A DNA stretch of 60,764 bases, counting the filler. It is 3 parts of 3 records of this genome, joined end to end, with 100 filler letters (N's around TTAATTAATTAA, not from the genome) between each part and the next. Parts side by side here need not be neighbours in the genome. Positions count along the whole stretch, not along the records: positions 28,248 to 50,019 come from SRR20825006_469; 2 more parts are not named here. One strand, written 5' to 3'. The notes beneath the pieces are model-generated. The model was not told the origin of the DNA, made no database searches, and saw only the letters and a list, made by a program, of their open reading frames with translations. Position numbers and translations under genes: made by a program. This document shows positions 1 to 60,764 of this stretch, one piece after another (position 1 is the stretch's first letter; every line of letters begins with the position of its first letter).

Positions 1-1
1 T

Positions 2-316
2 GCCGAAGCCTTTTCCATGGCCGACGAAGCCGGTGTAGATCTGGGCAAATTGCGCTCCGCGCTGACCGGCGGCTTTGCGGATTCCGCGATCCTGCAAAAG
101 CACGGCGAACGCATGATCGAACGCAATTTCGAACCAGGTGGCAAGGTCGTGACCCAGCGCAAGGACCTGTATCAGGCGCTTGAATTTTCCGAAGGCGAAC
201 TGGGCCTTGAACTGCCCTTCTCGCGGCTCGCCCTTGAACTTTACGAAGAACTGATCGAAATGGGCGGCGGCGATCTTGACCATTCCGCCCTGATCAAGAT
301 TTACGAAGAAGAATGA
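2..316 (+). CDS. NAD(P)-dependent oxidoreductase, 3-hydroxyisobutyrate dehydrogenase/tartronate semialdehyde reductase family (5'-truncated)
   Basis: C-terminal motifs GGFADSAILQKHGERM, F.PGG....QRKDL and GDLDHSAL; frame is open from the window start. Confidence 0.85.
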   Translation, partial: AEAFSMADEAGVDLGKLRSALTGGFADSAILQKHGERMIERNFEPGGKVVTQRKDLYQALEFSEGELGLELPFSRLALELYEELIEMGGGDLDHSALIKIYEEE

Positions 317-319
317 CAC

Positions 320-358
320 GCAAAAAGCAGGGTGTCATTGGGCGACCCTGCTTTTTGC
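320..358. terminator. Bidirectional intrinsic terminator
   Basis: GCAAAAAGCAGGGT...ACCCTGCTTTTTGC inverted repeat between convergent genes. Confidence 0.8.
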
Positions 359-373
359 AAGCCAGGCAGCGCC

Positions 374-910
374 TCATCCTGGCAGATGCGATCCCATTCG
401 GTACAGGTAAAGCATATCCGATCCCGACTGCATCGGGACTTCGCCAAAGGCCTGCCAGCCCGGAATGGCAAAAGCACGTGAAATCACAATCCCGCCCGGT
501 GCCATGCGCTGGTTTAAAACATCGCCGACATCGGCCATCACCCGCGGGTCAAGGAAGCACACCACAACATCCCCCGGATTCTGATCGCGCTTTCTGAAGT
601 CCGCGCGCACCAGCGACAGGTTTTCAAGCTGTGCCAGCCGCGCGCGAATGCGGCTGACCGCATAGGGTAGCGGCGATAACTCAATCCCGGTCACCGTTAT
701 ATCGGGTCGGGCACGCGCGATATTGATCGCCAGATCGCCCCATCCCGATCCGAAATCCGTCACCCGGCAGGGTTCCTTGGGAAGATAGGATATGATTTCG
801 TTGCGTGCCTTGCGACCACTTGGCATCGGCACCGCACGCAACCGGATGGCATAGACCACGATCAGTGCTGTAACGACGCCAAGAATGACGAGGATGGATA
901 ATTCGCTCAT
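374..910 (-). CDS. Class I SAM-dependent methyltransferase with N-terminal membrane anchor
   Basis: Hydrophobic N-terminus, DFGSGWG motif I, GIELS, ADF; ATG at 910 chosen. Confidence 0.8.
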   Translation of the reverse strand: MSELSILVILGVVTALIVVYAIRLRAVPMPSGRKARNEIISYLPKEPCRVTDFGSGWGDLAINIARARPDITVTGIELSPLPYAVSRIRARLAQLENLSLVRADFRKRDQNPGDVVVCFLDPRVMADVGDVLNQRMAPGGIVISRAFAIPGWQAFGEVPMQSGSDMLYLYRMGSHLPG

Positions 911-1020
911 GGGCCTGCTAACCAATCTTTCTGATCTGTGCTAGGTTGGTGTCTTACTCCTGCCACAGGGCATTGTCCCCGGCAAGTTTTCACCCATCCA
1001 AGCGGGACAACCATCGCGCC

Positions 1021-1236
1021 ATGAGCCAAGACGCAAGCAACCGTATCGACGAACTCGAAATCCACATCGCCCATCTCGAAAGCTCGATACATGACATGTC
1101 CGACATGATCAAATCACAGTGGGACCGGATCGACCTGCTGGAACGGCGCAACAAATTAATGGCCGAAGATATAAAACGGCTTGTCGATTTTCTGCGTACA
1201 TCACCAGAAGATGATGCACCTCCGCCTCATTATTAA
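1021..1236 (+). CDS. slyX: SlyX family protein
   Basis: RIDELEIHIAHLE coiled coil and diagnostic C-terminal PPPHY. Confidence 0.9.
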   Translation: MSQDASNRIDELEIHIAHLESSIHDMSDMIKSQWDRIDLLERRNKLMAEDIKRLVDFLRTSPEDDAPPPHY

Positions 1237-1269
1237 TGGTGCCATGAACTGGCCCCGCCAACCCCAGAG

Positions 1270-2457
1270 ATGCCCTTGATCAATCCCTATCTCGACATCC
1301 CGGTGTTCGACGATTTCGCCAAGGTTCTTGACCCGTCAATTTATCGCGAACTGCCCGATGACTGGTGGGTTGGCACATCCGATATCGTCGGGTCGACCAA
1401 GGCGGTCGAAGCAGGCCGTTACAAGGAAGTCAATATGGTCGGCGCGTCGGTCATTGCCGCAGCCACCAATGCCATCGGACATTCGGATTTTCCATTCATC
1501 TTTGGCGGGGACGGTGCAGCGATTGCCTGCCCACCCGACAAGGTTCCCGCCGTCCGCGATGCCCTTGCCGCGACCGCCATCTGGGCAAGCGAAGAACTGG
1601 GTTTTGATTTGCGGGTTGCCTTGGTCCGCATCGACGAAATCCGAAAAAGTGGTCACAATGTCCGGGTTGCCCGTTTTCTCGCATCAAAAAAGCTGGCCTA
1701 TGCGGTATTTTCCGGGCGCGGCATTTCCTGGGCCGAAGAACAGATGAAGCAGGGCCATAACCTGATTACACCGGCACCGTCTGGCACGCAGCCCGATCTG
1801 ACAGGACTTTCGTGCCGATGGTCGCCAATCCGGGCCGAGGATGGATGTAAAATCCTGTCACTAATCATGCTGCCCCGCGATGATCGTGCTCGTTTTGACC
1901 GTTGCGCAACCGCCCTGTTTGGCATCCTTGAACAGGACCGTCGTGACAGCAATCCGGTCCCTGAATCCGGTCCCGATTTCCGGATTGGCTGGCAAAGCCT
2001 GCGCCTCGAAGCACTGGCAACACAGGGAACCGAAGGATCAAAACTGCGCGCATGGTGCAAGGCGCTTTTCGTCTCCTGCGTTGCCCTGTTTCTGTTTAAA
2101 ACTGGCCGGAATCTTGGCGATTTCGATCCGGTGCATTATCGCGAACAAACCAAACTCAATACTGATTTCCGACGCTTTGGCGATGGTATCTGGCTGACTG
2201 TCAATTGCACCGCACCACAAACAGAACAAATCGAAACGTTGCTGTCGGATGCCGAAAACAATGGTGATATCTGGTTTGGGATAAAACAGCAGGACGAAGC
2301 GCTGATGACCTGCATCGTTCCCGATATTGCAACGGACTCCCACCTGCATTTCCTAGATGGAGCCGATGGCGGTTACACCGCGGCAGCCAGCATCTGCAAA
2401 GCAAAGATGAAAAAGCTCCCGGCACAACCAGCTCATGCAGAACTCGCATCAACTTAA
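1270..2457 (+). CDS. DUF3095 family protein
   Basis: LPDDWWV..DIVGSTKA, FPFIFGGDGA, DLTGLSCRW, HLHFLDGADGGY motifs. Confidence 0.85.
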   Translation: MPLINPYLDIPVFDDFAKVLDPSIYRELPDDWWVGTSDIVGSTKAVEAGRYKEVNMVGASVIAAATNAIGHSDFPFIFGGDGAAIACPPDKVPAVRDALAATAIWASEELGFDLRVALVRIDEIRKSGHNVRVARFLASKKLAYAVFSGRGISWAEEQMKQGHNLITPAPSGTQPDLTGLSCRWSPIRAEDGCKILSLIMLPRDDRARFDRCATALFGILEQDRRDSNPVPESGPDFRIGWQSLRLEALATQGTEGSKLRAWCKALFVSCVALFLFKTGRNLGDFDPVHYREQTKLNTDFRRFGDGIWLTVNCTAPQTEQIETLLSDAENNGDIWFGIKQQDEALMTCIVPDIATDSHLHFLDGADGGYTAAASICKAKMKKLPAQPAHAELAST

Positions 2458-2465
2458 CGACACCG

Positions 2466-2480
2466 ATGCTTTTCTTGCAT
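2466..2480. promoter_or_regulatory. LysR-type T-N11-A box (probable autoregulation)
   Basis: ATGC-N7-GCAT palindrome just upstream of the LysR gene. Confidence 0.5.
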
Positions 2481-2525
2481 CAATAGCCGATTTGCGCGAT
2501 CCTGAACCATCTTTTGTGACAACAG

Positions 2526-3488
2526 GTGACCGTCATGGATACCCGCGAACTTCAGGCATTGATCGCCGTTGCCGATGAAAAATCCTTTCATGGGGCCGCC
2601 GCCCGCCTTGGCCTTACGCAACCTGCCATCACGCGCCGTATCCAGCGCCTTGAAGAACGCATTGGCGCACAGCTTTTTGACCGGTCCTTAAAGCCGTTAC
2701 AACCCACCCCCGCCGGGCACCGGGCATTGGCCGAAGCCCGCGATCTTTTACGCCGCCTTGATGGTTTCACCGAAAGCATCACCGGCAACAATGCCGTGAC
2801 CGGTCCGTTCCGCCTTGGCGTCAGTCACGGGGCGGCACCGCTTCTGGCGGCGCACGAACTGCGAGATCTACACGCACGTTTTCCCGACATGTCGCTTACA
2901 ATCAAAAGTGGCTGGTCAAGCGAGCTGTTGCCGCTGATGCGGCGGGGCGAAATTGATGCCATGCTGTCGCTGGATGGTCCGCATGGTACAATTGGCAGCA
3001 TTGATGTCCGCGATATTCCGCCAAGTCTGCGTGCCCAAAAACTTCTTGATGATCAGATCGTTGCCATCGGCCCCCGGTCAGCCAGACATCACCCGAAAAA
3101 CATTGCCGAACTGGCCGAACATCCCATGGTCCTGATGCCGGATGGCTGTACTTTCCGGGCACTTGGCAATGCATGGGCGCGCCAGAACGGGGTGCAGTTC
3201 AAATCCGTCCTGGAAGTTTCCGCTCTTGAATTGCAGATCGAAATGGTAGCCGCCGGGGCAGGATACGGCATCATGGCACGGCGGTTCTGCATGCACAGCC
3301 CGGCGACAAACCGCATCCGCATTCTTAATATTCCGGGCATGAATTGGGATATGGGGATCATGCTGATCCGCCGTCAGTCCAACACCGATCTTGATGATAT
3401 CATTGATACCGTTGGCAAAATTGTCGTCGAAGCCGGGGCTATGTCCGATACGCTGCCAGATAATAATGCGCAAATGTTATCCGCATAA
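2526..3488 (+). CDS. LysR family transcriptional regulator
   Basis: wHTH SFHGAAARLGLTQPAITRRIQRLEE; start may be the ATG at 2535. Confidence 0.92.
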   Translation: MTVMDTRELQALIAVADEKSFHGAAARLGLTQPAITRRIQRLEERIGAQLFDRSLKPLQPTPAGHRALAEARDLLRRLDGFTESITGNNAVTGPFRLGVSHGAAPLLAAHELRDLHARFPDMSLTIKSGWSSELLPLMRRGEIDAMLSLDGPHGTIGSIDVRDIPPSLRAQKLLDDQIVAIGPRSARHHPKNIAELAEHPMVLMPDGCTFRALGNAWARQNGVQFKSVLEVSALELQIEMVAAGAGYGIMARRFCMHSPATNRIRILNIPGMNWDMGIMLIRRQSNTDLDDIIDTVGKIVVEAGAMSDTLPDNNAQMLSA

Positions 3489-3502
3489 TAAACCGAATGA
3501 AT
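3466..3502 (+). promoter_or_regulatory. Tandem LysR boxes upstream of the MFS gene
   Basis: ATGC-N7-TTAT-N7-ATAA-N7-GAAT, two T-N11-A boxes 22 bp apart. Confidence 0.45.
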
Positions 3503-3567
3503 TGGACGCATCGCGGCCCTGCGTTCAAATTTGGAACAATTATTGAAATCCGCTCCGGAGTAAACCG

Positions 3568-4797
3568 ATGAGCCCCACTCTTCGCACCGCCAGGTGGTTT
3601 CCCTGGCTTGTTCTTGTCGCTGGCTGTCTTGTCCTGGCGGTCAATCTCGGCATCCGCCCGTCGCTTGGCCTGTTCATCCCCGATATGCTGACCGCCACCG
3701 GCTGGAGTGCCTCGACCTTTGGTCTGGCCTTTGCCATTCAGAACCTGATGTGGGGTGTTGCCGCCCCGATTGCCGGTGCCCTTGCTGATCGCTATGGCAC
3801 CACACGCACACTGATTGGTGGGGCGGCGTTTTATGCGTTGGGCCTGTATCTCATGGGTATTTCGACCTCGCCAATGGAACTGCATCTGACATCGGGATTC
3901 CTGATCGGAGCAGGGGTCGGTGCGACCAGCTTCCCGGTCATTCTGGCCGCCATAAGCCGCGCCTTTCCGCCGAACAAACGCAGCTTCGCCCTTGGTCTGG
4001 CATCCGCCGGGGGATCGGTCGGCCAGTTCGTCATGGCCCCGACAACCCAGTTTCTTAATGACGGTTATGGCTATGTCACCGCCCTTGCAATTCTTGCCGT
4101 CATGTCGATGATCATCGTACCCTTTGCCTTTGCGCTTACCGGCAAGGCCGAGGCCCATGGCCCCAATTCAGGTGGTGCCGATCTTGAACCGACCGGGCTG
4201 GTCGCAGCCTTCGACGAGGCGCGCAAACATCGCGGTTTTCTGCTGCTCAATGCCGGGTTCTTTGTCTGCGGCTTCCATATCGCGGTGATCGCAACCCACC
4301 TGCCAACCTTTACCCAGCTTTGCGGCCTGCCCGGTTCGGTCGCGGCACAGGGGCTTGCGATTGTTGGCCTGTTTAACATCGTTGGCACCCTGACGGCCGG
4401 TTGGGTGGGCGGCAAGTGGCGAAAAAAATGGAGCCTGTCGTTTATTTACGGCATGCGCGCACTGGTCATTCTGCTGTTCATGCTTGCTCCAAAAACCGCC
4501 GAAACCATCTGGCTGTTTTCTGCCCTGATGGGAGCGCTTTGGCTGTCGACGGTGCCGTTGACCAGTGGCATCATCGTGCAGGTTTTCGGCCCGCGCTATA
4601 TGGCGACCCTGTTTGGCATTGTCATGCTTTCCCATCAGATCGGCGCATTCTTTGGCGCATGGATGGGCGGGATCATCTTTGATATGACCGGCAGTTTCGA
4701 TGGCGTCTGGATCGCCTCCATCGCGCTTGGCATCTTTGCCGCCATCGTCCATATGCCAATTGACGACAAAGCCCTTCGGGTCGAAGCCAACGCCTGA
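3568..4797 (+). CDS. MFS transporter
   Basis: About 12 hydrophobic segments, GALADRYG motif A, FFVCGFH. Confidence 0.92.
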   Translation: MSPTLRTARWFPWLVLVAGCLVLAVNLGIRPSLGLFIPDMLTATGWSASTFGLAFAIQNLMWGVAAPIAGALADRYGTTRTLIGGAAFYALGLYLMGISTSPMELHLTSGFLIGAGVGATSFPVILAAISRAFPPNKRSFALGLASAGGSVGQFVMAPTTQFLNDGYGYVTALAILAVMSMIIVPFAFALTGKAEAHGPNSGGADLEPTGLVAAFDEARKHRGFLLLNAGFFVCGFHIAVIATHLPTFTQLCGLPGSVAAQGLAIVGLFNIVGTLTAGWVGGKWRKKWSLSFIYGMRALVILLFMLAPKTAETIWLFSALMGALWLSTVPLTSGIIVQVFGPRYMATLFGIVMLSHQIGAFFGAWMGGIIFDMTGSFDGVWIASIALGIFAAIVHMPIDDKALRVEANA

Positions 4798-4814
4798 TCG
4801 CTGATTATCCGAAC

Positions 4815-4849
4815 AAAGCCGTGACACATATTTTCTGTGTCACGGCTTT
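4815..4849. terminator. Bidirectional terminator hairpin
   Basis: AAAGCCGTGACACA / TGTGTCACGGCTTT perfect 14-bp stem between convergent genes. Confidence 0.8.
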
Positions 4850-4855
4850 CTCCTA

Positions 4856-5779
4856 TCAGACCACCGTAGCAATGATCTTGCCGCGTGCCCGGCCCGATGA
4901 TTGTCGGGCAAAGGCATCGGCAAACTGATCAAGCGGCACGGTCCGGTCGATCAGAACACGCACATTGTTCTCGGTCATCGCCGAAACGACCCGTGCCAGC
5001 CGATCCCCATCAGACATGTGAAACACAAACTGCGCATTGACATTGTGGGCATGTGCCAATGCCTCATCCGGCGGGGCAACAAGCGATAGCAGCCTGCCGC
5101 CGCTTCGCAGAACACCAAACGATTTTTGCTGTGTTTCACCGCCGATGGTGTCAATCACCAGATCAATATCCGAAAGCATTTCTGCAAAATCAGCATGGCG
5201 ATAATCGATCACCTGATCTGCACCCAATGTCTGCGCAATGGCGATCCCGTCCCCGGATGCGGTTGCAATCACGCGTGCGCCTGACGCACGGGCAAACTGG
5301 ATGGCAAAACTGCCTACCCCACCGGCCCCGGCATGGATCAGAACCGTCTGCCCGACACCAAGACCACCCAGCTCAAACAACGCCTGCCACGCCGTTCCCG
5401 CAGCCGTCGGAATGCCTGCGGCGACTTCAAGCGGCATGTCTTCGGGCACCTTCACCAGATAATTCGCCGGAACACAGGCAAACCCGGCTAACGCCCCGCC
5501 CGCAACCGGATCAAGCCGAGCAATAACCTTGTCACCCTTGTGCCAGCCACTCACATTTGCCCCGACCTCCTCGATCATCCCTGCAAGGTCGGATCCGACC
5601 GTGTATCGGAACTCCAGCGGGAAATAGCCCTGCAACACGCCGCTTTGCAATTTAATATCAAGCGGATTAAGAGCTGCTGCTCCCACCCGGACCAGCACGT
5701 CCTCCGGGCCGATTTCCGGTGTAGCAATATCGCGGATGACAGGTGCGGTATTGTAATCATCAAGTCTGACGGCTTTCAT
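4856..5779 (-). CDS. NADP-dependent oxidoreductase, MDR/quinone oxidoreductase family
   Basis: LNPLD, HAGAGGVG, GRARGKI motifs. Confidence 0.9.
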   Translation of the reverse strand: MKAVRLDDYNTAPVIRDIATPEIGPEDVLVRVGAAALNPLDIKLQSGVLQGYFPLEFRYTVGSDLAGMIEEVGANVSGWHKGDKVIARLDPVAGGALAGFACVPANYLVKVPEDMPLEVAAGIPTAAGTAWQALFELGGLGVGQTVLIHAGAGGVGSFAIQFARASGARVIATASGDGIAIAQTLGADQVIDYRHADFAEMLSDIDLVIDTIGGETQQKSFGVLRSGGRLLSLVAPPDEALAHAHNVNAQFVFHMSDGDRLARVVSAMTENNVRVLIDRTVPLDQFADAFARQSSGRARGKIIATVV

Positions 5780-6246
5780 TGCGCGGCCTCCTGATCAGTG
5801 ATTGGCCATGCGCCCACCTGATACAACCAGCCAAGCCAGTCTTCCAGATGCCATGTATGGGTCACCTTGCCGTTTTCGACATAATGAAATTCGTGAATCG
5901 GCATGTGAAAAGCCCTGCCTGTCGGCGCAATCCCGAACCATTCGCCTGAATGCGTGCCGGTGATTTCGGCCCGCACGGCAACCCGGCCCGGTCCGCCAAT
6001 CATTTCGTGGACGATGATTTTCACGTCTGGAAAGGCAGCCTGAAACGCCCTGATCAGGGGCTTCATGCCATCGCGTCCCGGTGCCTGCCCGGGGGCAAGC
6101 GGGATATCCTGCCAGTCGCTGCAAACCGCCTCATCCAAAAGGTCGGCACCTTCGCTAAAAGCCCGATAGAGTACCTCGATGGCCTTGCGATCCGGGTCTG
6201 ATACCCCGGTAATCACAGGCTTATTGATTTGCTCCGTCATTTTCAT
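5776..6246 (-). CDS. SnoaL-like ester cyclase family protein
   Basis: AFPD, GTHSGEWFGIAPTGR, GKVT..W..ED; start at 6246 or 6240. Confidence 0.85.
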   Translation of the reverse strand: MKMTEQINKPVITGVSDPDRKAIEVLYRAFSEGADLLDEAVCSDWQDIPLAPGQAPGRDGMKPLIRAFQAAFPDVKIIVHEMIGGPGRVAVRAEITGTHSGEWFGIAPTGRAFHMPIHEFHYVENGKVTHTWHLEDWLGWLYQVGAWPITDQEAAQ

Positions 6247-6304
6247 TTCCCATTCAGGATTGTTGGATATGGGAAATGCTATCGATCCTCTCGACATAAT
6301 TGAA

Positions 6305-6342
6305 ATCGATATAAGATATATGGCAACATCCATTTCATGGAT
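6305..6342. promoter_or_regulatory. nod-box-like LysR operator in a divergent promoter
   Basis: ATC-N9-TAT (6305-6319) and ATC-N9-GAT (6328-6342), the latter overlapping the LysR start codon. Confidence 0.55.
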
Positions 6343-7245
6343 TTACATGGTATCGACCTCAATCTTATGGTGGCCTTCGACGCGCTGATGAAAGAACGCA
6401 GCGTCACGCGCGCGGGTATCCGCATTGGCCGCACCCAACCGGCCATGAGTGCCGCACTATCGCGGCTGCGCGGATTGCTTAATGATGAACTTTTCATCCG
6501 AAGCCCTGCGGGCTTGCAGCCAACCCCGCGTGCCCTTGATCTTGCCGAACCAATTGGCCATGCGCTGGCCGAAATTCAGCGCACGCTTGAATTCACCCAG
6601 ACGTTTGATCCGACGACGTCAACCGCGACTTTTTCCATAGCACTTTCGGATCATCCGACCTTCAAAGTCCTACCGGTGTTGCTTGATGCGCTGCGTCAGA
6701 AGGCACCGGGCATCACGCTGCGGATCGGTAACTTCACCGCGCGGGATGACGCCATTACCCTGCTTGACGCGGGGGAAGCCGACCTAACGATTGGCGTCTC
6801 CCCCACGGCAAGCGGGCGCATACTGACCCGACCACTGTTTTCGGAAGACTTCGTTTGCGTTCTGCGCCGTGACCACCCAGCAACCAAGGCACCGCTGGAT
6901 CTTGCGGCTTTCCTTTCGCTATCGCATTTGCTGGTATCACCGGAAAATGACCGTTTTGGTCTGGTGGATGCGGCACTGGCAAAAATGGGCCATAAACGCC
7001 GCCTTGCCGTGACCCTGCCAACGATGTACGCCGCCCCGCTTGTGATTGCGCGCTCCGATCTGATCGCGACTCTGATGGCGGGCGTCATTCCAGCGTCTGG
7101 CCAGGCCGATGCTCTTGCCATCCGCCCGCTTCCCTTCGATCTTGATCCGATCGGCTTCACCATGTCCTGGCATCGCCGCAATGATGTCCATCCCGCACAA
7201 CGCTGGCTGCGTGATTTTGTCTCGGGCCTGCCGCTTGATGGATAA
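6337..7245 (+). CDS. LysR family regulator, NodD/MexT-like
   Basis: DLNLMVAFDALMKERSVTRA, QPAMSAALSRLR, WH.R...HPAQRWLR. Confidence 0.92.
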   Translation: MDLHGIDLNLMVAFDALMKERSVTRAGIRIGRTQPAMSAALSRLRGLLNDELFIRSPAGLQPTPRALDLAEPIGHALAEIQRTLEFTQTFDPTTSTATFSIALSDHPTFKVLPVLLDALRQKAPGITLRIGNFTARDDAITLLDAGEADLTIGVSPTASGRILTRPLFSEDFVCVLRRDHPATKAPLDLAAFLSLSHLLVSPENDRFGLVDAALAKMGHKRRLAVTLPTMYAAPLVIARSDLIATLMAGVIPASGQADALAIRPLPFDLDPIGFTMSWHRRNDVHPAQRWLRDFVSGLPLDG

Positions 7246-7323
7246 CAAGACGCCCGGTATCTGCTACACCGCCGACCCAAATCGCCTCTTTCCCGCGGCG
7301 CAGCGTTAAGCTAAAACCCGCTC

Positions 7324-7806
7324 ATGGACAGACCGATTTACATGACCCCCGAAGGGCTCGCAGCCCTTCGCACCGAACTTGATCACCTGTGGAAAAAGGA
7401 ACGGCCCGAAACCGTTGCAGTGGTTTCATGGGCGGCAGGTAATGGCGACCGGTCGGAAAATGGCGATTACATCTATGGCAAGAAGCGCCTGCGCGAAATT
7501 GATCGCCGGGTGCGCTATCTGCGCAAACGGATCGAGGACGCGGTTGTTGTCGACCCGCACGAACAACCCGATCACGGCCGGGTTTTCTTTGGCGCCACGG
7601 TTACATATGTGAATGCGCGGGACGAAGAAGTCACCATCCGCATCGTGGGCGAGGACGAGGCCGAAAGCCTCAAAGGCAGAATAAGCTGGATTTCCCCTGT
7701 CGCCCGCGCCCTGATGAAGGCCGGTGTCGGTGACGTCGTCACGTTGCGCACCCCGGCGGGCGAGGACGAGCTTGAAGTCCTAAAAATCAGCTATCCGACA
7801 GCATAA
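7324..7806 (+). CDS. greB: Transcription elongation factor GreB
   Basis: WAAGNGDRSENGDYIYGKKRLREIDRR, ISWISPVARAL. Confidence 0.95.
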   Translation: MDRPIYMTPEGLAALRTELDHLWKKERPETVAVVSWAAGNGDRSENGDYIYGKKRLREIDRRVRYLRKRIEDAVVVDPHEQPDHGRVFFGATVTYVNARDEEVTIRIVGEDEAESLKGRISWISPVARALMKAGVGDVVTLRTPAGEDELEVLKISYPTA

Positions 7807-8201
7807 CCCGTCGGTTCTGTGACCGCAATTTCATACCCATCCGGATCACGGACAAAAAACTGATGCGTGCCGTCCTCAAGCTCCGTCACCGGCTCTGGCT
7901 TGAACCCGGCATCGTTTAGCGCGTCAAACATGACATCAACATCATTGCATTCCAGATACCAGACCAGCCCGGCAAAGGATGGTCGCATCCGGCGCTCTTC
8001 ATGCGAAACACCGCCATGCGCGGCCAGCATCAAACGGATTCCGGTATCCCCGTCACCTGCCTCCAGCATCGCCCAGACCGGTTGCTCATCCAGATCGGAC
8101 AGGGTACGCGCCACCACCTCAAACCTCAGCAAACGGTAAAACCCGATGCTGCGGTTGATCTCGGCAACGTTTAAAAGCGGTGTGGCGGCTGTGATCATCA
8201 T
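7791..8201 (-). CDS. VOC/glyoxalase family protein
   Basis: PLLNVAEINRSIGFY and FFVRDPDGY motifs. Confidence 0.85.
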   Translation of the reverse strand: MMITAATPLLNVAEINRSIGFYRLLRFEVVARTLSDLDEQPVWAMLEAGDGDTGIRLMLAAHGGVSHEERRMRPSFAGLVWYLECNDVDVMFDALNDAGFKPEPVTELEDGTHQFFVRDPDGYEIAVTEPTGYAVG

Positions 8202-8288
8202 GATCCTGTTAAACGCAAAATCGAGTCACGATTATGCCCGCCTGTGCCACACACGCATAGCCCTACTGCGCCCGACAAGGTCGCCTTC

Positions 8289-10793
8289 TCACATCCGGCT
8301 TTTACCCCGACGCGTCGGTTCGGCCTGCAACGGGTCGTCGGGCCAGTAATGTTTGGGATACCGTCCCTTCATCTCGGCCTTGACCTGCGCATAGGAGCCG
8401 TTCCAGAACCCCACCAGATCAGACGTCACCTGAAGCGGCCTTTGCGCTGGCGACAGCAGATGCAACGTTACCGCCACCTTACCACCAGCAATTTTGGGAG
8501 TTTCGGTCGCGCCAAACATTTCCTGCAACCGGACAGGAAGCCCTGGTGTTTCGCCACTATAATCAATGCGGATGTGTGACCCGGTTGGCACGGTCCAGTG
8601 GGTCGGTGCCAGACGATCAAGCTCTTGGCGCCTGTTCCAGTCAATGCCTGATACCAATGCCTCGGCCAAATTGACCTGTTTAAGCTGGCTGCGTTTATTG
8701 ATCCCGCCAAGATATGGCATCAGCCAATCCTCAAGCGATGCCAAAAGCGCATCGTCGCTCATGTCGGGCCAGTTTTCCGGATCAACCCGGTGCAGGAACG
8801 CGATCCGTTCGCGCAGTCCCTCGGCCGCCTTGTCCCAAGGCAAACAATGCAGGCCAAGACGACGAATGCCTTCGATCATCGCGGCCGCAATGGCATCAGG
8901 TCCGGCTTCGTCACGGGTGGTCTTTTCGTCAAGCACCAGCGCCCCGATCCGCCGTTGCCAGCGCGCCTGCACCGCATCGCTTTGCGCATCCCAGAAGACC
9001 TCTGTCCCTTCGGAAATCTGATCGGCGAAATGGGTTTCAAGGCTCGCGCGCGATAACGGTGCGGCAAGGTAAATCCTTGCCTCTCGTGCCTGTCCGTCAA
9101 GCTCCGCCACCGCGATATAGGGTTCGCTCGCCAACCCATCATCGTTCGCCAGAATCCCGCCACGCCCACCCGACAGACGATACCGCGCATCAGTCCCCTT
9201 GCGCCGTTCGCCAATCCGGTCGGGATAGGCAAAGGCCAGAAGCAACCCGACCTGATCGGCATGATCAACAGGATCAGCGGGGTTATGACTACCCGCTTTG
9301 CTGGCCTCTTTCTTCGCGGCATCACCCAATCGCCGCGAAAGCTGCCTTGCGGCCTCGGTGATCATTTTCGGGGCCTTGCGGGCCAAAATCGCCTCTACCC
9401 TAAGCCGTAAATCCGCGCCGCGACCGCGCATGAAATCCCGATCCGATAACAATGCCGCCAGCGCACAGGCAACCTCACCCAGTCCAAGGCGCGCCCCACG
9501 CAACATCATATGCGCCAAGCGTGGATGCACCGGCAATCCGGCCATCGCGGTGCCCATCGGCGTGATCCGGTTGGCATCGTCAATCGCCTCAAGCCGCCTC
9601 AACACATCGCGCGCCTGATCGATCTTTGCCCCGTCGGGCTGATCCAGCCACGGCAGGCTTGCCGGATCAGACACGCCCCACTGCGCGAGTTCCAACGTCA
9701 GCGGCGCAAGATCGGCATCGGCAATTTCCGGTGCGGTAAAGGGCGGGCGGGCACGATGTTCGGCTTCCGCCCACAGGCGATAACACACGCCGGGCTCTAA
9801 CCGCCCCGCACGGCCACGGCGTTGTTCAGCACTGGCCTGCGATGATTTGACCGTCACCAGCCGCGTCATGCCCGATGCCGGGTTAAACCTCGGCAAACGC
9901 TGCAACCCGCAATCCACCACCACCCGAATGCCATCTATCGTCAATGACGTTTCGGCAATCGCAGTCGCCAGCACCACCTTGCGCATGCCATCTGGTGCGG
10001 GCTCAATCGCAATATCCTGTGCCCTGGTTTCCATCGCGCCATAAAGCGGCGCAATGATCACCGATGGATCAAGCCCATCTTTCAACGCCACCTCAACCCG
10101 CGTGATTTCCCCCTGCCCGGGCAGGAAGGTCAGGATCGACCCGCTTTCCTCGCGAAGTGCCAACCGGATCGCCGCCGTCATTTCCCGATCAATCCACGCA
10201 TCAGGGCGGATCGGGATATATTTTGTTTCAACCGGGAAAGCGCGGCCTTCGCTGGTGATCACCGGGCAACAGCCCATCAGAGCCGCAATCGGATCACCAT
10301 CAAGGGTTGCCGACATTACGACAATGCGCAAATCATCGCGAAGGGCTGCCTGCGTTTCCAGTGCCAATGCCAACCCCAGATCGGCATCCAGCGACCTTTC
10401 GTGAAATTCATCAAAAATCACGCAACCAATGCCTGACAGTTCCGGATCATTCTGAATCATGCGCACCAGAATACCCTCGGTCACGACCTCAATCCGGGTG
10501 CTGGTGGAAACCTTGCTGTCAAACCGCACGCGATAGCCGACCGTCTCACCAACGCTTTCGCCCAATAACTGCGCCATCCGGCGCGCCGCTGCCCGTGCGG
10601 CCAGCCGCCGGGGCTCCAGCATCACGATCTTCTGGTCATTCCGCCATGCACTTTCCAGCAATGCCAAGGGCACCTTGGTCGTTTTCCCGGCCCCCGGCGG
10701 GGCCTGCAAAACCGCATTGGTACCGGTTTCCAGCACGGCACAAAGGTCGGGCAGAACCGCATCAATCGGAAGGATGGGGAAGGCTTTGGGCAT
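8289..10793 (-). CDS. hrpB: ATP-dependent RNA helicase HrpB
   Basis: APPGAGKTT, DEFHERS, MSAT, QRRGRAGR, C-terminal GRYPKHYWPDDP. Confidence 0.95.
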   Translation of the reverse strand: MPKAFPILPIDAVLPDLCAVLETGTNAVLQAPPGAGKTTKVPLALLESAWRNDQKIVMLEPRRLAARAAARRMAQLLGESVGETVGYRVRFDSKVSTSTRIEVVTEGILVRMIQNDPELSGIGCVIFDEFHERSLDADLGLALALETQAALRDDLRIVVMSATLDGDPIAALMGCCPVITSEGRAFPVETKYIPIRPDAWIDREMTAAIRLALREESGSILTFLPGQGEITRVEVALKDGLDPSVIIAPLYGAMETRAQDIAIEPAPDGMRKVVLATAIAETSLTIDGIRVVVDCGLQRLPRFNPASGMTRLVTVKSSQASAEQRRGRAGRLEPGVCYRLWAEAEHRARPPFTAPEIADADLAPLTLELAQWGVSDPASLPWLDQPDGAKIDQARDVLRRLEAIDDANRITPMGTAMAGLPVHPRLAHMMLRGARLGLGEVACALAALLSDRDFMRGRGADLRLRVEAILARKAPKMITEAARQLSRRLGDAAKKEASKAGSHNPADPVDHADQVGLLLAFAYPDRIGERRKGTDARYRLSGGRGGILANDDGLASEPYIAVAELDGQAREARIYLAAPLSRASLETHFADQISEGTEVFWDAQSDAVQARWQRRIGALVLDEKTTRDEAGPDAIAAAMIEGIRRLGLHCLPWDKAAEGLRERIAFLHRVDPENWPDMSDDALLASLEDWLMPYLGGINKRSQLKQVNLAEALVSGIDWNRRQELDRLAPTHWTVPTGSHIRIDYSGETPGLPVRLQEMFGATETPKIAGGKVAVTLHLLSPAQRPLQVTSDLVGFWNGSYAQVKAEMKGRYPKHYWPDDPLQAEPTRRGKSRM

Positions 10794-10860
10794 GAACTGG
10801 ACTAACAACTACGGCAAGGGCCGGACATTACTGAAGGATTTCATCAAAAGCGCAACAAAA

Positions 10861-11247
10861 TCAGACCAAACGTACCGGCCCCGCATATTTCGCGACCAGA
10901 TCATCCGATGTCAGAAGCATTATCCCTTCCGATATCGCCTGAGCAACCAGAAGCCGATCAAACGGATCCTTGTGAATAGACGGTAAAGTATCGATCATAA
11001 GCGTATGTTCGCCAATGATCGGCAATTCGGAGTATCCATTATCAATTAACCCTCGACGCAATAGCCGGGCATTCACCCGAAAATCATCTCGCCCCAGCCC
11101 GGACTTGATTGCGATTTCCCAAAGACTGACCGCGCTGAAAAGCAATTCGCTCTCCGCGTTTTCGATCAGATCAACTGCGCCAGATGGAAGCTTTTCCGGT
11201 TCTCCTGCCGCCCAAAGGATCAAGTGCGTATCGAGCAAAAGCTTCAT
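10861..11247 (-). CDS. vapC: Type II toxin, VapC/PIN domain
   Basis: LLLDTH, SLWEIAIK, HKDPFDRLLVAQA, TSD. Confidence 0.93.
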   Translation of the reverse strand: MKLLLDTHLILWAAGEPEKLPSGAVDLIENAESELLFSAVSLWEIAIKSGLGRDDFRVNARLLRRGLIDNGYSELPIIGEHTLMIDTLPSIHKDPFDRLLVAQAISEGIMLLTSDDLVAKYAGPVRLV

Positions 11248-11486
11248 CAGCGCAGACCAAACATTTCTTCGATCTCGTCCGATCCCATTCTGTCGAAATC
11301 GTCCGGAACCAGAATTTCACCGCGAAGGAATCCCGTCCGTTTGGCAAGGGATTTCTCGGGATCAAACGCAGACATCTGAACGACCGGTTTTCCTGCCTTA
11401 GCAATCACAAGATCCTCGCCGTTCATTACCCTTGCAATCAACCGGGACAGGTGTGTTTTGGCCTCATGAATGTTAACGGTTCCCAT
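11247..11486 (-). CDS. Type II antitoxin, Phd/YefM family
   Basis: VNIHEAKTHLSRLI..V.NGEDLVIAKAGKPV; stop/start overlap with the toxin. Confidence 0.92.
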   Translation of the reverse strand: MGTVNIHEAKTHLSRLIARVMNGEDLVIAKAGKPVVQMSAFDPEKSLAKRTGFLRGEILVPDDFDRMGSDEIEEMFGLR

Positions 11487-11502
11487 CGCGCACCTCAAAT
11501 AT

Positions 11503-11520
11503 GACTAAGTTAACTTAGTC
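11503..11520. promoter_or_regulatory. TA operator palindrome
   Basis: Perfect 18-bp palindrome GACTAAGTTAACTTAGTC about 17 bp upstream of the antitoxin ATG. Confidence 0.75.
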
Positions 11521-11556
11521 TATCTTATATTTATCGAATTCGCAGCAAAAAGCGAA

Positions 11557-12888
11557 CTACTCCTGCTCGTGCAAGAATTGCACCGGCCCTGTCCTCAAAA
11601 CAAGTCCCCGCTCCCCGCCAATCCGTTGCAGGGTTTTAAGCCCGCGCGTCAGCCTATAAAGCGCATCCATATCGCCGCTTACCCGCATTTTCTGCGCTTC
11701 GATCCGGGTCACTTTAAACAAGTCGCGAAACGCCTCTTCGGAAAGCACACGAAGGGCTTCCTCCTTCTCCAGCCGGGTCGGATCGGGATGCTCGAAAGTT
11801 AACGGCAACAAAAGGTTCAATATGTTTTCCATCGCCGCCTTTTCTATCACAATCGACAATGCCCAGACCATCCATGCCTGAGTCCAGCGCATATAATTAC
11901 GCCGATCCACGCCAAACCGCCCAAGACCGGCATAAAAAACACCGCGCTTTGCATCAAACAATGCTTCACACGCCCAATCCGCAATCTTCTTTGCCGCGGG
12001 AAGATCACCAAACCGGCAAAGTGTCCCGATGGCTTGTGCCACCGCATGACAATCAACATACCCGTCCCGCTTGGCAAAGCTGCGCGGGCGGCCATTAGTG
12101 TCAAAACATTCCGCACGGTAAAATGCATAGCCACGCATGATCGCGTCATCCAACCCGACCATCCCCGATGCCCGGAACCGATCCAGCAGATCAAGGATGT
12201 AACCGGTATGAAAGCCATCAACAAAGCGATGATGCGACCGCGTGCCATATTCCCACGCCCCATCGAAACGCTGCGCGGCCAGAACCCGCGCAACCGCCTT
12301 CCGGCTTATTTCATTACCCGGATCAATGCGATGCAATGTCCAGGCGGTCCAAAGGCTGGCATTATGGATTTCCCTATCCCCCTGCCCGACATAGACAAAA
12401 TACCCATCACGCCAAAGCCCACGCAAAAATCCCGCCGCCCGATGCAATACCGGGTCGCTTGGTGCCATACCGCCAGTCATCAACGCATCAACCGCAAAGC
12501 TTGTGACAATCGCATTGGACGCACCGCGCGGCACATAGAAGGCGCGTGCCTGCCACGCAAACGGATATCCCCAACCACCGTCCTCGTTTTGCATCTGGCA
12601 AAGCCTGCCCGCCACATCGCGAAGCCGTACCCCATCAGCCGCCCCCAGAAGCAACGCCAACGTTTTCGGGTTTTGCAATGCCGGGATGATCGCAATATGG
12701 CGTAATGCCCGTGGTCCACGCTTAATCGCCTGCAACCAAGTCAGCCGCGCCATCCGAAACCGCCCCAAGCCGCTTAAACGGAACACCCCGCTTTCGAGCC
12801 CGTCAAACGGATCGGCCCCGGCAAAGTTGGCGTGAACAATCCCCGCAAGAACACGGTCACGCACCGCAATCAGATCATTGCCTTGCAT
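11557..12888 (-). CDS. EPS-locus alpha/alpha-toroid protein (prenyltransferase/six-hairpin-like) with extra ~91-aa C-terminal domain
   Basis: DPFDGL, GWGYPFAWQAR, DGFHTGY, YMRWTQAW, Q..DG.W repeats; GGAG RBS before ATG 12888. Confidence 0.65.
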   Translation of the reverse strand: MQGNDLIAVRDRVLAGIVHANFAGADPFDGLESGVFRLSGLGRFRMARLTWLQAIKRGPRALRHIAIIPALQNPKTLALLLGAADGVRLRDVAGRLCQMQNEDGGWGYPFAWQARAFYVPRGASNAIVTSFAVDALMTGGMAPSDPVLHRAAGFLRGLWRDGYFVYVGQGDREIHNASLWTAWTLHRIDPGNEISRKAVARVLAAQRFDGAWEYGTRSHHRFVDGFHTGYILDLLDRFRASGMVGLDDAIMRGYAFYRAECFDTNGRPRSFAKRDGYVDCHAVAQAIGTLCRFGDLPAAKKIADWACEALFDAKRGVFYAGLGRFGVDRRNYMRWTQAWMVWALSIVIEKAAMENILNLLLPLTFEHPDPTRLEKEEALRVLSEEAFRDLFKVTRIEAQKMRVSGDMDALYRLTRGLKTLQRIGGERGLVLRTGPVQFLHEQE

Positions 12889-13939
12889 CGGTATTCTCCC
12901 GCATGGCAATCCCCGCCGCCATCCCGCAACAAATCAGGTAATGCCCGTATGACAGTGTATTGTCCGTCACCATCGTCACCACGACTGATGCCAGAACACA
13001 CATCGCCAACCGCGATCCCCGTGCAAACCAGATCAGCATCCCCCAGCCCATCAGCCAAAGGATTGCTCCGATCAATCCCGTCTCGAACAGGATGCGGAAA
13101 TGATCATTATGCAGCGCGCCGAATGCCGCCGCAGACGGCAAATCCTGCAAAATCGCCTCGACACTGCCCGCTCCAAAGCCAAGCCATTGACGTGCGGAGG
13201 ATGCCGTTTGCCAATCATTCCAAAACATCTGCCAGAATGCCAATCGCCCGCTGCCATGCGTCATCAAAAGGCGCGGCAGCCAGATCGTCATCATCACCCC
13301 CACCGCAATCAAAGTCGGCAATCCGAAAAGCCACGTCATCGCTCGCGAAAACCGAACCCGCCCGACAAAGGCGATCATCAGCGCCAAAACCGCAATCCGC
13401 GTCTGGCTCAGGACCACGGCAACCGCGGCAACCCCACCAATCCATCCGCGCGCACGCCTCCGCATCGCGCACGTCAATGCAAACAACCCCAGAAACAGAA
13501 ACGGATGATTAAGCCGCCACCCTTCATGGGTGATCTGAAAAACACTTGCCATCGGCAGATACAAAATCAATGCCGGCACCATCACCCGCAAACAATCCCG
13601 CCCCAGCCATAGGCCGCATATCAGGCCAAGCGGCAGGATCAAAAGATTGCCGATCAGCCGGACTTTCTCATCCGTCCCGCCATCGCCAAGCCCAACAACC
13701 CCGACCAACACGCCCAGCAAAAGCACGGCGACCAATCCATCTCCCGTCAATCGCCCCCGCAAAATCGCAGGCCCAACCCAAATCCCCCAAAACCCGATCA
13801 GGATCAGCTTCGCCAGCATCCCGCCAAACCCGGTCAGCCAAAGCGATGCCAGCATTGCCACAATGCCCAGCAAAAGAACCGGCATGTTTGAGCCCGCCGT
13901 ATCCCCGACCGTGTCCGGCTTTGCGTTCATTTCGGCCAT
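12875..13939 (-). CDS. O-antigen ligase / Wzy-type polymerase family protein
   Basis: Polytopic; SQTR, SGR..FW, GFGAG, LHNDHFRILFETGLIG. Confidence 0.8.
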   Translation of the reverse strand: MAEMNAKPDTVGDTAGSNMPVLLLGIVAMLASLWLTGFGGMLAKLILIGFWGIWVGPAILRGRLTGDGLVAVLLLGVLVGVVGLGDGGTDEKVRLIGNLLILPLGLICGLWLGRDCLRVMVPALILYLPMASVFQITHEGWRLNHPFLFLGLFALTCAMRRRARGWIGGVAAVAVVLSQTRIAVLALMIAFVGRVRFSRAMTWLFGLPTLIAVGVMMTIWLPRLLMTHGSGRLAFWQMFWNDWQTASSARQWLGFGAGSVEAILQDLPSAAAFGALHNDHFRILFETGLIGAILWLMGWGMLIWFARGSRLAMCVLASVVVTMVTDNTLSYGHYLICCGMAAGIAMRENTDARQ

Positions 13940-14019
13940 GAATTGCCCCTGCAACACCCCGCCACACCTCGCGGCGGGACAAATCCGAAAAACTCCGCTA
14001 TCGTGATCAGCTTGAAATC

Positions 14020-15384
14020 ATGGATATTTTCGGAACGCTGATGCAGCGACTGGTGACATTTTGCCTGACATCCCAGATCGTTCTGGCCCCTATCATGCTG
14101 GGCGGCACACGACCTTGGGCGATAGCGGTTTTGACCATCCTGACCGGCATCGGGTTGCTGGCGGCGGGATGGTTCGGCCACGTGAAACTGACCCGACCGA
14201 TCAAACAGGTTGGCATTGCCGGCGCACTCCTGTCTGTATGGCTGGTCGTGCAGGCCGCACCGATCTGGCCAACGCTGCCTGCCCCGTTCAACGCATCGCA
14301 CCTTGCCCTTTACCCAACCGCCTTCCTGCCGATGATCGGCAGTGTTTTGTGGCTGGTCGGTATCTATGTGCTGGCCGCTGGATGCGCGCAAATGCGAGGT
14401 GATAAATTCACCCGAATAATCGCATGGGCCGTGATAATTGCGGCAATTCTGCAAGTCGCACTTGCCTGTCTTGCCGATATCTTCTCGTTTGAAAGCACCT
14501 ATTGGTTTGCCAAGCAGGCCCATCTTGGTGACTGGACCGGAAGCTTTGCCAATCGCAACGCCTTTGGCGGCCTGATGACGATTGCGGCGATCTACGCCCT
14601 TTACCTTTTCTGCGCCAAGGGCACGGCCACAATCGGAAGCCGGATTGATCACGCGGCTGGCTGGATCGCACTTGCACTGATTTTCACATCCGCCCTGTTC
14701 GCCAGCCATTCGCGAAGTGCGGTTCTTGCACTGGCAATTGCCCTCATCACCTTTGCAATCATGCTTCGCCCAAAAGCAGACCGCCTGCTGCCGCGCATCA
14801 CATATCCCGTTCTTGTCGTAGCCTGCGTTACAACTGCCCTGATCGTCATCGCCATGCTCATTCCCGATCTTGGCAATCGCTTTGCCGAACTGGCCCGCCC
14901 CGATCTGATCCAGCGCGATGACGCATGGCACACTGCCATCATCGCCATATCCCATCGCCCATTTACCGGCTTTGGCCCGAACGCGATTGCGCTGGTGATG
15001 GATCATTTCGCAACTCTTGGCCTTAACCGCAAAGCCGCATGGTTCAGCAGCCATAATTTATGGCTTGATGCCGCCCTCATCTTTGGCATTCCCGCAACGC
15101 TGGCGATGGCTGGTTTTATCCTGTATCGGCTGACACGCACTTTCCGAGCAGCCGCAAACCGTCTGGATCGAACGCTTCTGATCAGCCTTGCGGCTCTGAT
15201 CGGTATCATGTCCAGCATCGGCTGGGTCGCGTCGATGCCTGCACTCATTCTGCCCTTCCTGTCCCTTCTGGCCGCGCTTGAAGCAAGGCCGAAAGTACAA
15301 AGCCGCGCAGCATCACAATATCGGAACGGTCCCCGGCAATCCGTGCGGCCCGATCCAGTTCTTCGCCAATCGCCTGCGGATTAA
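14020..15384 (+). CDS. O-antigen ligase family protein
   Basis: GSFANRNAFGG, SHSRSA, RPFTGFG, SHNLWL. Confidence 0.82.
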   Translation: MDIFGTLMQRLVTFCLTSQIVLAPIMLGGTRPWAIAVLTILTGIGLLAAGWFGHVKLTRPIKQVGIAGALLSVWLVVQAAPIWPTLPAPFNASHLALYPTAFLPMIGSVLWLVGIYVLAAGCAQMRGDKFTRIIAWAVIIAAILQVALACLADIFSFESTYWFAKQAHLGDWTGSFANRNAFGGLMTIAAIYALYLFCAKGTATIGSRIDHAAGWIALALIFTSALFASHSRSAVLALAIALITFAIMLRPKADRLLPRITYPVLVVACVTTALIVIAMLIPDLGNRFAELARPDLIQRDDAWHTAIIAISHRPFTGFGPNAIALVMDHFATLGLNRKAAWFSSHNLWLDAALIFGIPATLAMAGFILYRLTRTFRAAANRLDRTLLISLAALIGIMSSIGWVASMPALILPFLSLLAALEARPKVQSRAASQYRNGPRQSVRPDPVLRQSPAD

Positions 15385-15673
15385 AGTCTTGTTGCTGCGC
15401 CCGTGCCAAAGCCCGAAGCGACATCAAAACCGGATCAAACGGCGCATCTATAAGCTCCGCACTCGTCAATATCTCCAAAGCCATCCATTCGCCTGATTTA
15501 AAAGCTGCCGTGACCGCGTGCTGCTTTTCGTAATCGGCAACTCCATCCCCATCACGCAAAGCAGCTTCGATATCCGGCACATTCCGCAAGGCCGCCATCT
15601 CAGCCCCAAGGCGGCCCAAACCGATCCCGATCAAAACCAGCCCGGCAAATATAGGGGTCCGGCGAAAACGCAT
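15245..15673 (-). CDS. Hypothetical protein with N-terminal TM helix
   Basis: Stop/start coupled to wzc at 15673; TM followed by a helical domain. Confidence 0.55.
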   Translation of the reverse strand: MRFRRTPIFAGLVLIGIGLGRLGAEMAALRNVPDIEAALRDGDGVADYEKQHAVTAAFKSGEWMALEILTSAELIDAPFDPVLMSLRALARAQQQDFNPQAIGEELDRAARIAGDRSDIVMLRGFVLSALLQARPEGTGRAE

Positions 15674-17721
15674 CAGGCGTTCTCCGCCCTGTCGGCATTG
15701 TCCCCACCATACGCCGGTCTGCCCCGTGTGGCAGCCAGGACAAGGCCATCGGGCACCAACCCGGCGGCGTTCAACTGACTGATGGCATCGCGCACATCAC
15801 TGCGTTTGCTGTAACCACGGCGCAGCACCAGCAGCCGTGCATCCGCCGCTCCCATCAGCAGTATCGCATCGGCCACCGATAAAACCGGCGGACTATCAAT
15901 CACGATCCGGTCATAACGACCGCCTAGATGATCCAGAACATCCCGTAATCCATTCTGAAGCAAGCCGGTCGCAAAGCTTCCCGGTACGGATGCCCGCGCA
16001 CCGATATAGTCAAAGGATTCGCGATCTTCCCAGCTTTGAATGGCGTCCTCCAACGTCCCTTCACCGGCCAGAGCCGCCGTCAAATCCGACACGTTGCCGA
16101 CACGCGCAAATCCCGCTGGGTGGCGCAGGTCGCCATCAAGCAGAATCGTCTTCATCCCCGCAGTCGCAAAGCTTGTCGCAAGATCACGCGCCAGTCTGCT
16201 TTTGCCTTCGCCAGGCACAGCCGACCCGATGCAACTGACATGGGCGCGACCCGCATGCACGCGCGTTTTGGCAAGGATATTGATCAAAACCGCCAGATGG
16301 CCAACCGCTTCCTCCATCGAAACCGCACTGGCAAAGGGGGCATCAACTTGCGGAGTCCGGGCATAAAGCGGAATACCAAACCGGTCTTCCAACTTCCCGT
16401 CATCATGGATCGCCTGATCGAAATAGTGTCTAAGCATCCCCGCAACAACGGCGGCAAAAAGCGCGACCAGAACTGCCGCCATCCACAAATCGCGCCTGGT
16501 CGGAAACTCCGCCGTTTCAGGCAGGCTTGCGGCCTGCATCACCGTCACATCACTTTGAAATGCAGCCAATGCGATGCGAAGTTCCTGCTCCGTTGTGCCA
16601 AGCGTGTCGGCTTCGCTGCGCATCAGTTCCACCGCGCGCAAAAGGGCGGCCTGCCCCTGTGCCTTTTCATGGCGGACAGTCAATTTTTCCTGCCAGTCAT
16701 CACGCTGGCTTCTGATCACATCATATTGTTTTTGCGCATCTCGCAGATCAAGCGCGATCTTCTCTGCCGCCACCAACACGGCGTCGCGCAGATGCCGCTG
16801 CACGGTTTCAAGTTCACGATGAACAGCAATCATCGCCGGATGCTTGGGACCGTATCGCTGATCCAATGCCGCATGATTTCGACGCACCTCGTCATATTGC
16901 CCAGAAAGCCTTCGAACCGTTTCATTATTGGCAATCGGTGGCAGGGCCAGAAGGGCATCAATCGACTGCGCATTTTTACGCGCATCTGCCATCAGGCGTG
17001 CCCGTTCCAGATCACGCCGCGCAACCTCCAGCATGCCATTCAGTTGATAAATCCGGTCCAGCATCAAACGGCTTTCATCGGGTTCGATAAAGCCTGCCTG
17101 CTGCTGCCACACCGAAAGATCGGTTTCGGCCTGCGCCAGCTTTGCGTTCGCGGCCAAAAGCTGTTCGGACGTTTCCATCAACCTCGCGCGAAGTCCCTGT
17201 TTGCGTGTACTTTCGCGCTGCCAAAGGTAACTGTCGATAACGGCATTCAGGATTTTCTGGCTTTGCGCCGCATCATGATCGGTCACACTAACCTCGATCA
17301 CGGACGCATTGCCAATGCGCACCACCTCGATCCGTGATCGCAGGGCACCAAGTACGCGGTTATCGCCTGCTTCATTTCCCTCACTTCCTTCAATCGCCGG
17401 CACGATCTGAACGCCCTCACCGCGCAGGACCGAAAGTGCGGTTGCCAGTACTTCATTCCCGCGAAGCTCCGTCATTGCGGTTTCCAAATGCTGCGCAACC
17501 CCGCCCCCGTTTATCGGGGCATCTTCGCGATCAATCACAAAGGCAATTTCGGCCACCGAACGATAGGTTGGCATTAGTCGGGGAATAAGAGCCGCGGCCA
17601 CCATCAACACCGCAACAAAAACCAGCATCACAATCCCGCGGCGCTGCCACAGCACCGCGAACAGATCAATCAACGTCAAGTCTGTATCCTTGTCGGTTTG
17701 CAGTTGATCCGAATGCCTCAT
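15673..17721 (-). CDS. wzc: Wzc/GumC polysaccharide co-polymerase with BY-kinase domain
   Basis: Two TMs around a coiled coil, YGPKHP, Walker A PGEGKS, DGDLR, IDSPP. Confidence 0.88.
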   Translation of the reverse strand: MRHSDQLQTDKDTDLTLIDLFAVLWQRRGIVMLVFVAVLMVAAALIPRLMPTYRSVAEIAFVIDREDAPINGGGVAQHLETAMTELRGNEVLATALSVLRGEGVQIVPAIEGSEGNEAGDNRVLGALRSRIEVVRIGNASVIEVSVTDHDAAQSQKILNAVIDSYLWQRESTRKQGLRARLMETSEQLLAANAKLAQAETDLSVWQQQAGFIEPDESRLMLDRIYQLNGMLEVARRDLERARLMADARKNAQSIDALLALPPIANNETVRRLSGQYDEVRRNHAALDQRYGPKHPAMIAVHRELETVQRHLRDAVLVAAEKIALDLRDAQKQYDVIRSQRDDWQEKLTVRHEKAQGQAALLRAVELMRSEADTLGTTEQELRIALAAFQSDVTVMQAASLPETAEFPTRRDLWMAAVLVALFAAVVAGMLRHYFDQAIHDDGKLEDRFGIPLYARTPQVDAPFASAVSMEEAVGHLAVLINILAKTRVHAGRAHVSCIGSAVPGEGKSRLARDLATSFATAGMKTILLDGDLRHPAGFARVGNVSDLTAALAGEGTLEDAIQSWEDRESFDYIGARASVPGSFATGLLQNGLRDVLDHLGGRYDRIVIDSPPVLSVADAILLMGAADARLLVLRRGYSKRSDVRDAISQLNAAGLVPDGLVLAATRGRPAYGGDNADRAENA

Positions 17722-19145
17722 CGCGGGCTGACCGATGGCTGTTCAATCCAGTCCGACTGATCGGTATCTGCCCTTTCTTCCGTGAGGCTCGTGTTCCAGC
17801 TTTGCGTCGCCGCCGGGTCCCATTGCCTGTAATACGTGCTGAAACGAATTGGCAAAAAGGGCTGGGGTGGCTTTGATATTGATCCGGGACTGGTATTGTC
17901 GGTTGTCTCTGACACAACGGCTTGCGCGCGATATCCCGCATCAAAAAACCGTCTTGAGATTTCAGGCATCGTTCCTGCTGCCATCGCTTCACGCATCATG
18001 GGTTCGGGATACATTGCCACCACCCGAAGCACCGCCTTCATAACGATCAATTCCATCAGAAAACTGCCTGTCCCGCCGGGCATGAGCATCTGCGTCAATG
18101 CCAGAACCCGATCCAGAGCCAGCAAGACCATCCTGAAATCCTCTGGCCCCAGATTGCCTTCGCTTGTCACCACATCCCGGCCCAACAATCTTGCAATCAG
18201 GGCATCGACCGTATCGTCAATTTCCACAGTGTCGTTTTCGGATAGCTGATCGGTCAGGAATTGCATGATCTGGCTTGCATTTGCCTCAGCCGCTTCGATT
18301 TCAGGTGGGGGTAAAACCACCTGTCCGCTGGCATCGGCAGGTGTCAACACAAGCCAGATCGCAAATCCGACAGTCACGACCCAACCTGCCGCGCGGTAAA
18401 ATCGTCCAGCCCATGCCCGCAAGATTGCCGGAATGATACCCCCGGCAAACCGCCAAAGCCCGCGGCCATACCGTGGCCCCATCGTGCGCGGTGCCATGGC
18501 AATGCGCCATGCAAATTCCAGCCCGCATCGCTGCATCATCGCTGGTGCCCGCCTGATATCACCGGCCAGGACATCAAAGGCCCCCCCAACCCCCATGATA
18601 AAACGGCATCCGGTTTTCGGCCCGTAATTCACCACAAACGCATCCTTGCGCGGACTGGGAAGGGCAACAAACACCACGTCCGCACCGCTGGCTCGAACCT
18701 TTTCGGCCAGTTTGGAATCATCGGGGTCGTAACCGTGATGGCCCCCGGCAATGATCAGTTCGGGAAAATCGCGGCGAAGGCGTGCTTGCACGCGATGCAG
18801 AACATCATCGCGTGCGCCTAGCAAAAAGACCGAATATCCCGCCGCCTCAAACCTTGGCAAAAGGCTTTCCATCAAATCAATGCCTGTCACCCGTTCGGGC
18901 ACCGCAAGGCCCAGCAATCGCGCCGCCCAGACAATCCCCATCCCATCCGCCGACAGGCAATCGGCCTGTGCCAAAACACGCCAAAGATCGCCATCCCGAC
19001 ACGCTTGTGCGAATTTGACCGCATTTAACGACAAATGGCGGAAACAGCCTTCTTGATGGATATTGGAACAGATGTGATCGGCCAATGACGCCTGCCTGCG
19101 CAAATCAAGCGTCAGGCCGAAAAAGTCCCCCCGGTCGCTGGTCAT
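17718..19145 (-). CDS. WecB/TagA/CpsF (GT26) glycosyltransferase with TM and C-terminal extension
   Basis: ADGMGIVWA, ERVTGIDLM, GVGGAFDV.AG, RAP..MQ..GLE; about 230 extra residues. Confidence 0.85.
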   Translation of the reverse strand: MTSDRGDFFGLTLDLRRQASLADHICSNIHQEGCFRHLSLNAVKFAQACRDGDLWRVLAQADCLSADGMGIVWAARLLGLAVPERVTGIDLMESLLPRFEAAGYSVFLLGARDDVLHRVQARLRRDFPELIIAGGHHGYDPDDSKLAEKVRASGADVVFVALPSPRKDAFVVNYGPKTGCRFIMGVGGAFDVLAGDIRRAPAMMQRCGLEFAWRIAMAPRTMGPRYGRGLWRFAGGIIPAILRAWAGRFYRAAGWVVTVGFAIWLVLTPADASGQVVLPPPEIEAAEANASQIMQFLTDQLSENDTVEIDDTVDALIARLLGRDVVTSEGNLGPEDFRMVLLALDRVLALTQMLMPGGTGSFLMELIVMKAVLRVVAMYPEPMMREAMAAGTMPEISRRFFDAGYRAQAVVSETTDNTSPGSISKPPQPFLPIRFSTYYRQWDPAATQSWNTSLTEERADTDQSDWIEQPSVSPR

Positions 19146-19285
19146 CCCCGCCGATCTCTCCCCAATGTCCCTTTATATGATGGCTGCAATTGTTCGCACC
19201 CCGACAACCATCTGACAAAGCATTGAAATTCAAAGTAACTTATGATTGTTTTGTCATCAAGACAAACACCAAAGAGTGATGGCGC

Positions 19286-20413
19286 GTGAAGATCATTCTG
19301 CTTACGAATATCGTTCCGCCCTACCGGCAACGCGCCTATGGCATGTTGGCCAGCCTTGTTCATGCCTGCAACCCGGCCCGAAATCCAGATGGCGACTTCC
19401 ACGTCATCTGCACCCAGCGTCAAGAACCCCAACGCGCGTGGCCGATGCTGACCGGCGATTTCGCCCAATCAATCCTGCCCGGCATCAAAATCCCGCTTGG
19501 TGAAAATCGCGTGATCCCGATTAATTTCGGCTTAATCCGCGCCCTTGACGCCGCCCGGCCTGATGTCCTGATCATTGCCGGTTTCGGACTGGCACAATGG
19601 CAGGCACATCTTTATGCCCGCCGACACAATATCCCAACCATTTTACAGTTTGATGGTTGGGCCGGATCGGACGCCACCTATCAAAACCGTCTTCGCGATT
19701 GCATCCGGAAAACGATGATCGCGCATGCCAAAATCTGCATTGCCGCCGGGGAAAATGGCCAAGACTGGTTTGTCAAATCCGGCAAGGTCAGAAATAATAT
19801 CCTGATCGCCCCCATCCCGCCTTCCTTCAAGGCTCCCAATCATCTTCACGGCTTTGATGACCGTCCTGTCGATCTTTTATGGTGCGGAAGACCAACATTA
19901 TCCAAGGGCTTCGAAACCTTCCTTGAAATTGCAGCCGGACTACACCGCCAAGGCCACGCAAAGCGTATACAAATCGTCGGGGCCTGCGACCAGAATGACC
20001 TTGCAAACCGGCTTACTGGATTAGGCCTGAGCAAGGCCACCGACCATATGCCCGAAATCCCCCCGGCGAAATTGCCCGGCATCTATCAGCAGGCCAAACT
20101 CTGCCTCCTGCCCAGCCGCAATGATGCCTATGGCGTCACCGTGATCGAGGCCATTGCATGCGGCACTGTCGCCCTCGCAAGCAACCGGGTCGGCTGCGTT
20201 CCCGATATTCTCGGCACCGCCGAAATTCTGCCTTGCAACATCGTGCCCGCATGGATGACGGCCTGCGCGCGATTGCTAAGTGATCGCGCCGCATGGCAGA
20301 AAACCCAAGCCCGGCAGCATTCCCGCATCGCCAACAACAGCCCAGCCCATCACGCCGAAACCATCTTGCGGGCTTGCAAGATGGCAAACAGCGCGGAGGT
20401 GCCTGATGCATAA
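19286..20413 (+). CDS. Glycosyltransferase family 4
   Basis: LTNIVPPYR, GR...SKG, PSRNDAYGVTVIEAIACG. Confidence 0.88.
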   Translation: MKIILLTNIVPPYRQRAYGMLASLVHACNPARNPDGDFHVICTQRQEPQRAWPMLTGDFAQSILPGIKIPLGENRVIPINFGLIRALDAARPDVLIIAGFGLAQWQAHLYARRHNIPTILQFDGWAGSDATYQNRLRDCIRKTMIAHAKICIAAGENGQDWFVKSGKVRNNILIAPIPPSFKAPNHLHGFDDRPVDLLWCGRPTLSKGFETFLEIAAGLHRQGHAKRIQIVGACDQNDLANRLTGLGLSKATDHMPEIPPAKLPGIYQQAKLCLLPSRNDAYGVTVIEAIACGTVALASNRVGCVPDILGTAEILPCNIVPAWMTACARLLSDRAAWQKTQARQHSRIANNSPAHHAETILRACKMANSAEVPDA

Positions 20414-21602
20414 CCGCGTTTTGGCCCGTGATGCCCCGGTCTGGATGATTGGCCGCAATGACCAGCTCCGCATTCTCGCCGCCCATCTAGCACACCATAA
20501 CCGGCTGGTCCGCTGGGACAGTTTCTGGCGTCATGACGGTAGCGGTTTTCTCACCCCCCCGGCCCGGCGGGTGGAACCACATCTTTCCAATGTTCCCGGC
20601 CGACATCTCTTGCCCGATATTATGGGAAAGCTCGCACAAAAGCTTCACCTTCCCGCGCGAAACCTCTATTCCGATCTGCCTCTGTCGTGGCTGGCGCGGC
20701 TCCATATGCCCGATGCCCGCATCCTCCACGGTCAGGGAAATTACAGCCTTCCCGCCATGCGAGCTGCCCGTGCACATGGCATGACGATCATTTCGGATGT
20801 CACCGGCCAGCTTGCCCCGGTCCGCCATCGCCAGCTCGCCGACGAATATCACCATCACGGTTTGCGTTATCGCGAGATATCAAACTTCCTTGCCCGCCGC
20901 CGCATCGCAGAAGCCCGATTTGCCGATGGCGTTTTTGCCCCCTCCGACGTGGTTGCCGCCGGACTTGAAGAATGCGGCATTGATCCGGCACGCATTCATC
21001 TGGTTCCCTTTGCGTCCGGCCTGTGTTCTCAATTGGTCAAGGCCGAACGAACGACACAAAATCCCGGCATCACCCGCCTTCTCTATGTCGGCAATATCTC
21101 GATTGCCAAGGGCATCCGAATTCTGATCGAAGCCTTCCGTGCGCTGCGCACCCGTCTTGGGCCGTCCATCACGCTTGATCTGATCGGTGCGGCACAGCCC
21201 TGTGCGTTCGCCTATCTTTCCAAACTGCCGCAAGGTTGCGTCTGGCACGGCGCAATGCCACAGGCGAAGCTTGCCGAGCACTTGCTCTCCGACGATATAT
21301 TCGTCTTCCCCAGCCTGTCCGAAGGCAGCAGTCTTGCCGTGCTTGAAGCCATGGCGGCTGGCTGTGCCGTGATCACGACCCCAGATGCCGGAAGCCCAAT
21401 TACCCATCAAAAAAATGGGCTCCTGATCCAGCCCCGCGATAGCAACGCTCTGATTGACGCCATCCAGGCCCTGCATGCCGCACCGGCACGTGTTCAGGCA
21501 CTTGGCGTCGCCGCCCGCGACCTGATCGCAACCAATATCACCATGGATTACGGCACCCGATCCGAAGCCGCCTATGAAAGGGTTCTTGCCCACCATGCAT
21601 AG
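20406..21602 (+). CDS. Glycosyltransferase family 4
   Basis: YVGNISIAKG, FPSLSEGSSLAVLEAMAAG; ATG overlaps the upstream gene end. Confidence 0.88.
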   Translation: MHNRVLARDAPVWMIGRNDQLRILAAHLAHHNRLVRWDSFWRHDGSGFLTPPARRVEPHLSNVPGRHLLPDIMGKLAQKLHLPARNLYSDLPLSWLARLHMPDARILHGQGNYSLPAMRAARAHGMTIISDVTGQLAPVRHRQLADEYHHHGLRYREISNFLARRRIAEARFADGVFAPSDVVAAGLEECGIDPARIHLVPFASGLCSQLVKAERTTQNPGITRLLYVGNISIAKGIRILIEAFRALRTRLGPSITLDLIGAAQPCAFAYLSKLPQGCVWHGAMPQAKLAEHLLSDDIFVFPSLSEGSSLAVLEAMAAGCAVITTPDAGSPITHQKNGLLIQPRDSNALIDAIQALHAAPARVQALGVAARDLIATNITMDYGTRSEAAYERVLAHHA

Positions 21603-22734
21603 GTTCCGCACGTATATTTATCCGCTCTGGATGCTCTCAGCCAATCTGATCACACGCCTTGGCGGAATGATCATTCTGCTTTTGATCGGCCATCATTTCG
21701 CCCCCGATCAGTTAGGGGCCTATTTCGCGGCCGTTGCCACCATCGGCCTTGCCGTAACCATCGCGCAGGCCGGATGCGGCCTGCTTCTGATCCGGCTCTA
21801 TCAGGCAAACCAGCGCCGCGCCGCCTTCGCACTTTGTGCGCTTCGCCTCACACTCGCTATCGCGGCAACCGCGTTTGTCGTCATCATGACAGACATCCCC
21901 CCATCGCCGATCCTTCTGATGCCCATGGTCGCGGCTATTGCCCCGGACTGGATCATCACGGCACGCGGTCAGCTTTCCAAAATCGCCCTGATCGCCGTTC
22001 TAGGACAAATCGCCGGAATCACCGTCGCTTTCGTTGCCATCGTCACCCAAAGCAATCTGGCCCTCTTTGCCATCGCACCAGCAATCTCACTGGCAAGCCT
22101 GATCGCTGGTGCCTTGCTTGCCCTTCGCGATCATGCCACTCACCCAACTGCCATAACCAAAATCACCCGCAGCCCGATGATCAATCTGATCGGCTTCACG
22201 CTGCTGGCTGGCGCACTCCCCAATCTTGATTTCGTGCTGCTCGGCAGAAATCTGCCCGACGCAGCGCACGCCAATCTGATGCTGGCCCAACGCATCTTCC
22301 TGATCACGGCGGCGATCATCGCCAGCATTTCGGCGGCATTATTTGCCAAAAAGCAGGCCGGGCTGCTCCGCGATATCTGGCTGATCGCACCACCGCTTGC
22401 CATGACTGCAATACTTATGATGCTGCCCAAAACGCTTGCCCTGCTTTTTTACGGCACTGTCAATGCCGACCTCGTCGCCTTGTTGCGCACAGGGGCCTTC
22501 TGGCCCGTGCTGCTTGCGATGGTCTCGCGTCAAATCCTGATATCGCAGGAAACCGAAAACCAGTTCTTCCCCGGCTGGATTTGCCTTGCCCTTATGGTTG
22601 TCTCAGGCGTGCTTCTTCCGGCTTCCCCTCATGAAACCGATGCTGTGATCATTATGCAGCTTCGCCTGAGCCTCTGCCTGATCCTGATCGCGATATGTCA
22701 CCGCAATCCCATTTTGCGGAACAAACCGGCATGA
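21595..22734 (+). CDS. Wzx-like oligosaccharide flippase
   Basis: Polytopic; N-terminal ANLITRLGG...PDQLGAY pattern; position among GT genes. Confidence 0.65.
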   Translation: MHRFRTYIYPLWMLSANLITRLGGMIILLLIGHHFAPDQLGAYFAAVATIGLAVTIAQAGCGLLLIRLYQANQRRAAFALCALRLTLAIAATAFVVIMTDIPPSPILLMPMVAAIAPDWIITARGQLSKIALIAVLGQIAGITVAFVAIVTQSNLALFAIAPAISLASLIAGALLALRDHATHPTAITKITRSPMINLIGFTLLAGALPNLDFVLLGRNLPDAAHANLMLAQRIFLITAAIIASISAALFAKKQAGLLRDIWLIAPPLAMTAILMMLPKTLALLFYGTVNADLVALLRTGAFWPVLLAMVSRQILISQETENQFFPGWICLALMVVSGVLLPASPHETDAVIIMQLRLSLCLILIAICHRNPILRNKPA

Positions 22735-23474
22735 AGAAATTGCAGGCCGAAATCATCAATAACCGCCTCATCACCGGCCAGTATGGCGATATCCGTTTCG
22801 GGCCCTGGAGTTTTGAATGCTCTGATAGGTACTCTTTCGTCACACTCAGCGATCAATGCCGCAACACACGCCAGGTTGGCGATCACTGGCAACTGGCCGA
22901 AGGCGACTGGGCGCTTGATTACCAGACAAGCCGGATTGATCCCGCAACGCTTCGCATCCGGACAACACTCTCCGCCCGCCGAGATGGGCTGTTACAGGAT
23001 GCCGTCATCCGGCTGATCTTTGACAAACCCACCATTCAAACCGGCGAAATTGCTGGTCGCAAATATCACCACACCGACAGTGACAGATACCGCCTGTATC
23101 CCGTCCGCACCGTCCGACTGATGGGAACCGATGGCACAATCATTTCCGTCACGCTTGATCGTTATGACGGGGCCGGTCGCTTTGCGCCCTATATGTACCT
23201 GCGTGATCGCGGCGATCACTGGATCATTCACGCCCGCCTGCTGCCAATCGCCCCGGTTGATCACGTCTGGTTGCGCTGGGCCAACCGATTTTTCACTCTG
23301 TCCGCCCCGGATTGGCTGGCGCATCTGGTCTGGAATTTTCCGGGTGGCAAAGCTGTTTTCTGGCGCTTGCGCGAACGACTTGGCCGACGCTGTCCCGAAA
23401 TACAGGCAGTCCCGCTTAACAGGCTGAAATCAAGTCAGTCCCTGATGCTGGAGGTCACATGTCGTTTCGCTTAG
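22731..23474 (+). CDS. Hypothetical protein (beta-rich, EPS operon)
   Basis: ATGA coupling with the flippase gene; no recognisable motif. Confidence 0.6.
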   Translation: MKKLQAEIINNRLITGQYGDIRFGPWSFECSDRYSFVTLSDQCRNTRQVGDHWQLAEGDWALDYQTSRIDPATLRIRTTLSARRDGLLQDAVIRLIFDKPTIQTGEIAGRKYHHTDSDRYRLYPVRTVRLMGTDGTIISVTLDRYDGAGRFAPYMYLRDRGDHWIIHARLLPIAPVDHVWLRWANRFFTLSAPDWLAHLVWNFPGGKAVFWRLRERLGRRCPEIQAVPLNRLKSSQSLMLEVTCRFA

Positions 23475-24937
23475 TACAATCTGATTTGCAGGAACGCTGC
23501 CTTCGCCTTGCGCGTTTGATTGCCGATCAACTGGCCAATCAGCAGTTCGAAAATGGCGATTTCCCCCAGCACAGCTTTTACGCCAAGGCCTATGCCGTCG
23601 CCCTTTGGCAAAACCTTGGTGACGATCACTACACTGCGAAAATTAGGGCGGCCGTCAATGCGCTGAAAACCGAAATCCAGGACCACAGTTATCATCGCGA
23701 ATTCATCGAATACGCACTGGAAAACTGCCCGGACATAAACGCCGAAACCCGTAATGCCATCTTGCGAAACGCCCCATACCAATCGCCCAATGTCGCAAAC
23801 TGGCACATCCTTGCAATGCACATCCGCCAATCCGGTTCATGGCGGGATAAACTGCGTGCAAAACTGGACTGGCTTTATATTCGTACCCGCTTCTGGCGCG
23901 CACCAGTCTTCATGGACCGCCCCGGCTGTTTTTCCGCGCAATATCATGCCTTGTGCGTCGCCTTGCTGACCGATAGCCCTATGCCAGCCCAACGCAAAAT
24001 CGCGGCGAAGGCCACTGATCTGATTGCCCGACTTTGCGCAACAACAGGCATCCCCAACCTTGTCGGGCGCGGTGCCGGACAGAGCTTTGGCGCAATGACC
24101 GCCCTTTATGCCCTGCTCAAACACGGCTATCGCGCTGAGGCCGAAGCCATCCTGTTTCGCCTTGAACAGACATTGCTGCAAACCGAAACACTGCCACTCA
24201 ACCTGCTTGCCTCCAATCCTTTGCCAGATGATCCAGGCCCGGATAATCCACAAACACCGGGCTGGTACAGCTATAACCGGCATTACGATTATCTGGCTTT
24301 CACCGGATTCTGGCTGCTGCGCGCAGCAATCGATAGTTCGCCCGAACATGCACCAACAATTGGCGCCAATGCCGATTTCCTGCTGATACACGACACCGAT
24401 CATTATCACGCCCGAATGTGCCTGCGCGGAAAGTCGTCCTATGAGATCACCCCCGCGCCGGTGTTGATCACAAACGGTCATGTGTTCCTGCCTCCCTCCG
24501 GCGGAGAAGAAGACTTTTCAAGCCTTTATGGCCCAGCATCACTGCCACTTCCGGCCTTTGCCGATCAACAGGCGTGCAGCACCTTCACATCCGGCACGAT
24601 AAGCGATAGCACCGCAAAGATCTTATTCAGACTGGCAGGCCGCCGGGGCCAGCGCGACATCACATTCAACGAGAACGAAATTGTCATTCATGATCAGGTC
24701 GATACAGACAGCCTATCCGACCTGCATCTGTTCCGCCTGCTGGTCCCCGCCGGTTTGGCCTTCGAAAAACCCGGCGAAAACCGGATTGATTTTCCCGATT
24801 TGAACCTCCATCTGATCGCGGACCAACCGCTCCATATCACCGATGATGGCCTGTTTGCCGTGACCGGCCCGGTCAGAACGATCTTTGTCCCGAACCAAGG
24901 CACCGCAGCACTTCGCATCCTCTGGAGACCCTCATGA
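23459..24937 (+). CDS. Hypothetical protein, possible alpha-toroid plus beta-sandwich (heparinase II/III-like) fold
   Basis: Helical N-half with SAQYHA, GRGAGQSFG, GWYSYNRHYDY and a beta-rich C-half; fold is inferred. Confidence 0.55.
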   Translation: MSFRLVQSDLQERCLRLARLIADQLANQQFENGDFPQHSFYAKAYAVALWQNLGDDHYTAKIRAAVNALKTEIQDHSYHREFIEYALENCPDINAETRNAILRNAPYQSPNVANWHILAMHIRQSGSWRDKLRAKLDWLYIRTRFWRAPVFMDRPGCFSAQYHALCVALLTDSPMPAQRKIAAKATDLIARLCATTGIPNLVGRGAGQSFGAMTALYALLKHGYRAEAEAILFRLEQTLLQTETLPLNLLASNPLPDDPGPDNPQTPGWYSYNRHYDYLAFTGFWLLRAAIDSSPEHAPTIGANADFLLIHDTDHYHARMCLRGKSSYEITPAPVLITNGHVFLPPSGGEEDFSSLYGPASLPLPAFADQQACSTFTSGTISDSTAKILFRLAGRRGQRDITFNENEIVIHDQVDTDSLSDLHLFRLLVPAGLAFEKPGENRIDFPDLNLHLIADQPLHITDDGLFAVTGPVRTIFVPNQGTAALRILWRPS

Positions 24938-25671
24938 CCAAGGATGATGCGATCACCGTGATCACTACGGTTCGGGATGGCGATGCCTTTCTGGAACGCT
25001 ATTTTGCCAATCTTTACAAAATTCTGCGCCCGCAGGATGGTGTCATCCTTGTCGATGATGGTTCGGTAAACCCGGTCATGCTTCCCGACCAACCTGCAAA
25101 GATCAAACTGATCCGCAGCACTCCGATTGGCAGGGGAGCCGCCCTTAATCTTGCCATTTCCAATGCGACAACCCGCCTGATTGCCATTCAGGATATCGAT
25201 GATGTGTCTCACCCGGATCGCCTGTCGATACAGGCGGCCTTTCTCATGGATCTTCCAAACGCCCTTGCCTTCGCCGCAGGACAAAAAACAGCCACGCCAA
25301 ACGCCAGCAACCCGTGGCAACAAATCCCGGCCACACGGCTTTATCGCAGCAACCCGCTGCATCACTCGTCATTGGCGTTTCATCGCGATATATGGGAAAT
25401 GGCCAGTGGCTATGACACGGTACTGCCGTGCTGCATTGATCTTGATTTTTATCTGCGCACAGCAAGCCTGCCCATGACCTCCATCTGGCAGTTTCGCCGA
25501 CAATTGATTACGCGAAACACTAATCCCGCGACACGCTATTTTGCATCCATCCCCGACCCTGTCTATCAAGAAACTTTGCGCATTGTTCTGGCGCGACATC
25601 GCCGGGCTATCGCGCCACCACATTGGATGCGCATTTTCGATCTGAAACGTTTGTCGGGGATTGGCCGATGA
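24934..25671 (+). CDS. Glycosyltransferase family 2
   Basis: LVDDGS, GRGAALN, QDIDD..HPDRL. Confidence 0.88.
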   Translation: MTKDDAITVITTVRDGDAFLERYFANLYKILRPQDGVILVDDGSVNPVMLPDQPAKIKLIRSTPIGRGAALNLAISNATTRLIAIQDIDDVSHPDRLSIQAAFLMDLPNALAFAAGQKTATPNASNPWQQIPATRLYRSNPLHHSSLAFHRDIWEMASGYDTVLPCCIDLDFYLRTASLPMTSIWQFRRQLITRNTNPATRYFASIPDPVYQETLRIVLARHRRAIAPPHWMRIFDLKRLSGIGR

Positions 25672-26759
25672 CGAAACCACCGCGGATCATTGCCTTGGTG
25701 CAACTGCCCCCGCCGATGCACGGGGCGGCAACCATGAATGAACGGGCTTCGGTCGCGCTTCGCAAAATCTGTGATGTGACAGTGCTTGAAATGCGCTTTG
25801 CCAAAAATCCCCGCGATATTGCCAGGATGAGATTGGGTAAACTGGTTATGGCTCTGGGACTTTGGCTAAAACTATTGCTCGCACTCCGGCGAAAACCCGA
25901 TGCACTTTATATCTGCTTTGCCCCAACTGGGGGCGCGTTTTATCGAGATTGTCTTTATGTGATGACAGCCAAAATCCTTGGCATCGCAACCATACTGCAT
26001 CTGCATGGCCGTGGATTGCAAACCGGGCGCAGCCAATGGTTAATCGCATTTTTGCAACGCCATGCCTTTGCCGGGCAAACCGCCATTATTCTGGGCAAGG
26101 CGTTGCGCACTGAAATTGATGGCCTTCAATGCCGATCAAAAATCATCGCCAATTGCCTGCCCGATACGGCCTTCAAGATCAATCACGACCCGATCAGCAC
26201 CACAACGCCGCGTCTGCTTTATCTATCAAACCTTTTTCGCAGCAAAGGTATCGATGATGTGCTGGCGGCCTGTGCAATTCTCAAACAGCGTAATATCGAT
26301 TTCGCGCTTGATATCGCCGGCACCGAAGGCGACCTCTCAACCTGCGAACTTTCACAATTGATCCACAATTTGAATCTTTCGGATCACTGCCGTTATCACG
26401 GTCCGGTCGATGCGGATATCCGCACCAAACTTCTATCCAACGCCAACCTCTTTCTGTTTCCGTCACGCTACCCGAACGAAGCTCAACCTCTTGTCGTGCT
26501 CGAAGCCATGGCCGCAGGAGTTCCCGTCGTCAGCTCCACCATCGGAACTTTGGTTGATATCGTTCGCGATGGCGAAACCGGCCGCATCTGCCAGCCCGGC
26601 AATCCGGAAATGCTGGCAAATATTGTTTCAGATGCCCTGACCCAACCAACCGAAACCCACGAAATGGCGCGGGCTGCAAAGGCCTTTTGCAACCAGCACT
26701 TCCGGGCAAATCGGTTTGAGAAGGAACTTCAACAACTGATCAAGGAAATCATTTCTTGA
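25668..26759 (+). CDS. Glycosyltransferase family 4
   Basis: LPPPMHG, YLSNLFRSKG, FPSRYPNEAQPLVVLEAMAAG. Confidence 0.9.
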   Translation: MTKPPRIIALVQLPPPMHGAATMNERASVALRKICDVTVLEMRFAKNPRDIARMRLGKLVMALGLWLKLLLALRRKPDALYICFAPTGGAFYRDCLYVMTAKILGIATILHLHGRGLQTGRSQWLIAFLQRHAFAGQTAIILGKALRTEIDGLQCRSKIIANCLPDTAFKINHDPISTTTPRLLYLSNLFRSKGIDDVLAACAILKQRNIDFALDIAGTEGDLSTCELSQLIHNLNLSDHCRYHGPVDADIRTKLLSNANLFLFPSRYPNEAQPLVVLEAMAAGVPVVSSTIGTLVDIVRDGETGRICQPGNPEMLANIVSDALTQPTETHEMARAAKAFCNQHFRANRFEKELQQLIKEIIS

Positions 26760-26817
26760 TCTCTTTAACCACGCCTGCCCAAATATCCAGCAAGCCTCAA
26801 TCGTGAAAGATACCGTC

Positions 26818-27183
26818 ATGACCCGCGATGAATTCAACGCATTTTGCCAATCGCTGCCCGTGACAACGCATGTCGTGCAATGGGGCGGGGCGGATGTCTG
26901 GAAAGTCGGCGGCAAGGTCTTTGCGATTGGCGGCTGGACCAAGGGCCATACGATTGGCATTACCTTCAAGGTGTCCGACATCGCCTACGAGGTTTTAAAG
27001 GAACGACCCGGTTTGCGCCCTGCCCCGTATCTTGCCTCGCGCGGGATGAAATGGATCCAGCATTATGACGCACCGGGACTTGATGATGCGAGCCTGCGTG
27101 ACCATTTGGCAGAATCCCACAAAATCGTCTCGCGCGGCCTGACCAAAAAGATGCAGCGCGAGCTTAATCTGTATCAGGAATAA
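26818..27183 (+). CDS. MmcQ/YjbR family protein
   Basis: VWKVGGKVFA, PAPYLASRGMKW, LTKK. Confidence 0.88.
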   Translation: MTRDEFNAFCQSLPVTTHVVQWGGADVWKVGGKVFAIGGWTKGHTIGITFKVSDIAYEVLKERPGLRPAPYLASRGMKWIQHYDAPGLDDASLRDHLAESHKIVSRGLTKKMQRELNLYQE

Positions 27184-27195
27184 ACGGCGCGGCTT

Positions 27196-28147
27196 TTACA
27201 ACCGCCAAAGGTCGATGCCTGCGGGCACGTCGTCGCGCGGCAGAATGGCGCGCACATCGGCAACGAAGCCGGTGCCACCCTTCAAAAGCCCCTCCACTAG
27301 TGGCCAACCCTTGGCAACATATTCCCGGTGTGACACCGCCAGCACGACGGCATCCGCCGGCTTCAGGTCGGCATCACCACACAATTTCAGACCATCGAAT
27401 TCATGCAGAACTTCCTCGGCATCGGCATGATGATCATGGACCTGAACATTTATCCCGGCATCTTCGAGCGAGCGGATGATATCGATCACGCGCGTATTTC
27501 GAATGTCGGGCACGTTTTCCTTAAAGGTCAGGCCAAGCACCGTCACAGTAGGGTTCTTGGTCGCTCCTTCGCGCAACAACGCCCGAATGACCTTATTTGC
27601 GACAACCTCGCCCATGCCGTCATTAACCCGACGACCGGCCAGAACCACCTGCGGGTAATAACCAAGTTCCTCTGATTTGTGGGTCAGGTAATAGGGATCA
27701 ACCCCGATGCAATGCCCGCCGACAAGGCCGGGCGTAAAGCGCAGGAAGTTCCATTTGGTGCCCGCGGCATCCAGAACATCACGGGTATCGATACCCGCCC
27801 GATCAAAGATCAGCGACAGTTCGTTCATCAGCGCAATATTCAGATCGCGCTGGGTATTTTCAATCACCTTGGCGGCCTCCGCGGCCTTGATCGTCGGTGC
27901 TTTGTGGATCCCAGCCTTGACGACAGATCCATAAACCGCCGCAACGATTTCAAGCGTTTCGGGCGTCTGCCCCGACACAACCTTGGTTATGGTGGTAAAG
28001 CGATGTTCACGGTCTCCAGGATTGATGCGTTCAGGCGAATAACCCACCGTGAAATCGATCCCCGCCTTCAACCCCGAAAGCTGTTCCAGGATCGGCACGC
28101 ATTCTTCCTCGGTCGCGCCGGGATAAACCGTGCTTTCATAAACAACG
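27196..28147 (-). CDS. Nucleotide-sugar dehydrogenase, TviB/WbpO-like (5'-truncated)
   Basis: YSPERINPG, AKVIENTQRDLNIALMNE, GGHCIGVDPYYL, GLTFKENVPDIRN. Confidence 0.92.
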
Positions 28148-28247
28148 NNNNNNNNNNNNNNNNNNNNNNNNNNNNNNNNNNNNNNNNNNNNTTAATTAAT
28201 TAANNNNNNNNNNNNNNNNNNNNNNNNNNNNNNNNNNNNNNNNNNNN
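28148..28247. other. Artificial contig spacer
   Basis: 44 N + TTAATTAATTAA (stops in all frames) + 44 N; genes are truncated on both sides. Confidence 0.98.
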
Positions 28248-28755
<508 letters not shown>

Positions 28756-28836
28756 ATCCGGCCTTCCCCCTATTGATTGGCATGGAACGATCGCGGCTCT
28801 TACGTCTTTGATAAGAGAGACAAAGGAGTTACCCCC

Positions 28837-29301
28837 ATGCCTGTAGATATCGGTTTGAACGACGAAGCCCGTAATACGTCCGCTGACGCCCTGCGCGTTT
28901 TGCTGGCGGAGACTTATGCACTCTATTCCAAGACCCACGGATATCACTGGAATGTCACCGGTCCGCGCTTCAACAGCCTGCACACCATGTTCGAGACACA
29001 GTATAACGAACTCTGGATGGCGCTGGATGAGATTGCCGAACGCATCCGCGCGCTGGGCCATTTCGCCCCGACATCACCCGCAGAAATGGTAGAGCCAGCC
29101 ACGATCAAGCCCGACAATGGCATTCCGGACGCCGACACGATGGTCGAGAATCTGGTCAAAGGGCATGAAGCCGTCAGCCGCGCTGGCAAGGCAGGCCTGA
29201 AAATTGCCGAAGACAATGGCGACGCGGTGACCGCAGACCTGATGACACAGCGCGCGGCGATCGCAGAAAAAACAGCCTGGATGCTGCGCGCGAACCTCTG
29301 A
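28837..29301 (+). CDS. dps: Dps family ferritin-like protein
   Basis: KTHGYHWNVTGPRF..LH..FE, DEIAERIRALG, EKTAWML; AAGGAG RBS. Confidence 0.95.
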   Translation: MPVDIGLNDEARNTSADALRVLLAETYALYSKTHGYHWNVTGPRFNSLHTMFETQYNELWMALDEIAERIRALGHFAPTSPAEMVEPATIKPDNGIPDADTMVENLVKGHEAVSRAGKAGLKIAEDNGDAVTADLMTQRAAIAEKTAWMLRANL

Positions 29302-29353
29302 TCCGCCCGCCAATACTGGATTGGCGCATCCTGCATATTGCACTGCACAACAC

Positions 29354-29397
29354 TTGCCGTGCCTCATGGGCTTGACCGCGCCCATGAGGCGCGGCAA
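29354..29397. repeat. GC-rich 18-bp stem-loop without U-tract
   Basis: TTGCCGTGCCTCATGGGC / GCCCATGAGGCGCGGCAA, one wobble pair, 8-nt loop. Confidence 0.7.
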
Positions 29398-29448
29398 TCT
29401 TGCATTCAGTTAATGAAAAAGCGGCCGTTAGAGCCCTGAATTCAAAGC

Positions 29449-29483
29449 AAAAAAAGGCCCGGCAGCGAATGAACGCGCCGGGC
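29449..29483 (-). terminator. Intrinsic terminator
   Basis: GCCCGGC...GCCGGGC stem followed by a 7-U run on the minus strand. Confidence 0.85.
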
Positions 29484-29562
29484 TGTAAGTATCGGGCCCC
29501 GTAGGGGGGAGGAAACGCCCAATCGGAGGAATGATTGGGTTAATGCCCGAGGCCCTTGGCAT
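29449..29562 (-). ncRNA. Candidate AbcR-like trans-acting sRNA
   Basis: CCCAAUC-AUUCCUCC-GAUUGGG hairpin, GUUUCCUCCCCCC, GC terminator plus U7; upstream promoter; lies downstream of an lsrB/vtlR-like gene. Confidence 0.7.
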
Positions 29563-29568
29563 GCGTGG

Positions 29569-29633
29569 TAGATAACCTCTCCCCCGATGATTACAACCAA
29601 CATGACAGCAAAGCTTTCATGCACTTATGCATG
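29569..29633 (-). promoter_or_regulatory. Putative sRNA promoter with upstream regulator palindrome
   Basis: Minus strand TTGTAA (29596-29591), TATCTA (29574-29569) and CATGCA-TAAG-TGCATG (29633-29618). Confidence 0.55.
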
Positions 29634-29649
29634 GATGTCGCATTTCTGA

Positions 29650-30558
29650 CTAATTCTGACGCATAGCCGGACGGCGCAGGATTTCGGTCTCTGCGGTGAT
29701 GAAGTCCCGGAAGGCCGACACGCGCTTCGAGCGGCGCAGGTCGCTCGGATAGATAAAGTAGAGATCGAAGATCGGGCCGACCGTCTCCGGCAACACTTTC
29801 ACAAGCCGCGGCATGGTCCCGGCCATATAGTCCGGCACGTCGGCAATCCCCAGCCCGGCATCCACGGCCCGCAACATGGCGAACACATTGTTCACCTTCA
29901 GTGCGGCCTGGCGCGGCGGGCTGTCATCCCGGCCCACACGGCAGGCAAAGCTCATCACATCCAGCATCGAGCTTTCATCGCCATAGGCAATGATCCGGTG
30001 ATTATCGAGGTCCTGCGGCGTGCGTGGCATGCCATAGGCTTTGAGATATTCCGGCGAGGCATAGAGATTGGTCGCCACCGTGCCCAGCTTGCGCTGGATC
30101 AGGTCCGCCTTGTCCGCCGCCCACAGGCGGATGGCGCATTCCGCCTCCAGCTTCAGCAGGTCATATTCGCGGCTGTCATCAAGGCGCAGGTCGAGATTCA
30201 TGTCCGGATGCTTGCGGGCAAATCCGCCAAGGCGCGGCACCAGCCAGGTCGAGCCGAACGCCACTGGCGCAGCGACGATCAATTCGCCCTGAGGGGTTTC
30301 CTGCTGGTCCTTCAGCAAGGCATTGGCCGACTGCGCCGCCGTCGCCATTTCCATGGTCGAGCGGAACAGCGTGTGGCCGCTATCGGTCAGCACCAGGCCG
30401 CGCGCATGCCGCTGGAACAGGGAGACGCCCAGCGCCTCTTCCAGCGCCGCAATCTGGCGCGAGACCGCCGACTGCGAAATGCCAAGCCGCTCGCCGGCAG
30501 ACGTCAGGCTGCCCGCTTCGGCCGCCGCGTGAAATGATTTCAGCTTACCCCAATCCAT
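29650..30558 (-). CDS. lsrB: LysR family regulator, LsrB/VtlR-like
   Basis: MDWGKLKSFHAAAEAGSLT...SQSAVSRQI.ALE...LFQRHARGLVLT and C-terminal YP..LR.SKRV.AFRDF. Confidence 0.78.
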   Translation of the reverse strand: MDWGKLKSFHAAAEAGSLTSAGERLGISQSAVSRQIAALEEALGVSLFQRHARGLVLTDSGHTLFRSTMEMATAAQSANALLKDQQETPQGELIVAAPVAFGSTWLVPRLGGFARKHPDMNLDLRLDDSREYDLLKLEAECAIRLWAADKADLIQRKLGTVATNLYASPEYLKAYGMPRTPQDLDNHRIIAYGDESSMLDVMSFACRVGRDDSPPRQAALKVNNVFAMLRAVDAGLGIADVPDYMAGTMPRLVKVLPETVGPIFDLYFIYPSDLRRSKRVSAFRDFITAETEILRRPAMRQN

Positions 30559-30669
30559 GGGGAGCGTTTGTGACGCCTAAATGACCCCACGGCAAGCAGA
30601 GAATGCGGGCGGCGCCTGAGGATAGATAACAAGAAAAATGCCATTTTTGAGAGACATAATAGGCGACCA

Positions 30670-31668
30670 CTATTCTCCGGAACTGGCTCCTCTAATCATT
30701 TCGACGATTTTAAGCCCGTCTTGGCCACTTGGTTCTCCTTGGTTTCCCAGATACCCAGATGAGGTGATGGCAAATATTGATCTTGTCGTTTCCATCAGAA
30801 CAGCGTCGCGCGTACCATCATCTGCTGCTGCTTTCACAAATGCTTGGAATGTTTTTAATGAGTTTGCTCTATGCCGATTAACAGAGATTTGATGTCGAAG
30901 GGCACGAAACTGACGCCCGCTCCAGTAGGTTGTACTCAGCAACAGTCCTAACACTACGATCTTTGAGGTGGTCAACTGAACGATCTGCGCCGCAGTTGCA
31001 TCCGCTGCAATTGGAAGAAAGTAGGACGCTACAGCTGCAACAATCGACGCCGTTCCAAGCGCCGCGGCGGCACCCAACCAAAGCTTTGCCTCTTTATCTT
31101 GTTCGTTCGCAGTCTCTTCAAAATCGCTAGAAAATGCCCCCACTCCAGCGGCTCCAGCAGCTTCCCTGGCGCTAATCAAGATCGAACCAATTTCTTCCTT
31201 TGACTTCGACAGATTGAGCTTGAACTCCTCAACTTCATCTGAAGTTCTTGTACGGAGCTCTTCTAAGCTTTGGATAGTTCTGTCCATGTCGCCAGCATAC
31301 AACGCCAAATATGCCGCATGAGGGGCAAGTACACTATATATCTGCTCTACTTGGCCTTTGAGTTGAGCTGCCAGTGATTCACGATTGGATGACGCATTAT
31401 CGGCTAGTGTGAACGCCTCAATTTGCTTAACAATACCCGTAAAACTTTTCAGTTTGCCAATGATCTCCCCAATATGTCGGTTCGGAAGTAATCGCACTGG
31501 AAGACTTCCAAGAGGCTTCACCATACTAATGATTGTTCTCAAATCGTCGGCACAATCATTGAAGTTCATGGAGTCCCAGTCGGCCTTAGCAAGAGTACCT
31601 GCAACATCTATTTTCGAAATTTCTGCCACGTATTCTTGAAGTTCAGTAACTTGCGCTTCGTTAGCCAT
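30670..31668 (-). CDS. Hypothetical coiled-coil protein with two TM helices, low-GC insert
   Basis: Long ORF with visibly AT-richer codon usage than the flanks; start at 31668 (alternative 31701). Confidence 0.75.
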   Translation of the reverse strand: MANEAQVTELQEYVAEISKIDVAGTLAKADWDSMNFNDCADDLRTIISMVKPLGSLPVRLLPNRHIGEIIGKLKSFTGIVKQIEAFTLADNASSNRESLAAQLKGQVEQIYSVLAPHAAYLALYAGDMDRTIQSLEELRTRTSDEVEEFKLNLSKSKEEIGSILISAREAAGAAGVGAFSSDFEETANEQDKEAKLWLGAAAALGTASIVAAVASYFLPIAADATAAQIVQLTTSKIVVLGLLLSTTYWSGRQFRALRHQISVNRHRANSLKTFQAFVKAAADDGTRDAVLMETTRSIFAITSSGYLGNQGEPSGQDGLKIVEMIRGASSGE

Positions 31669-31785
31669 TTTTTTATTCCCCCAACCATTTTGCGCGTTCA
31701 ATTTTTAGTTGCCCGCACTTTTAAGTAAAGTCGAATCTTTTAATGGCCAGTCCGTCTGATAGCCCACGGTCCCATACTTCTCCGC

Positions 31786-32406
31786 ATGAATGCGCAGACC
31801 GATATTCTCAAACGCGGGTTGGAGCATGCCGCCCTGGCCGTGATGGATGCGTCGGCGCTGGCGAACCTGCATCTGGGGCCGAAGCGGATCGGGCGCGGCC
31901 TGGCGCAGCGCGTCTCCGGCCGGCTCCGCATTCTTGAGACAATCGTCCGTCGGCTGATCCTCCTGATGGCGCTCGGCCTGCAGCTGGCCCCGACGCCGCC
32001 GCGCCCGGCTCCCGCCAATCCCGCGCCAGAGCCCGACCTGCCCGAAGGCGTCGAACTGGCCATCTTCCCGCGCCTCTCCCCCAGACGGCTGAAACTGCTG
32101 CCCGCGCGCCAGGCCTTTGAAGGCCCCGGCGGCTTTCCGGACATTTCCGGTACCAGTTATGGACCCGTTTCCCCCCACAAGCTGATGGCCCGCATCGCTG
32201 CGCTCCGGCGCGTGATTGCCGCGCCCGAAGCCCACGCGACCCGCCTCGCCCGCACCCTCAACCGCCTGCAGAAAAACGGCGAGCCCAAGCCAATGGTCGG
32301 CGCAGCAACGCCTGCCTATCGCCTCTCACCAGAGCTTGGCGCCCTGGCCGCCATGTTGCCCGCGCAGATCAGCGCCGGGCTGGAAACATGGGAAAGCTCT
32401 GGCTGA
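31786..32406 (+). CDS. Hypothetical protein, Pro/Arg-rich
   Basis: 206-aa ORF with host-like GC-rich third positions. Confidence 0.6.
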   Translation: MNAQTDILKRGLEHAALAVMDASALANLHLGPKRIGRGLAQRVSGRLRILETIVRRLILLMALGLQLAPTPPRPAPANPAPEPDLPEGVELAIFPRLSPRRLKLLPARQAFEGPGGFPDISGTSYGPVSPHKLMARIAALRRVIAAPEAHATRLARTLNRLQKNGEPKPMVGAATPAYRLSPELGALAAMLPAQISAGLETWESSG

Positions 32407-32516
32407 CTCCCCCGAGAAACCATTCCTTTCCGCCCGTTTCCCTCGCGTGACGGCCCCTTGTCATGCCTGTCATTCTTTCCGCGTGGTGGTACACTCCCGA
32501 CCGGGAGGATACGCGT

Positions 32517-33158
32517 ATGCCACGACTGAAACAGGCGGGCCGCGAAGCCGGAAATCCGTTCGCGAACCAGATTTTCGATTTGCTGTTTGAAGACCGGGAC
32601 CCGATTGCCGAACCCGGCACCGCAACCGGAACGCCCGGAAACTGGTGGACGGTTTTCAACATCGTGCCGGATGCCTTCAAGCACACGACCGAAGGCTTCC
32701 AGTTCTACCGCTCAAAGAACCGCAAGCTCGACCCGAAACTGCGCGAGCTTGGCCAGATCCGCGCCGGCTTTGCCGTCGGCTCACAATTTGTCTTCTCTCA
32801 GCATTGCAAGGCCAGCCGCGATGTCGGCCTGACCGAAGATCAGATCGCCGCCATTCCCCACTGGCAGGTCGCAGACTGTTTCAGCCCGCTGGAACGCGCC
32901 GTGCTCGCCTATACGGACGGCCTGGTCCTGCAACGCGGCCGCGTGCCCGATGGTGTGTTCGAGGCCCTGAAAGCGGAATTGTCGGACGAGGAAATCCTAG
33001 AATTCACCTACATCACCTGCACCTATATGATGCACGCCATCATGAGCCGTGCACTGAAACTGGAATATGATGATGTGGATGAACGCGTCGTCGAAATCGC
33101 CGCGCCGGATGGATCGGATACAGACGTCATGTCGATGGTCGACAAGGGAGGAAACTGA
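32517..33158 (+). CDS. Carboxymuconolactone decarboxylase/AhpD-like protein
   Basis: LDPKLRELGQIR, FSPLERAVLAYTD, LSDEEILE; GGAGG RBS. Confidence 0.8.
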   Translation: MPRLKQAGREAGNPFANQIFDLLFEDRDPIAEPGTATGTPGNWWTVFNIVPDAFKHTTEGFQFYRSKNRKLDPKLRELGQIRAGFAVGSQFVFSQHCKASRDVGLTEDQIAAIPHWQVADCFSPLERAVLAYTDGLVLQRGRVPDGVFEALKAELSDEEILEFTYITCTYMMHAIMSRALKLEYDDVDERVVEIAAPDGSDTDVMSMVDKGGN

Positions 33159-33160
33159 AC

Positions 33161-33697
33161 ATGGCCTATCGTCATCTCGCGCTCGCCGCGAAAGACATGA
33201 AAGCCACGCATGCATTCTATGAAGGCATCATGGGCTTTGAACTGGTCAAGGTCGAAGTCGCCCCAATCATGGGCGGCGGCTGGGGCAAGCATTTCTTCTA
33301 TCGCATGGATGGCGATGACAGCCGCTTCATCGCCTTCTGGGAATTGCACGAGACCGATGGTAGCGACGATTATGTCTACGACATCAACGCCGCCGCCAAA
33401 CTCCCGCCGGGTACAAATCATTATTCTTTTTCGGTGGATACGAAGGAAGAACTGGAAAGCTGGAAACAGAAATGGCTCGCCGCCGGGCTCGACGTGTTCG
33501 AGATCGACCATAATTGGTGTCACTCGATCTATACGAAGGACCCGAACGACAATGCAGTGGAATTCTGCCTGACCTCCGGCACCTTCACCGAGGCCGACCG
33601 CCAACGCGCGCTGGACGCCTTGTCGGAAACCGAGTTCAAGCCCTCTCCGCCGCCGGCCTTCATGCAAATGTGGAATGCCGAGAAAGCCGTCAGCTAA
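33161..33697 (+). CDS. VOC family protein
   Basis: HLALAAKDM..T..FY, NHYSF, SIYTKDPN.N.VE. Confidence 0.85.
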   Translation: MAYRHLALAAKDMKATHAFYEGIMGFELVKVEVAPIMGGGWGKHFFYRMDGDDSRFIAFWELHETDGSDDYVYDINAAAKLPPGTNHYSFSVDTKEELESWKQKWLAAGLDVFEIDHNWCHSIYTKDPNDNAVEFCLTSGTFTEADRQRALDALSETEFKPSPPPAFMQMWNAEKAVS

Positions 33698-34627
33698 CTA
33701 CCAGCGCGCCGAATAGCCTCTCGTATCGACATGCACGAACGGCCCATGCGCCGCATTCGATCCATAGGCCGATGCGCCGCCCACGACCCAACCTTCGGGC
33801 TGCTCGGCGGCAAGTTCGTCAATCAGCTTGACCAGCGCGCGGGCATCTTCCTTGTCGATCCGGCCATTGCCGTCGAGATCATCCATCTGCCCGTCCCGGT
33901 CCTGATCAATATAGATATCGGCGGCATCACCATACAAATGGCGCGATGAAGTCGTCGTATTGCCAATGGCCGCATTATAGAATGGCGTACGATAGCCGCT
34001 CATCACGAAGAAAGTATCCGCTTCCCAGCCCTTCTCATTGGCAGCGGCAAGAAGGGTTTCGAGCTTGACCAGCATGTCCGGCTGCATCAGCAGATAGGTC
34101 GGCTCATGTCCCGGCTGCTGCTTGCAGCGGAACTGGCCGAGCTGGAAATTGGGCGAAACGCGCAGATCCTCCGACATCGCCGTCAGGTCGATAAACCCCT
34201 TGGGCACGGCATAGGAAGGAAGGTCCCGCAACGGTCGGGCATACATTCCAATCCGATAGCCATTCAAGCTGTCATCCACGCCATTCTCGAACGGCGTCAG
34301 CACCAGCAGGTTCAGGCGGGTTTCGGCGCCGCGATGGGAGATCTTCATGTCGGCCAGCCCCGGCGCCTCCGGAGCGGTCCAGGCAATCTCCGCCGCGTCA
34401 CGGCTCAATTTTCCATCAGAAATCTCAATACGGGCATCTTCGGGAATGGCCAGCCTGATCTCCTCCCCCGGCATGGCGGAAACAGAGATCAGCGGCAGCG
34501 CAGAGCGTGTTCCGTTTACGGTAATCTCGACGCCAGCACCTGTCTTGACGGTCTCGGTCTTGTCGACCGGCTGGACCGGGTTCAGCTCCGCCGATGCGAT
34601 GATCCAGGGCAGGAAGATGAATTTCAT
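33698..34627 (-). CDS. Peptidase M15 (YcbK/MepK-like) with N-terminal extension
   Basis: SGYRTP.YN, SRHLYGDAADI, FVHVDTRG zinc-site motifs. Confidence 0.85.
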   Translation of the reverse strand: MKFIFLPWIIASAELNPVQPVDKTETVKTGAGVEITVNGTRSALPLISVSAMPGEEIRLAIPEDARIEISDGKLSRDAAEIAWTAPEAPGLADMKISHRGAETRLNLLVLTPFENGVDDSLNGYRIGMYARPLRDLPSYAVPKGFIDLTAMSEDLRVSPNFQLGQFRCKQQPGHEPTYLLMQPDMLVKLETLLAAANEKGWEADTFFVMSGYRTPFYNAAIGNTTTSSRHLYGDAADIYIDQDRDGQMDDLDGNGRIDKEDARALVKLIDELAAEQPEGWVVGGASAYGSNAAHGPFVHVDTRGYSARW

Positions 34628-34897
34628 GAACGCGGAAAATATGGGTCTGGTCCTCTTGTCTGGTCTGAGCAGGCACGCATCACTTTAACTATTACGCATG
34701 CCCCCTCAAACGCATCAGAGCGCAAATAGTGCCATACTTTTTCTGATGTTTTTCAGAGCCGTAATTCGGAACCGGAACGGGCGCGATCGGTTTATCCAGC
34801 AACACCGCGAAGAGTTCCGCCAGTCTTCCCGACCGGCCAGGCCAGCCTGCTGCGGCGGCCGCGCTCTTCTCTAACAAGAGTATTTTGGAGATTATTT

Positions 34898-36697
34898 ATG
34901 CGTACGCATCGCCGACTTCTTGTATCAACCCTCCTCGCGACCGCTGGCCTGCTGACCGCCATTCCCGCCAGCGCCCAGCATGCCGCGCCCGCCGATACTG
35001 TGCAGCTGGCCGATCTGAGCGAGAAAGAGGCCATGGGCGGCGAACTTGAAGCGGAAAAAGCCTCTGCCATCCAGACCCTGATCCTGAATGACTGGCTGGA
35101 GCGCGAACTGGGCAGTGAAACCGAAGCCGGTGTCCTGACCACAGTGCGCGCCGCCTATGCTCAGAATGTCTTCAAGCCGATCTGGACCGAGAAAGGGATC
35201 CGCTCGCTGAAGCGCGCGCGCAGTGATCTCTTCTCATACGGCCTCGTCCCATCCGACGTGTCGAAAGCCAACCTCAACAAGATCGCAGCCAAGCGCCTGA
35301 AAGGCGACAGCGACGAGATTCGCGCCACAGCCGATCTGCAACTGACCGCAGCCTGGATCCGCATGGCCTCTGCCGTAAGCGGAGGATTGTCCGATAATGG
35401 CGAAGCGGCAAAATCGAAGACCGATACGCCCTCCAAATCCACTGTGCAGAAAAGCCTGATCAAGGCGGCGCGGGGTGATGCCGACGACATCCTTTCCGAG
35501 CTCGAACCTGTGCACCCCCAATATAATCGTCTCAAGAAACAGCTGAAACAGTATCGCGAAATCCGGTCGGAGGGCGGCTGGCTCGCCATCCCGGATGGGG
35601 AAGCGATTGAACTGGACGACGAAGACCCACGTATTCCGGCCCTGCGCGACCGCCTGGAAGCGGAAGGCTATTACACGCCCGAGACATGGGCAGGCGATTT
35701 GCTGTCCGCCATCAGCATGGCTTCGAAAAATGATGACGGCACATCCGCTACGGAGATCGTGTTTGATGCGCGTCTTCAGAGCGCCCTGAAGGACTTCCAG
35801 CGCCATCACGGCCTTGAGGATGACGGTGTTGTGGGCCGGAACACGCTTGCGGCGCTGAATGAGAGTGTCGACTCCAAAATCGACCGGATCGCCGACACGA
35901 TGAATCGCTGGCGTCATTATGATGATCTGGGTGACCAGTATATCTGGGCCAATATTCCATCCTTCACCGCCGAAGGTTGGCGTCACAACCGTCGCGAAAT
36001 CGCGATGAAGACCATTGTTGGCATGCCCAGCCGTGAAACCCCGGTTTTCTCCGACCAGGTGGAATACGCAGTCGCAAATCCGCGCTGGTATGCCCCGGTC
36101 AGCATCGTGCGCCGCGACAAGCTGCCAAAGCTGGCCAAGGACCCGTCCTATGCGGCCCGCAAGAATTTCAGGGTGATTGACCGAGCCACCGGCCAGTCCG
36201 TCTCCGCCGCCTCGGTAGACTGGACCGATCCAGTCGCCGCCGACAACTACCAACTGGTCCAAGGCCCCGGCGCGAACAATGCGTTGGGCGATCTGAAGAT
36301 CATCTTTCCCAATCAGTATTCTGTCTATCTTCATGGCACGCCCGGCGTGAGCCTGTTTGACAGGGCCCAGCGCACGTTCAGCTCAGGCTGCGTCCGTCTG
36401 GAAAGGCCTGAAGACATGGCGAAATGGATTGCGGCGCATGACCCGGAAATCACATCCAGGGATGTATCGGAGGCGCTCGAAGGGTCAAATCCGGAACGAA
36501 TCGAGTTCAAGTCCGAAACCCAGATTCACATCACCTACATGACCGTCACAGTGGACGAAGACGGGGAGCCGAATTTTTGGCGTGACGTCTATCACGAAGA
36601 AGACGGCATCGAGATGGTCGACAAATATGCCCCACTCTACCAGCCCGCCCAGGATGAGGAACTGGCTCAAGCGACATCCGACCAACGCAAGGGATAA
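34898..36697 (+). CDS. L,D-transpeptidase, YcbB/LdtD family
   Basis: Signal peptide, PG-binding FQRHHGLEDDGVVG, YLHGTP...SSGCVRL. Confidence 0.92.
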   Translation: MRTHRRLLVSTLLATAGLLTAIPASAQHAAPADTVQLADLSEKEAMGGELEAEKASAIQTLILNDWLERELGSETEAGVLTTVRAAYAQNVFKPIWTEKGIRSLKRARSDLFSYGLVPSDVSKANLNKIAAKRLKGDSDEIRATADLQLTAAWIRMASAVSGGLSDNGEAAKSKTDTPSKSTVQKSLIKAARGDADDILSELEPVHPQYNRLKKQLKQYREIRSEGGWLAIPDGEAIELDDEDPRIPALRDRLEAEGYYTPETWAGDLLSAISMASKNDDGTSATEIVFDARLQSALKDFQRHHGLEDDGVVGRNTLAALNESVDSKIDRIADTMNRWRHYDDLGDQYIWANIPSFTAEGWRHNRREIAMKTIVGMPSRETPVFSDQVEYAVANPRWYAPVSIVRRDKLPKLAKDPSYAARKNFRVIDRATGQSVSAASVDWTDPVAADNYQLVQGPGANNALGDLKIIFPNQYSVYLHGTPGVSLFDRAQRTFSSGCVRLERPEDMAKWIAAHDPEITSRDVSEALEGSNPERIEFKSETQIHITYMTVTVDEDGEPNFWRDVYHEEDGIEMVDKYAPLYQPAQDEELAQATSDQRKG

Positions 36698-36700
36698 GGC

Positions 36701-37318
36701 TTACTGGCTCGCCCAGAGAATACGGGCGAGCCAGGCAATCTCTGACGGTTTGAAACTGCGTACGGGATAGGCCGGGTTCAACGAGGCCAGTTCAACTATG
36801 CGCGTATTCTTGCGCGCCAGGACCTTGGCCATCACTTCGCCACCAACAGTTTTTGCCACCACCCGATCGCCCGGTTTCACCTCGGAACCCGGCGACACGA
36901 TAATCCGGTCCCCGGCCCGATAGGCCGGCTCCATGGAATCTCCGCTGATCTCCAATGCGTAAACCGACTCCGTTTCCAGCCCCGGAAACCGAACCTCCTC
37001 CCAGCCGCCGCCGACAGGAAAACCGGCATCATCGAAGAAGCCGTCCTGCCCAGCCTGCGCAAAGCCTATCAGGGGGGCAATCGCTCCGCGCCGACCATCG
37101 ACCAAGGCGGCAAAATCCTCAAACCGACTGCCAACAGATTCCAGGACGCGCGCAAGGCTTTCCGTGGACGGCCAGCGCGGACGTCCATCAGCCCCTTCCC
37201 GCTTGGAAGGATTGAAGGCCGTCGGATCCAGCCCGGCCCGGCGTGCCAGTCCAGACGGCGTCAGCCCATGATGCGCAGCAAGGGCATCAAGCCCCCGCCA
37301 GATATCTCGATGTTTCAT
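36701..37318 (-). CDS. HTH-S24 (LexA/CI-like) repressor, possibly RogA-like
   Basis: SGLARRAGLDPTAFN, WPSTES, AQAG cleavage site, GDSMEP serine, MAK lysine. Confidence 0.85.
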   Translation of the reverse strand: MKHRDIWRGLDALAAHHGLTPSGLARRAGLDPTAFNPSKREGADGRPRWPSTESLARVLESVGSRFEDFAALVDGRRGAIAPLIGFAQAGQDGFFDDAGFPVGGGWEEVRFPGLETESVYALEISGDSMEPAYRAGDRIIVSPGSEVKPGDRVVAKTVGGEVMAKVLARKNTRIVELASLNPAYPVRSFKPSEIAWLARILWASQ

Positions 37319-37319
37319 G

Positions 37320-37377
37320 GGATAATTTTCCCAAAGGTTGCACTCGCCGCTAAATAGGAATATTCACCTATTGTCAA
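37320..37377 (-). promoter_or_regulatory. Promoter with two GGAA-N4-TTCC-like operators
   Basis: Minus-strand TTGACA at 37377-37372; GGAT-AATT-TTCC (37320-37331) and GGAA-TATT-CACC (37357-37368). Confidence 0.55.
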
Positions 37378-37397
37378 GTGAGGGTGGGAAAACTGCA

Positions 37398-38126
37398 ATG
37401 AAACTGTTCATACATGGCGTTCCGGATACGCCGCATCTGTGGGAGCCACTGATTGCGGCGCTCGGTCTCGGCGCCGATGACTATCGCGCCCCCGCCCTAC
37501 CCGGCTTTGGCTGCCCGCGTCCGGACGGGTTCAGCGCAACCAAGGACGCCTACGCGAACTGGCTGGTCGAGCAGATGGAAGCGGCCGGTGGCAATGTCGA
37601 TATTGTCGGCCATGACTGGGGCGCACTGCTGACCCTGCGCGCCGTGTCCCTCAGGCCGGATCTTGTAAGCAGTTGGTGTGTCACCAATGCGGTGATCGAC
37701 CCCGACTATCGCGGCCACTCGCTGGCGAGGCGCTGGGCAACGCCTGTGCTGGGTGAGCTTGTCATGCTGGGCATGCGCAACAAGAAACGGCTCCTTCCTG
37801 CACTGGTTTCCGGCGGCATGCCGCGCAGCCTGGCCGAGCAGGAAGTTCCGCTCATCGACAAGACGATGCGGCAGAGCATTCTTCGCCTCTACCGGTCAGC
37901 GGCCGGCCTGCGCTTCTCGGATGAATGGGTGAAGGGTCTCGAAAATCTGCCGGAGCGCGGCCAGTTATTCTGGGGCGAGACGGACCCTTATGTCGACCTC
38001 TCTGTGGGCGAACGATTTTCCAAACGCTGGAACGTTCCGCTGCATGTCGAGCGCGGCGCCGGACATTGGGCCTGTGCGGAGCGGGCAACCGAGTTCGCTG
38101 CCCTGCTCCAATCACACTGGGCCTGA
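37398..38126 (+). CDS. Alpha/beta hydrolase (epoxide hydrolase-like)
   Basis: FIHGVP, PGFG, VGHDWG nucleophile elbow, AGHW. Confidence 0.88.
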   Translation: MKLFIHGVPDTPHLWEPLIAALGLGADDYRAPALPGFGCPRPDGFSATKDAYANWLVEQMEAAGGNVDIVGHDWGALLTLRAVSLRPDLVSSWCVTNAVIDPDYRGHSLARRWATPVLGELVMLGMRNKKRLLPALVSGGMPRSLAEQEVPLIDKTMRQSILRLYRSAAGLRFSDEWVKGLENLPERGQLFWGETDPYVDLSVGERFSKRWNVPLHVERGAGHWACAERATEFAALLQSHWA

Positions 38127-38129
38127 GTT

Positions 38130-40718
38130 TCAGGCAGCTTCCTTCTTCGGGCTGCCCAGTTCCTGTTTCACGCGCTCGGCCAGCTGGCGGACGGTGAACG
38201 GCTTCGGCAGGAACGAGACCGCGCGGTCGTCGTCCAGCTGTTTGGCAATGTCGCGCTCGGCATAGCCGGAGATGAAGATCACGCGGGCATGACCCAGCAG
38301 ATCCTTGGCTTCGCGGATCAACGTCGGACCATCTTTGCCCGGCATCACCACATCGGAAATGACAAGATCAAAACTTTCCGGATTGTCCTCGAGAATTTCC
38401 ATCGCTTCTTCGCCATCGCAGGCCTCTTCGACTTCATAGCCGCTCGACCGTAGCAAGGAGGCGGCAATGCCGCGCACGCCATCTTCGTCCTCGATCAACA
38501 GGATGCGACCGCGACCGGAAATATCCACCGGCTGGCTGGCAATTTTCTCGGCCTGCGCCATGTCCACCGGCTCAGGTATTTCCTCTGCCTTGAGCGCGGG
38601 AAGATAAATGTGGAACGTTGTGCCCTTGCCTACGCTGGAAGTGGTGCAGATATAGCCGCCCGACTGCTTGATGATGCCGTAGACCGTCGCAAGCCCGAGA
38701 CCTGTACCGACGCCAGCTTCCTTCGTCGTGAAGAAGGGCTGGAAGATCTTGTCCATGACGTCTTTCGGCATGCCGTGACCGCTATCTTCCACTTCGATCA
38801 GCATATAGTCGCCATCGCTCACAAAGGCGAAGCCCTTGTCCTGGGCTTCCTTGCCGGTGGCGCGCGCCGTGCGGATTGTCAGCTTGCCACCATTCTTGTG
38901 GCTGAGCATCGCGTCGCGCGCATTGGTGGCAAGGTTGAACAGTGCGTTCTCAAGCTGGTTTTTGTCGGCCTTGATGTAAGGCACATCGCGGCCATGCTTG
39001 ACGTCCAGCTCGATCCGCTCATCCAGCAACTGGCGCAGGAGGATCGAGAATTCAGACATGAAGTCCGTCACCGCAAACACTTCGCGCTTGAAGGTCTGCT
39101 GGCGCGCATAGGCGAGCAGCATCTTCACAAGGTCTTTCGCACGGATCGAGAATTCGTGGATCGATTTCAGATTGGAATAGGATGGATCTCCCAGAGGGTG
39201 GTGAACCATCAGCTGTTCATTGTTCAGGATGATGCCTTGCAGCACGTTGTTGAAATCATGCGCGACGCCGCCGGCCAGTTGTCCGATGGCCTGCATCTTC
39301 TCACCGTGCGCCAGACGCATTTCCAGCTGGCGCTGTTCGGTGATGTCCATGACATAGGCCACCGAGGGACGGCCTGCGCCGTCAAGCGCCACGAAGACGT
39401 TTACGTGCTTGGGCTCTTCTCCAACCAGTTTCAGGTTCACTGGCTTGTCGATGGCATCAATGAGCAGGCTCTTGAGTGCATCTTCGCCTTCTTCCGGGGC
39501 AAACAATTCAGAGAACTTGCCGCCCGGCGCGGCTTTGCCCTCGGTCAGGTCCATCAGCGAACGGTTGGCATCCATGATGATTGCGCTGTCTACGCTGCCG
39601 CCCTCGAGGCGCACCGCTCCAAAGGGCGCATCATCAAACATCGGATCACCATCCGGACGCGGTGGGCGTGACGCGGTCGAAATGCGGAAGCCTTCCTCGC
39701 CGGTGTTCATGACTTGCTGGCTAGCCAGAATGATCGTGCGTCCTGTCGCGTCCGCGCCCTTGCCCGACCAGGTCGTAATCGCCTGAACCGGGCGCTCAAC
39801 ACCGTCACGACCGCGCAGCTGGATGTCGACCCGGCCCGGCACGCCGGATTTGCGGTCGCGCGAGAGCATCTTCACGAACTCAGGGCGCATGATGTCGTCG
39901 ATACGAATATTCTTGGCCGTTTCCGGCAGACCCAGCATATCGCGCAGCCAGCCATTGGCATAAGTGATCGTGCCATCCGGGCGCGCAGCGAAGAAGCCCA
40001 TCGGCGCGTCTTCGACATAAAGCGATTTCAAGTCGGCCGCGCCGGTCGCTTCGCGCTCGCCGGCGATCGGACGAATACGCCAGAGCACTTTGTCACGCGG
40101 TAGCGGCGAAACAGTGATTTCGAACTGGGCGGGCACACGCTCCGGGCCGATCGTGATCGGCGGCAGGATTTCGCGGCGCGCATGACCGGCCTTCGCCCCC
40201 TTGGACAGGCGGTAAACCGGTGCGGCCAGACCTGGATTGGCACCGAACAGGCGATCCACGGTCACCGGAGCGCCTTCGGCTTGGGAGCCGATCAGCGCAA
40301 GGCTTGTCAGCTCGCGATAAGATGTATTGGCCGCAACAGGCGCCCCCCCCTGATCGGCAATCAGGACCGATTCATCCAGCGCCTCGATCCAGCCAAAGCG
40401 CGGCGTCGCCGCTTGAGCGGCGCGCGCAATCGAGCCGCGCTCCGGGAACAAGCCCAGCATCCGGCCAGCGCCGCGTACGCTCCACAGCAAGAATACCAGT
40501 CCACCAGAGGCCATCGCAATCAGCAGGATCGGGCCAGGCGCGCCCGAAGCATTTGGCCAGGCAAGCGCAACACTGGCCGCAGCAATCGAAACGAGCAGGC
40601 AGACCCAGAACGAAAGCTGCATGAAATCCACGCGTCCGCGCTCAGTCACTTCGCTTGTTTCAGCGGTGGTATCCTGATCGTCAGCGGGAGCGGCCTTCGC
40701 CTGCATTTGAAAATCCAT
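38130..40718 (-). CDS. cckA: Cell-cycle hybrid histidine kinase CckA
   Basis: Two TMs, PAS regions, KMQAIGQLAGGVAHDFNN, NARDAM, GTGLGLATVYGI, C-terminal receiver; start uncertain. Confidence 0.85.
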   Translation of the reverse strand: MDFQMQAKAAPADDQDTTAETSEVTERGRVDFMQLSFWVCLLVSIAAASVALAWPNASGAPGPILLIAMASGGLVFLLWSVRGAGRMLGLFPERGSIARAAQAATPRFGWIEALDESVLIADQGGAPVAANTSYRELTSLALIGSQAEGAPVTVDRLFGANPGLAAPVYRLSKGAKAGHARREILPPITIGPERVPAQFEITVSPLPRDKVLWRIRPIAGEREATGAADLKSLYVEDAPMGFFAARPDGTITYANGWLRDMLGLPETAKNIRIDDIMRPEFVKMLSRDRKSGVPGRVDIQLRGRDGVERPVQAITTWSGKGADATGRTIILASQQVMNTGEEGFRISTASRPPRPDGDPMFDDAPFGAVRLEGGSVDSAIIMDANRSLMDLTEGKAAPGGKFSELFAPEEGEDALKSLLIDAIDKPVNLKLVGEEPKHVNVFVALDGAGRPSVAYVMDITEQRQLEMRLAHGEKMQAIGQLAGGVAHDFNNVLQGIILNNEQLMVHHPLGDPSYSNLKSIHEFSIRAKDLVKMLLAYARQQTFKREVFAVTDFMSEFSILLRQLLDERIELDVKHGRDVPYIKADKNQLENALFNLATNARDAMLSHKNGGKLTIRTARATGKEAQDKGFAFVSDGDYMLIEVEDSGHGMPKDVMDKIFQPFFTTKEAGVGTGLGLATVYGIIKQSGGYICTTSSVGKGTTFHIYLPALKAEEIPEPVDMAQAEKIASQPVDISGRGRILLIEDEDGVRGIAASLLRSSGYEVEEACDGEEAMEILEDNPESFDLVISDVVMPGKDGPTLIREAKDLLGHARVIFISGYAERDIAKQLDDDRAVSFLPKPFTVRQLAERVKQELGSPKKEAA

Positions 40719-40915
40719 TGGTCGCTTTACACTCCTGTTGCCAGCCGCCAAGGTCAGGCCAGCACTCTACGCCTTTTCCGTTCGGCATCACTGCCGACTC
40801 AGTCATACGGAATCCTAGTGTACCAAATGTGGCACGACAAAGGTTAATGAAAGCGAAAAAGGCGTTAAGACAAACGTTGAAAATTACAGAAATCACAGTG
40901 GAATCGGAGCTTTTC

Positions 40916-42805
40916 ATGAGACGAACTTCAACAGCAATCGCAGCGCTCCTGCTGCTCGGCGCCTGCCAAAGCGCGGATGACACAACGCTGCCGCCTCCTG
41001 TCGCTGAAATGCCGCCTGCGCCAACCCAAGCCGACCGGAGCGAACTGGTCGCGGCCGAAAGCGCCCGGCTGAATGAATGGTTCGAGGACAAGTTCCAGGA
41101 AACTCTGGACCGCAACCCGATGTACCAGACCTATCTCGGCGTGAAGACCGACTACGACAAATGGAATGACGTTTCCGACGCCAAGGCTATCGAAGATATG
41201 GAAATCCAGCGCGCCAATATCGCTGAGATGAAAACACTCTTTGATTTTGACCTACTGAATGATCAGGCCAAACTGTCCTGGCGGCTCGCCGAATATGAGC
41301 TGGCCGAAGCAGAAGCCGGATTTCCGTATCGCCACTATGATTATGTTTTCGACCAGATGCGCGGCGTCCAGTCCGGCATTCCGGCCTTCTTAGTCAACCA
41401 GCATGGCGTGACCAGCCTGTCCGATGCGGAGGCCTATGTGGCCCGCCTCGAAGGCGTGGAAACTTACCTGGCGCAAAACATTGAAAATGCGGAATATTCC
41501 GCCAGCCTCGGTATCATGCCACCCGCCTTCGCTTACCCCTACGTACTGAACGATTCCAAGGGCGTAATCACCGGCTATCCCTTCACGACCGATGTGAGTG
41601 ATGGCAGCGAAGACAGCCCACTGATGAAGGATTTCCGCAGCAAGGTCTCCGGACTTGTTGAGGCCGGAACGATTGACGATGTTCAGGCGGCTGAGCTGCT
41701 CGCTGATGCCACCACCGCCCTCACATCAGCGGTCGGCCCGGCCTATGAAAACCTCATCGCGGCCATGACCGAGCAGGCCAAAAGCGCGACCACAGAGGAT
41801 GGCGCATGGAAGCTGCCCGAGGGCGACGCCTATTATGCGATGCGTCTGAAGCGGATGACGACGACCGACAAGAGCGCGGCAGAAGTCCACCAGCTCGGCC
41901 TCGACGAGGTGGCTCGCATCCATGAGGAAATGCGCGGGATCATGGCGAAGGTCGGATTCGAGGGCACGCTGAAGGAATTCTTCGAGTTCATGCGAACAGA
42001 TGAGCAATTCTATCTTCCCAACACTGAAGAAGGCCGCGAGGCCTATCTGGCCGAAGCTCGCGCCCAAATCGAGCTTATGAAGGTCGACCTGCCCAGCGTA
42101 TTCAACACATTCCCCAAGGCTGACATGATCGTCAAAGCGGTCGAACCATTCCGCGAGAAATCCGCCGGCAAGGCCTTCTATTCCCGCCCTGCCCCGGATG
42201 GCAGCCGGCCCGGCACTTACTATGCCAACCTCTATCGCATGCAGGATATGCCGACCTACCAGTTGCAGGCCCTCGCCTTCCATGAAGGCATTCCAGGCCA
42301 CCACATGCAGATCGCCATTGCGCAGGAGCTGGAAGGCATTCCGAGCTTCCGCAAGTATGGCGGCTATACTGCCTTCTCCGAAGGTTGGGGCCTCTATTCG
42401 GAATTCCTGCCAAAAGAGATGGGCTACTATTCCGACCCGTATGACGATTTCGGACGACTTGCGATGGAGATCTGGCGCGCAGCACGCCTGGTCGTCGATA
42501 CAGGCATCCATGACAAACAATGGACCCGCGAAGAGGCGATCCAGTATTTGCTTGACAATACGCCCAACCCGGAAGGTGACGCGAAGAAGGCCATTGAGCG
42601 CTACATCGTGATGCCGGGACAGGCAACGGCCTACAAAATCGGTATGCTCAAAATTCTCGAGTTGCGCGAACAAGCCAAGGGGGAACTTGGTGAGTCATTC
42701 GACATCGCCGAATTCCACGATGTTGTCCTGAAGGATGGCCCCGTGCCCCTGAGCATTCTGGAAGAGAATGTCATGGCTTGGGTCGCCGAGAAAAAGGAAG
42801 ACTGA
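40916..42805 (+). CDS. DUF885 family lipoprotein
   Basis: Lipobox LGAC, HEGIPGHH, EGWGLYSE, PGQATAYKIG. Confidence 0.9.
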   Translation: MRRTSTAIAALLLLGACQSADDTTLPPPVAEMPPAPTQADRSELVAAESARLNEWFEDKFQETLDRNPMYQTYLGVKTDYDKWNDVSDAKAIEDMEIQRANIAEMKTLFDFDLLNDQAKLSWRLAEYELAEAEAGFPYRHYDYVFDQMRGVQSGIPAFLVNQHGVTSLSDAEAYVARLEGVETYLAQNIENAEYSASLGIMPPAFAYPYVLNDSKGVITGYPFTTDVSDGSEDSPLMKDFRSKVSGLVEAGTIDDVQAAELLADATTALTSAVGPAYENLIAAMTEQAKSATTEDGAWKLPEGDAYYAMRLKRMTTTDKSAAEVHQLGLDEVARIHEEMRGIMAKVGFEGTLKEFFEFMRTDEQFYLPNTEEGREAYLAEARAQIELMKVDLPSVFNTFPKADMIVKAVEPFREKSAGKAFYSRPAPDGSRPGTYYANLYRMQDMPTYQLQALAFHEGIPGHHMQIAIAQELEGIPSFRKYGGYTAFSEGWGLYSEFLPKEMGYYSDPYDDFGRLAMEIWRAARLVVDTGIHDKQWTREEAIQYLLDNTPNPEGDAKKAIERYIVMPGQATAYKIGMLKILELREQAKGELGESFDIAEFHDVVLKDGPVPLSILEENVMAWVAEKKED

Positions 42806-42807
42806 TC

Positions 42808-43455
42808 ATGACTTCACGCAGCTTCGGTCCCGCCTGTTTCGCTTCTGTCGCACTGGCGGGGCTGGCTGCGTGTACATCTGTGCTGGCGCCGGTGCTCAAA
42901 CCGAACGTCACCACGGACGTCGTGAAATTGGAGGGCGGCAACTGGCAGCTGGATCCGGCTCACGCCGCCCTCACCTTCAAGATCGATCATCTGGGCTACT
43001 CGACTTATATTGGTCGGTTCGAACGATTTGATGTTCAGCTGAGCGGCGCCGCTGACAATCCAGCCGATGCGAAGGTCGAAGGCAGGGTGGACATGAGTTC
43101 GCTCGACATCGCAAATGACGAGTTTGCCGAAACGCTTATGGGAGCAGACTGGTTCAACGCCGCCAACTTCCCCGAAGCCCGGTTCCAATCGACTCGCATC
43201 GTGATGACCAGCGAAACCACAGCGGACGTCGAAGGCATCCTGACCCTGCATGGAAAGAATGCCCCGGTCACTCTGGCCGTGACCTTCAATGGCGCGGGCT
43301 TCGACCGGCTACGCAACGCGCAAGTGGCCGGATTCTCGGCTACAACGGAGATCGACCGGACCGTTTTCGGCATCAGCCGGTTCAGCGGACTGATCACAGA
43401 TATGGTGCGCGTTGAAATCGAGGCGGAACTGTTAAAGACTCCCGGCGTAACTTGA
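42808..43455 (+). CDS. YceI family lipoprotein
   Basis: LAAC lipobox, LDPAH...F..DHLG, GRF, G.LTLHG. Confidence 0.88.
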   Translation: MTSRSFGPACFASVALAGLAACTSVLAPVLKPNVTTDVVKLEGGNWQLDPAHAALTFKIDHLGYSTYIGRFERFDVQLSGAADNPADAKVEGRVDMSSLDIANDEFAETLMGADWFNAANFPEARFQSTRIVMTSETTADVEGILTLHGKNAPVTLAVTFNGAGFDRLRNAQVAGFSATTEIDRTVFGISRFSGLITDMVRVEIEAELLKTPGVT

Positions 43456-43517
43456 TCTGACGGGTCTACCCTCCCTATCAGGGAACAGGATCAGAACTAA
43501 TATCAGGAGATTCGGGG

Positions 43518-44501
43518 ATGCTGGGTGAAATGTTGGCGGAGGTCTTCTCCGTATCGGGCCTGTTTACGTTATTCATGCTATTGTTGCTTCAGGCCGTGCT
43601 CGGCTTCGACAATTTGCTCTACATTTCCATCGAATCAAAACGGGTTGGCGAAGCAAAAGCGCCGATGGTGCGCCAATGGGGCATCGGCCTCGCAGTGCTG
43701 TTCCGGATCGTCCTGCTCTTCGTCATCGTCGCGCTGTTCGATGCTCTGGCCGAGCCTTTGTTCGGCTTCCATCTATCAGGAATAATCGAGGGAGAGTTCA
43801 CCTTCCAGAGCATGATCACCTTCGTCGGTGGGGCCTTCATCATCTACACGGCGATCAAGGAAATCTCCCACATGTTGACGGTGGAGCACATCGAACACAG
43901 CGAGGGCGGCAAGTCGAAATCTGTGTTGCAGGCAATTGGCCTTATCGTGGCAATGAACCTCGTCTTCTCGTTCGACTCCATCCTGTCGGCCATGGCCATC
44001 GCGAATGAGGAAATCGCGCGCATCGTGAATTCCGCTGGTGAAACGATTGGCACGTTCAAGGGCACGGTAACCGATTGTAAGGAAGCCCTGATCGCTCAGC
44101 CAATAGCAGATGCGGTCGCATGCCGGCCGGGCAAGGACTACCAGGTCTGGTTGATGGCAATTGCGATCATCACGTCAGGCATCGTCATGGCGTTGATGGC
44201 AAACGCGGTGGCGGACTTCCTGAAGAAAAACCGGATGTATGAGGTCATGGGCCTGTTCATCCTGTTTCTCGTCGGCGTTCTTCTGGTCACCGAGGGCGCA
44301 CATCTCGCCCACTTGAAACTGTTCGACTACACGATCGAAGCCATGTCGAAGTCTTCCTTCTACCTCGTCATCTTCGTACTGGTGGTCACTGACATCATCT
44401 CAGTACGCTACCAGCGCCGCCTCTGGGCGCAGCGCGAGGCTGAAATTCTGGGTGGAGGCACAGAAGAAGCGTCGAAAGCGGGCGCTGAAGCCAATATGTA
44501 G
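43518..44501 (+). CDS. TerC family membrane protein
   Basis: VLGFDNLLYI, NLVFSFDSILSA. Confidence 0.85.
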   Translation: MLGEMLAEVFSVSGLFTLFMLLLLQAVLGFDNLLYISIESKRVGEAKAPMVRQWGIGLAVLFRIVLLFVIVALFDALAEPLFGFHLSGIIEGEFTFQSMITFVGGAFIIYTAIKEISHMLTVEHIEHSEGGKSKSVLQAIGLIVAMNLVFSFDSILSAMAIANEEIARIVNSAGETIGTFKGTVTDCKEALIAQPIADAVACRPGKDYQVWLMAIAIITSGIVMALMANAVADFLKKNRMYEVMGLFILFLVGVLLVTEGAHLAHLKLFDYTIEAMSKSSFYLVIFVLVVTDIISVRYQRRLWAQREAEILGGGTEEASKAGAEANM

Positions 44502-44522
44502 GAATTTTCGGGCAGCCCCTGC

Positions 44523-45686
44523 CTAGCGCAGAAGGGCTGTCCGCCGATTAATGCGCACCGCCATCCGATTGCCCTTCCGGCCAATCTCGCCTTCGGCAAC
44601 AACAGCGCCATCGCGGCCACCGGTCAGCAGTTCAACGGGCTGATCGGCTGGCAGGCCCAGCAGCAGGGTTGAACCCGGCTTGAGATTGGCGAGGCGTGAC
44701 ATGGGTACGCTGAGGGTTGCCACGCGAGCGGTCAGCACAGCCGTCATCGCCCCTGCCCCAACAACCGGAGCGACCTCGCGGGAGATGCGCTGTTGCGAGC
44801 GCGTCGTCGGCACATCGCTGGACAGGTCAAACAGGTCATCCTCAGCCAGGATCAGGCGCGCCGGCATCTTGATGTCATCGACGCGCACATCGAGATCGAG
44901 AATGGATGTCATGCCCGGTCCGGCAAGGGCGCAGGCGAACTCCGTATCAGTTTCGATGCGAGAGAATTTCAGTGAGGATGCCAGCGCCGCTCCCAGGGGG
45001 CGTACCAGGCCTTCGAGGAGCGCAGCATCCATCGGCGTCAGGGCGCGATGATGCCCCTGTGTCGGCTTTCCGCCACAGGCAGTCTCAATGAGTGCATTTG
45101 CGAGCGACGCGCTGATCACCAGCATCGCCGCAATTTCACCACCGGGCGCAGAATAGCAGGCAATGGCAGAGCCACGACCAGAGCATTCTGTTGCCAGTCC
45201 CTGGTCAAAACTGCCACGCGCGCTGGCGCGGGCAAGCGCCGCCGCCTTCAGACCGCAGCCATCTCTCAGCGCCAAAGTCAGCCGGGACGCGATACGGCGC
45301 GCATCCTCTGTAATTTCGGTCGGTTCAGCCGGCGCCAGCTTGAGCAAATTCGGAACATCAACGTCCGTAACTTTGACAGGCTCGGGTTCCGGTTCTGGCA
45401 TGTCGTCCAGATTGGGACGCAACAATGCCTCGATCTCGGCGGCGCTCAGCACGCCGCGAGATGTCGGGATTGGACGATCCGGTGTGATTGGCTCGAACGT
45501 CGTCGGCATGTCGAGCATGATGTCGGCTTCCCGTCTGGGAGACATGTCCCAGCCGTCATCGGCAGCAAGAGGCAGATCATTGGTCATGGTTCGGTGAGCC
45601 GACTTCCGTGTTCCAGTCTGTTTTGCGTCAGATACGGTTAACGACTGGTTAGGAATTTCCGCTTTGGTGCGGTCATTGTCAGCCAT
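44523..45686 (-). CDS. FliM-like flagellar switch protein (SpoA C-terminal domain)
   Basis: GVLSAAEIEALL (FliM CheY-binding-like), L..LKPG and GEIGRKGNRMAVRI. Confidence 0.7.
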   Translation of the reverse strand: MADNDRTKAEIPNQSLTVSDAKQTGTRKSAHRTMTNDLPLAADDGWDMSPRREADIMLDMPTTFEPITPDRPIPTSRGVLSAAEIEALLRPNLDDMPEPEPEPVKVTDVDVPNLLKLAPAEPTEITEDARRIASRLTLALRDGCGLKAAALARASARGSFDQGLATECSGRGSAIACYSAPGGEIAAMLVISASLANALIETACGGKPTQGHHRALTPMDAALLEGLVRPLGAALASSLKFSRIETDTEFACALAGPGMTSILDLDVRVDDIKMPARLILAEDDLFDLSSDVPTTRSQQRISREVAPVVGAGAMTAVLTARVATLSVPMSRLANLKPGSTLLLGLPADQPVELLTGGRDGAVVAEGEIGRKGNRMAVRINRRTALLR

Positions 45687-45865
45687 GATTCCACTCGAAA
45701 CTCCGCCAGTGTTAATGCAGGTCCGCTTCGCGTTAAATATCACATGCCGTCGTTAAGGCCTTGATTACCATGCTGTAAGACATCCTTTGGACCTTAATGC
45801 CATTATGTCCTCAACGCATGAGGCTCCAAGCATAACCGCCGAAGCGTTGGGTTGATGGGCAAATG

Positions 45866-45905
45866 AAAACGGCGGTGATCCGATCAGGATCACCGCCGCT
45901 TTTTT
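45866..45905. terminator. Bidirectional intrinsic terminator downstream of dksA
   Basis: CGGCGGTGATCC / GGATCACCGCCG stem flanked by AAAA and TTTTTT. Confidence 0.85.
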
Positions 45906-45928
45906 ATTCGGAAATGGTTTGCGCAGGC

Positions 45929-46345
45929 TCAGTCGTCGCGCAGCGTGCGTTCCTTGCGCTCGTGGCGCTCCTGCGCTTCGAGGCTGAGCGTTGCTGTCGG
46001 ACGCGCTTCCAGACGGCGCAGGCCAATTGGCTCGCCGGTCACTTCGCAATATCCGTAGGAACCGTCATCAATGCGGCGCAGCGCGGAATCGATCTTGGAG
46101 ATCAGTTTGCGCTGACGGTCACGGGTGCGCAGCTCAAGAGCCTTGTCGCTCTCTGCTGAAGCGCGATCGACAATATCCGGCAACGAACCTGACTCATCCT
46201 GCAAATTATTGATCGTCTGCTTCGCACCGTCGAGGATATCGGCTTTCCAGTTCTCCAGAAGCCGCCGGAAGAAGGCGAGCTGACGCTCGTTCATGAACTC
46301 CTCGTCATCCGAGGGGCGATAGTCGTCCGAAAGGTCAACACTCAT
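45929..46345 (-). CDS. dksA: RNA polymerase-binding protein DksA
   Basis: EEFMNERQL.FFR, PDIVDRAS.E, LELRTRDRQRKLI, YGYCEVTGEPI. Confidence 0.95.
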   Translation of the reverse strand: MSVDLSDDYRPSDDEEFMNERQLAFFRRLLENWKADILDGAKQTINNLQDESGSLPDIVDRASAESDKALELRTRDRQRKLISKIDSALRRIDDGSYGYCEVTGEPIGLRRLEARPTATLSLEAQERHERKERTLRDD

Positions 46346-46605
46346 CGCTTATCACCTTACTCTGTTTGGGGGCGGATATAGACCGCCTAGCGATTCTCTG
46401 CAATTCCTGATGCTGTGTAATTTTTGTCAATGTTTTCAGACAATTGAGGCGAAATCATGTAATCTTCATGAGTTTGTCCCTGATCCTCGGCACCTGAAAC
46501 CGACTATTCCCGTGCAATTTACAGGCCGGGACTTGATCTTTCTGACGACGACGCGCTCTATAAACGCCTGTCTAAAACACAACTGATGCACTGGTTTCAG
46601 CGTAG

Positions 46606-47904
46606 ATGGCCCGACGCCGGAAAACTATGGATAAGTCGTCCGGCTGGATGCAGGCAGTGGTGTTCAACTCACTGCTGGTCCTCATGCCGGTGATTGCTGC
46701 GCAAAGTCTTGCCATGGCATTCTCTGGCGAGAGTTTTTCAGAGTCCCCCACTATTGAATCGATTGATCAGACCCGTCGCAACATTGACGAAACGTTTGCG
46801 TCAATCGCCCCCCGCAATGGTGGCGACAAGTACAAATTCTGGCACGACATCGTTGAACGTGAACTGATGGATATGGATGTTGCGGCAGCACGCGGCTTCC
46901 TCCTGGCGGCGCCGCAAATGCTTGATCGAGAATCGGTGCGCGAACTCGAAGCTGACTCCAGCGGTGTGAAGCTGGACCGTCCGGATGACCGGATGGCCGC
47001 GGCCGCGCTCCGTAAATTACCTCTTGATATCGGCCTGAAGTTCGAAAAGGCACAGGCATCCGCCGGCCCAAGAAACACGCCCTCTTCCACAAGTATCGTG
47101 GAGGAAGAAGAGGCCTCCGACGATCCCGCCGATACGCAAGATGCCGATGTGCCAAACGAAGAACCTGAAGTGACCGTATCGGGCAATACGCGACCCTCAG
47201 ACCGCCGGTTTGTGCTGCTGGGCAGCTTTTCTGATCTCGCCAACAATTCCGAACGCTGGCTGAAGGGCGACCGGGTTGATCCCATTACGCTGAAGATCAC
47301 GGCGCTCGCCCTGATCGGCGAGGAGGGGTCTGATGGTGTGTCGGACGGCAATGTACGGGCCGCCTCGATCCTGAAGTCCGCGCGAAGGGCACGGCGCATG
47401 ACACCCGAATTCACCGCTTACATGAAGAGCCGGCTGAATGATGCCCTGCCCGACACCGTGTTGCGACCAGCCCTGGAAGAATCGCTCGGTGAGCTGGCCA
47501 CGACAAGTGTCCGCGTAGACCGGGTACGGAGTGCTTATCTCAACTCCATTGATGCGGGCGGCCTGCAGCAGCTCGAAAAGGACCTGGGCCAGATCGATCG
47601 TATTGGCATGCTGACCAGCACACCGGCGGCCATCACTTTGATTGAACATGTGAAAGACAGTTCAGACTTGCGGCGCGCGCGCTTGCTGGCGGAAGCTGGC
47701 GGAGACCGGTCCGTTGCCCTGGTCAAGCAGGATGGTCCTGGCGCGCTGCGGATCGCCGACACAGGCATCAAATGGACGCAACAACTGATGTTGCAGGTGA
47801 TGGGGCTGACCGCATCCGGTCTCGCCCTGCTTTATGTGATGATTGCGACCTTCCGACGGAACGTCCGGCTGCCGAAGAAGAGCGTAGAGCCCTCCGGCAT
47901 CTGA
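46606..47904 (+). CDS. Hypothetical membrane protein (N- and C-terminal TM)
   Basis: 432-aa ORF with two hydrophobic anchors and an acidic linker. Confidence 0.7.
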   Translation: MARRRKTMDKSSGWMQAVVFNSLLVLMPVIAAQSLAMAFSGESFSESPTIESIDQTRRNIDETFASIAPRNGGDKYKFWHDIVERELMDMDVAAARGFLLAAPQMLDRESVRELEADSSGVKLDRPDDRMAAAALRKLPLDIGLKFEKAQASAGPRNTPSSTSIVEEEEASDDPADTQDADVPNEEPEVTVSGNTRPSDRRFVLLGSFSDLANNSERWLKGDRVDPITLKITALALIGEEGSDGVSDGNVRAASILKSARRARRMTPEFTAYMKSRLNDALPDTVLRPALEESLGELATTSVRVDRVRSAYLNSIDAGGLQQLEKDLGQIDRIGMLTSTPAAITLIEHVKDSSDLRRARLLAEAGGDRSVALVKQDGPGALRIADTGIKWTQQLMLQVMGLTASGLALLYVMIATFRRNVRLPKKSVEPSGI

Positions 47905-47907
47905 TCC

Positions 47908-48555
47908 CTACAGATTGAACGCCCCGCGAATGCCGTCGATCAGAAGCTGTACCGAAAGCGCCGCAAGGATGACGCCCAAGATTCGTGTAAGTGCCCCGGC
48001 AACACTCGCGCCCATGAGACGCACCAGCGGCCCGGCAATCAGAAATATCACCAGCGTCAGCAGGAGGTTGAGTCCAATCGCCGACAACACGACCCCCTTC
48101 TCGATCCAGTCCGACTTGTCCGACATGTAGAACATGGCGGTTGCGATGGAACCGGGGCCTGCCACCATGGGAATCCCCAGCGGGAATACCGAAATGTCGT
48201 CCGGCTCGGGATCGGCGGAGTGCGTACCGAGATGCTCTTCGGCCCGGTGTTCGCGCCGCTCGGTGCGCTTCTCGAACACCATGTCCAGTGCGATCATGAA
48301 CAGCAGAATGCCGCCAGCCGCCCGAAACGCATCAATGGAAATATGCATTGCGCCGAGCAACCAGGATCCACCAAACGCAAAACCGTAAATGATGATCGTG
48401 GCCACGATGATGGACTTCACCGCCATCCTTCGCCGATAGGCGGCGTCGCCGCCCGCCGTAAGCGTCGCAAACACAGGTGCGACCCCCAATGCATCGATCA
48501 GCACGAAGAAAGTGACAAATGTCGCGGTAAATAGGGAGAGAAGGTCTGCGCTCAT
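47908..48555 (-). CDS. MarC family protein
   Basis: AFRAAGGILLF, VFPLGIPMVAGPGSIAT, TRILGVILAALSVQ. Confidence 0.92.
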   Translation of the reverse strand: MSADLLSLFTATFVTFFVLIDALGVAPVFATLTAGGDAAYRRRMAVKSIIVATIIIYGFAFGGSWLLGAMHISIDAFRAAGGILLFMIALDMVFEKRTERREHRAEEHLGTHSADPEPDDISVFPLGIPMVAGPGSIATAMFYMSDKSDWIEKGVVLSAIGLNLLLTLVIFLIAGPLVRLMGASVAGALTRILGVILAALSVQLLIDGIRGAFNL

Positions 48556-48565
48556 GGGCGCCGAC

Positions 48566-48859
48566 CTAGTCCTTTTGACCCGTTGCGTCGAGGATTTCCT
48601 GCACGAGCGGCGCAACGATCACTGAGTCATTCAGGCCTTCAAAGCGGGAAAGGTCTGCGCCGCCAGTCGCGAGCGAGAGCATCATGCGGTGACCGCGCAA
48701 CCTCTGAAGTAGGCCGTCGGTGCCGCGATGCCCGTCAGCACTGGCGGTACGCCCATTGCCGAGATCGACAACAAGGCCTTCGCCCTGCCCGGCTTCCAAT
48801 AGCGATATCCCCTCTTCGAGGGAGACCGGCTTGGTGTCGGGGATGGGATCGATACGCAT
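48566..48859 (-). CDS. Hypothetical protein
   Basis: Fills the gap between flbT and the MarC gene on the same strand; GGAG before the ATG. Confidence 0.5.
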   Translation of the reverse strand: MRIDPIPDTKPVSLEEGISLLEAGQGEGLVVDLGNGRTASADGHRGTDGLLQRLRGHRMMLSLATGGADLSRFEGLNDSVIVAPLVQEILDATGQKD

Positions 48860-48870
48860 CACACTCCCCA

Positions 48871-49257
48871 TCACTCCGCGCCTCGCGCGTCAGCCATCAT
48901 GAGTTTGCGGCAACGGCTCAGCGCGCGGTAAAGGCTTGAACTGGCAACATCGGCCGAAATTTCCAAGACTGCATCGCGATCCTCATCGCAATCACACGCC
49001 GCAAGCAGCCCGGCCAGAGCTTCCGCGGTCTGCGCATAGGCCGGGCCATCGACCTCTCCCAGCAGATACATTTGCATAATGGCGAAATAGGTGCGGCCTG
49101 CCTGAGTGGTCGCATCATTCGGGCGCAAAATATCTTTCTCACGCAGGACACGGGCGCGATTTTCGAGCAGGAGAACGCCGCGCCGATCGCCATTTCTGAC
49201 AACCGCGCCGTTCACCACGAATGTTTCGCCCGGTTTGAGGGACAGCTTCAATGGCAT
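48871..49257 (-). CDS. flbT: Flagellar biosynthesis regulator FlbT
   Basis: MPLKLSLKPGETFVVNGAVVRNGDRR, LREKDI, YRAL..CRKL. Confidence 0.9.
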   Translation of the reverse strand: MPLKLSLKPGETFVVNGAVVRNGDRRGVLLLENRARVLREKDILRPNDATTQAGRTYFAIMQMYLLGEVDGPAYAQTAEALAGLLAACDCDEDRDAVLEISADVASSSLYRALSRCRKLMMADARGAE

Positions 49258-49651
49258 GGCGTCTGATTCCACTCCTGCAGATTTCGGTAAAATTTGCAGA
49301 AAGGCGTTAACGCATGATTGCGATCCGGTTAGCCGGGTCGAATGAAAACAATCAACTGCACGCTTGGAAGTGTGCCATGCGCCCGTTTCCCATATGCATA
49401 GGATCATACGGCCTGCGTCAAATCCGGTCCGTCATGGTCCTCTCGGACAACCCAACCAAACCCGGCGCGGCGCTCATCTGAAGCTTGAGGCACTGCGGCG
49501 GCACGCATGGCCACTCCCTTTTACCACACTCACGAAACCGGCAGAAATGATTTCGATGCTGCACTGCGGTGACAGGCCTTTCGCCACGTAAGCGCTTGCT
49601 CCTGACTTCCGCGACACTATTGTTGGATCAGACCCAGATGAGGAAGAGTTC

Positions 49652-50019
49652 ATGCGCTTTGAAGGCACCCAGGATTACGTCGCCACCGAAGATTTGAAAG
49701 TGGCCGTCAACGCCGCGATCGCTCTGGAGCGTCCGCTCCTGATCAAGGGGGAACCCGGCACCGGCAAAACGGTCCTCGCCATTGAAGTCGCCAAGGCGCT
49801 CGGCGCCGAACTCATCGAATGGCATATCAAGTCCACCACCAAGGCGAGCCAGGGTCTTTATGAATATGATGCCGTGTCTCGCCTGCGCGATGGCCAGATG
49901 GGCGAAGAGCGCGCCAAGGACGTGGCGAACTACATCAAGAAGGGCAAGCTGTGGGAGGCGTTCACCGCCGAGAAGCGCCCGATCCTGCTGATCGACGAGA
50001 TCGACAAGGCCGACATCGA
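49652..50019 (+). CDS. MoxR/CoxD-like AAA ATPase (3'-truncated)
   Basis: RPLLIKGEPGTGKT, LYEYDAVSRL, LLIDEIDKAD. Confidence 0.92.
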
Positions 50020-50119
50020 NNNNNNNNNNNNNNNNNNNNNNNNNNNNNNNNNNNNNNNNNNNNTTAATTAATTAANNNNNNNNNNNNNNNNNNNNNNNNN
50101 NNNNNNNNNNNNNNNNNNN
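50020..50119. other. Artificial contig spacer
   Basis: 44 N + TTAATTAATTAA + 44 N; abrupt GC drop afterwards. Confidence 0.98.
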
Positions 50120-50179
50120 GAAAACCAAATACATTAGGTTAATCATCTTCTGCCTTGGGGATAGTTTTCCTCCTGCCAT
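50120..50179 (-). CDS. gldM: Gliding motility protein GldM (N-terminal fragment)
   Basis: Manual translation MAGGKLSPRQKMINLMYLVF directly after gldL. Confidence 0.9.
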
Positions 50180-50223
50180 TTTTATTCTTTTTTAAAGATT
50201 AATAATTAAGGTGAAAACCTATC

Positions 50224-50874
50224 TTAGTTTTTAGTACTCATTGCAGAAAGCATACCTCCGTAAACACCGTTCAATGAAGAAAGGTTGGTAGCCAAGTGCT
50301 GCATTTGTTGTTTTAATTGATCAGCGTTTTCAGCGATTGCTTGATTTGCTTCTGTTTGACGGCTTGTAGATTCTATCTGAACTTTATATAAGCTATTTAA
50401 AGAATCCATTTGTGCTGCAGCTAGCGCCATTTCTTCACTGTATTTTTTAGTTGAATTCATAGCTTCAGCAGTTGGAGCCATTCCTTTAGTAGCGCCTTCA
50501 AAAGAACGAATACTTGTTGTAAGACTGTTCATTAATTCTGAATCGATGCGTGCATCTTTAAGCATTTCGTCTAATTTTTTAGACAAAAGTCCTTGTGCAT
50601 CTTCTGGTTGTTCTTTTCCTTTTTTCCCACTTGAAGCTCCTCCAGCTAATTCTGGGTAAACCAATGCCCAATCCAAATCATCATCTACTGGTTCAAAAGC
50701 AGAAATTGCGAAAATGATAGCTTCCGTGATAAGTCCAATTGCTAATAGAATACCTCCGTTTAATGGTCCTAATTCCCAGTGAAGAATTTTGAAAAGTGCT
50801 CCTATAATTACGATGGATGCTCCAAGGCCATAAGCCATGTTAAATAATTTTTTTGTCGATTTTGCTTGTGCCAT
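50224..50874 (-). CDS. gldL: Gliding motility/T9SS protein GldL
   Basis: YGLGASIVIIGALFKILHW, TEA.IF.ISAFEP, LNGVYGGMLSAM. Confidence 0.95.
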   Translation of the reverse strand: MAQAKSTKKLFNMAYGLGASIVIIGALFKILHWELGPLNGGILLAIGLITEAIIFAISAFEPVDDDLDWALVYPELAGGASSGKKGKEQPEDAQGLLSKKLDEMLKDARIDSELMNSLTTSIRSFEGATKGMAPTAEAMNSTKKYSEEMALAAAQMDSLNSLYKVQIESTSRQTEANQAIAENADQLKQQMQHLATNLSSLNGVYGGMLSAMSTKN

Positions 50875-50954
50875 AATAAGTTAGTTTTAATTGAGGTTTT
50901 GGTTAAGAAATTTATTTTAGGGTATTTAGTTAATTTTTTGAAATAGAAATTTAG

Positions 50955-52328
50955 TTAGCGTGCATCTCCTAATCTATCATTAAGGGTAACATCTGTACCC
51001 ATATAATCTTGCACTGTTCTAAATCCAATATAGCTTCTTGCAGAATCAGCATATTCATAATCTCTGGTACTTACCTGAAGGAAATATGCAACATCTTTCC
51101 AAGAACCTCCACGAACTACTTTTCGCATATTGCTAGGATCGTTCACATTTGGATTCATTGTAGAAGTATAATCATAAGAAGCAGGGTCATAAGAAGAAGC
51201 TACCCATTCGGCAACATTCCCTGACATATTATATAGATTATAGTCATTAGGTTCATACGCATCCGCTTCAACAGTATATAATGCTTGATCTGCTGCATAA
51301 TCACCACGCAAAGGCTTAAAGTTTGCTAGAAAACAACCACGGTCGTTTTTAGCATACGGGCCACCCCAAGGATAGGTAGCAGATTCTAGACCTCCACGAG
51401 CAGCATACTCCCATTCGGCTTCACCAGGAAGACGGAAAGAGTTTACAAAGTTTTGCTTTTTAGATTTTTGGTATGAGTTTTTATATAATGTTCTCCACGC
51501 ACAAAATGCTTTTGCTTGTTTCCAAGTTACACCAACCACAGGATAATCTCCATAGGCTTCGTGCCAGAAATAATCATTATGCATTGGCTCGTTATATGAA
51601 TAATTGAAATCTTTAATCCAAACTGTAGTATCAGGATAAATATTCAGTTCTTCTTTTTTAATGAAGTCTTTTCTTCGCTTAGCACCATCACGTGCAGCAG
51701 ATTCGATATCCATATACGTGTATTGGAAATTCAATTTGCTAACATCTATAGTACGTTGTCCGTTATAAGCTTCTTCTGTAGGAATGTACATTGTGTCCAT
51801 TACTTCAGAATAATATTCGTCTGGATACTCTGCAGTATCCCATAACAATTCAACTTTGTCGTTTAGTTTTCTACCTGCATAGTAATCTTCACCCATACCA
51901 AAGTAATTGTCATACATATACTGTTGGTACGGTGTCATTTCTTCGTTTTCTTGATCTACGAAAGCAAATTCACCTACACCTCCATCACCTGGAGTTGCGC
52001 CTACTTCATCAGCCATGATTGCAAGACGTAATCTTACTGTAGAATCTCTTACCCAATTTACAAATTGACGGTATTCAGCGTTTGTAATTTCTGTTTCGTC
52101 CATATAGAACGAACGAACCGTAACTGTTTTAGTGGGAGCATCGTTCACAGCAACAAAATCGTCATCGCTTTTACCCATGATGAAAGATCCACCAGGGATA
52201 AGCGTCATACCATAAGGTTTTTTGGGATACCATTTTTTACCTTTTGCCCCAACCAATTCTCCCCGGTCTCCGGAGTTACAACTGAATAAAAAGGCAACGA
52301 TCGCAGTTAATGCAATAAACTTCTTCAT
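50955..52328 (-). CDS. gldK: Gliding motility lipoprotein GldK
   Basis: Lipobox LFSC, FGE-like RLP.EAEWEYAARGG; upstream of gldL. Confidence 0.95.
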   Translation of the reverse strand: MKKFIALTAIVAFLFSCNSGDRGELVGAKGKKWYPKKPYGMTLIPGGSFIMGKSDDDFVAVNDAPTKTVTVRSFYMDETEITNAEYRQFVNWVRDSTVRLRLAIMADEVGATPGDGGVGEFAFVDQENEEMTPYQQYMYDNYFGMGEDYYAGRKLNDKVELLWDTAEYPDEYYSEVMDTMYIPTEEAYNGQRTIDVSKLNFQYTYMDIESAARDGAKRRKDFIKKEELNIYPDTTVWIKDFNYSYNEPMHNDYFWHEAYGDYPVVGVTWKQAKAFCAWRTLYKNSYQKSKKQNFVNSFRLPGEAEWEYAARGGLESATYPWGGPYAKNDRGCFLANFKPLRGDYAADQALYTVEADAYEPNDYNLYNMSGNVAEWVASSYDPASYDYTSTMNPNVNDPSNMRKVVRGGSWKDVAYFLQVSTRDYEYADSARSYIGFRTVQDYMGTDVTLNDRLGDAR

Positions 52329-52442
52329 AGGTATTTAGGTTAAATTTCGGGATTCAAGGGCGTAAACCTATCTATAAAATTTCAAAAAAACAATTTTTTT
52401 TTGAAAAACCATTAATTCCCCGTTTTTACTTGTCTTGTGTGA

Positions 52443-53603
52443 TTATACTTCATTTTTGTGGCGGGCTTTCATCCACCGTTCAGGAATTTCCTGATTACAC
52501 GCACTCAAATATTCGCCATAAGTGCAAGGTAATAACGTATGCTTTTTTAATTTATTATTAACATTTGAAATAAATGGTAAAACAATCCACCATCTTTCTG
52601 TTTTGTTACTTTTTTTGAACTCTAAAATTTCATCTTCTATTGGCACTTTATAGGATGTAAATAGCATCTCATTTTCAAAGTCGTCATCAATTCTAAAGTT
52701 ATATCCTTCTATAAAATACCAAAGTATTTGTGCCACGAGCATTGCTCCGCTTTTGTTTTCAATGGAATCACTAAGTTCAAAAACGCTAAATGATTTCACT
52801 TTATTGCTTATGCCCGCATAACGGGAAATGGCACAAATTTCTCGACTATCAAAACCGTTAGGGCTTTCGTTATTTTTATAACTTAAATCAGCACTTTTTA
52901 TTGCTGTAACATCTAAAGTAACCATATCTGCATCACGCATTATGGGCTCTACAATAGTAATATCTGCAGAAATTTCACCCAATCTATACGCATCAAAAAA
53001 CAACTTATCCATCAATGCTATTTCTTGCGGTGCATTAAAAAAAGATTGATACCCCAGCACACTATAATTAAAAAGATTGTACGGTTCATCAACAACCATC
53101 TTCCCAACATACGATTTGTTTGAAATAGGCAACTCTGCATTACCAAGGTCAAAGCGGTTGTCTATATTAACCACTTTTACCATATTTTCTAAAACATCGT
53201 ATCCGCGATATTGAGCATATGCTAAATCTTGACTTCCACCTAAAATCAAAGGAATTATATCTTTTTTTAAAAGTGCGGCAACAACTTCTTTTACCGCAAA
53301 GCGTGTATCTTCTGTAGTTTCCCCTCTTTCAATATCGCCAAGATCTAAAATTTTATAGTTCCAATTTCCTGGATATAACGAATATAACGCCTTCCTGTAC
53401 GAGTCAAAAGAAATGTCGCTACCTATAAAATTAACATCTGCACGATTTTCCTTAATTCCAAAAATAGCAAACTTTACGCCTTCTATACTAGGAAATTCTC
53501 CTGTTTTTGAATAAATTTCAATCTGCTTTCCTAATGTTCCGGGAGGTAAAATTTCCCGATGCGCCACTATTTTTTTTGAAATGGGAACTAAAAAATCTAT
53601 CAT
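52443..53603 (-). CDS. Arginase/formimidoylglutamase-family protein
   Basis: DLGDI, IPLILGGSQD, PNGF...EICAI.RYAG. Confidence 0.8.
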   Translation of the reverse strand: MIDFLVPISKKIVAHREILPPGTLGKQIEIYSKTGEFPSIEGVKFAIFGIKENRADVNFIGSDISFDSYRKALYSLYPGNWNYKILDLGDIERGETTEDTRFAVKEVVAALLKKDIIPLILGGSQDLAYAQYRGYDVLENMVKVVNIDNRFDLGNAELPISNKSYVGKMVVDEPYNLFNYSVLGYQSFFNAPQEIALMDKLFFDAYRLGEISADITIVEPIMRDADMVTLDVTAIKSADLSYKNNESPNGFDSREICAISRYAGISNKVKSFSVFELSDSIENKSGAMLVAQILWYFIEGYNFRIDDDFENEMLFTSYKVPIEDEILEFKKSNKTERWWIVLPFISNVNNKLKKHTLLPCTYGEYLSACNQEIPERWMKARHKNEV

Positions 53604-56119
53604 TATTTTTTCTTGGCTGGAGCTTTCTTCTTAGTTGTAGTTTTCTTTTTGGCTGCGGTTTTTTTCTTCGGACTTTTCTTATCAAGCAACTCTTTTGCTT
53701 CTTCCAAAGTTATTTTCTCAGCTTCGGTGCCTTTTGGCAATTCAACTTTTGTTTTTCCTTTTATAATATTAAAACGACCCCAACGCGCCTTTTCTATTCG
53801 AATTTTTTCATCAGGCCACTCATTAATCAATTTGTCGATTTCTTTCTGCTTTTTGTCTTCTATAAGCGTTTCAATATCTTCATTTGAAAGATTATCGAAA
53901 TCATACTTCTTGTTCACATTAATGAACATATTGTTCCATTTTATAAAAGGCCCAAAACGTCCAACTCCCTTCTGCACGGGCAAATTTTCATACGTATATA
54001 TAGGTGCATCTGCTTTTTTCTTTTCCTCAATAAGCTCTTTTGCAAAAGCCATATCAACGTCTAAAGGATCCATTCCTTTTGGAAGTGAAATAAATGTTTT
54101 TCCTAAGCGAACATAGGGTCCAAAACGTCCATTATTCACCTCAACTTCTTCTCCATCATAAATTCCTAAGCTCTTTGGAAGCTTAAAAAGATCCATTACT
54201 TCTTCAAATGTAACCAAATGCAATTGTTGATCTGGGCGAAGGCTTGCAAATTTTTTCTCTTCATCGTCGGGCGCACCAATTTGTGCCATCGGGCCGTATT
54301 TTCCTAGGCGAACCAAAACCGTTCTACCTGATTCTGGATCTTCTCCAAGAATACGCTCGCCGCTTTCACGCTCCGCATTTTCCTCAACATCTTCTACACG
54401 TGGATGAAATTTTGCGTAAAAATCTTTCATCATTTTCGTCCACTCTTCTTTTCCTTCCGCAATATCATCAAAATCCTGTTCTACTTTTGCAGTAAAATTA
54501 TAATCAAGGATATTCTCAAAGTGAGCGACCAAAAAGTCGTTGACAATCATCCCAATATCTGTAGGAACCAATTTTCCTTTGTCTGAACCTACCGTTTCTG
54601 TCAAGGTTTTATCCTTAACATTTTGCTCCTCAAGCGTAAGCTGAAGGTATTTTCGTTCTACACCTTCTACAGTTCCTTTTTCAACATAATTTCTACTAAT
54701 AATTGTTGAAATTGTTGGCGCATACGTAGACGGACGGCCAATGCCAAGCTCCTCCAGCTGCTTCACCAACGAAGCTTCCGTAAAGCGATACGGCGGACGC
54801 GTAAATCGTTCAGTTGCGGTTATGTAATTATTTTGAAGTGAATCGCCATTATTCATATTTGGCAACATCCCTTCTTGTTCTTCTTCTTCAAAATCGGTTC
54901 CTTCCAAATATACTTTTAGGAAACCGTCAAATTTTATCATTTCACCATTTGCAGTGAAATTTTCTGAAACTTTTTCTTTCGAAAGCACATCAATCTTAAC
55001 ATTGGTACGCTCCAATTGCGCATCACTCATCTGTGAAGCTAAAGTTCTTTTCCATATTAAATCGTACAAACGCGCTTGATCGTGATCGCCAGAAAAAGTG
55101 TGCTTAGACATATCTGTTGGGCGAATCGCTTCGTGAGCTTCCTGTGCGCCTTTAGATTTTCCTTTGTAATCACGCGGTTTGCTATATTCCTTTCCGTAGG
55201 AAGAAATAATTTCTTTTTGGGCAGCGTTTTTAGCGTCGTTACTAAGATTCACGCTATCGGTACGCATATAGGTTATAAAACCAGCTTCATACAACCGTTG
55301 CGCAATAGTCATCGTTTTTCCAACTGAAAAATACAATTTTCGCGCCGCTTCCTGTTGCAATGTTGAAGTGGTAAAAGGTGCCGCAGGCGATTTGCTAGCG
55401 GGCTTTTTTGTTAAATCTGAAATTTTATAGGAAGCTCCTAAATTCTTCCGAAGAAACTCGCGTGCTTCTTTTTCTGTATCAAAATTCTTTGGAAGTTTCG
55501 CTTTAAACTTACTGCCTTCAGCGGTAGTAAATTCGGCATCAATTCTATAAGACCCTACTGGATTGAACGCTTCAATTTCGCGTTCGCGCTCTACAATTAA
55601 TCGCACCGCAACAGATTGTACGCGACCTGCAGAAAGTCCGCCTTTTACTTTTTTCCAAAGTACAGGCGAAAGCTCATACCCTACCAAACGGTCTAAAACA
55701 CGACGTGCTTGTTGTGCGTTCACTAGATTGTAATCTATCTGACGTGGGTTTTCTATTGCTTTTAAAATAGCAGTTTTAGTAATTTCATGAAAAACAATAC
55801 GTTTTGTCTTGTTTTCATCCAATTTTAACTCTTCCGCCAAATGCCACGCTATAGCCTCTCCTTCTCGATCCTCATCACTCGCTAACCAAACCATTTCGGC
55901 TTTCTTGGAAAGTGATTTCAATTCAGCGACCAATTTTTTCTTGTCGCTACTTACTATATATTTAGGTGTGAAATCTCCTGCTACGTCAACGCCCAATTCC
56001 TTTGAAGGAAGGTCTGCAATATGTCCAAAACTGGAAGCTACCTTGAAATCTTTTCCTAAAAATTTTTCAATGGTTTTTGCTTTTGCTGGGGACTCAACTA
56101 TCACTAAATTCTTTGCCAT
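53603..56119 (-). CDS. topA: DNA topoisomerase I
   Basis: IVESPAKAKTI, DEDREGEAI, SAGRVQS, ITYMRTDS, Lys-rich tail. Confidence 0.97.
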   Translation of the reverse strand: MAKNLVIVESPAKAKTIEKFLGKDFKVASSFGHIADLPSKELGVDVAGDFTPKYIVSSDKKKLVAELKSLSKKAEMVWLASDEDREGEAIAWHLAEELKLDENKTKRIVFHEITKTAILKAIENPRQIDYNLVNAQQARRVLDRLVGYELSPVLWKKVKGGLSAGRVQSVAVRLIVEREREIEAFNPVGSYRIDAEFTTAEGSKFKAKLPKNFDTEKEAREFLRKNLGASYKISDLTKKPASKSPAAPFTTSTLQQEAARKLYFSVGKTMTIAQRLYEAGFITYMRTDSVNLSNDAKNAAQKEIISSYGKEYSKPRDYKGKSKGAQEAHEAIRPTDMSKHTFSGDHDQARLYDLIWKRTLASQMSDAQLERTNVKIDVLSKEKVSENFTANGEMIKFDGFLKVYLEGTDFEEEEQEGMLPNMNNGDSLQNNYITATERFTRPPYRFTEASLVKQLEELGIGRPSTYAPTISTIISRNYVEKGTVEGVERKYLQLTLEEQNVKDKTLTETVGSDKGKLVPTDIGMIVNDFLVAHFENILDYNFTAKVEQDFDDIAEGKEEWTKMMKDFYAKFHPRVEDVEENAERESGERILGEDPESGRTVLVRLGKYGPMAQIGAPDDEEKKFASLRPDQQLHLVTFEEVMDLFKLPKSLGIYDGEEVEVNNGRFGPYVRLGKTFISLPKGMDPLDVDMAFAKELIEEKKKADAPIYTYENLPVQKGVGRFGPFIKWNNMFINVNKKYDFDNLSNEDIETLIEDKKQKEIDKLINEWPDEKIRIEKARWGRFNIIKGKTKVELPKGTEAEKITLEEAKELLDKKSPKKKTAAKKKTTTKKKAPAKKK

Positions 56120-56139
56120 TTGCTATTTTGTTATGATTG

Positions 56140-56147
56140 CAAAAGTA
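56140..56147 (-). promoter_or_regulatory. Bacteroidota -7 promoter element for topA
   Basis: TACTTTTG on the minus strand matches TAnnTTTG. Confidence 0.6.
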
Positions 56148-56302
56148 TATGAATTTTTTAATACGAATCATTTAGCGTGTGAAAATTGAATATTAAGGTA
56201 TAGGTTTTAGCAATAAACACGCGAATATTTTTATTTAATTAGCTAGCTTTTGTACTGTATTTTTCTACTAAGGTTAATATTTAGCAAAAACAAATCTGCC
56301 AC

Positions 56303-56333
56303 TTTGTCACCGTTGCTTAAAATTGTATCTTTG
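56303..56333 (+). promoter_or_regulatory. Bacteroidota -33/-7 promoter for miaB
   Basis: TTTG-N19-TATCTTTG. Confidence 0.65.
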
Positions 56334-56379
56334 TAAGTTGAATGGTAACATTGTTGATTACTAGTACTATTTAGATTTC

Positions 56380-57819
56380 ATGGAAAAAATTATTGACGAA
56401 AAAACACAAGGAAATACGCTAACACTGGAAGCTCGAGAAGGCAATTCCAAAAAGCTTTACATAGAAAGTTACGGCTGTGCTATGAATTTTAGCGACTCCG
56501 AAATTGTGGCTTCCATACTTGCAGACCAAGGTTTTAACACTACAAACTTACTGGAAGAAGCAGATTTGGTATTGGTAAATACCTGCTCCATCCGCGATAA
56601 AGCTGAACAAACAGTTCGCAAGCGATTGGAAAAATACAATGCCGTAAAACGTATTAATCCAAAAATGAAAGTTGGCGTTCTCGGCTGTATGGCGGAACGT
56701 TTAAAGGAAAAATTTCTAGAAGAAGAAAAAATTGTGGATTTGGTTGTTGGCCCAGATGCCTACAAAGACATTCCAAATTTGCTGAAAGAAGTTGAAGAAG
56801 GCCGTGATGCTGTAAACGTTATTCTTTCTAAAGAAGAAACCTATGGCGATATTTCCCCCGTGCGTTTGGGTGGTAATGGAATCACTGCTTATGTGAGCAT
56901 TACGCGCGGTTGCGACAATATGTGTACTTTCTGCGTAGTGCCTTTTACACGTGGTCGAGAACGTAGCCGCGATCCTCAAAGTATTCTGAATGAAGTAAAT
57001 GATTTGGCTGAAAAAGGTTATAAAGAAATTACATTGCTCGGCCAAAATGTGGACAGTTACCTTTGGTATGGCGGCGGATTGAAAAAAGATTTCAAAAATG
57101 CTTCCGAAATGCAACAAGCCACTGCAACTGATTTTGCGCAATTGCTAGATATGGTTGCTGTAAAACATCCAAAAATGCGCATTCGTTTTTCAACCAGCAA
57201 TCCACAAGATATGGGCGAAGATGTATTGCATATTGTAGCAAAACACAAAAATATTTGCAATCACATTCACCTGCCTGTTCAAAGTGGAAGCACTCGCATT
57301 TTGAAAGAAATGAACCGTCAACACACCCGTGAAGAGTACATGAAACTGGTTGATCGGATTAAAGAAATCATTCCAGGATGTTCCATTTCACAAGATATGA
57401 TTATTGGTTTCCCTACTGAAACAGAAGAAGACCACGAAGAAACCAAGAGTTTGATGGAATACGTAAAATATAGTTTTGGCTATATGTACAAATATTCTGA
57501 AAGACCAGGAACTATGGCTGCACGAAAGCTAGAAGATGATATTCCTGAAGAAACAAAAAGCCGAAGATTAACCGAAATTGTTGATCTTCAACAAAAACAT
57601 AGCGCCATTCGCACAAGAGGATTTTTAGGAAAAACGGTTACTGTTTTAATTGAAAAAGAATCGAAAAAAAACAAAGATGAATGGAGCGGAAGAACAGAAC
57701 ATAACAATGTTGTGGTTTTTCCGAAGTCAACATACAAAACAGGAGATTTCGTTAACGTAAAAATAAACGATTGCACTACAGCAACCTTGATTGGGGAAGC
57801 TGTAGAATTAGCTCTATAA
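56380..57819 (+). CDS. miaB: tRNA methylthiotransferase MiaB
   Basis: SYGCAMN, NTCSIR, CDNMCTFC radical SAM motif, C-terminal TRAM. Confidence 0.95.
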   Translation: MEKIIDEKTQGNTLTLEAREGNSKKLYIESYGCAMNFSDSEIVASILADQGFNTTNLLEEADLVLVNTCSIRDKAEQTVRKRLEKYNAVKRINPKMKVGVLGCMAERLKEKFLEEEKIVDLVVGPDAYKDIPNLLKEVEEGRDAVNVILSKEETYGDISPVRLGGNGITAYVSITRGCDNMCTFCVVPFTRGRERSRDPQSILNEVNDLAEKGYKEITLLGQNVDSYLWYGGGLKKDFKNASEMQQATATDFAQLLDMVAVKHPKMRIRFSTSNPQDMGEDVLHIVAKHKNICNHIHLPVQSGSTRILKEMNRQHTREEYMKLVDRIKEIIPGCSISQDMIIGFPTETEEDHEETKSLMEYVKYSFGYMYKYSERPGTMAARKLEDDIPEETKSRRLTEIVDLQQKHSAIRTRGFLGKTVTVLIEKESKKNKDEWSGRTEHNNVVVFPKSTYKTGDFVNVKINDCTTATLIGEAVELAL

Positions 57820-57934
57820 CGTTCAACGGAAGCAAGTAGCTTAATCGATTGTTCAAAGAAAAAATAATTATGTTTTTAAATATACATAACATTCAGTTCA
57901 ACTATTCAAATTCCCCATCTGGGGCTTAGCGCTT

Positions 57935-59260
57935 ATGGAAAGCATACAAGCAACAAAACAACGATTCGGAATAATAGGCAACGACCCAAAACTAAACCGC
58001 GCCGTGGAAAAAGCAATCCAAGTGGCTCCTACAGATATTTCGGTATTAGTTACAGGTGAAAGCGGTGTTGGGAAAGAGAGTATTCCTAAAATAATCCATT
58101 CACTTTCGCATAGAAAACACGGAAAATACATTGCCGTAAACTGTGGTGCAATCCCTGAAGGAACAATTGACAGCGAACTTTTTGGTCACGAAAAAGGTTC
58201 TTTTACAGGTGCAACTACAACCCGAAGTGGTTATTTTGAAGTAGCTGATGGCGGCACCATTTTTCTTGATGAAGTTGGCGAGTTACCGCTTCCTACACAA
58301 GTGCGTCTGCTACGGGTATTGGAAAACGGCGAATTCTTAAAAGTAGGTTCTTCCGCAGCACAAAAAACAGATGTGCGCATTGTTGCCGCAACCAATGTAA
58401 AAATGACCGAAGCTATTGAAAAAGGCAAGTTCCGTGAAGACCTTTTTTACAGATTGAGCACTGTTGATATAAACTTACCACCCCTTCGTGAAAGGCAGGA
58501 AGACATCCATTTACTTTTTAGAAAGTTTGCCGCAGATTTTGCACAGAAATATAAAATGCCCACCATACGTTTGGACGATCGCGCTACAGATTTATTGTTA
58601 AAATATCGCTGGAGTGGAAATATTCGTCAGTTGCGAAATGTGGCGGAGCAGATTTCAGTTTTGGAGCAAAATCGTGAAATTTCTTATGAAACGCTAAAAC
58701 ATTATCTGCCAGATATGGGTAGTAACCTTCCCGCAATTGTAAATGCGAAAAAAGTTGAAAGCGATTTCAGCAGCGAGCGCGAAATTCTTTACAAAGTATT
58801 GTTTGATATGAAACGTGATGTAAACGATCTTAAAAAACTTACTTTAGAGCTAATGAAAACGGGGAATGCAGCAAAAGTGAAAGAAGAACAATCGTCGCTT
58901 ATTAATAAAATTTATTCAGATGAAAACACTGCTGATGAAGAATTAGCTTCCTTTATTGAAGATGAAAATATTGGAGATGAAACCGATGTAGAAGTTTTCA
59001 GTATTCCTGAAAATACTTCAGAATCTTTCGGCCATTCAACGCCACATAGAGACCATGCTGCCCAAGAGTTAAAAAGAAAAGATAAATACGAGTATGCGGA
59101 AGATATTGAAGAAGAAGAAAACCTTTCTCTTCAACAAAAAGAGCTCGAATTAATTAAAAAATCGCTTGAAAAATATAATGGAAAACGAAAAGATGCCGCA
59201 GATGAATTGGGCATTTCTGAAAGGACATTGTATAGAAAAATAAAACAATACGACCTCTAA
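57935..59260 (+). CDS. Sigma-54-interacting AAA+ / Fis-HTH regulator without N-terminal sensor
   Basis: GESGVGKE, SELFGHEKGSFTGA, FLDEVGE, LGISERTLYRKI. Confidence 0.9.
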   Translation: MESIQATKQRFGIIGNDPKLNRAVEKAIQVAPTDISVLVTGESGVGKESIPKIIHSLSHRKHGKYIAVNCGAIPEGTIDSELFGHEKGSFTGATTTRSGYFEVADGGTIFLDEVGELPLPTQVRLLRVLENGEFLKVGSSAAQKTDVRIVAATNVKMTEAIEKGKFREDLFYRLSTVDINLPPLRERQEDIHLLFRKFAADFAQKYKMPTIRLDDRATDLLLKYRWSGNIRQLRNVAEQISVLEQNREISYETLKHYLPDMGSNLPAIVNAKKVESDFSSEREILYKVLFDMKRDVNDLKKLTLELMKTGNAAKVKEEQSSLINKIYSDENTADEELASFIEDENIGDETDVEVFSIPENTSESFGHSTPHRDHAAQELKRKDKYEYAEDIEEEENLSLQQKELELIKKSLEKYNGKRKDAADELGISERTLYRKIKQYDL

Positions 59261-59315
59261 ACTCACGTTTACAGTGCATACCAGCGTTTAGAAAATTAAA
59301 TAAGAAATAAAGTAG

Positions 59316-59828
59316 ATGCCAAAAATTGTTTCAATTATAATGTTTGTTTGTACCGCAATTGCGTTGCAAGGTTGTGGTGCGTATTCGTTTACGGGTGCAG
59401 ATATAAATTATAACACGACCAAAACGGTGCAGGTAAATTATTTTCAAAATATCGCGCCTCAAGTTGAGCCAGGAATTGAACGTGATTTTACGCAAAAATT
59501 ACAAGATTTATTGCTAAATCAAACAAGTTTAGATTTAGTTACCAATAGCGGCGATTTAGTTTTTGAAGGAGAAATTACTCAATTTTACACAGCTCCAATA
59601 ACCGCAACTTCAAACAGTACAGCAGCGCAAAACAGATTAACAATTTCAATAAATGTGCGCTTTTTTAACACAAAAGATCCATTGAAAGATTTTGAGCAGC
59701 CTTTTAGTTTTTATTATGATTATGAAGGAGCATCGCTCTTAGTTGGATCGCAATTGGATGCGGCAATCGATGTTATTTTTGAACGCATAACGCAGGATAT
59801 TTTTAATAAATCGCTTGCAAATTGGTAG
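59316..59828 (+). CDS. lptE: LptE family lipoprotein
   Basis: LQGC lipobox, YSFTGA, DIFNKSLANW. Confidence 0.8.
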   Translation: MPKIVSIIMFVCTAIALQGCGAYSFTGADINYNTTKTVQVNYFQNIAPQVEPGIERDFTQKLQDLLLNQTSLDLVTNSGDLVFEGEITQFYTAPITATSNSTAAQNRLTISINVRFFNTKDPLKDFEQPFSFYYDYEGASLLVGSQLDAAIDVIFERITQDIFNKSLANW

Positions 59829-59873
59829 CATTTTACTTAAAATAGTCCTTTTTTGACCAAAAAACACACAAAA

Positions 59874-60764
59874 TTGAATATTGAAAATTATACATATCTA
59901 CTCGCTAACCCACAGAAAATAACTTCTGAGGATATGGCTGCATTGGATTTGCTTATAAAAAAATACCCCTATTTTCAAAGTGCGCGTGCTTTGCAACTTA
60001 AGGGCTTAAAAAATGAAAATAGTTTTTTGTACAACGATGCCTTAAAGCTTACTGCTTCACACACTACGGATCGCGATATTTTGTTTGAATATATTACCTC
60101 TGAAAGATTTATTCAGAATGAAATTTCACAAACTATTTTACAGCACGATGCTTCCGTAGGTGAAATAAAAGTTATTTCTGAAAATGTTTCAGAACAGATA
60201 AGTGTTGAAACAGAGAAACAATTACAGGCTGAAATGCAAAAAGCCGAAAATATACTAAACCCGGATTTATTTCAAAGAAAAGCTACCTCTGCAATTAATT
60301 TAGCAGAAGAAAAAGAAAAAGCTGAAACATTACTTCAACCAGACAAACCTTTAGAATTTACTAAAAACGACACCCACTCTTTTTCAGAATGGTTAAAATT
60401 GACAAAGGCAAAACCTATTGCGCGTGCTGAGGAAACAACAAAGCAAACTACAGACTCCGGGACTCAAGAAAACGAGACTTCTAAAACTTCGATTATAGAT
60501 GAAAAAGAGCGGAAATTTGAGCTAATTGATAAATTTATTCAAGAAAAGCCAAAAATTTCACCCGTTGAAATTGATAAAAAAAGACAAAACACAGAAAGCC
60601 AAACCAACCTTGCTACTTCATACCAACAACAGTCTGATTCGCTAATGACGGAGACTTTGGCAAAAGTTTATTTACAGCAAAAGAATTATAAAAAAGCAAT
60701 TCAAGCATATAAAATTTTAATTTTGAAAAATCCCGAAAAAAGTGGTTTCTTTGCAGACCAAATT
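59874..60764 (+). CDS. Conserved Flavobacteriaceae TPR protein (3'-truncated; absent from the ORF track)
   Basis: TTG start, KKYPYFQSAR...MTETLAKVYLQQKNYKKAIQAY...PEKSGFFADQI; runs off the window end. Confidence 0.8.
   Translation, partial: MNIENYTYLLANPQKITSEDMAALDLLIKKYPYFQSARALQLKGLKNENSFLYNDALKLTASHTTDRDILFEYITSERFIQNEISQTILQHDASVGEIKVISENVSEQISVETEKQLQAEMQKAENILNPDLFQRKATSAINLAEEKEKAETLLQPDKPLEFTKNDTHSFSEWLKLTKAKPIARAEETTKQTTDSGTQENETSKTSIIDEKERKFELIDKFIQEKPKISPVEIDKKRQNTESQTNLATSYQQQSDSLMTETLAKVYLQQKNYKKAIQAYKILILKNPEKSGFFADQI

Follow-up and report, generated by a model that had tools for sequence, protein, structure and literature searches.

The interval between a LysR-type regulator gene and dps in a Hyphomonas-like genome raises the question whether it encodes a small RNA and, if so, whether that RNA is a counterpart outside the Rhizobiales of AbcR1/2, the sRNAs that adjoin lsrB/vtlR. 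Among the regulator-sRNA circuits known from host-associated Rhizobiales, that of LsrB/VtlR and AbcR is one of the most thoroughly studied. The interval was examined within a joined stretch of 60,764 nucleotides (filler included), here called the window. An initial annotation had read its minus strand as a complete small transcription unit for an AbcR-like anti-Shine-Dalgarno sRNA, and all of the elements listed there (a palindrome, -35 and -10 elements, a 7-bp hairpin, a second C-rich motif and a terminator with U7, ~114 nt in total) were found in the sequence. The comparisons below indicate that a real and strongly conserved lsrB/vtlR-linked gene, missed by annotation, is present in this Hyphomonas genome and encodes a predicted sRNA of ~114 nt, with the following features.

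29650..30558, minus strand: lsrB/vtlR orthologue, LysR-type regulator of 302 aa (Pfam HTH_1 and LysR_substrate)
29632-29449, minus strand: the small transcription unit as a whole, from sequence inspection
29633-29618: palindrome CATGCATAAGTGCATG, with the 14-bp core ATGCA-N4-TGCAT
29619..29632, no strand assigned: palindromic LTTR box ATGCA-N4-TGCAT, at about -70 to -57, containing GCAT-N3-TG
29591..29596, minus strand: -35 element TTGTAA, its TTG column kept across 60 aligned loci
29569..29574, minus strand: -10 element TATCTA, aligned with TAT(C/G/T)TA in related loci
29449..29562, minus strand: predicted sRNA, ~114 nt, 5' end placed from the -10 element and 3' end at the U-tract
29543..29562, minus strand: 5' hairpin, helix 1 AUGCC/GGCAU (29562-29558 with 29547-29543)
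29495..29554, minus strand: long-range helix 2 GGGCCUCG/CGGGGCC (29554-29548 with 29501-29495), from the RNAalifold consensus
29518..29539, minus strand: helix 3, 7-bp hairpin CCCAAUC/GAUUGGG (29539-29533 with 29524-29518)
29532-29525, minus strand: first anti-Shine-Dalgarno motif AUUCCUCC, in the loop of helix 3
29504..29517, minus strand: second anti-Shine-Dalgarno motif, the seed CGUUUCCUCCCCCC, unpaired in the RNAalifold consensus
29449..29483, minus strand: intrinsic terminator, G+C-rich stem at 29483-29457 and U7 at 29455-29449

With the start set at A29562, 7 nt past the -10 element, the RNA measures 114 nt. The spacer between TTGTAA and TATCTA is 16 nt, and TATCTA matches TATAAT at three of six positions. 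The sRNA promoter was not called by a generic promoter scan, nor was the sRNA terminator at 29449-29483 by a terminator scan. We take the unit to exceed chance because it is conserved across relatives, not because of these generic scans.

The adjoining regulator is, by sequence comparison, an orthologue of LsrB/VtlR, as had been proposed. Its best solved relative was chain A of 9HH1 (244 bits, E = 1.3e-71; aligned over residues 1–290 with ~50% identity as estimated by eye), which is the A. tumefaciens LsrB structure according to its paper; the next chain scored 96 bits. LysR paralogues in one genome (G042) reached at most 104.5 bits against the lsrB orthologue, and the two best of them only 107 and 101 bits against 9HH1. 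Matches at E ≤ 1e-60 among 41 other genomes numbered exactly one in 39 genomes, two in one and none in one. The placement in a Hyphomonas-like genome was borne out as well, since the LysR protein shows 100% identity to that in a Hyphomonas sp. record. The equivalent of LsrB C144 is kept (EAECAIRL) and that of C273 is isoleucine; the source paper describes C273 as needed for A. tumefaciens peroxide resistance. Because the C273 equivalent is not conserved, the signal sensed may differ. The trxB partner of lsrB is absent at this locus, and a Pyr_redox_2 (TrxB-like) gene was found only at locus L078, two genes upstream of lsrB. hfq was present in all three genomes tested. As to the other neighbours here, a 343-aa ORF upstream of lsrB had no family match, and dps is the convergent downstream neighbour of the sRNA.

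Among 64 related loci found via the LysR protein, 62 carried the sRNA directly 3' of the orthologous LysR gene; the two exceptions have too little downstream DNA (L079) or another RNA type (L087). Carriers with a named record include Hyphomonas sp. L-53-1-40, H. atlantica 22II1-22F38, H. jannaschiana VP2, H. polymorpha PS728 and H. johnsonii MHS-2. The covariance model reached 31 further loci, with LysR identity down to 59%, and at all 31 the sRNA lay directly 3' of the lsrB orthologue; the linkage is thus kept in all 93 loci carrying the sRNA, while the genes flanking the lsrB-sRNA pair differ between loci. In the alignment of 60 related loci the transcribed part was sharply conserved while the flanks diverged, with conservation beginning abruptly at ATGCC, the predicted +1, and the earlier claim of a real minus-strand transcription unit stands on this ground. 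Model R1 scored 117.2 bits on 29449-29568, and one relative (G217) carries tandem sRNA copies. When the intergenic DNA was compared with 41 genomes, none matched; the nearest of them, G001, is not kin (LysR 47% identical), so this result says nothing on conservation. Within 30600-50599 only short matches to G001 were seen (66–84% identical), and the 21% word sharing with G001 was not seen there. A class-wide R1 search (151 genomes) returned eight weak matches (24–28 bits), none beside a LysR homologue, and these were set aside as noise or mmgR-like.

The predicted fold was equally well conserved. The minimum free energy of 29449-29570 was -46.7 kcal/mol (z = -3.07; 1 of 200 shuffles as stable). 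Across 82 distinct sequences (alignment A2), 97.9% of the cells in four helices were paired, against 30–48% in slid controls, and both sides had changed in 22 of 30 pairs; none of 500 shuffles was as high. Helix 1 was paired in 97% of cells with three of five pairs changed on both sides in alignment A1, and in 91.4% with four of five in alignment A2, although the model did not include helix 1. For helix 2, all seven pairs had changed on both sides and 98.9% of cells were paired; the corresponding pairing was 99.6% for helix 3 and 99.2% for the terminator stem, where both sides had changed in 6 of 11 pairs. The loop of helix 1 holds the 5' strand of helix 2, which closes around helix 3 and the seed, and distant members rewrite both pseudoknot helices, for example as UCGCGC/GCGCGA with GCCUC/GAGGC. 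We conclude that helices 1 and 2 form a predicted H-type pseudoknot, well supported by covariation. The reading from sequence alone had overlooked the 5' hairpin, the long-range helix 2 and thus the pseudoknot; the CCCC...GGGG pairing of the single-sequence fold is superseded by helix 2 in the consensus. A duplex joining the 5' region to the sequence 3' of the seed was predicted in 76 of 76 sequences (median z = -1.87, mononucleotide shuffles), but this energy was set aside in favour of covariation because G+C-rich shuffles pair well too.

The two CU-rich motifs, the first in the loop of the hairpin and the second in the unpaired sequence that follows, are kept to different degrees. The core of the second, GUUUCCUCC, was present in 82 of 82 distinct sequences, and GGCGUUUCCUCCC in 71 of them; CCUCC in the loop of helix 3 was present in 65 of 82 and lost or altered in the other 17. 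The loop motifs expected in relatives are therefore largely retained, the invariant seed being the second motif and the hairpin-loop motif not being universal. Sites matching the seed-complement pattern GGGAGGAAAC numbered 13–15 per genome versus 1–3 for the reversed control and serve as leads only; the ribosome-binding site of a PhaB-like reductase carries a perfect 10-nt complement to the seed. Duplexfold runs of the full-length RNA against four candidate translation-initiation regions gave unrealistically long duplexes, with intramolecular structure ignored, and were discarded.

Could the element instead act in cis, as a leader, riboswitch, stabiliser or bidirectional terminator, or be a short coding gene? 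We hold this to be highly improbable. It is true that a 60-aa ORF (29442-29624, minus strand) overlaps the sRNA and that the genes on either side of the sRNA converge, a setting in which a terminator would be expected. However, the downstream genes vary among loci and are often convergent like dps; the sRNA ends in its own terminator, so no gene is led; and four compensated helices together with an invariant unpaired CU-rich stretch exceed what a terminator requires. The 60-aa ORF, for its part, runs across promoter and terminator and contains indels of 1 and 2 nt in the alignment.

Among 88 distinct sequences upstream of the RNA, the palindromic box was exact in 60 and carried a single mismatch in 24, and in 83 of the 88 it lay 63–66 nt before the model start. 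The exact palindrome occurred at 3–5 sites per Hyphomonas genome, the reversed control pattern at none. The published VtlR/LsrB box is GCAT-N3-TG-N3-T (13 nt), and in PabcR1 of S. meliloti LsrB has its site at -61 to -49. The palindrome contains its core, GCAT-N3-TG, at a similar position, but is without the last T (G here), and it is a 14-bp T-N10-A element versus the classic T-N11-A. Contigs assembled from RNA libraries covered the sRNA unit in all four runs, and in one run a 175-nt contig (29423-29596) spanned the sRNA unit alone; being assembled, such contigs are silent on ends, strand and level, may include DNA carry-over and are uninformative where coverage is missing.

Two of these contigs, X6 (29398-29992) and X1 (28846-30389), run from the sRNA into lsrB. 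The interval from the lsrB stop (29650) to the box (29632) holds no terminator, which leaves room for read-through or for processing of the 3' UTR. Taken further, the sRNA would be mainly a 3'-UTR product processed from lsrB mRNA, with the palindrome serving autoregulation or another factor; SorX of R. sphaeroides, recorded as derived from the RSP_0847 3' UTR, offers a precedent. We judge this unlikely as the main route. The -35 element, the -10 element and the box stay in register with the RNA start while spacers vary freely, and sequence conservation starts sharply at the predicted +1. Furthermore, the second tandem copy in G217 comes with a box and promoter of its own, over 250 nt away from the LysR gene, and run X10 has separate contigs for sRNA and lsrB, although both routes could coexist. 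We infer independent transcription, with its start placed at ~29562 from the -10 element.

To which known family, if any, does the RNA belong? No Rfam match in the window passed its gathering threshold, where a full-length match would have removed the novelty. The ar15 family (AbcR, alpha-r15, RF02345; cut-off 40 bits) was not among the nine Rfam matches at E ≤ 10 on 29300-29700; in five Hyphomonas genomes it was absent at E ≤ 10 from the lsrB locus (best elsewhere 17.9 bits), and in the class-wide search of 151 genomes no ar15 match exceeded the cut-off. One sub-threshold ar15 match (L120) proved to be an mmgR-type RNA not beside a LysR gene. By these model searches the sRNA is not a member of the AbcR/ar15 Rfam family. 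The proposal of a divergent AbcR homologue or analogue beside LsrB/VtlR accordingly survives as to an analogue or distant relative; an AbcR homologue in the strict sense is not supported, since ar15 was unmatched.

The best Rfam match on 29300-29700 was RF00519 (suhB, clan CL00108) at 23.3 bits (E = 0.011; cut-off 41), with UGGGCGUUUCCUCCC...ACUU...terminator aligned to the consensus, and the lsrB loci of five genomes scored 22.3–23.8 bits. Conversely, R1 scored 19.6–23.5 bits at four of six RF00519 loci on true Hyphomonas mmgR and less at the two others. What we take to be the defining word of the MmgR family is UUUCCUCCCU, conserved after the first hairpin and ahead of the terminator, and a stretch of this type, UGGGCGUUUCCUCCC as aligned to the consensus, occupies the same position in the sRNA. 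The RNA might then be a diverged MmgR (alpha-r8/suhB) duplicate beside lsrB that acts on the MmgR regulon (carbon storage). The reciprocal weak matches and the 10-nt seed complement at the PhaB-like reductase would fit such an origin, as would a review in which ar15 and MmgR are both partly homologous to SuhB. Against it, the score is far under 41, and a true mmgR was found elsewhere in all five genomes (48.3–54.9 bits); mmgR loci have no exact box site, the 77-nt RF00519 model has nothing that corresponds to the 5' pseudoknot domain, and the lsrB linkage holds at every sRNA locus. We regard an MmgR duplicate as a little less probable even than a 3'-UTR origin; it is compatible with LsrB control because it concerns ancestry and targets. 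The sRNA shares its seed with the mmgR of the same genome, so seed-based target guesses cannot separate the two. Judged by sequence, the sRNA is not a member of MmgR/suhB, which is its nearest known family at a sub-threshold score, and it represents a new family inside a known kind of module.

The reading we favour, with somewhat better than even confidence, is that the RNA is an LsrB-activated, probably Hfq-dependent, trans-acting anti-Shine-Dalgarno RNA in a fixed lsrB module. LsrB would bind the box centred near -63 and activate a sigma-70-type promoter. The transcript would adopt the H-type pseudoknot, in which the 5' hairpin's loop pairs with the stretch immediately 3' of the seed, enclosing the 7-bp hairpin and exposing the invariant GUUUCCUCCCC in single-stranded form; in most Hyphomonas the CCUCC loop would also be displayed. 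The A/U-rich linker and U-tract terminator after the seed are the usual layout for Hfq binding. The CU-rich seed would pair with Shine-Dalgarno regions of mRNAs, stop ribosome binding and promote decay as AbcR1/2 do, with uptake genes as likely targets. LsrB activation, Hfq dependence, anti-Shine-Dalgarno action and the targets are what we infer.

A broader view, possible but doubtful in our estimation, is that lsrB, box and sRNA make up an ancient cassette of the Alphaproteobacteria in which regulator, operator and position stayed fixed while the RNA was remodelled, that one seed serves two inputs (LsrB and the mmgR promoter) and that the pseudoknot is needed. If so, Hyphomonadaceae and neighbouring families of the order turned the RNA into a pseudoknotted form that shows the seed of MmgR, GUUUCCUCCC, from the long loop of the pseudoknot, and two signals would converge on a single set of uptake and carbon-storage mRNAs; TonB-dependent receptors, a DUF4212/solute-symporter pair and the PhaB-like reductase are candidate shared mRNAs. 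The pseudoknot, rare in trans-acting sRNAs, would meet a structural need for seed display or RNase resistance. A 2025 paper describes LsrB as unique to Rhizobiales. At the present loci, in Hyphomonadaceae that live free in the sea, a clear LsrB orthologue sharing that operator core controls, or at least sits beside, an sRNA of a different family, and in more distant relatives the regulator is followed by an RNA of still another type. Because LsrB adjoins different sRNA families in Hyphomonadaceae and in distant relatives, a general alphaproteobacterial circuit design is suggested, and the loci offer a natural series to study sRNA replacement while regulator and promoter logic persist. No paper on a Hyphomonas sRNA was found, judged by titles, and AbcR was not mentioned in the best-ranked literature on Hyphomonas/Caulobacterales and AbcR. 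The sRNA is ready to be entered as an Rfam family and to have its structure probed, and opens a first way into the study of post-transcriptional regulation in Hyphomonas.

Compared with AbcR by way of the Rfam ar15 model and published descriptions, the sRNA shares the module and differs in the RNA. Like AbcR1 and AbcR2 of Sinorhizobium, Agrobacterium and Brucella, its gene lies directly 3' of lsrB/vtlR, has a GCAT-N3-TG box upstream of the promoter -35 and ends in a Rho-independent terminator; the two RNAs are of similar size (~115–120 nt), and the tandem copies in G217 resemble the abcR1/abcR2 pair. Each has one CU-rich motif within a hairpin loop and another, GUU(U)CC..., in the single strand that follows. 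In AbcR, the first hairpin presents M1 (CUCCCA; S. meliloti CUCCUCCC) in its loop, and M2 (GUUCCC; UUCCCCUC) lies unpaired after it. The AbcR-like anti-Shine-Dalgarno layout claimed earlier is thus right as to positions, but the words AUUCCUCC and GUUUCCUCCCC differ from CUCCCA/CUCCUCCC and GUUCCC/UUCCCCUC. A 5' pseudoknot domain also stands in place of the simple three-hairpin fold of AbcR, the host lies outside the Rhizobiales of AbcR, and the trxB-lsrB pairing of AbcR hosts is not present at the sRNA locus.

With MmgR, the sRNA shares (U)GGGCGUUUCCUCCC right after the hairpin, followed by an A/U-rich ACUU linker and the terminator. It is ~40 nt longer, contains the pseudoknot and is tied to lsrB and the box; S. 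meliloti MmgR is reportedly controlled by NtrC and AniA, whereas the sRNA adjoins lsrB. At E ≤ 10, the search of 29300-29700 gave no match to SorX (RF02784; cut-off 46.6 bits); its sub-threshold matches (28.5–35.4 bits) occurred only beside the LsrB homologue of a non-kin genus (L001–L030). That genus and Telmatospirillum sp. J64-1 (L087), representing other alphaproteobacterial orders, have LsrB-linked sRNAs of a CUCCCA-loop type that resemble SorX below threshold. Their module resembles the present one in its LsrB homologue (47–51% identical), ATGCA...TGCAT-type box, one or two anti-Shine-Dalgarno sRNAs and terminators. The CUCCCA-type RNAs have a hairpin ACGUCUCCCAGACGU and then GAAGCCUCCCUG, whereas the Hyphomonadaceae sRNA has neither, and the spacing within the box is N5 in those loci versus N4 in Hyphomonas.

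RydC of enterobacteria is a trans-acting, Hfq-dependent sRNA folded as a pseudoknot, with the seed at its free 5' end. It is unrelated to the present RNA in sequence and host, and the likeness lies in the pseudoknot fold. Unlike the seed of RydC, that of the Hyphomonas sRNA would be presented from the long loop of the pseudoknot.

The features that the initial annotation read in the 200 bases separating the LysR-type stop codon from the convergent dps gene (palindrome, promoter, hairpin loop, C-rich stretch and terminator) were checked against the sequence, and all of them are present.

Features of the predicted sRNA unit and its flanking genes
29650, minus strand: stop codon of the LysR-type gene; the 200 bases from here to dps hold the whole unit
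29633-29618, minus strand: palindrome CATGCATAAGTGCATG, read from sequence
29596-29591, minus strand: -35 element TTGTAA, 16 nt from the -10 element
29574-29569, minus strand: -10 element TATCTA, read from sequence
Minus strand: 7-bp hairpin with loop AUUCCUCC, read from sequence
Minus strand: C-rich stretch CGUUUCCUCCCCCC, read from sequence
Minus strand: G+C-rich terminator with seven U, read from sequence
28777-29301, plus strand: dps, convergent to the LysR-type gene

If transcription starts at A29562, 7 nt past the -10 element, the RNA is 114 nt long, and its single-sequence fold has an energy of -46.7 kcal/mol (z = -3.07). A generic sigma-70 scan of the locus missed the promoter, TATCTA having just three of six positions in common with TATAAT. 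The argument for the unit is therefore one of comparison with relatives. An overlapping 60-aa ORF was rejected as a coding gene: it runs across promoter and terminator alike, and 1-2-nt indels interrupt it in relatives. Of the three contigs that make up the window, joined by N44-TTAATTAATTAA-N44 linkers at 28148-28247 and 50020-50119, the middle one holds the locus; the first join is flanked by two C-terminal gene parts, a UDP-glucose-dehydrogenase-like ORF (minus strand, named by eye) and an aminotransferase (plus strand).

The LysR protein carries the Pfam domains HTH_1 and LysR_substrate, and an NCBIfam scan returned no equivalog for it. Among all solved structures its best chain is 9hh1_A (E 1.3e-71, 244 bits, residues 1-290; next chain 96 bits), from the cryo-EM structure of A. 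tumefaciens LsrB (PMC11975290). The next LTTR paralogues in Hyphomonas sp. L-53-1-40 score at most 104.5 bits against this LysR, and the two best reach only 107 and 101 bits against 9HH1. The LysR is therefore the LsrB of this genome, and its proposed orthology to LsrB/VtlR is upheld by what amounts to a reciprocal test by proxy. The equivalent of C144 is kept and that of C273 is isoleucine; loss of C273 is reported to sensitise A. tumefaciens to H2O2 (PMC11975290). The trxB-lsrB pairing described for Rhizobiales (PMC7486931, PMC11975290) is absent here, a TrxB-like gene being found at a single fetched locus (L078), two genes away. The other neighbours of lsrB vary by locus, leaving the sRNA as its sole constant partner. 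Upstream of lsrB, a 343-aa ORF (30670-31701, minus strand) matches no Pfam or NCBIfam family. The near-identical genome of L-53-1-40 (G042) has an lsrB contig that ends inside this ORF (~31129 in the window); the 97%-identical match is picked up again on a different contig, not before 31751.

Relatives were collected by a protein-anchored scan with one genome per species, giving 64 loci. One, in L-53-1-40, has a 100% identical LysR; most of the rest come from Hyphomonas or other Hyphomonadaceae (70-99% identity), and a Telmatospirillum locus is included (51%). The intergenic region was found by blastn in 60 of the 64 loci, and the match is exactly the predicted transcript (query ~98-212, window 29563-29449), with flanking DNA diverging on both sides. 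R1, a covariance model of the sRNA, recovered it in 62 of the 64, including two loci (L075 and L078) that were not in its build. In a sample of 151 genomes from the order, R1 matched 47 at E<=0.001, and 29 of these scored at least 52 bits. A LysR orthologue (59-99% identical) lies immediately upstream on the same strand in all 31 R1-found loci, comprising 20 weaker places that were fetched (21 matches) and 11 loci returned by the search. A DNA search with the intergenic region matched none of 41 genomes. The nearest genome by shared words, G001 (21% of 31-letter words), was rejected as kin, its LysR homologue being just 47% identical. Window positions 30600-50599 gave only short matches to G001 (66-84% identity); the shared words, if real, must fall in the first or third contig.

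Conservation of the fold was evaluated on two alignments. On the first (A1, 54 distinct copies), RNAalifold returned a long-range helix (helix 2), the 7-bp hairpin (helix 3) and the terminator (helix 4), and a 5' hairpin (helix 1, AUGCC/GGCAU) was added by eye. With these four helices 99.1% of cells are paired and 13 pairs are changed on both sides, a level reached in 0 of 500 shuffles. The enlarged alignment (A2, 95 matches, 82 distinct rows) follows R1 in helices 2-4, helix 1 having been left out of the fit; 97.9% of its cells are paired, falling to 30-48% when partners are slid by 1-3 columns. Covariation across lsrB 3' intergenic regions, which the initial annotation had named as a check, is clear: 22 of 30 pairs changed on both sides among the 82 distinct sequences, including 7/7 pairs of the long-range helix and 4/5 of helix 1 (91.4% paired). 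Since the segment enclosed by helix 1 pairs with a stretch immediately 3' to the C-rich seed to make helix 2, the two together are a predicted H-type pseudoknot, with a first loop of 3 nt, no second loop and a third loop of 44 nt that takes in both the seed and the 7-bp hairpin. Distant members keep this arrangement with wholly different sequences in both helices (UGCAUGA/UCAUGCA with GUCUC/GAGAC; UCGCGC/GCGCGA with GCCUC/GAGGC; GUGCGC/GCGCAC with GCCUC/GAGGC; ACGCGC/GCGCGU with GACCCCG/CGGGGUC).

Both C-rich motifs had been expected to be conserved, and this held in full for only one. The single-stranded motif GUUUCCUCC is present in 82/82 distinct sequences, and GGCGUUUCCUCCC in 71/82, whereas CCUCC occupies the hairpin loop in just 65/82; in three Hyphomonas sequences the loop is UUUAUUC, and the most distant members have an unrelated one. 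This makes the single-stranded motif, rather than the loop, the primary seed.

The promoter is similarly shared. An exact ATGCA-N4-TGCAT box is carried by 60 of 88 distinct upstream sequences, and a copy with a single mismatch by another 24; in 83/88 the distance from the first base of the box to the model start is 63-66 nt, which places it at ~-70 from the predicted transcription start. The -35 TTG and -10 TAT..A form aligned columns, and the spacers between them vary. Five Hyphomonas genomes hold only 3-5 exact copies of the palindrome each (reversed control, 0). A second exact box (spacer AGAT; L130 ~1501, G042:C4:68366-68379, also G043:C62:123602-123615) precedes a lipoyl-synthase-like gene by ~70 nt, an identity assigned by eye on CxxxCxxC motifs. 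A TTGATG hexamer stands 23 nt past the box, at the spacing found in front of the sRNA, and the gene may be a second target of LsrB.

Nowhere in the window did an Rfam family score at or above its gathering threshold. A permissive search of 401 bases at the locus gave RF00519 (suhB/MmgR) as the best match (23.3 bits vs a cut-off of 41), aligning UGGGCGUUUCCUCCC, the ACUU linker and the terminator, so the full-length Rfam hit that would have removed the novelty did not appear; ar14 scored 21.1 bits vs 58.8. On these bases ar15 and SorX had no match at E<=10, and ar15 alone on five Hyphomonas genomes found nothing at the lsrB locus. True mmgR is encoded elsewhere in all five genomes (L103-L108, e.g. 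G042:C19:68623-68695), at 48.3-54.9 bits vs 22-24 bits for the lsrB-linked sRNA, and one genome (G045) has a second at 42 bits. These mmgR genes carry the same GGCGUUUCCUCCC seed, and no exact box sites were found at their loci. The review PMC7143759 describes alpha-r15 members and MmgR both as partially homologous to SuhB/RF00519; the weak match is what would be expected of a distant member of this broader group.

The sRNA stretch is contained in contigs assembled from RNA libraries in 4/4 runs compared. In run X10 a 175-nt contig (29423-29596) spans just the unit, apart from the dps and lsrB contigs; in X1 and X6 the contig continues into lsrB. Because such contigs reveal no strand or transcript ends, and the libraries may include DNA, they are a weak hint of transcription. 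hfq was found in 3/3 genomes examined, and the A/U-rich linker, terminator and U-tract at the 3' end suggest the usual Hfq-binding layout. Perfect 10-nt seed complements number 13-15 per genome vs 1-3 for a reversed control. Those at ribosome-binding sites mark candidate targets, offered as leads: a TonB-dependent receptor and the small DUF4212 subunit of a solute symporter (two genomes each), a DcaP-like porin and a PhaB-like reductase. The seed is one that mmgR has too.

Three further conserved elements were observed in the fetched loci. An apparently non-coding TGACACA...GCAAGTTTCTGGGAGGAAACGCTGCAAACGGTGGA stretch in 5/5 Hyphomonas genomes (~1455-1540 in L145, L136, L137 and L154; ~815-900 in L163), on whose opposite strand two genomes (G042, G043) give weak RF00519 matches, may represent a third RNA carrying this seed, or else a leader able to pair with it. 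A promoter-like TTGACAG...GATTATTCC, followed by GTTGGAGGAAACGCACC, GTG and a 12-codon ORF (L140-L143, ~1455-1550; 4/5 genomes searched), may be a leader peptide or small RNA. Finally, GGGAAGACGGCATGGGAGGAAACCTTCTTGCAGTTGCGG (L215, L202, L225, ~1480-1530) is followed by no ORF in G042 and G043 and recurs in diverged form in G044; its opposite strand reads GUUUCCUCCCAUGCC and may encode another anti-SD RNA.

A comparable cassette occurs in a non-kin alphaproteobacterial genus (30 loci), whose LsrB homologue is 47% identical to that of Hyphomonas. Within 1.5 kb downstream of this homologue, 12 sub-threshold SorX-like or mmgR-like matches were found at 11/18 loci scanned; their likeness to SorX is not membership, because true SorX comes from the RSP_0847 3' UTR. 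ATGCA-N5-TGCAT boxes lie downstream in 17/30 loci. At L004 (~2790-2895 and 3017-3262) two tandem units each have hairpin ACGUCUCCCAGACGU then stretch AAGCCUCCCUG, a box preceding only the second. Telmatospirillum sp. J64-1 (L087 4925-5165) has an RNA of this type behind its LsrB homologue (51% identical). In this type ACGUCUCCCAGACGU, AAGCCUCCCUG and a terminator follow in order, and the box spacing is N5, so the Hyphomonadaceae RNA is a second, distinct type in the same cassette.

We conclude from these sequence comparisons that the predicted unit is a real sRNA gene, a new family inside a known kind of regulator-sRNA module. A search of main texts outside subscription journals, on AbcR with Hyphomonas or Caulobacterales and on Hyphomonas sRNAs, found no description of it. 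One paper describes alpha-r15 as limited to Rhizobiaceae and Brucellaceae (PMC3712013); LsrB is called unique to Rhizobiales in one source (PMC11975290), and the LsrB/VtlR protein is placed in many Alphaproteobacteria in another (PMC7486931). The proposal of a divergent AbcR homologue or analogue stands as to lsrB adjacency, box core and two-motif layout, but not as to ar15 membership. The VtlR/LsrB box of B. abortus and A. tumefaciens is reported as GCAT-N3-TG-N3-T (PMC7486931); its GCAT-N3-TG core recurs in the box here, with G in place of the last T. The box here lies ~7 nt further upstream than that of S. meliloti PabcR1 (-61 to -49), where box removal or LsrB loss is reported to abolish activity (PMC8844928). 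Two tandem sRNA copies in a distant relative (G217:C4, L200 1501-1617 and 1779-1895; LsrB 64% identical), each preceded by its own ATGCA-N4-TGCAT box, recall the abcR1/abcR2 tandem. In AbcR the loop of the first hairpin holds M1 (CUCCCA), and M2 (GUUCCC) lies behind it (PMC5461406); the S. meliloti motifs are given as CUCCUCCC and UUCCCCUC (PMC8844928); the sRNA shares this two-motif layout in different words.
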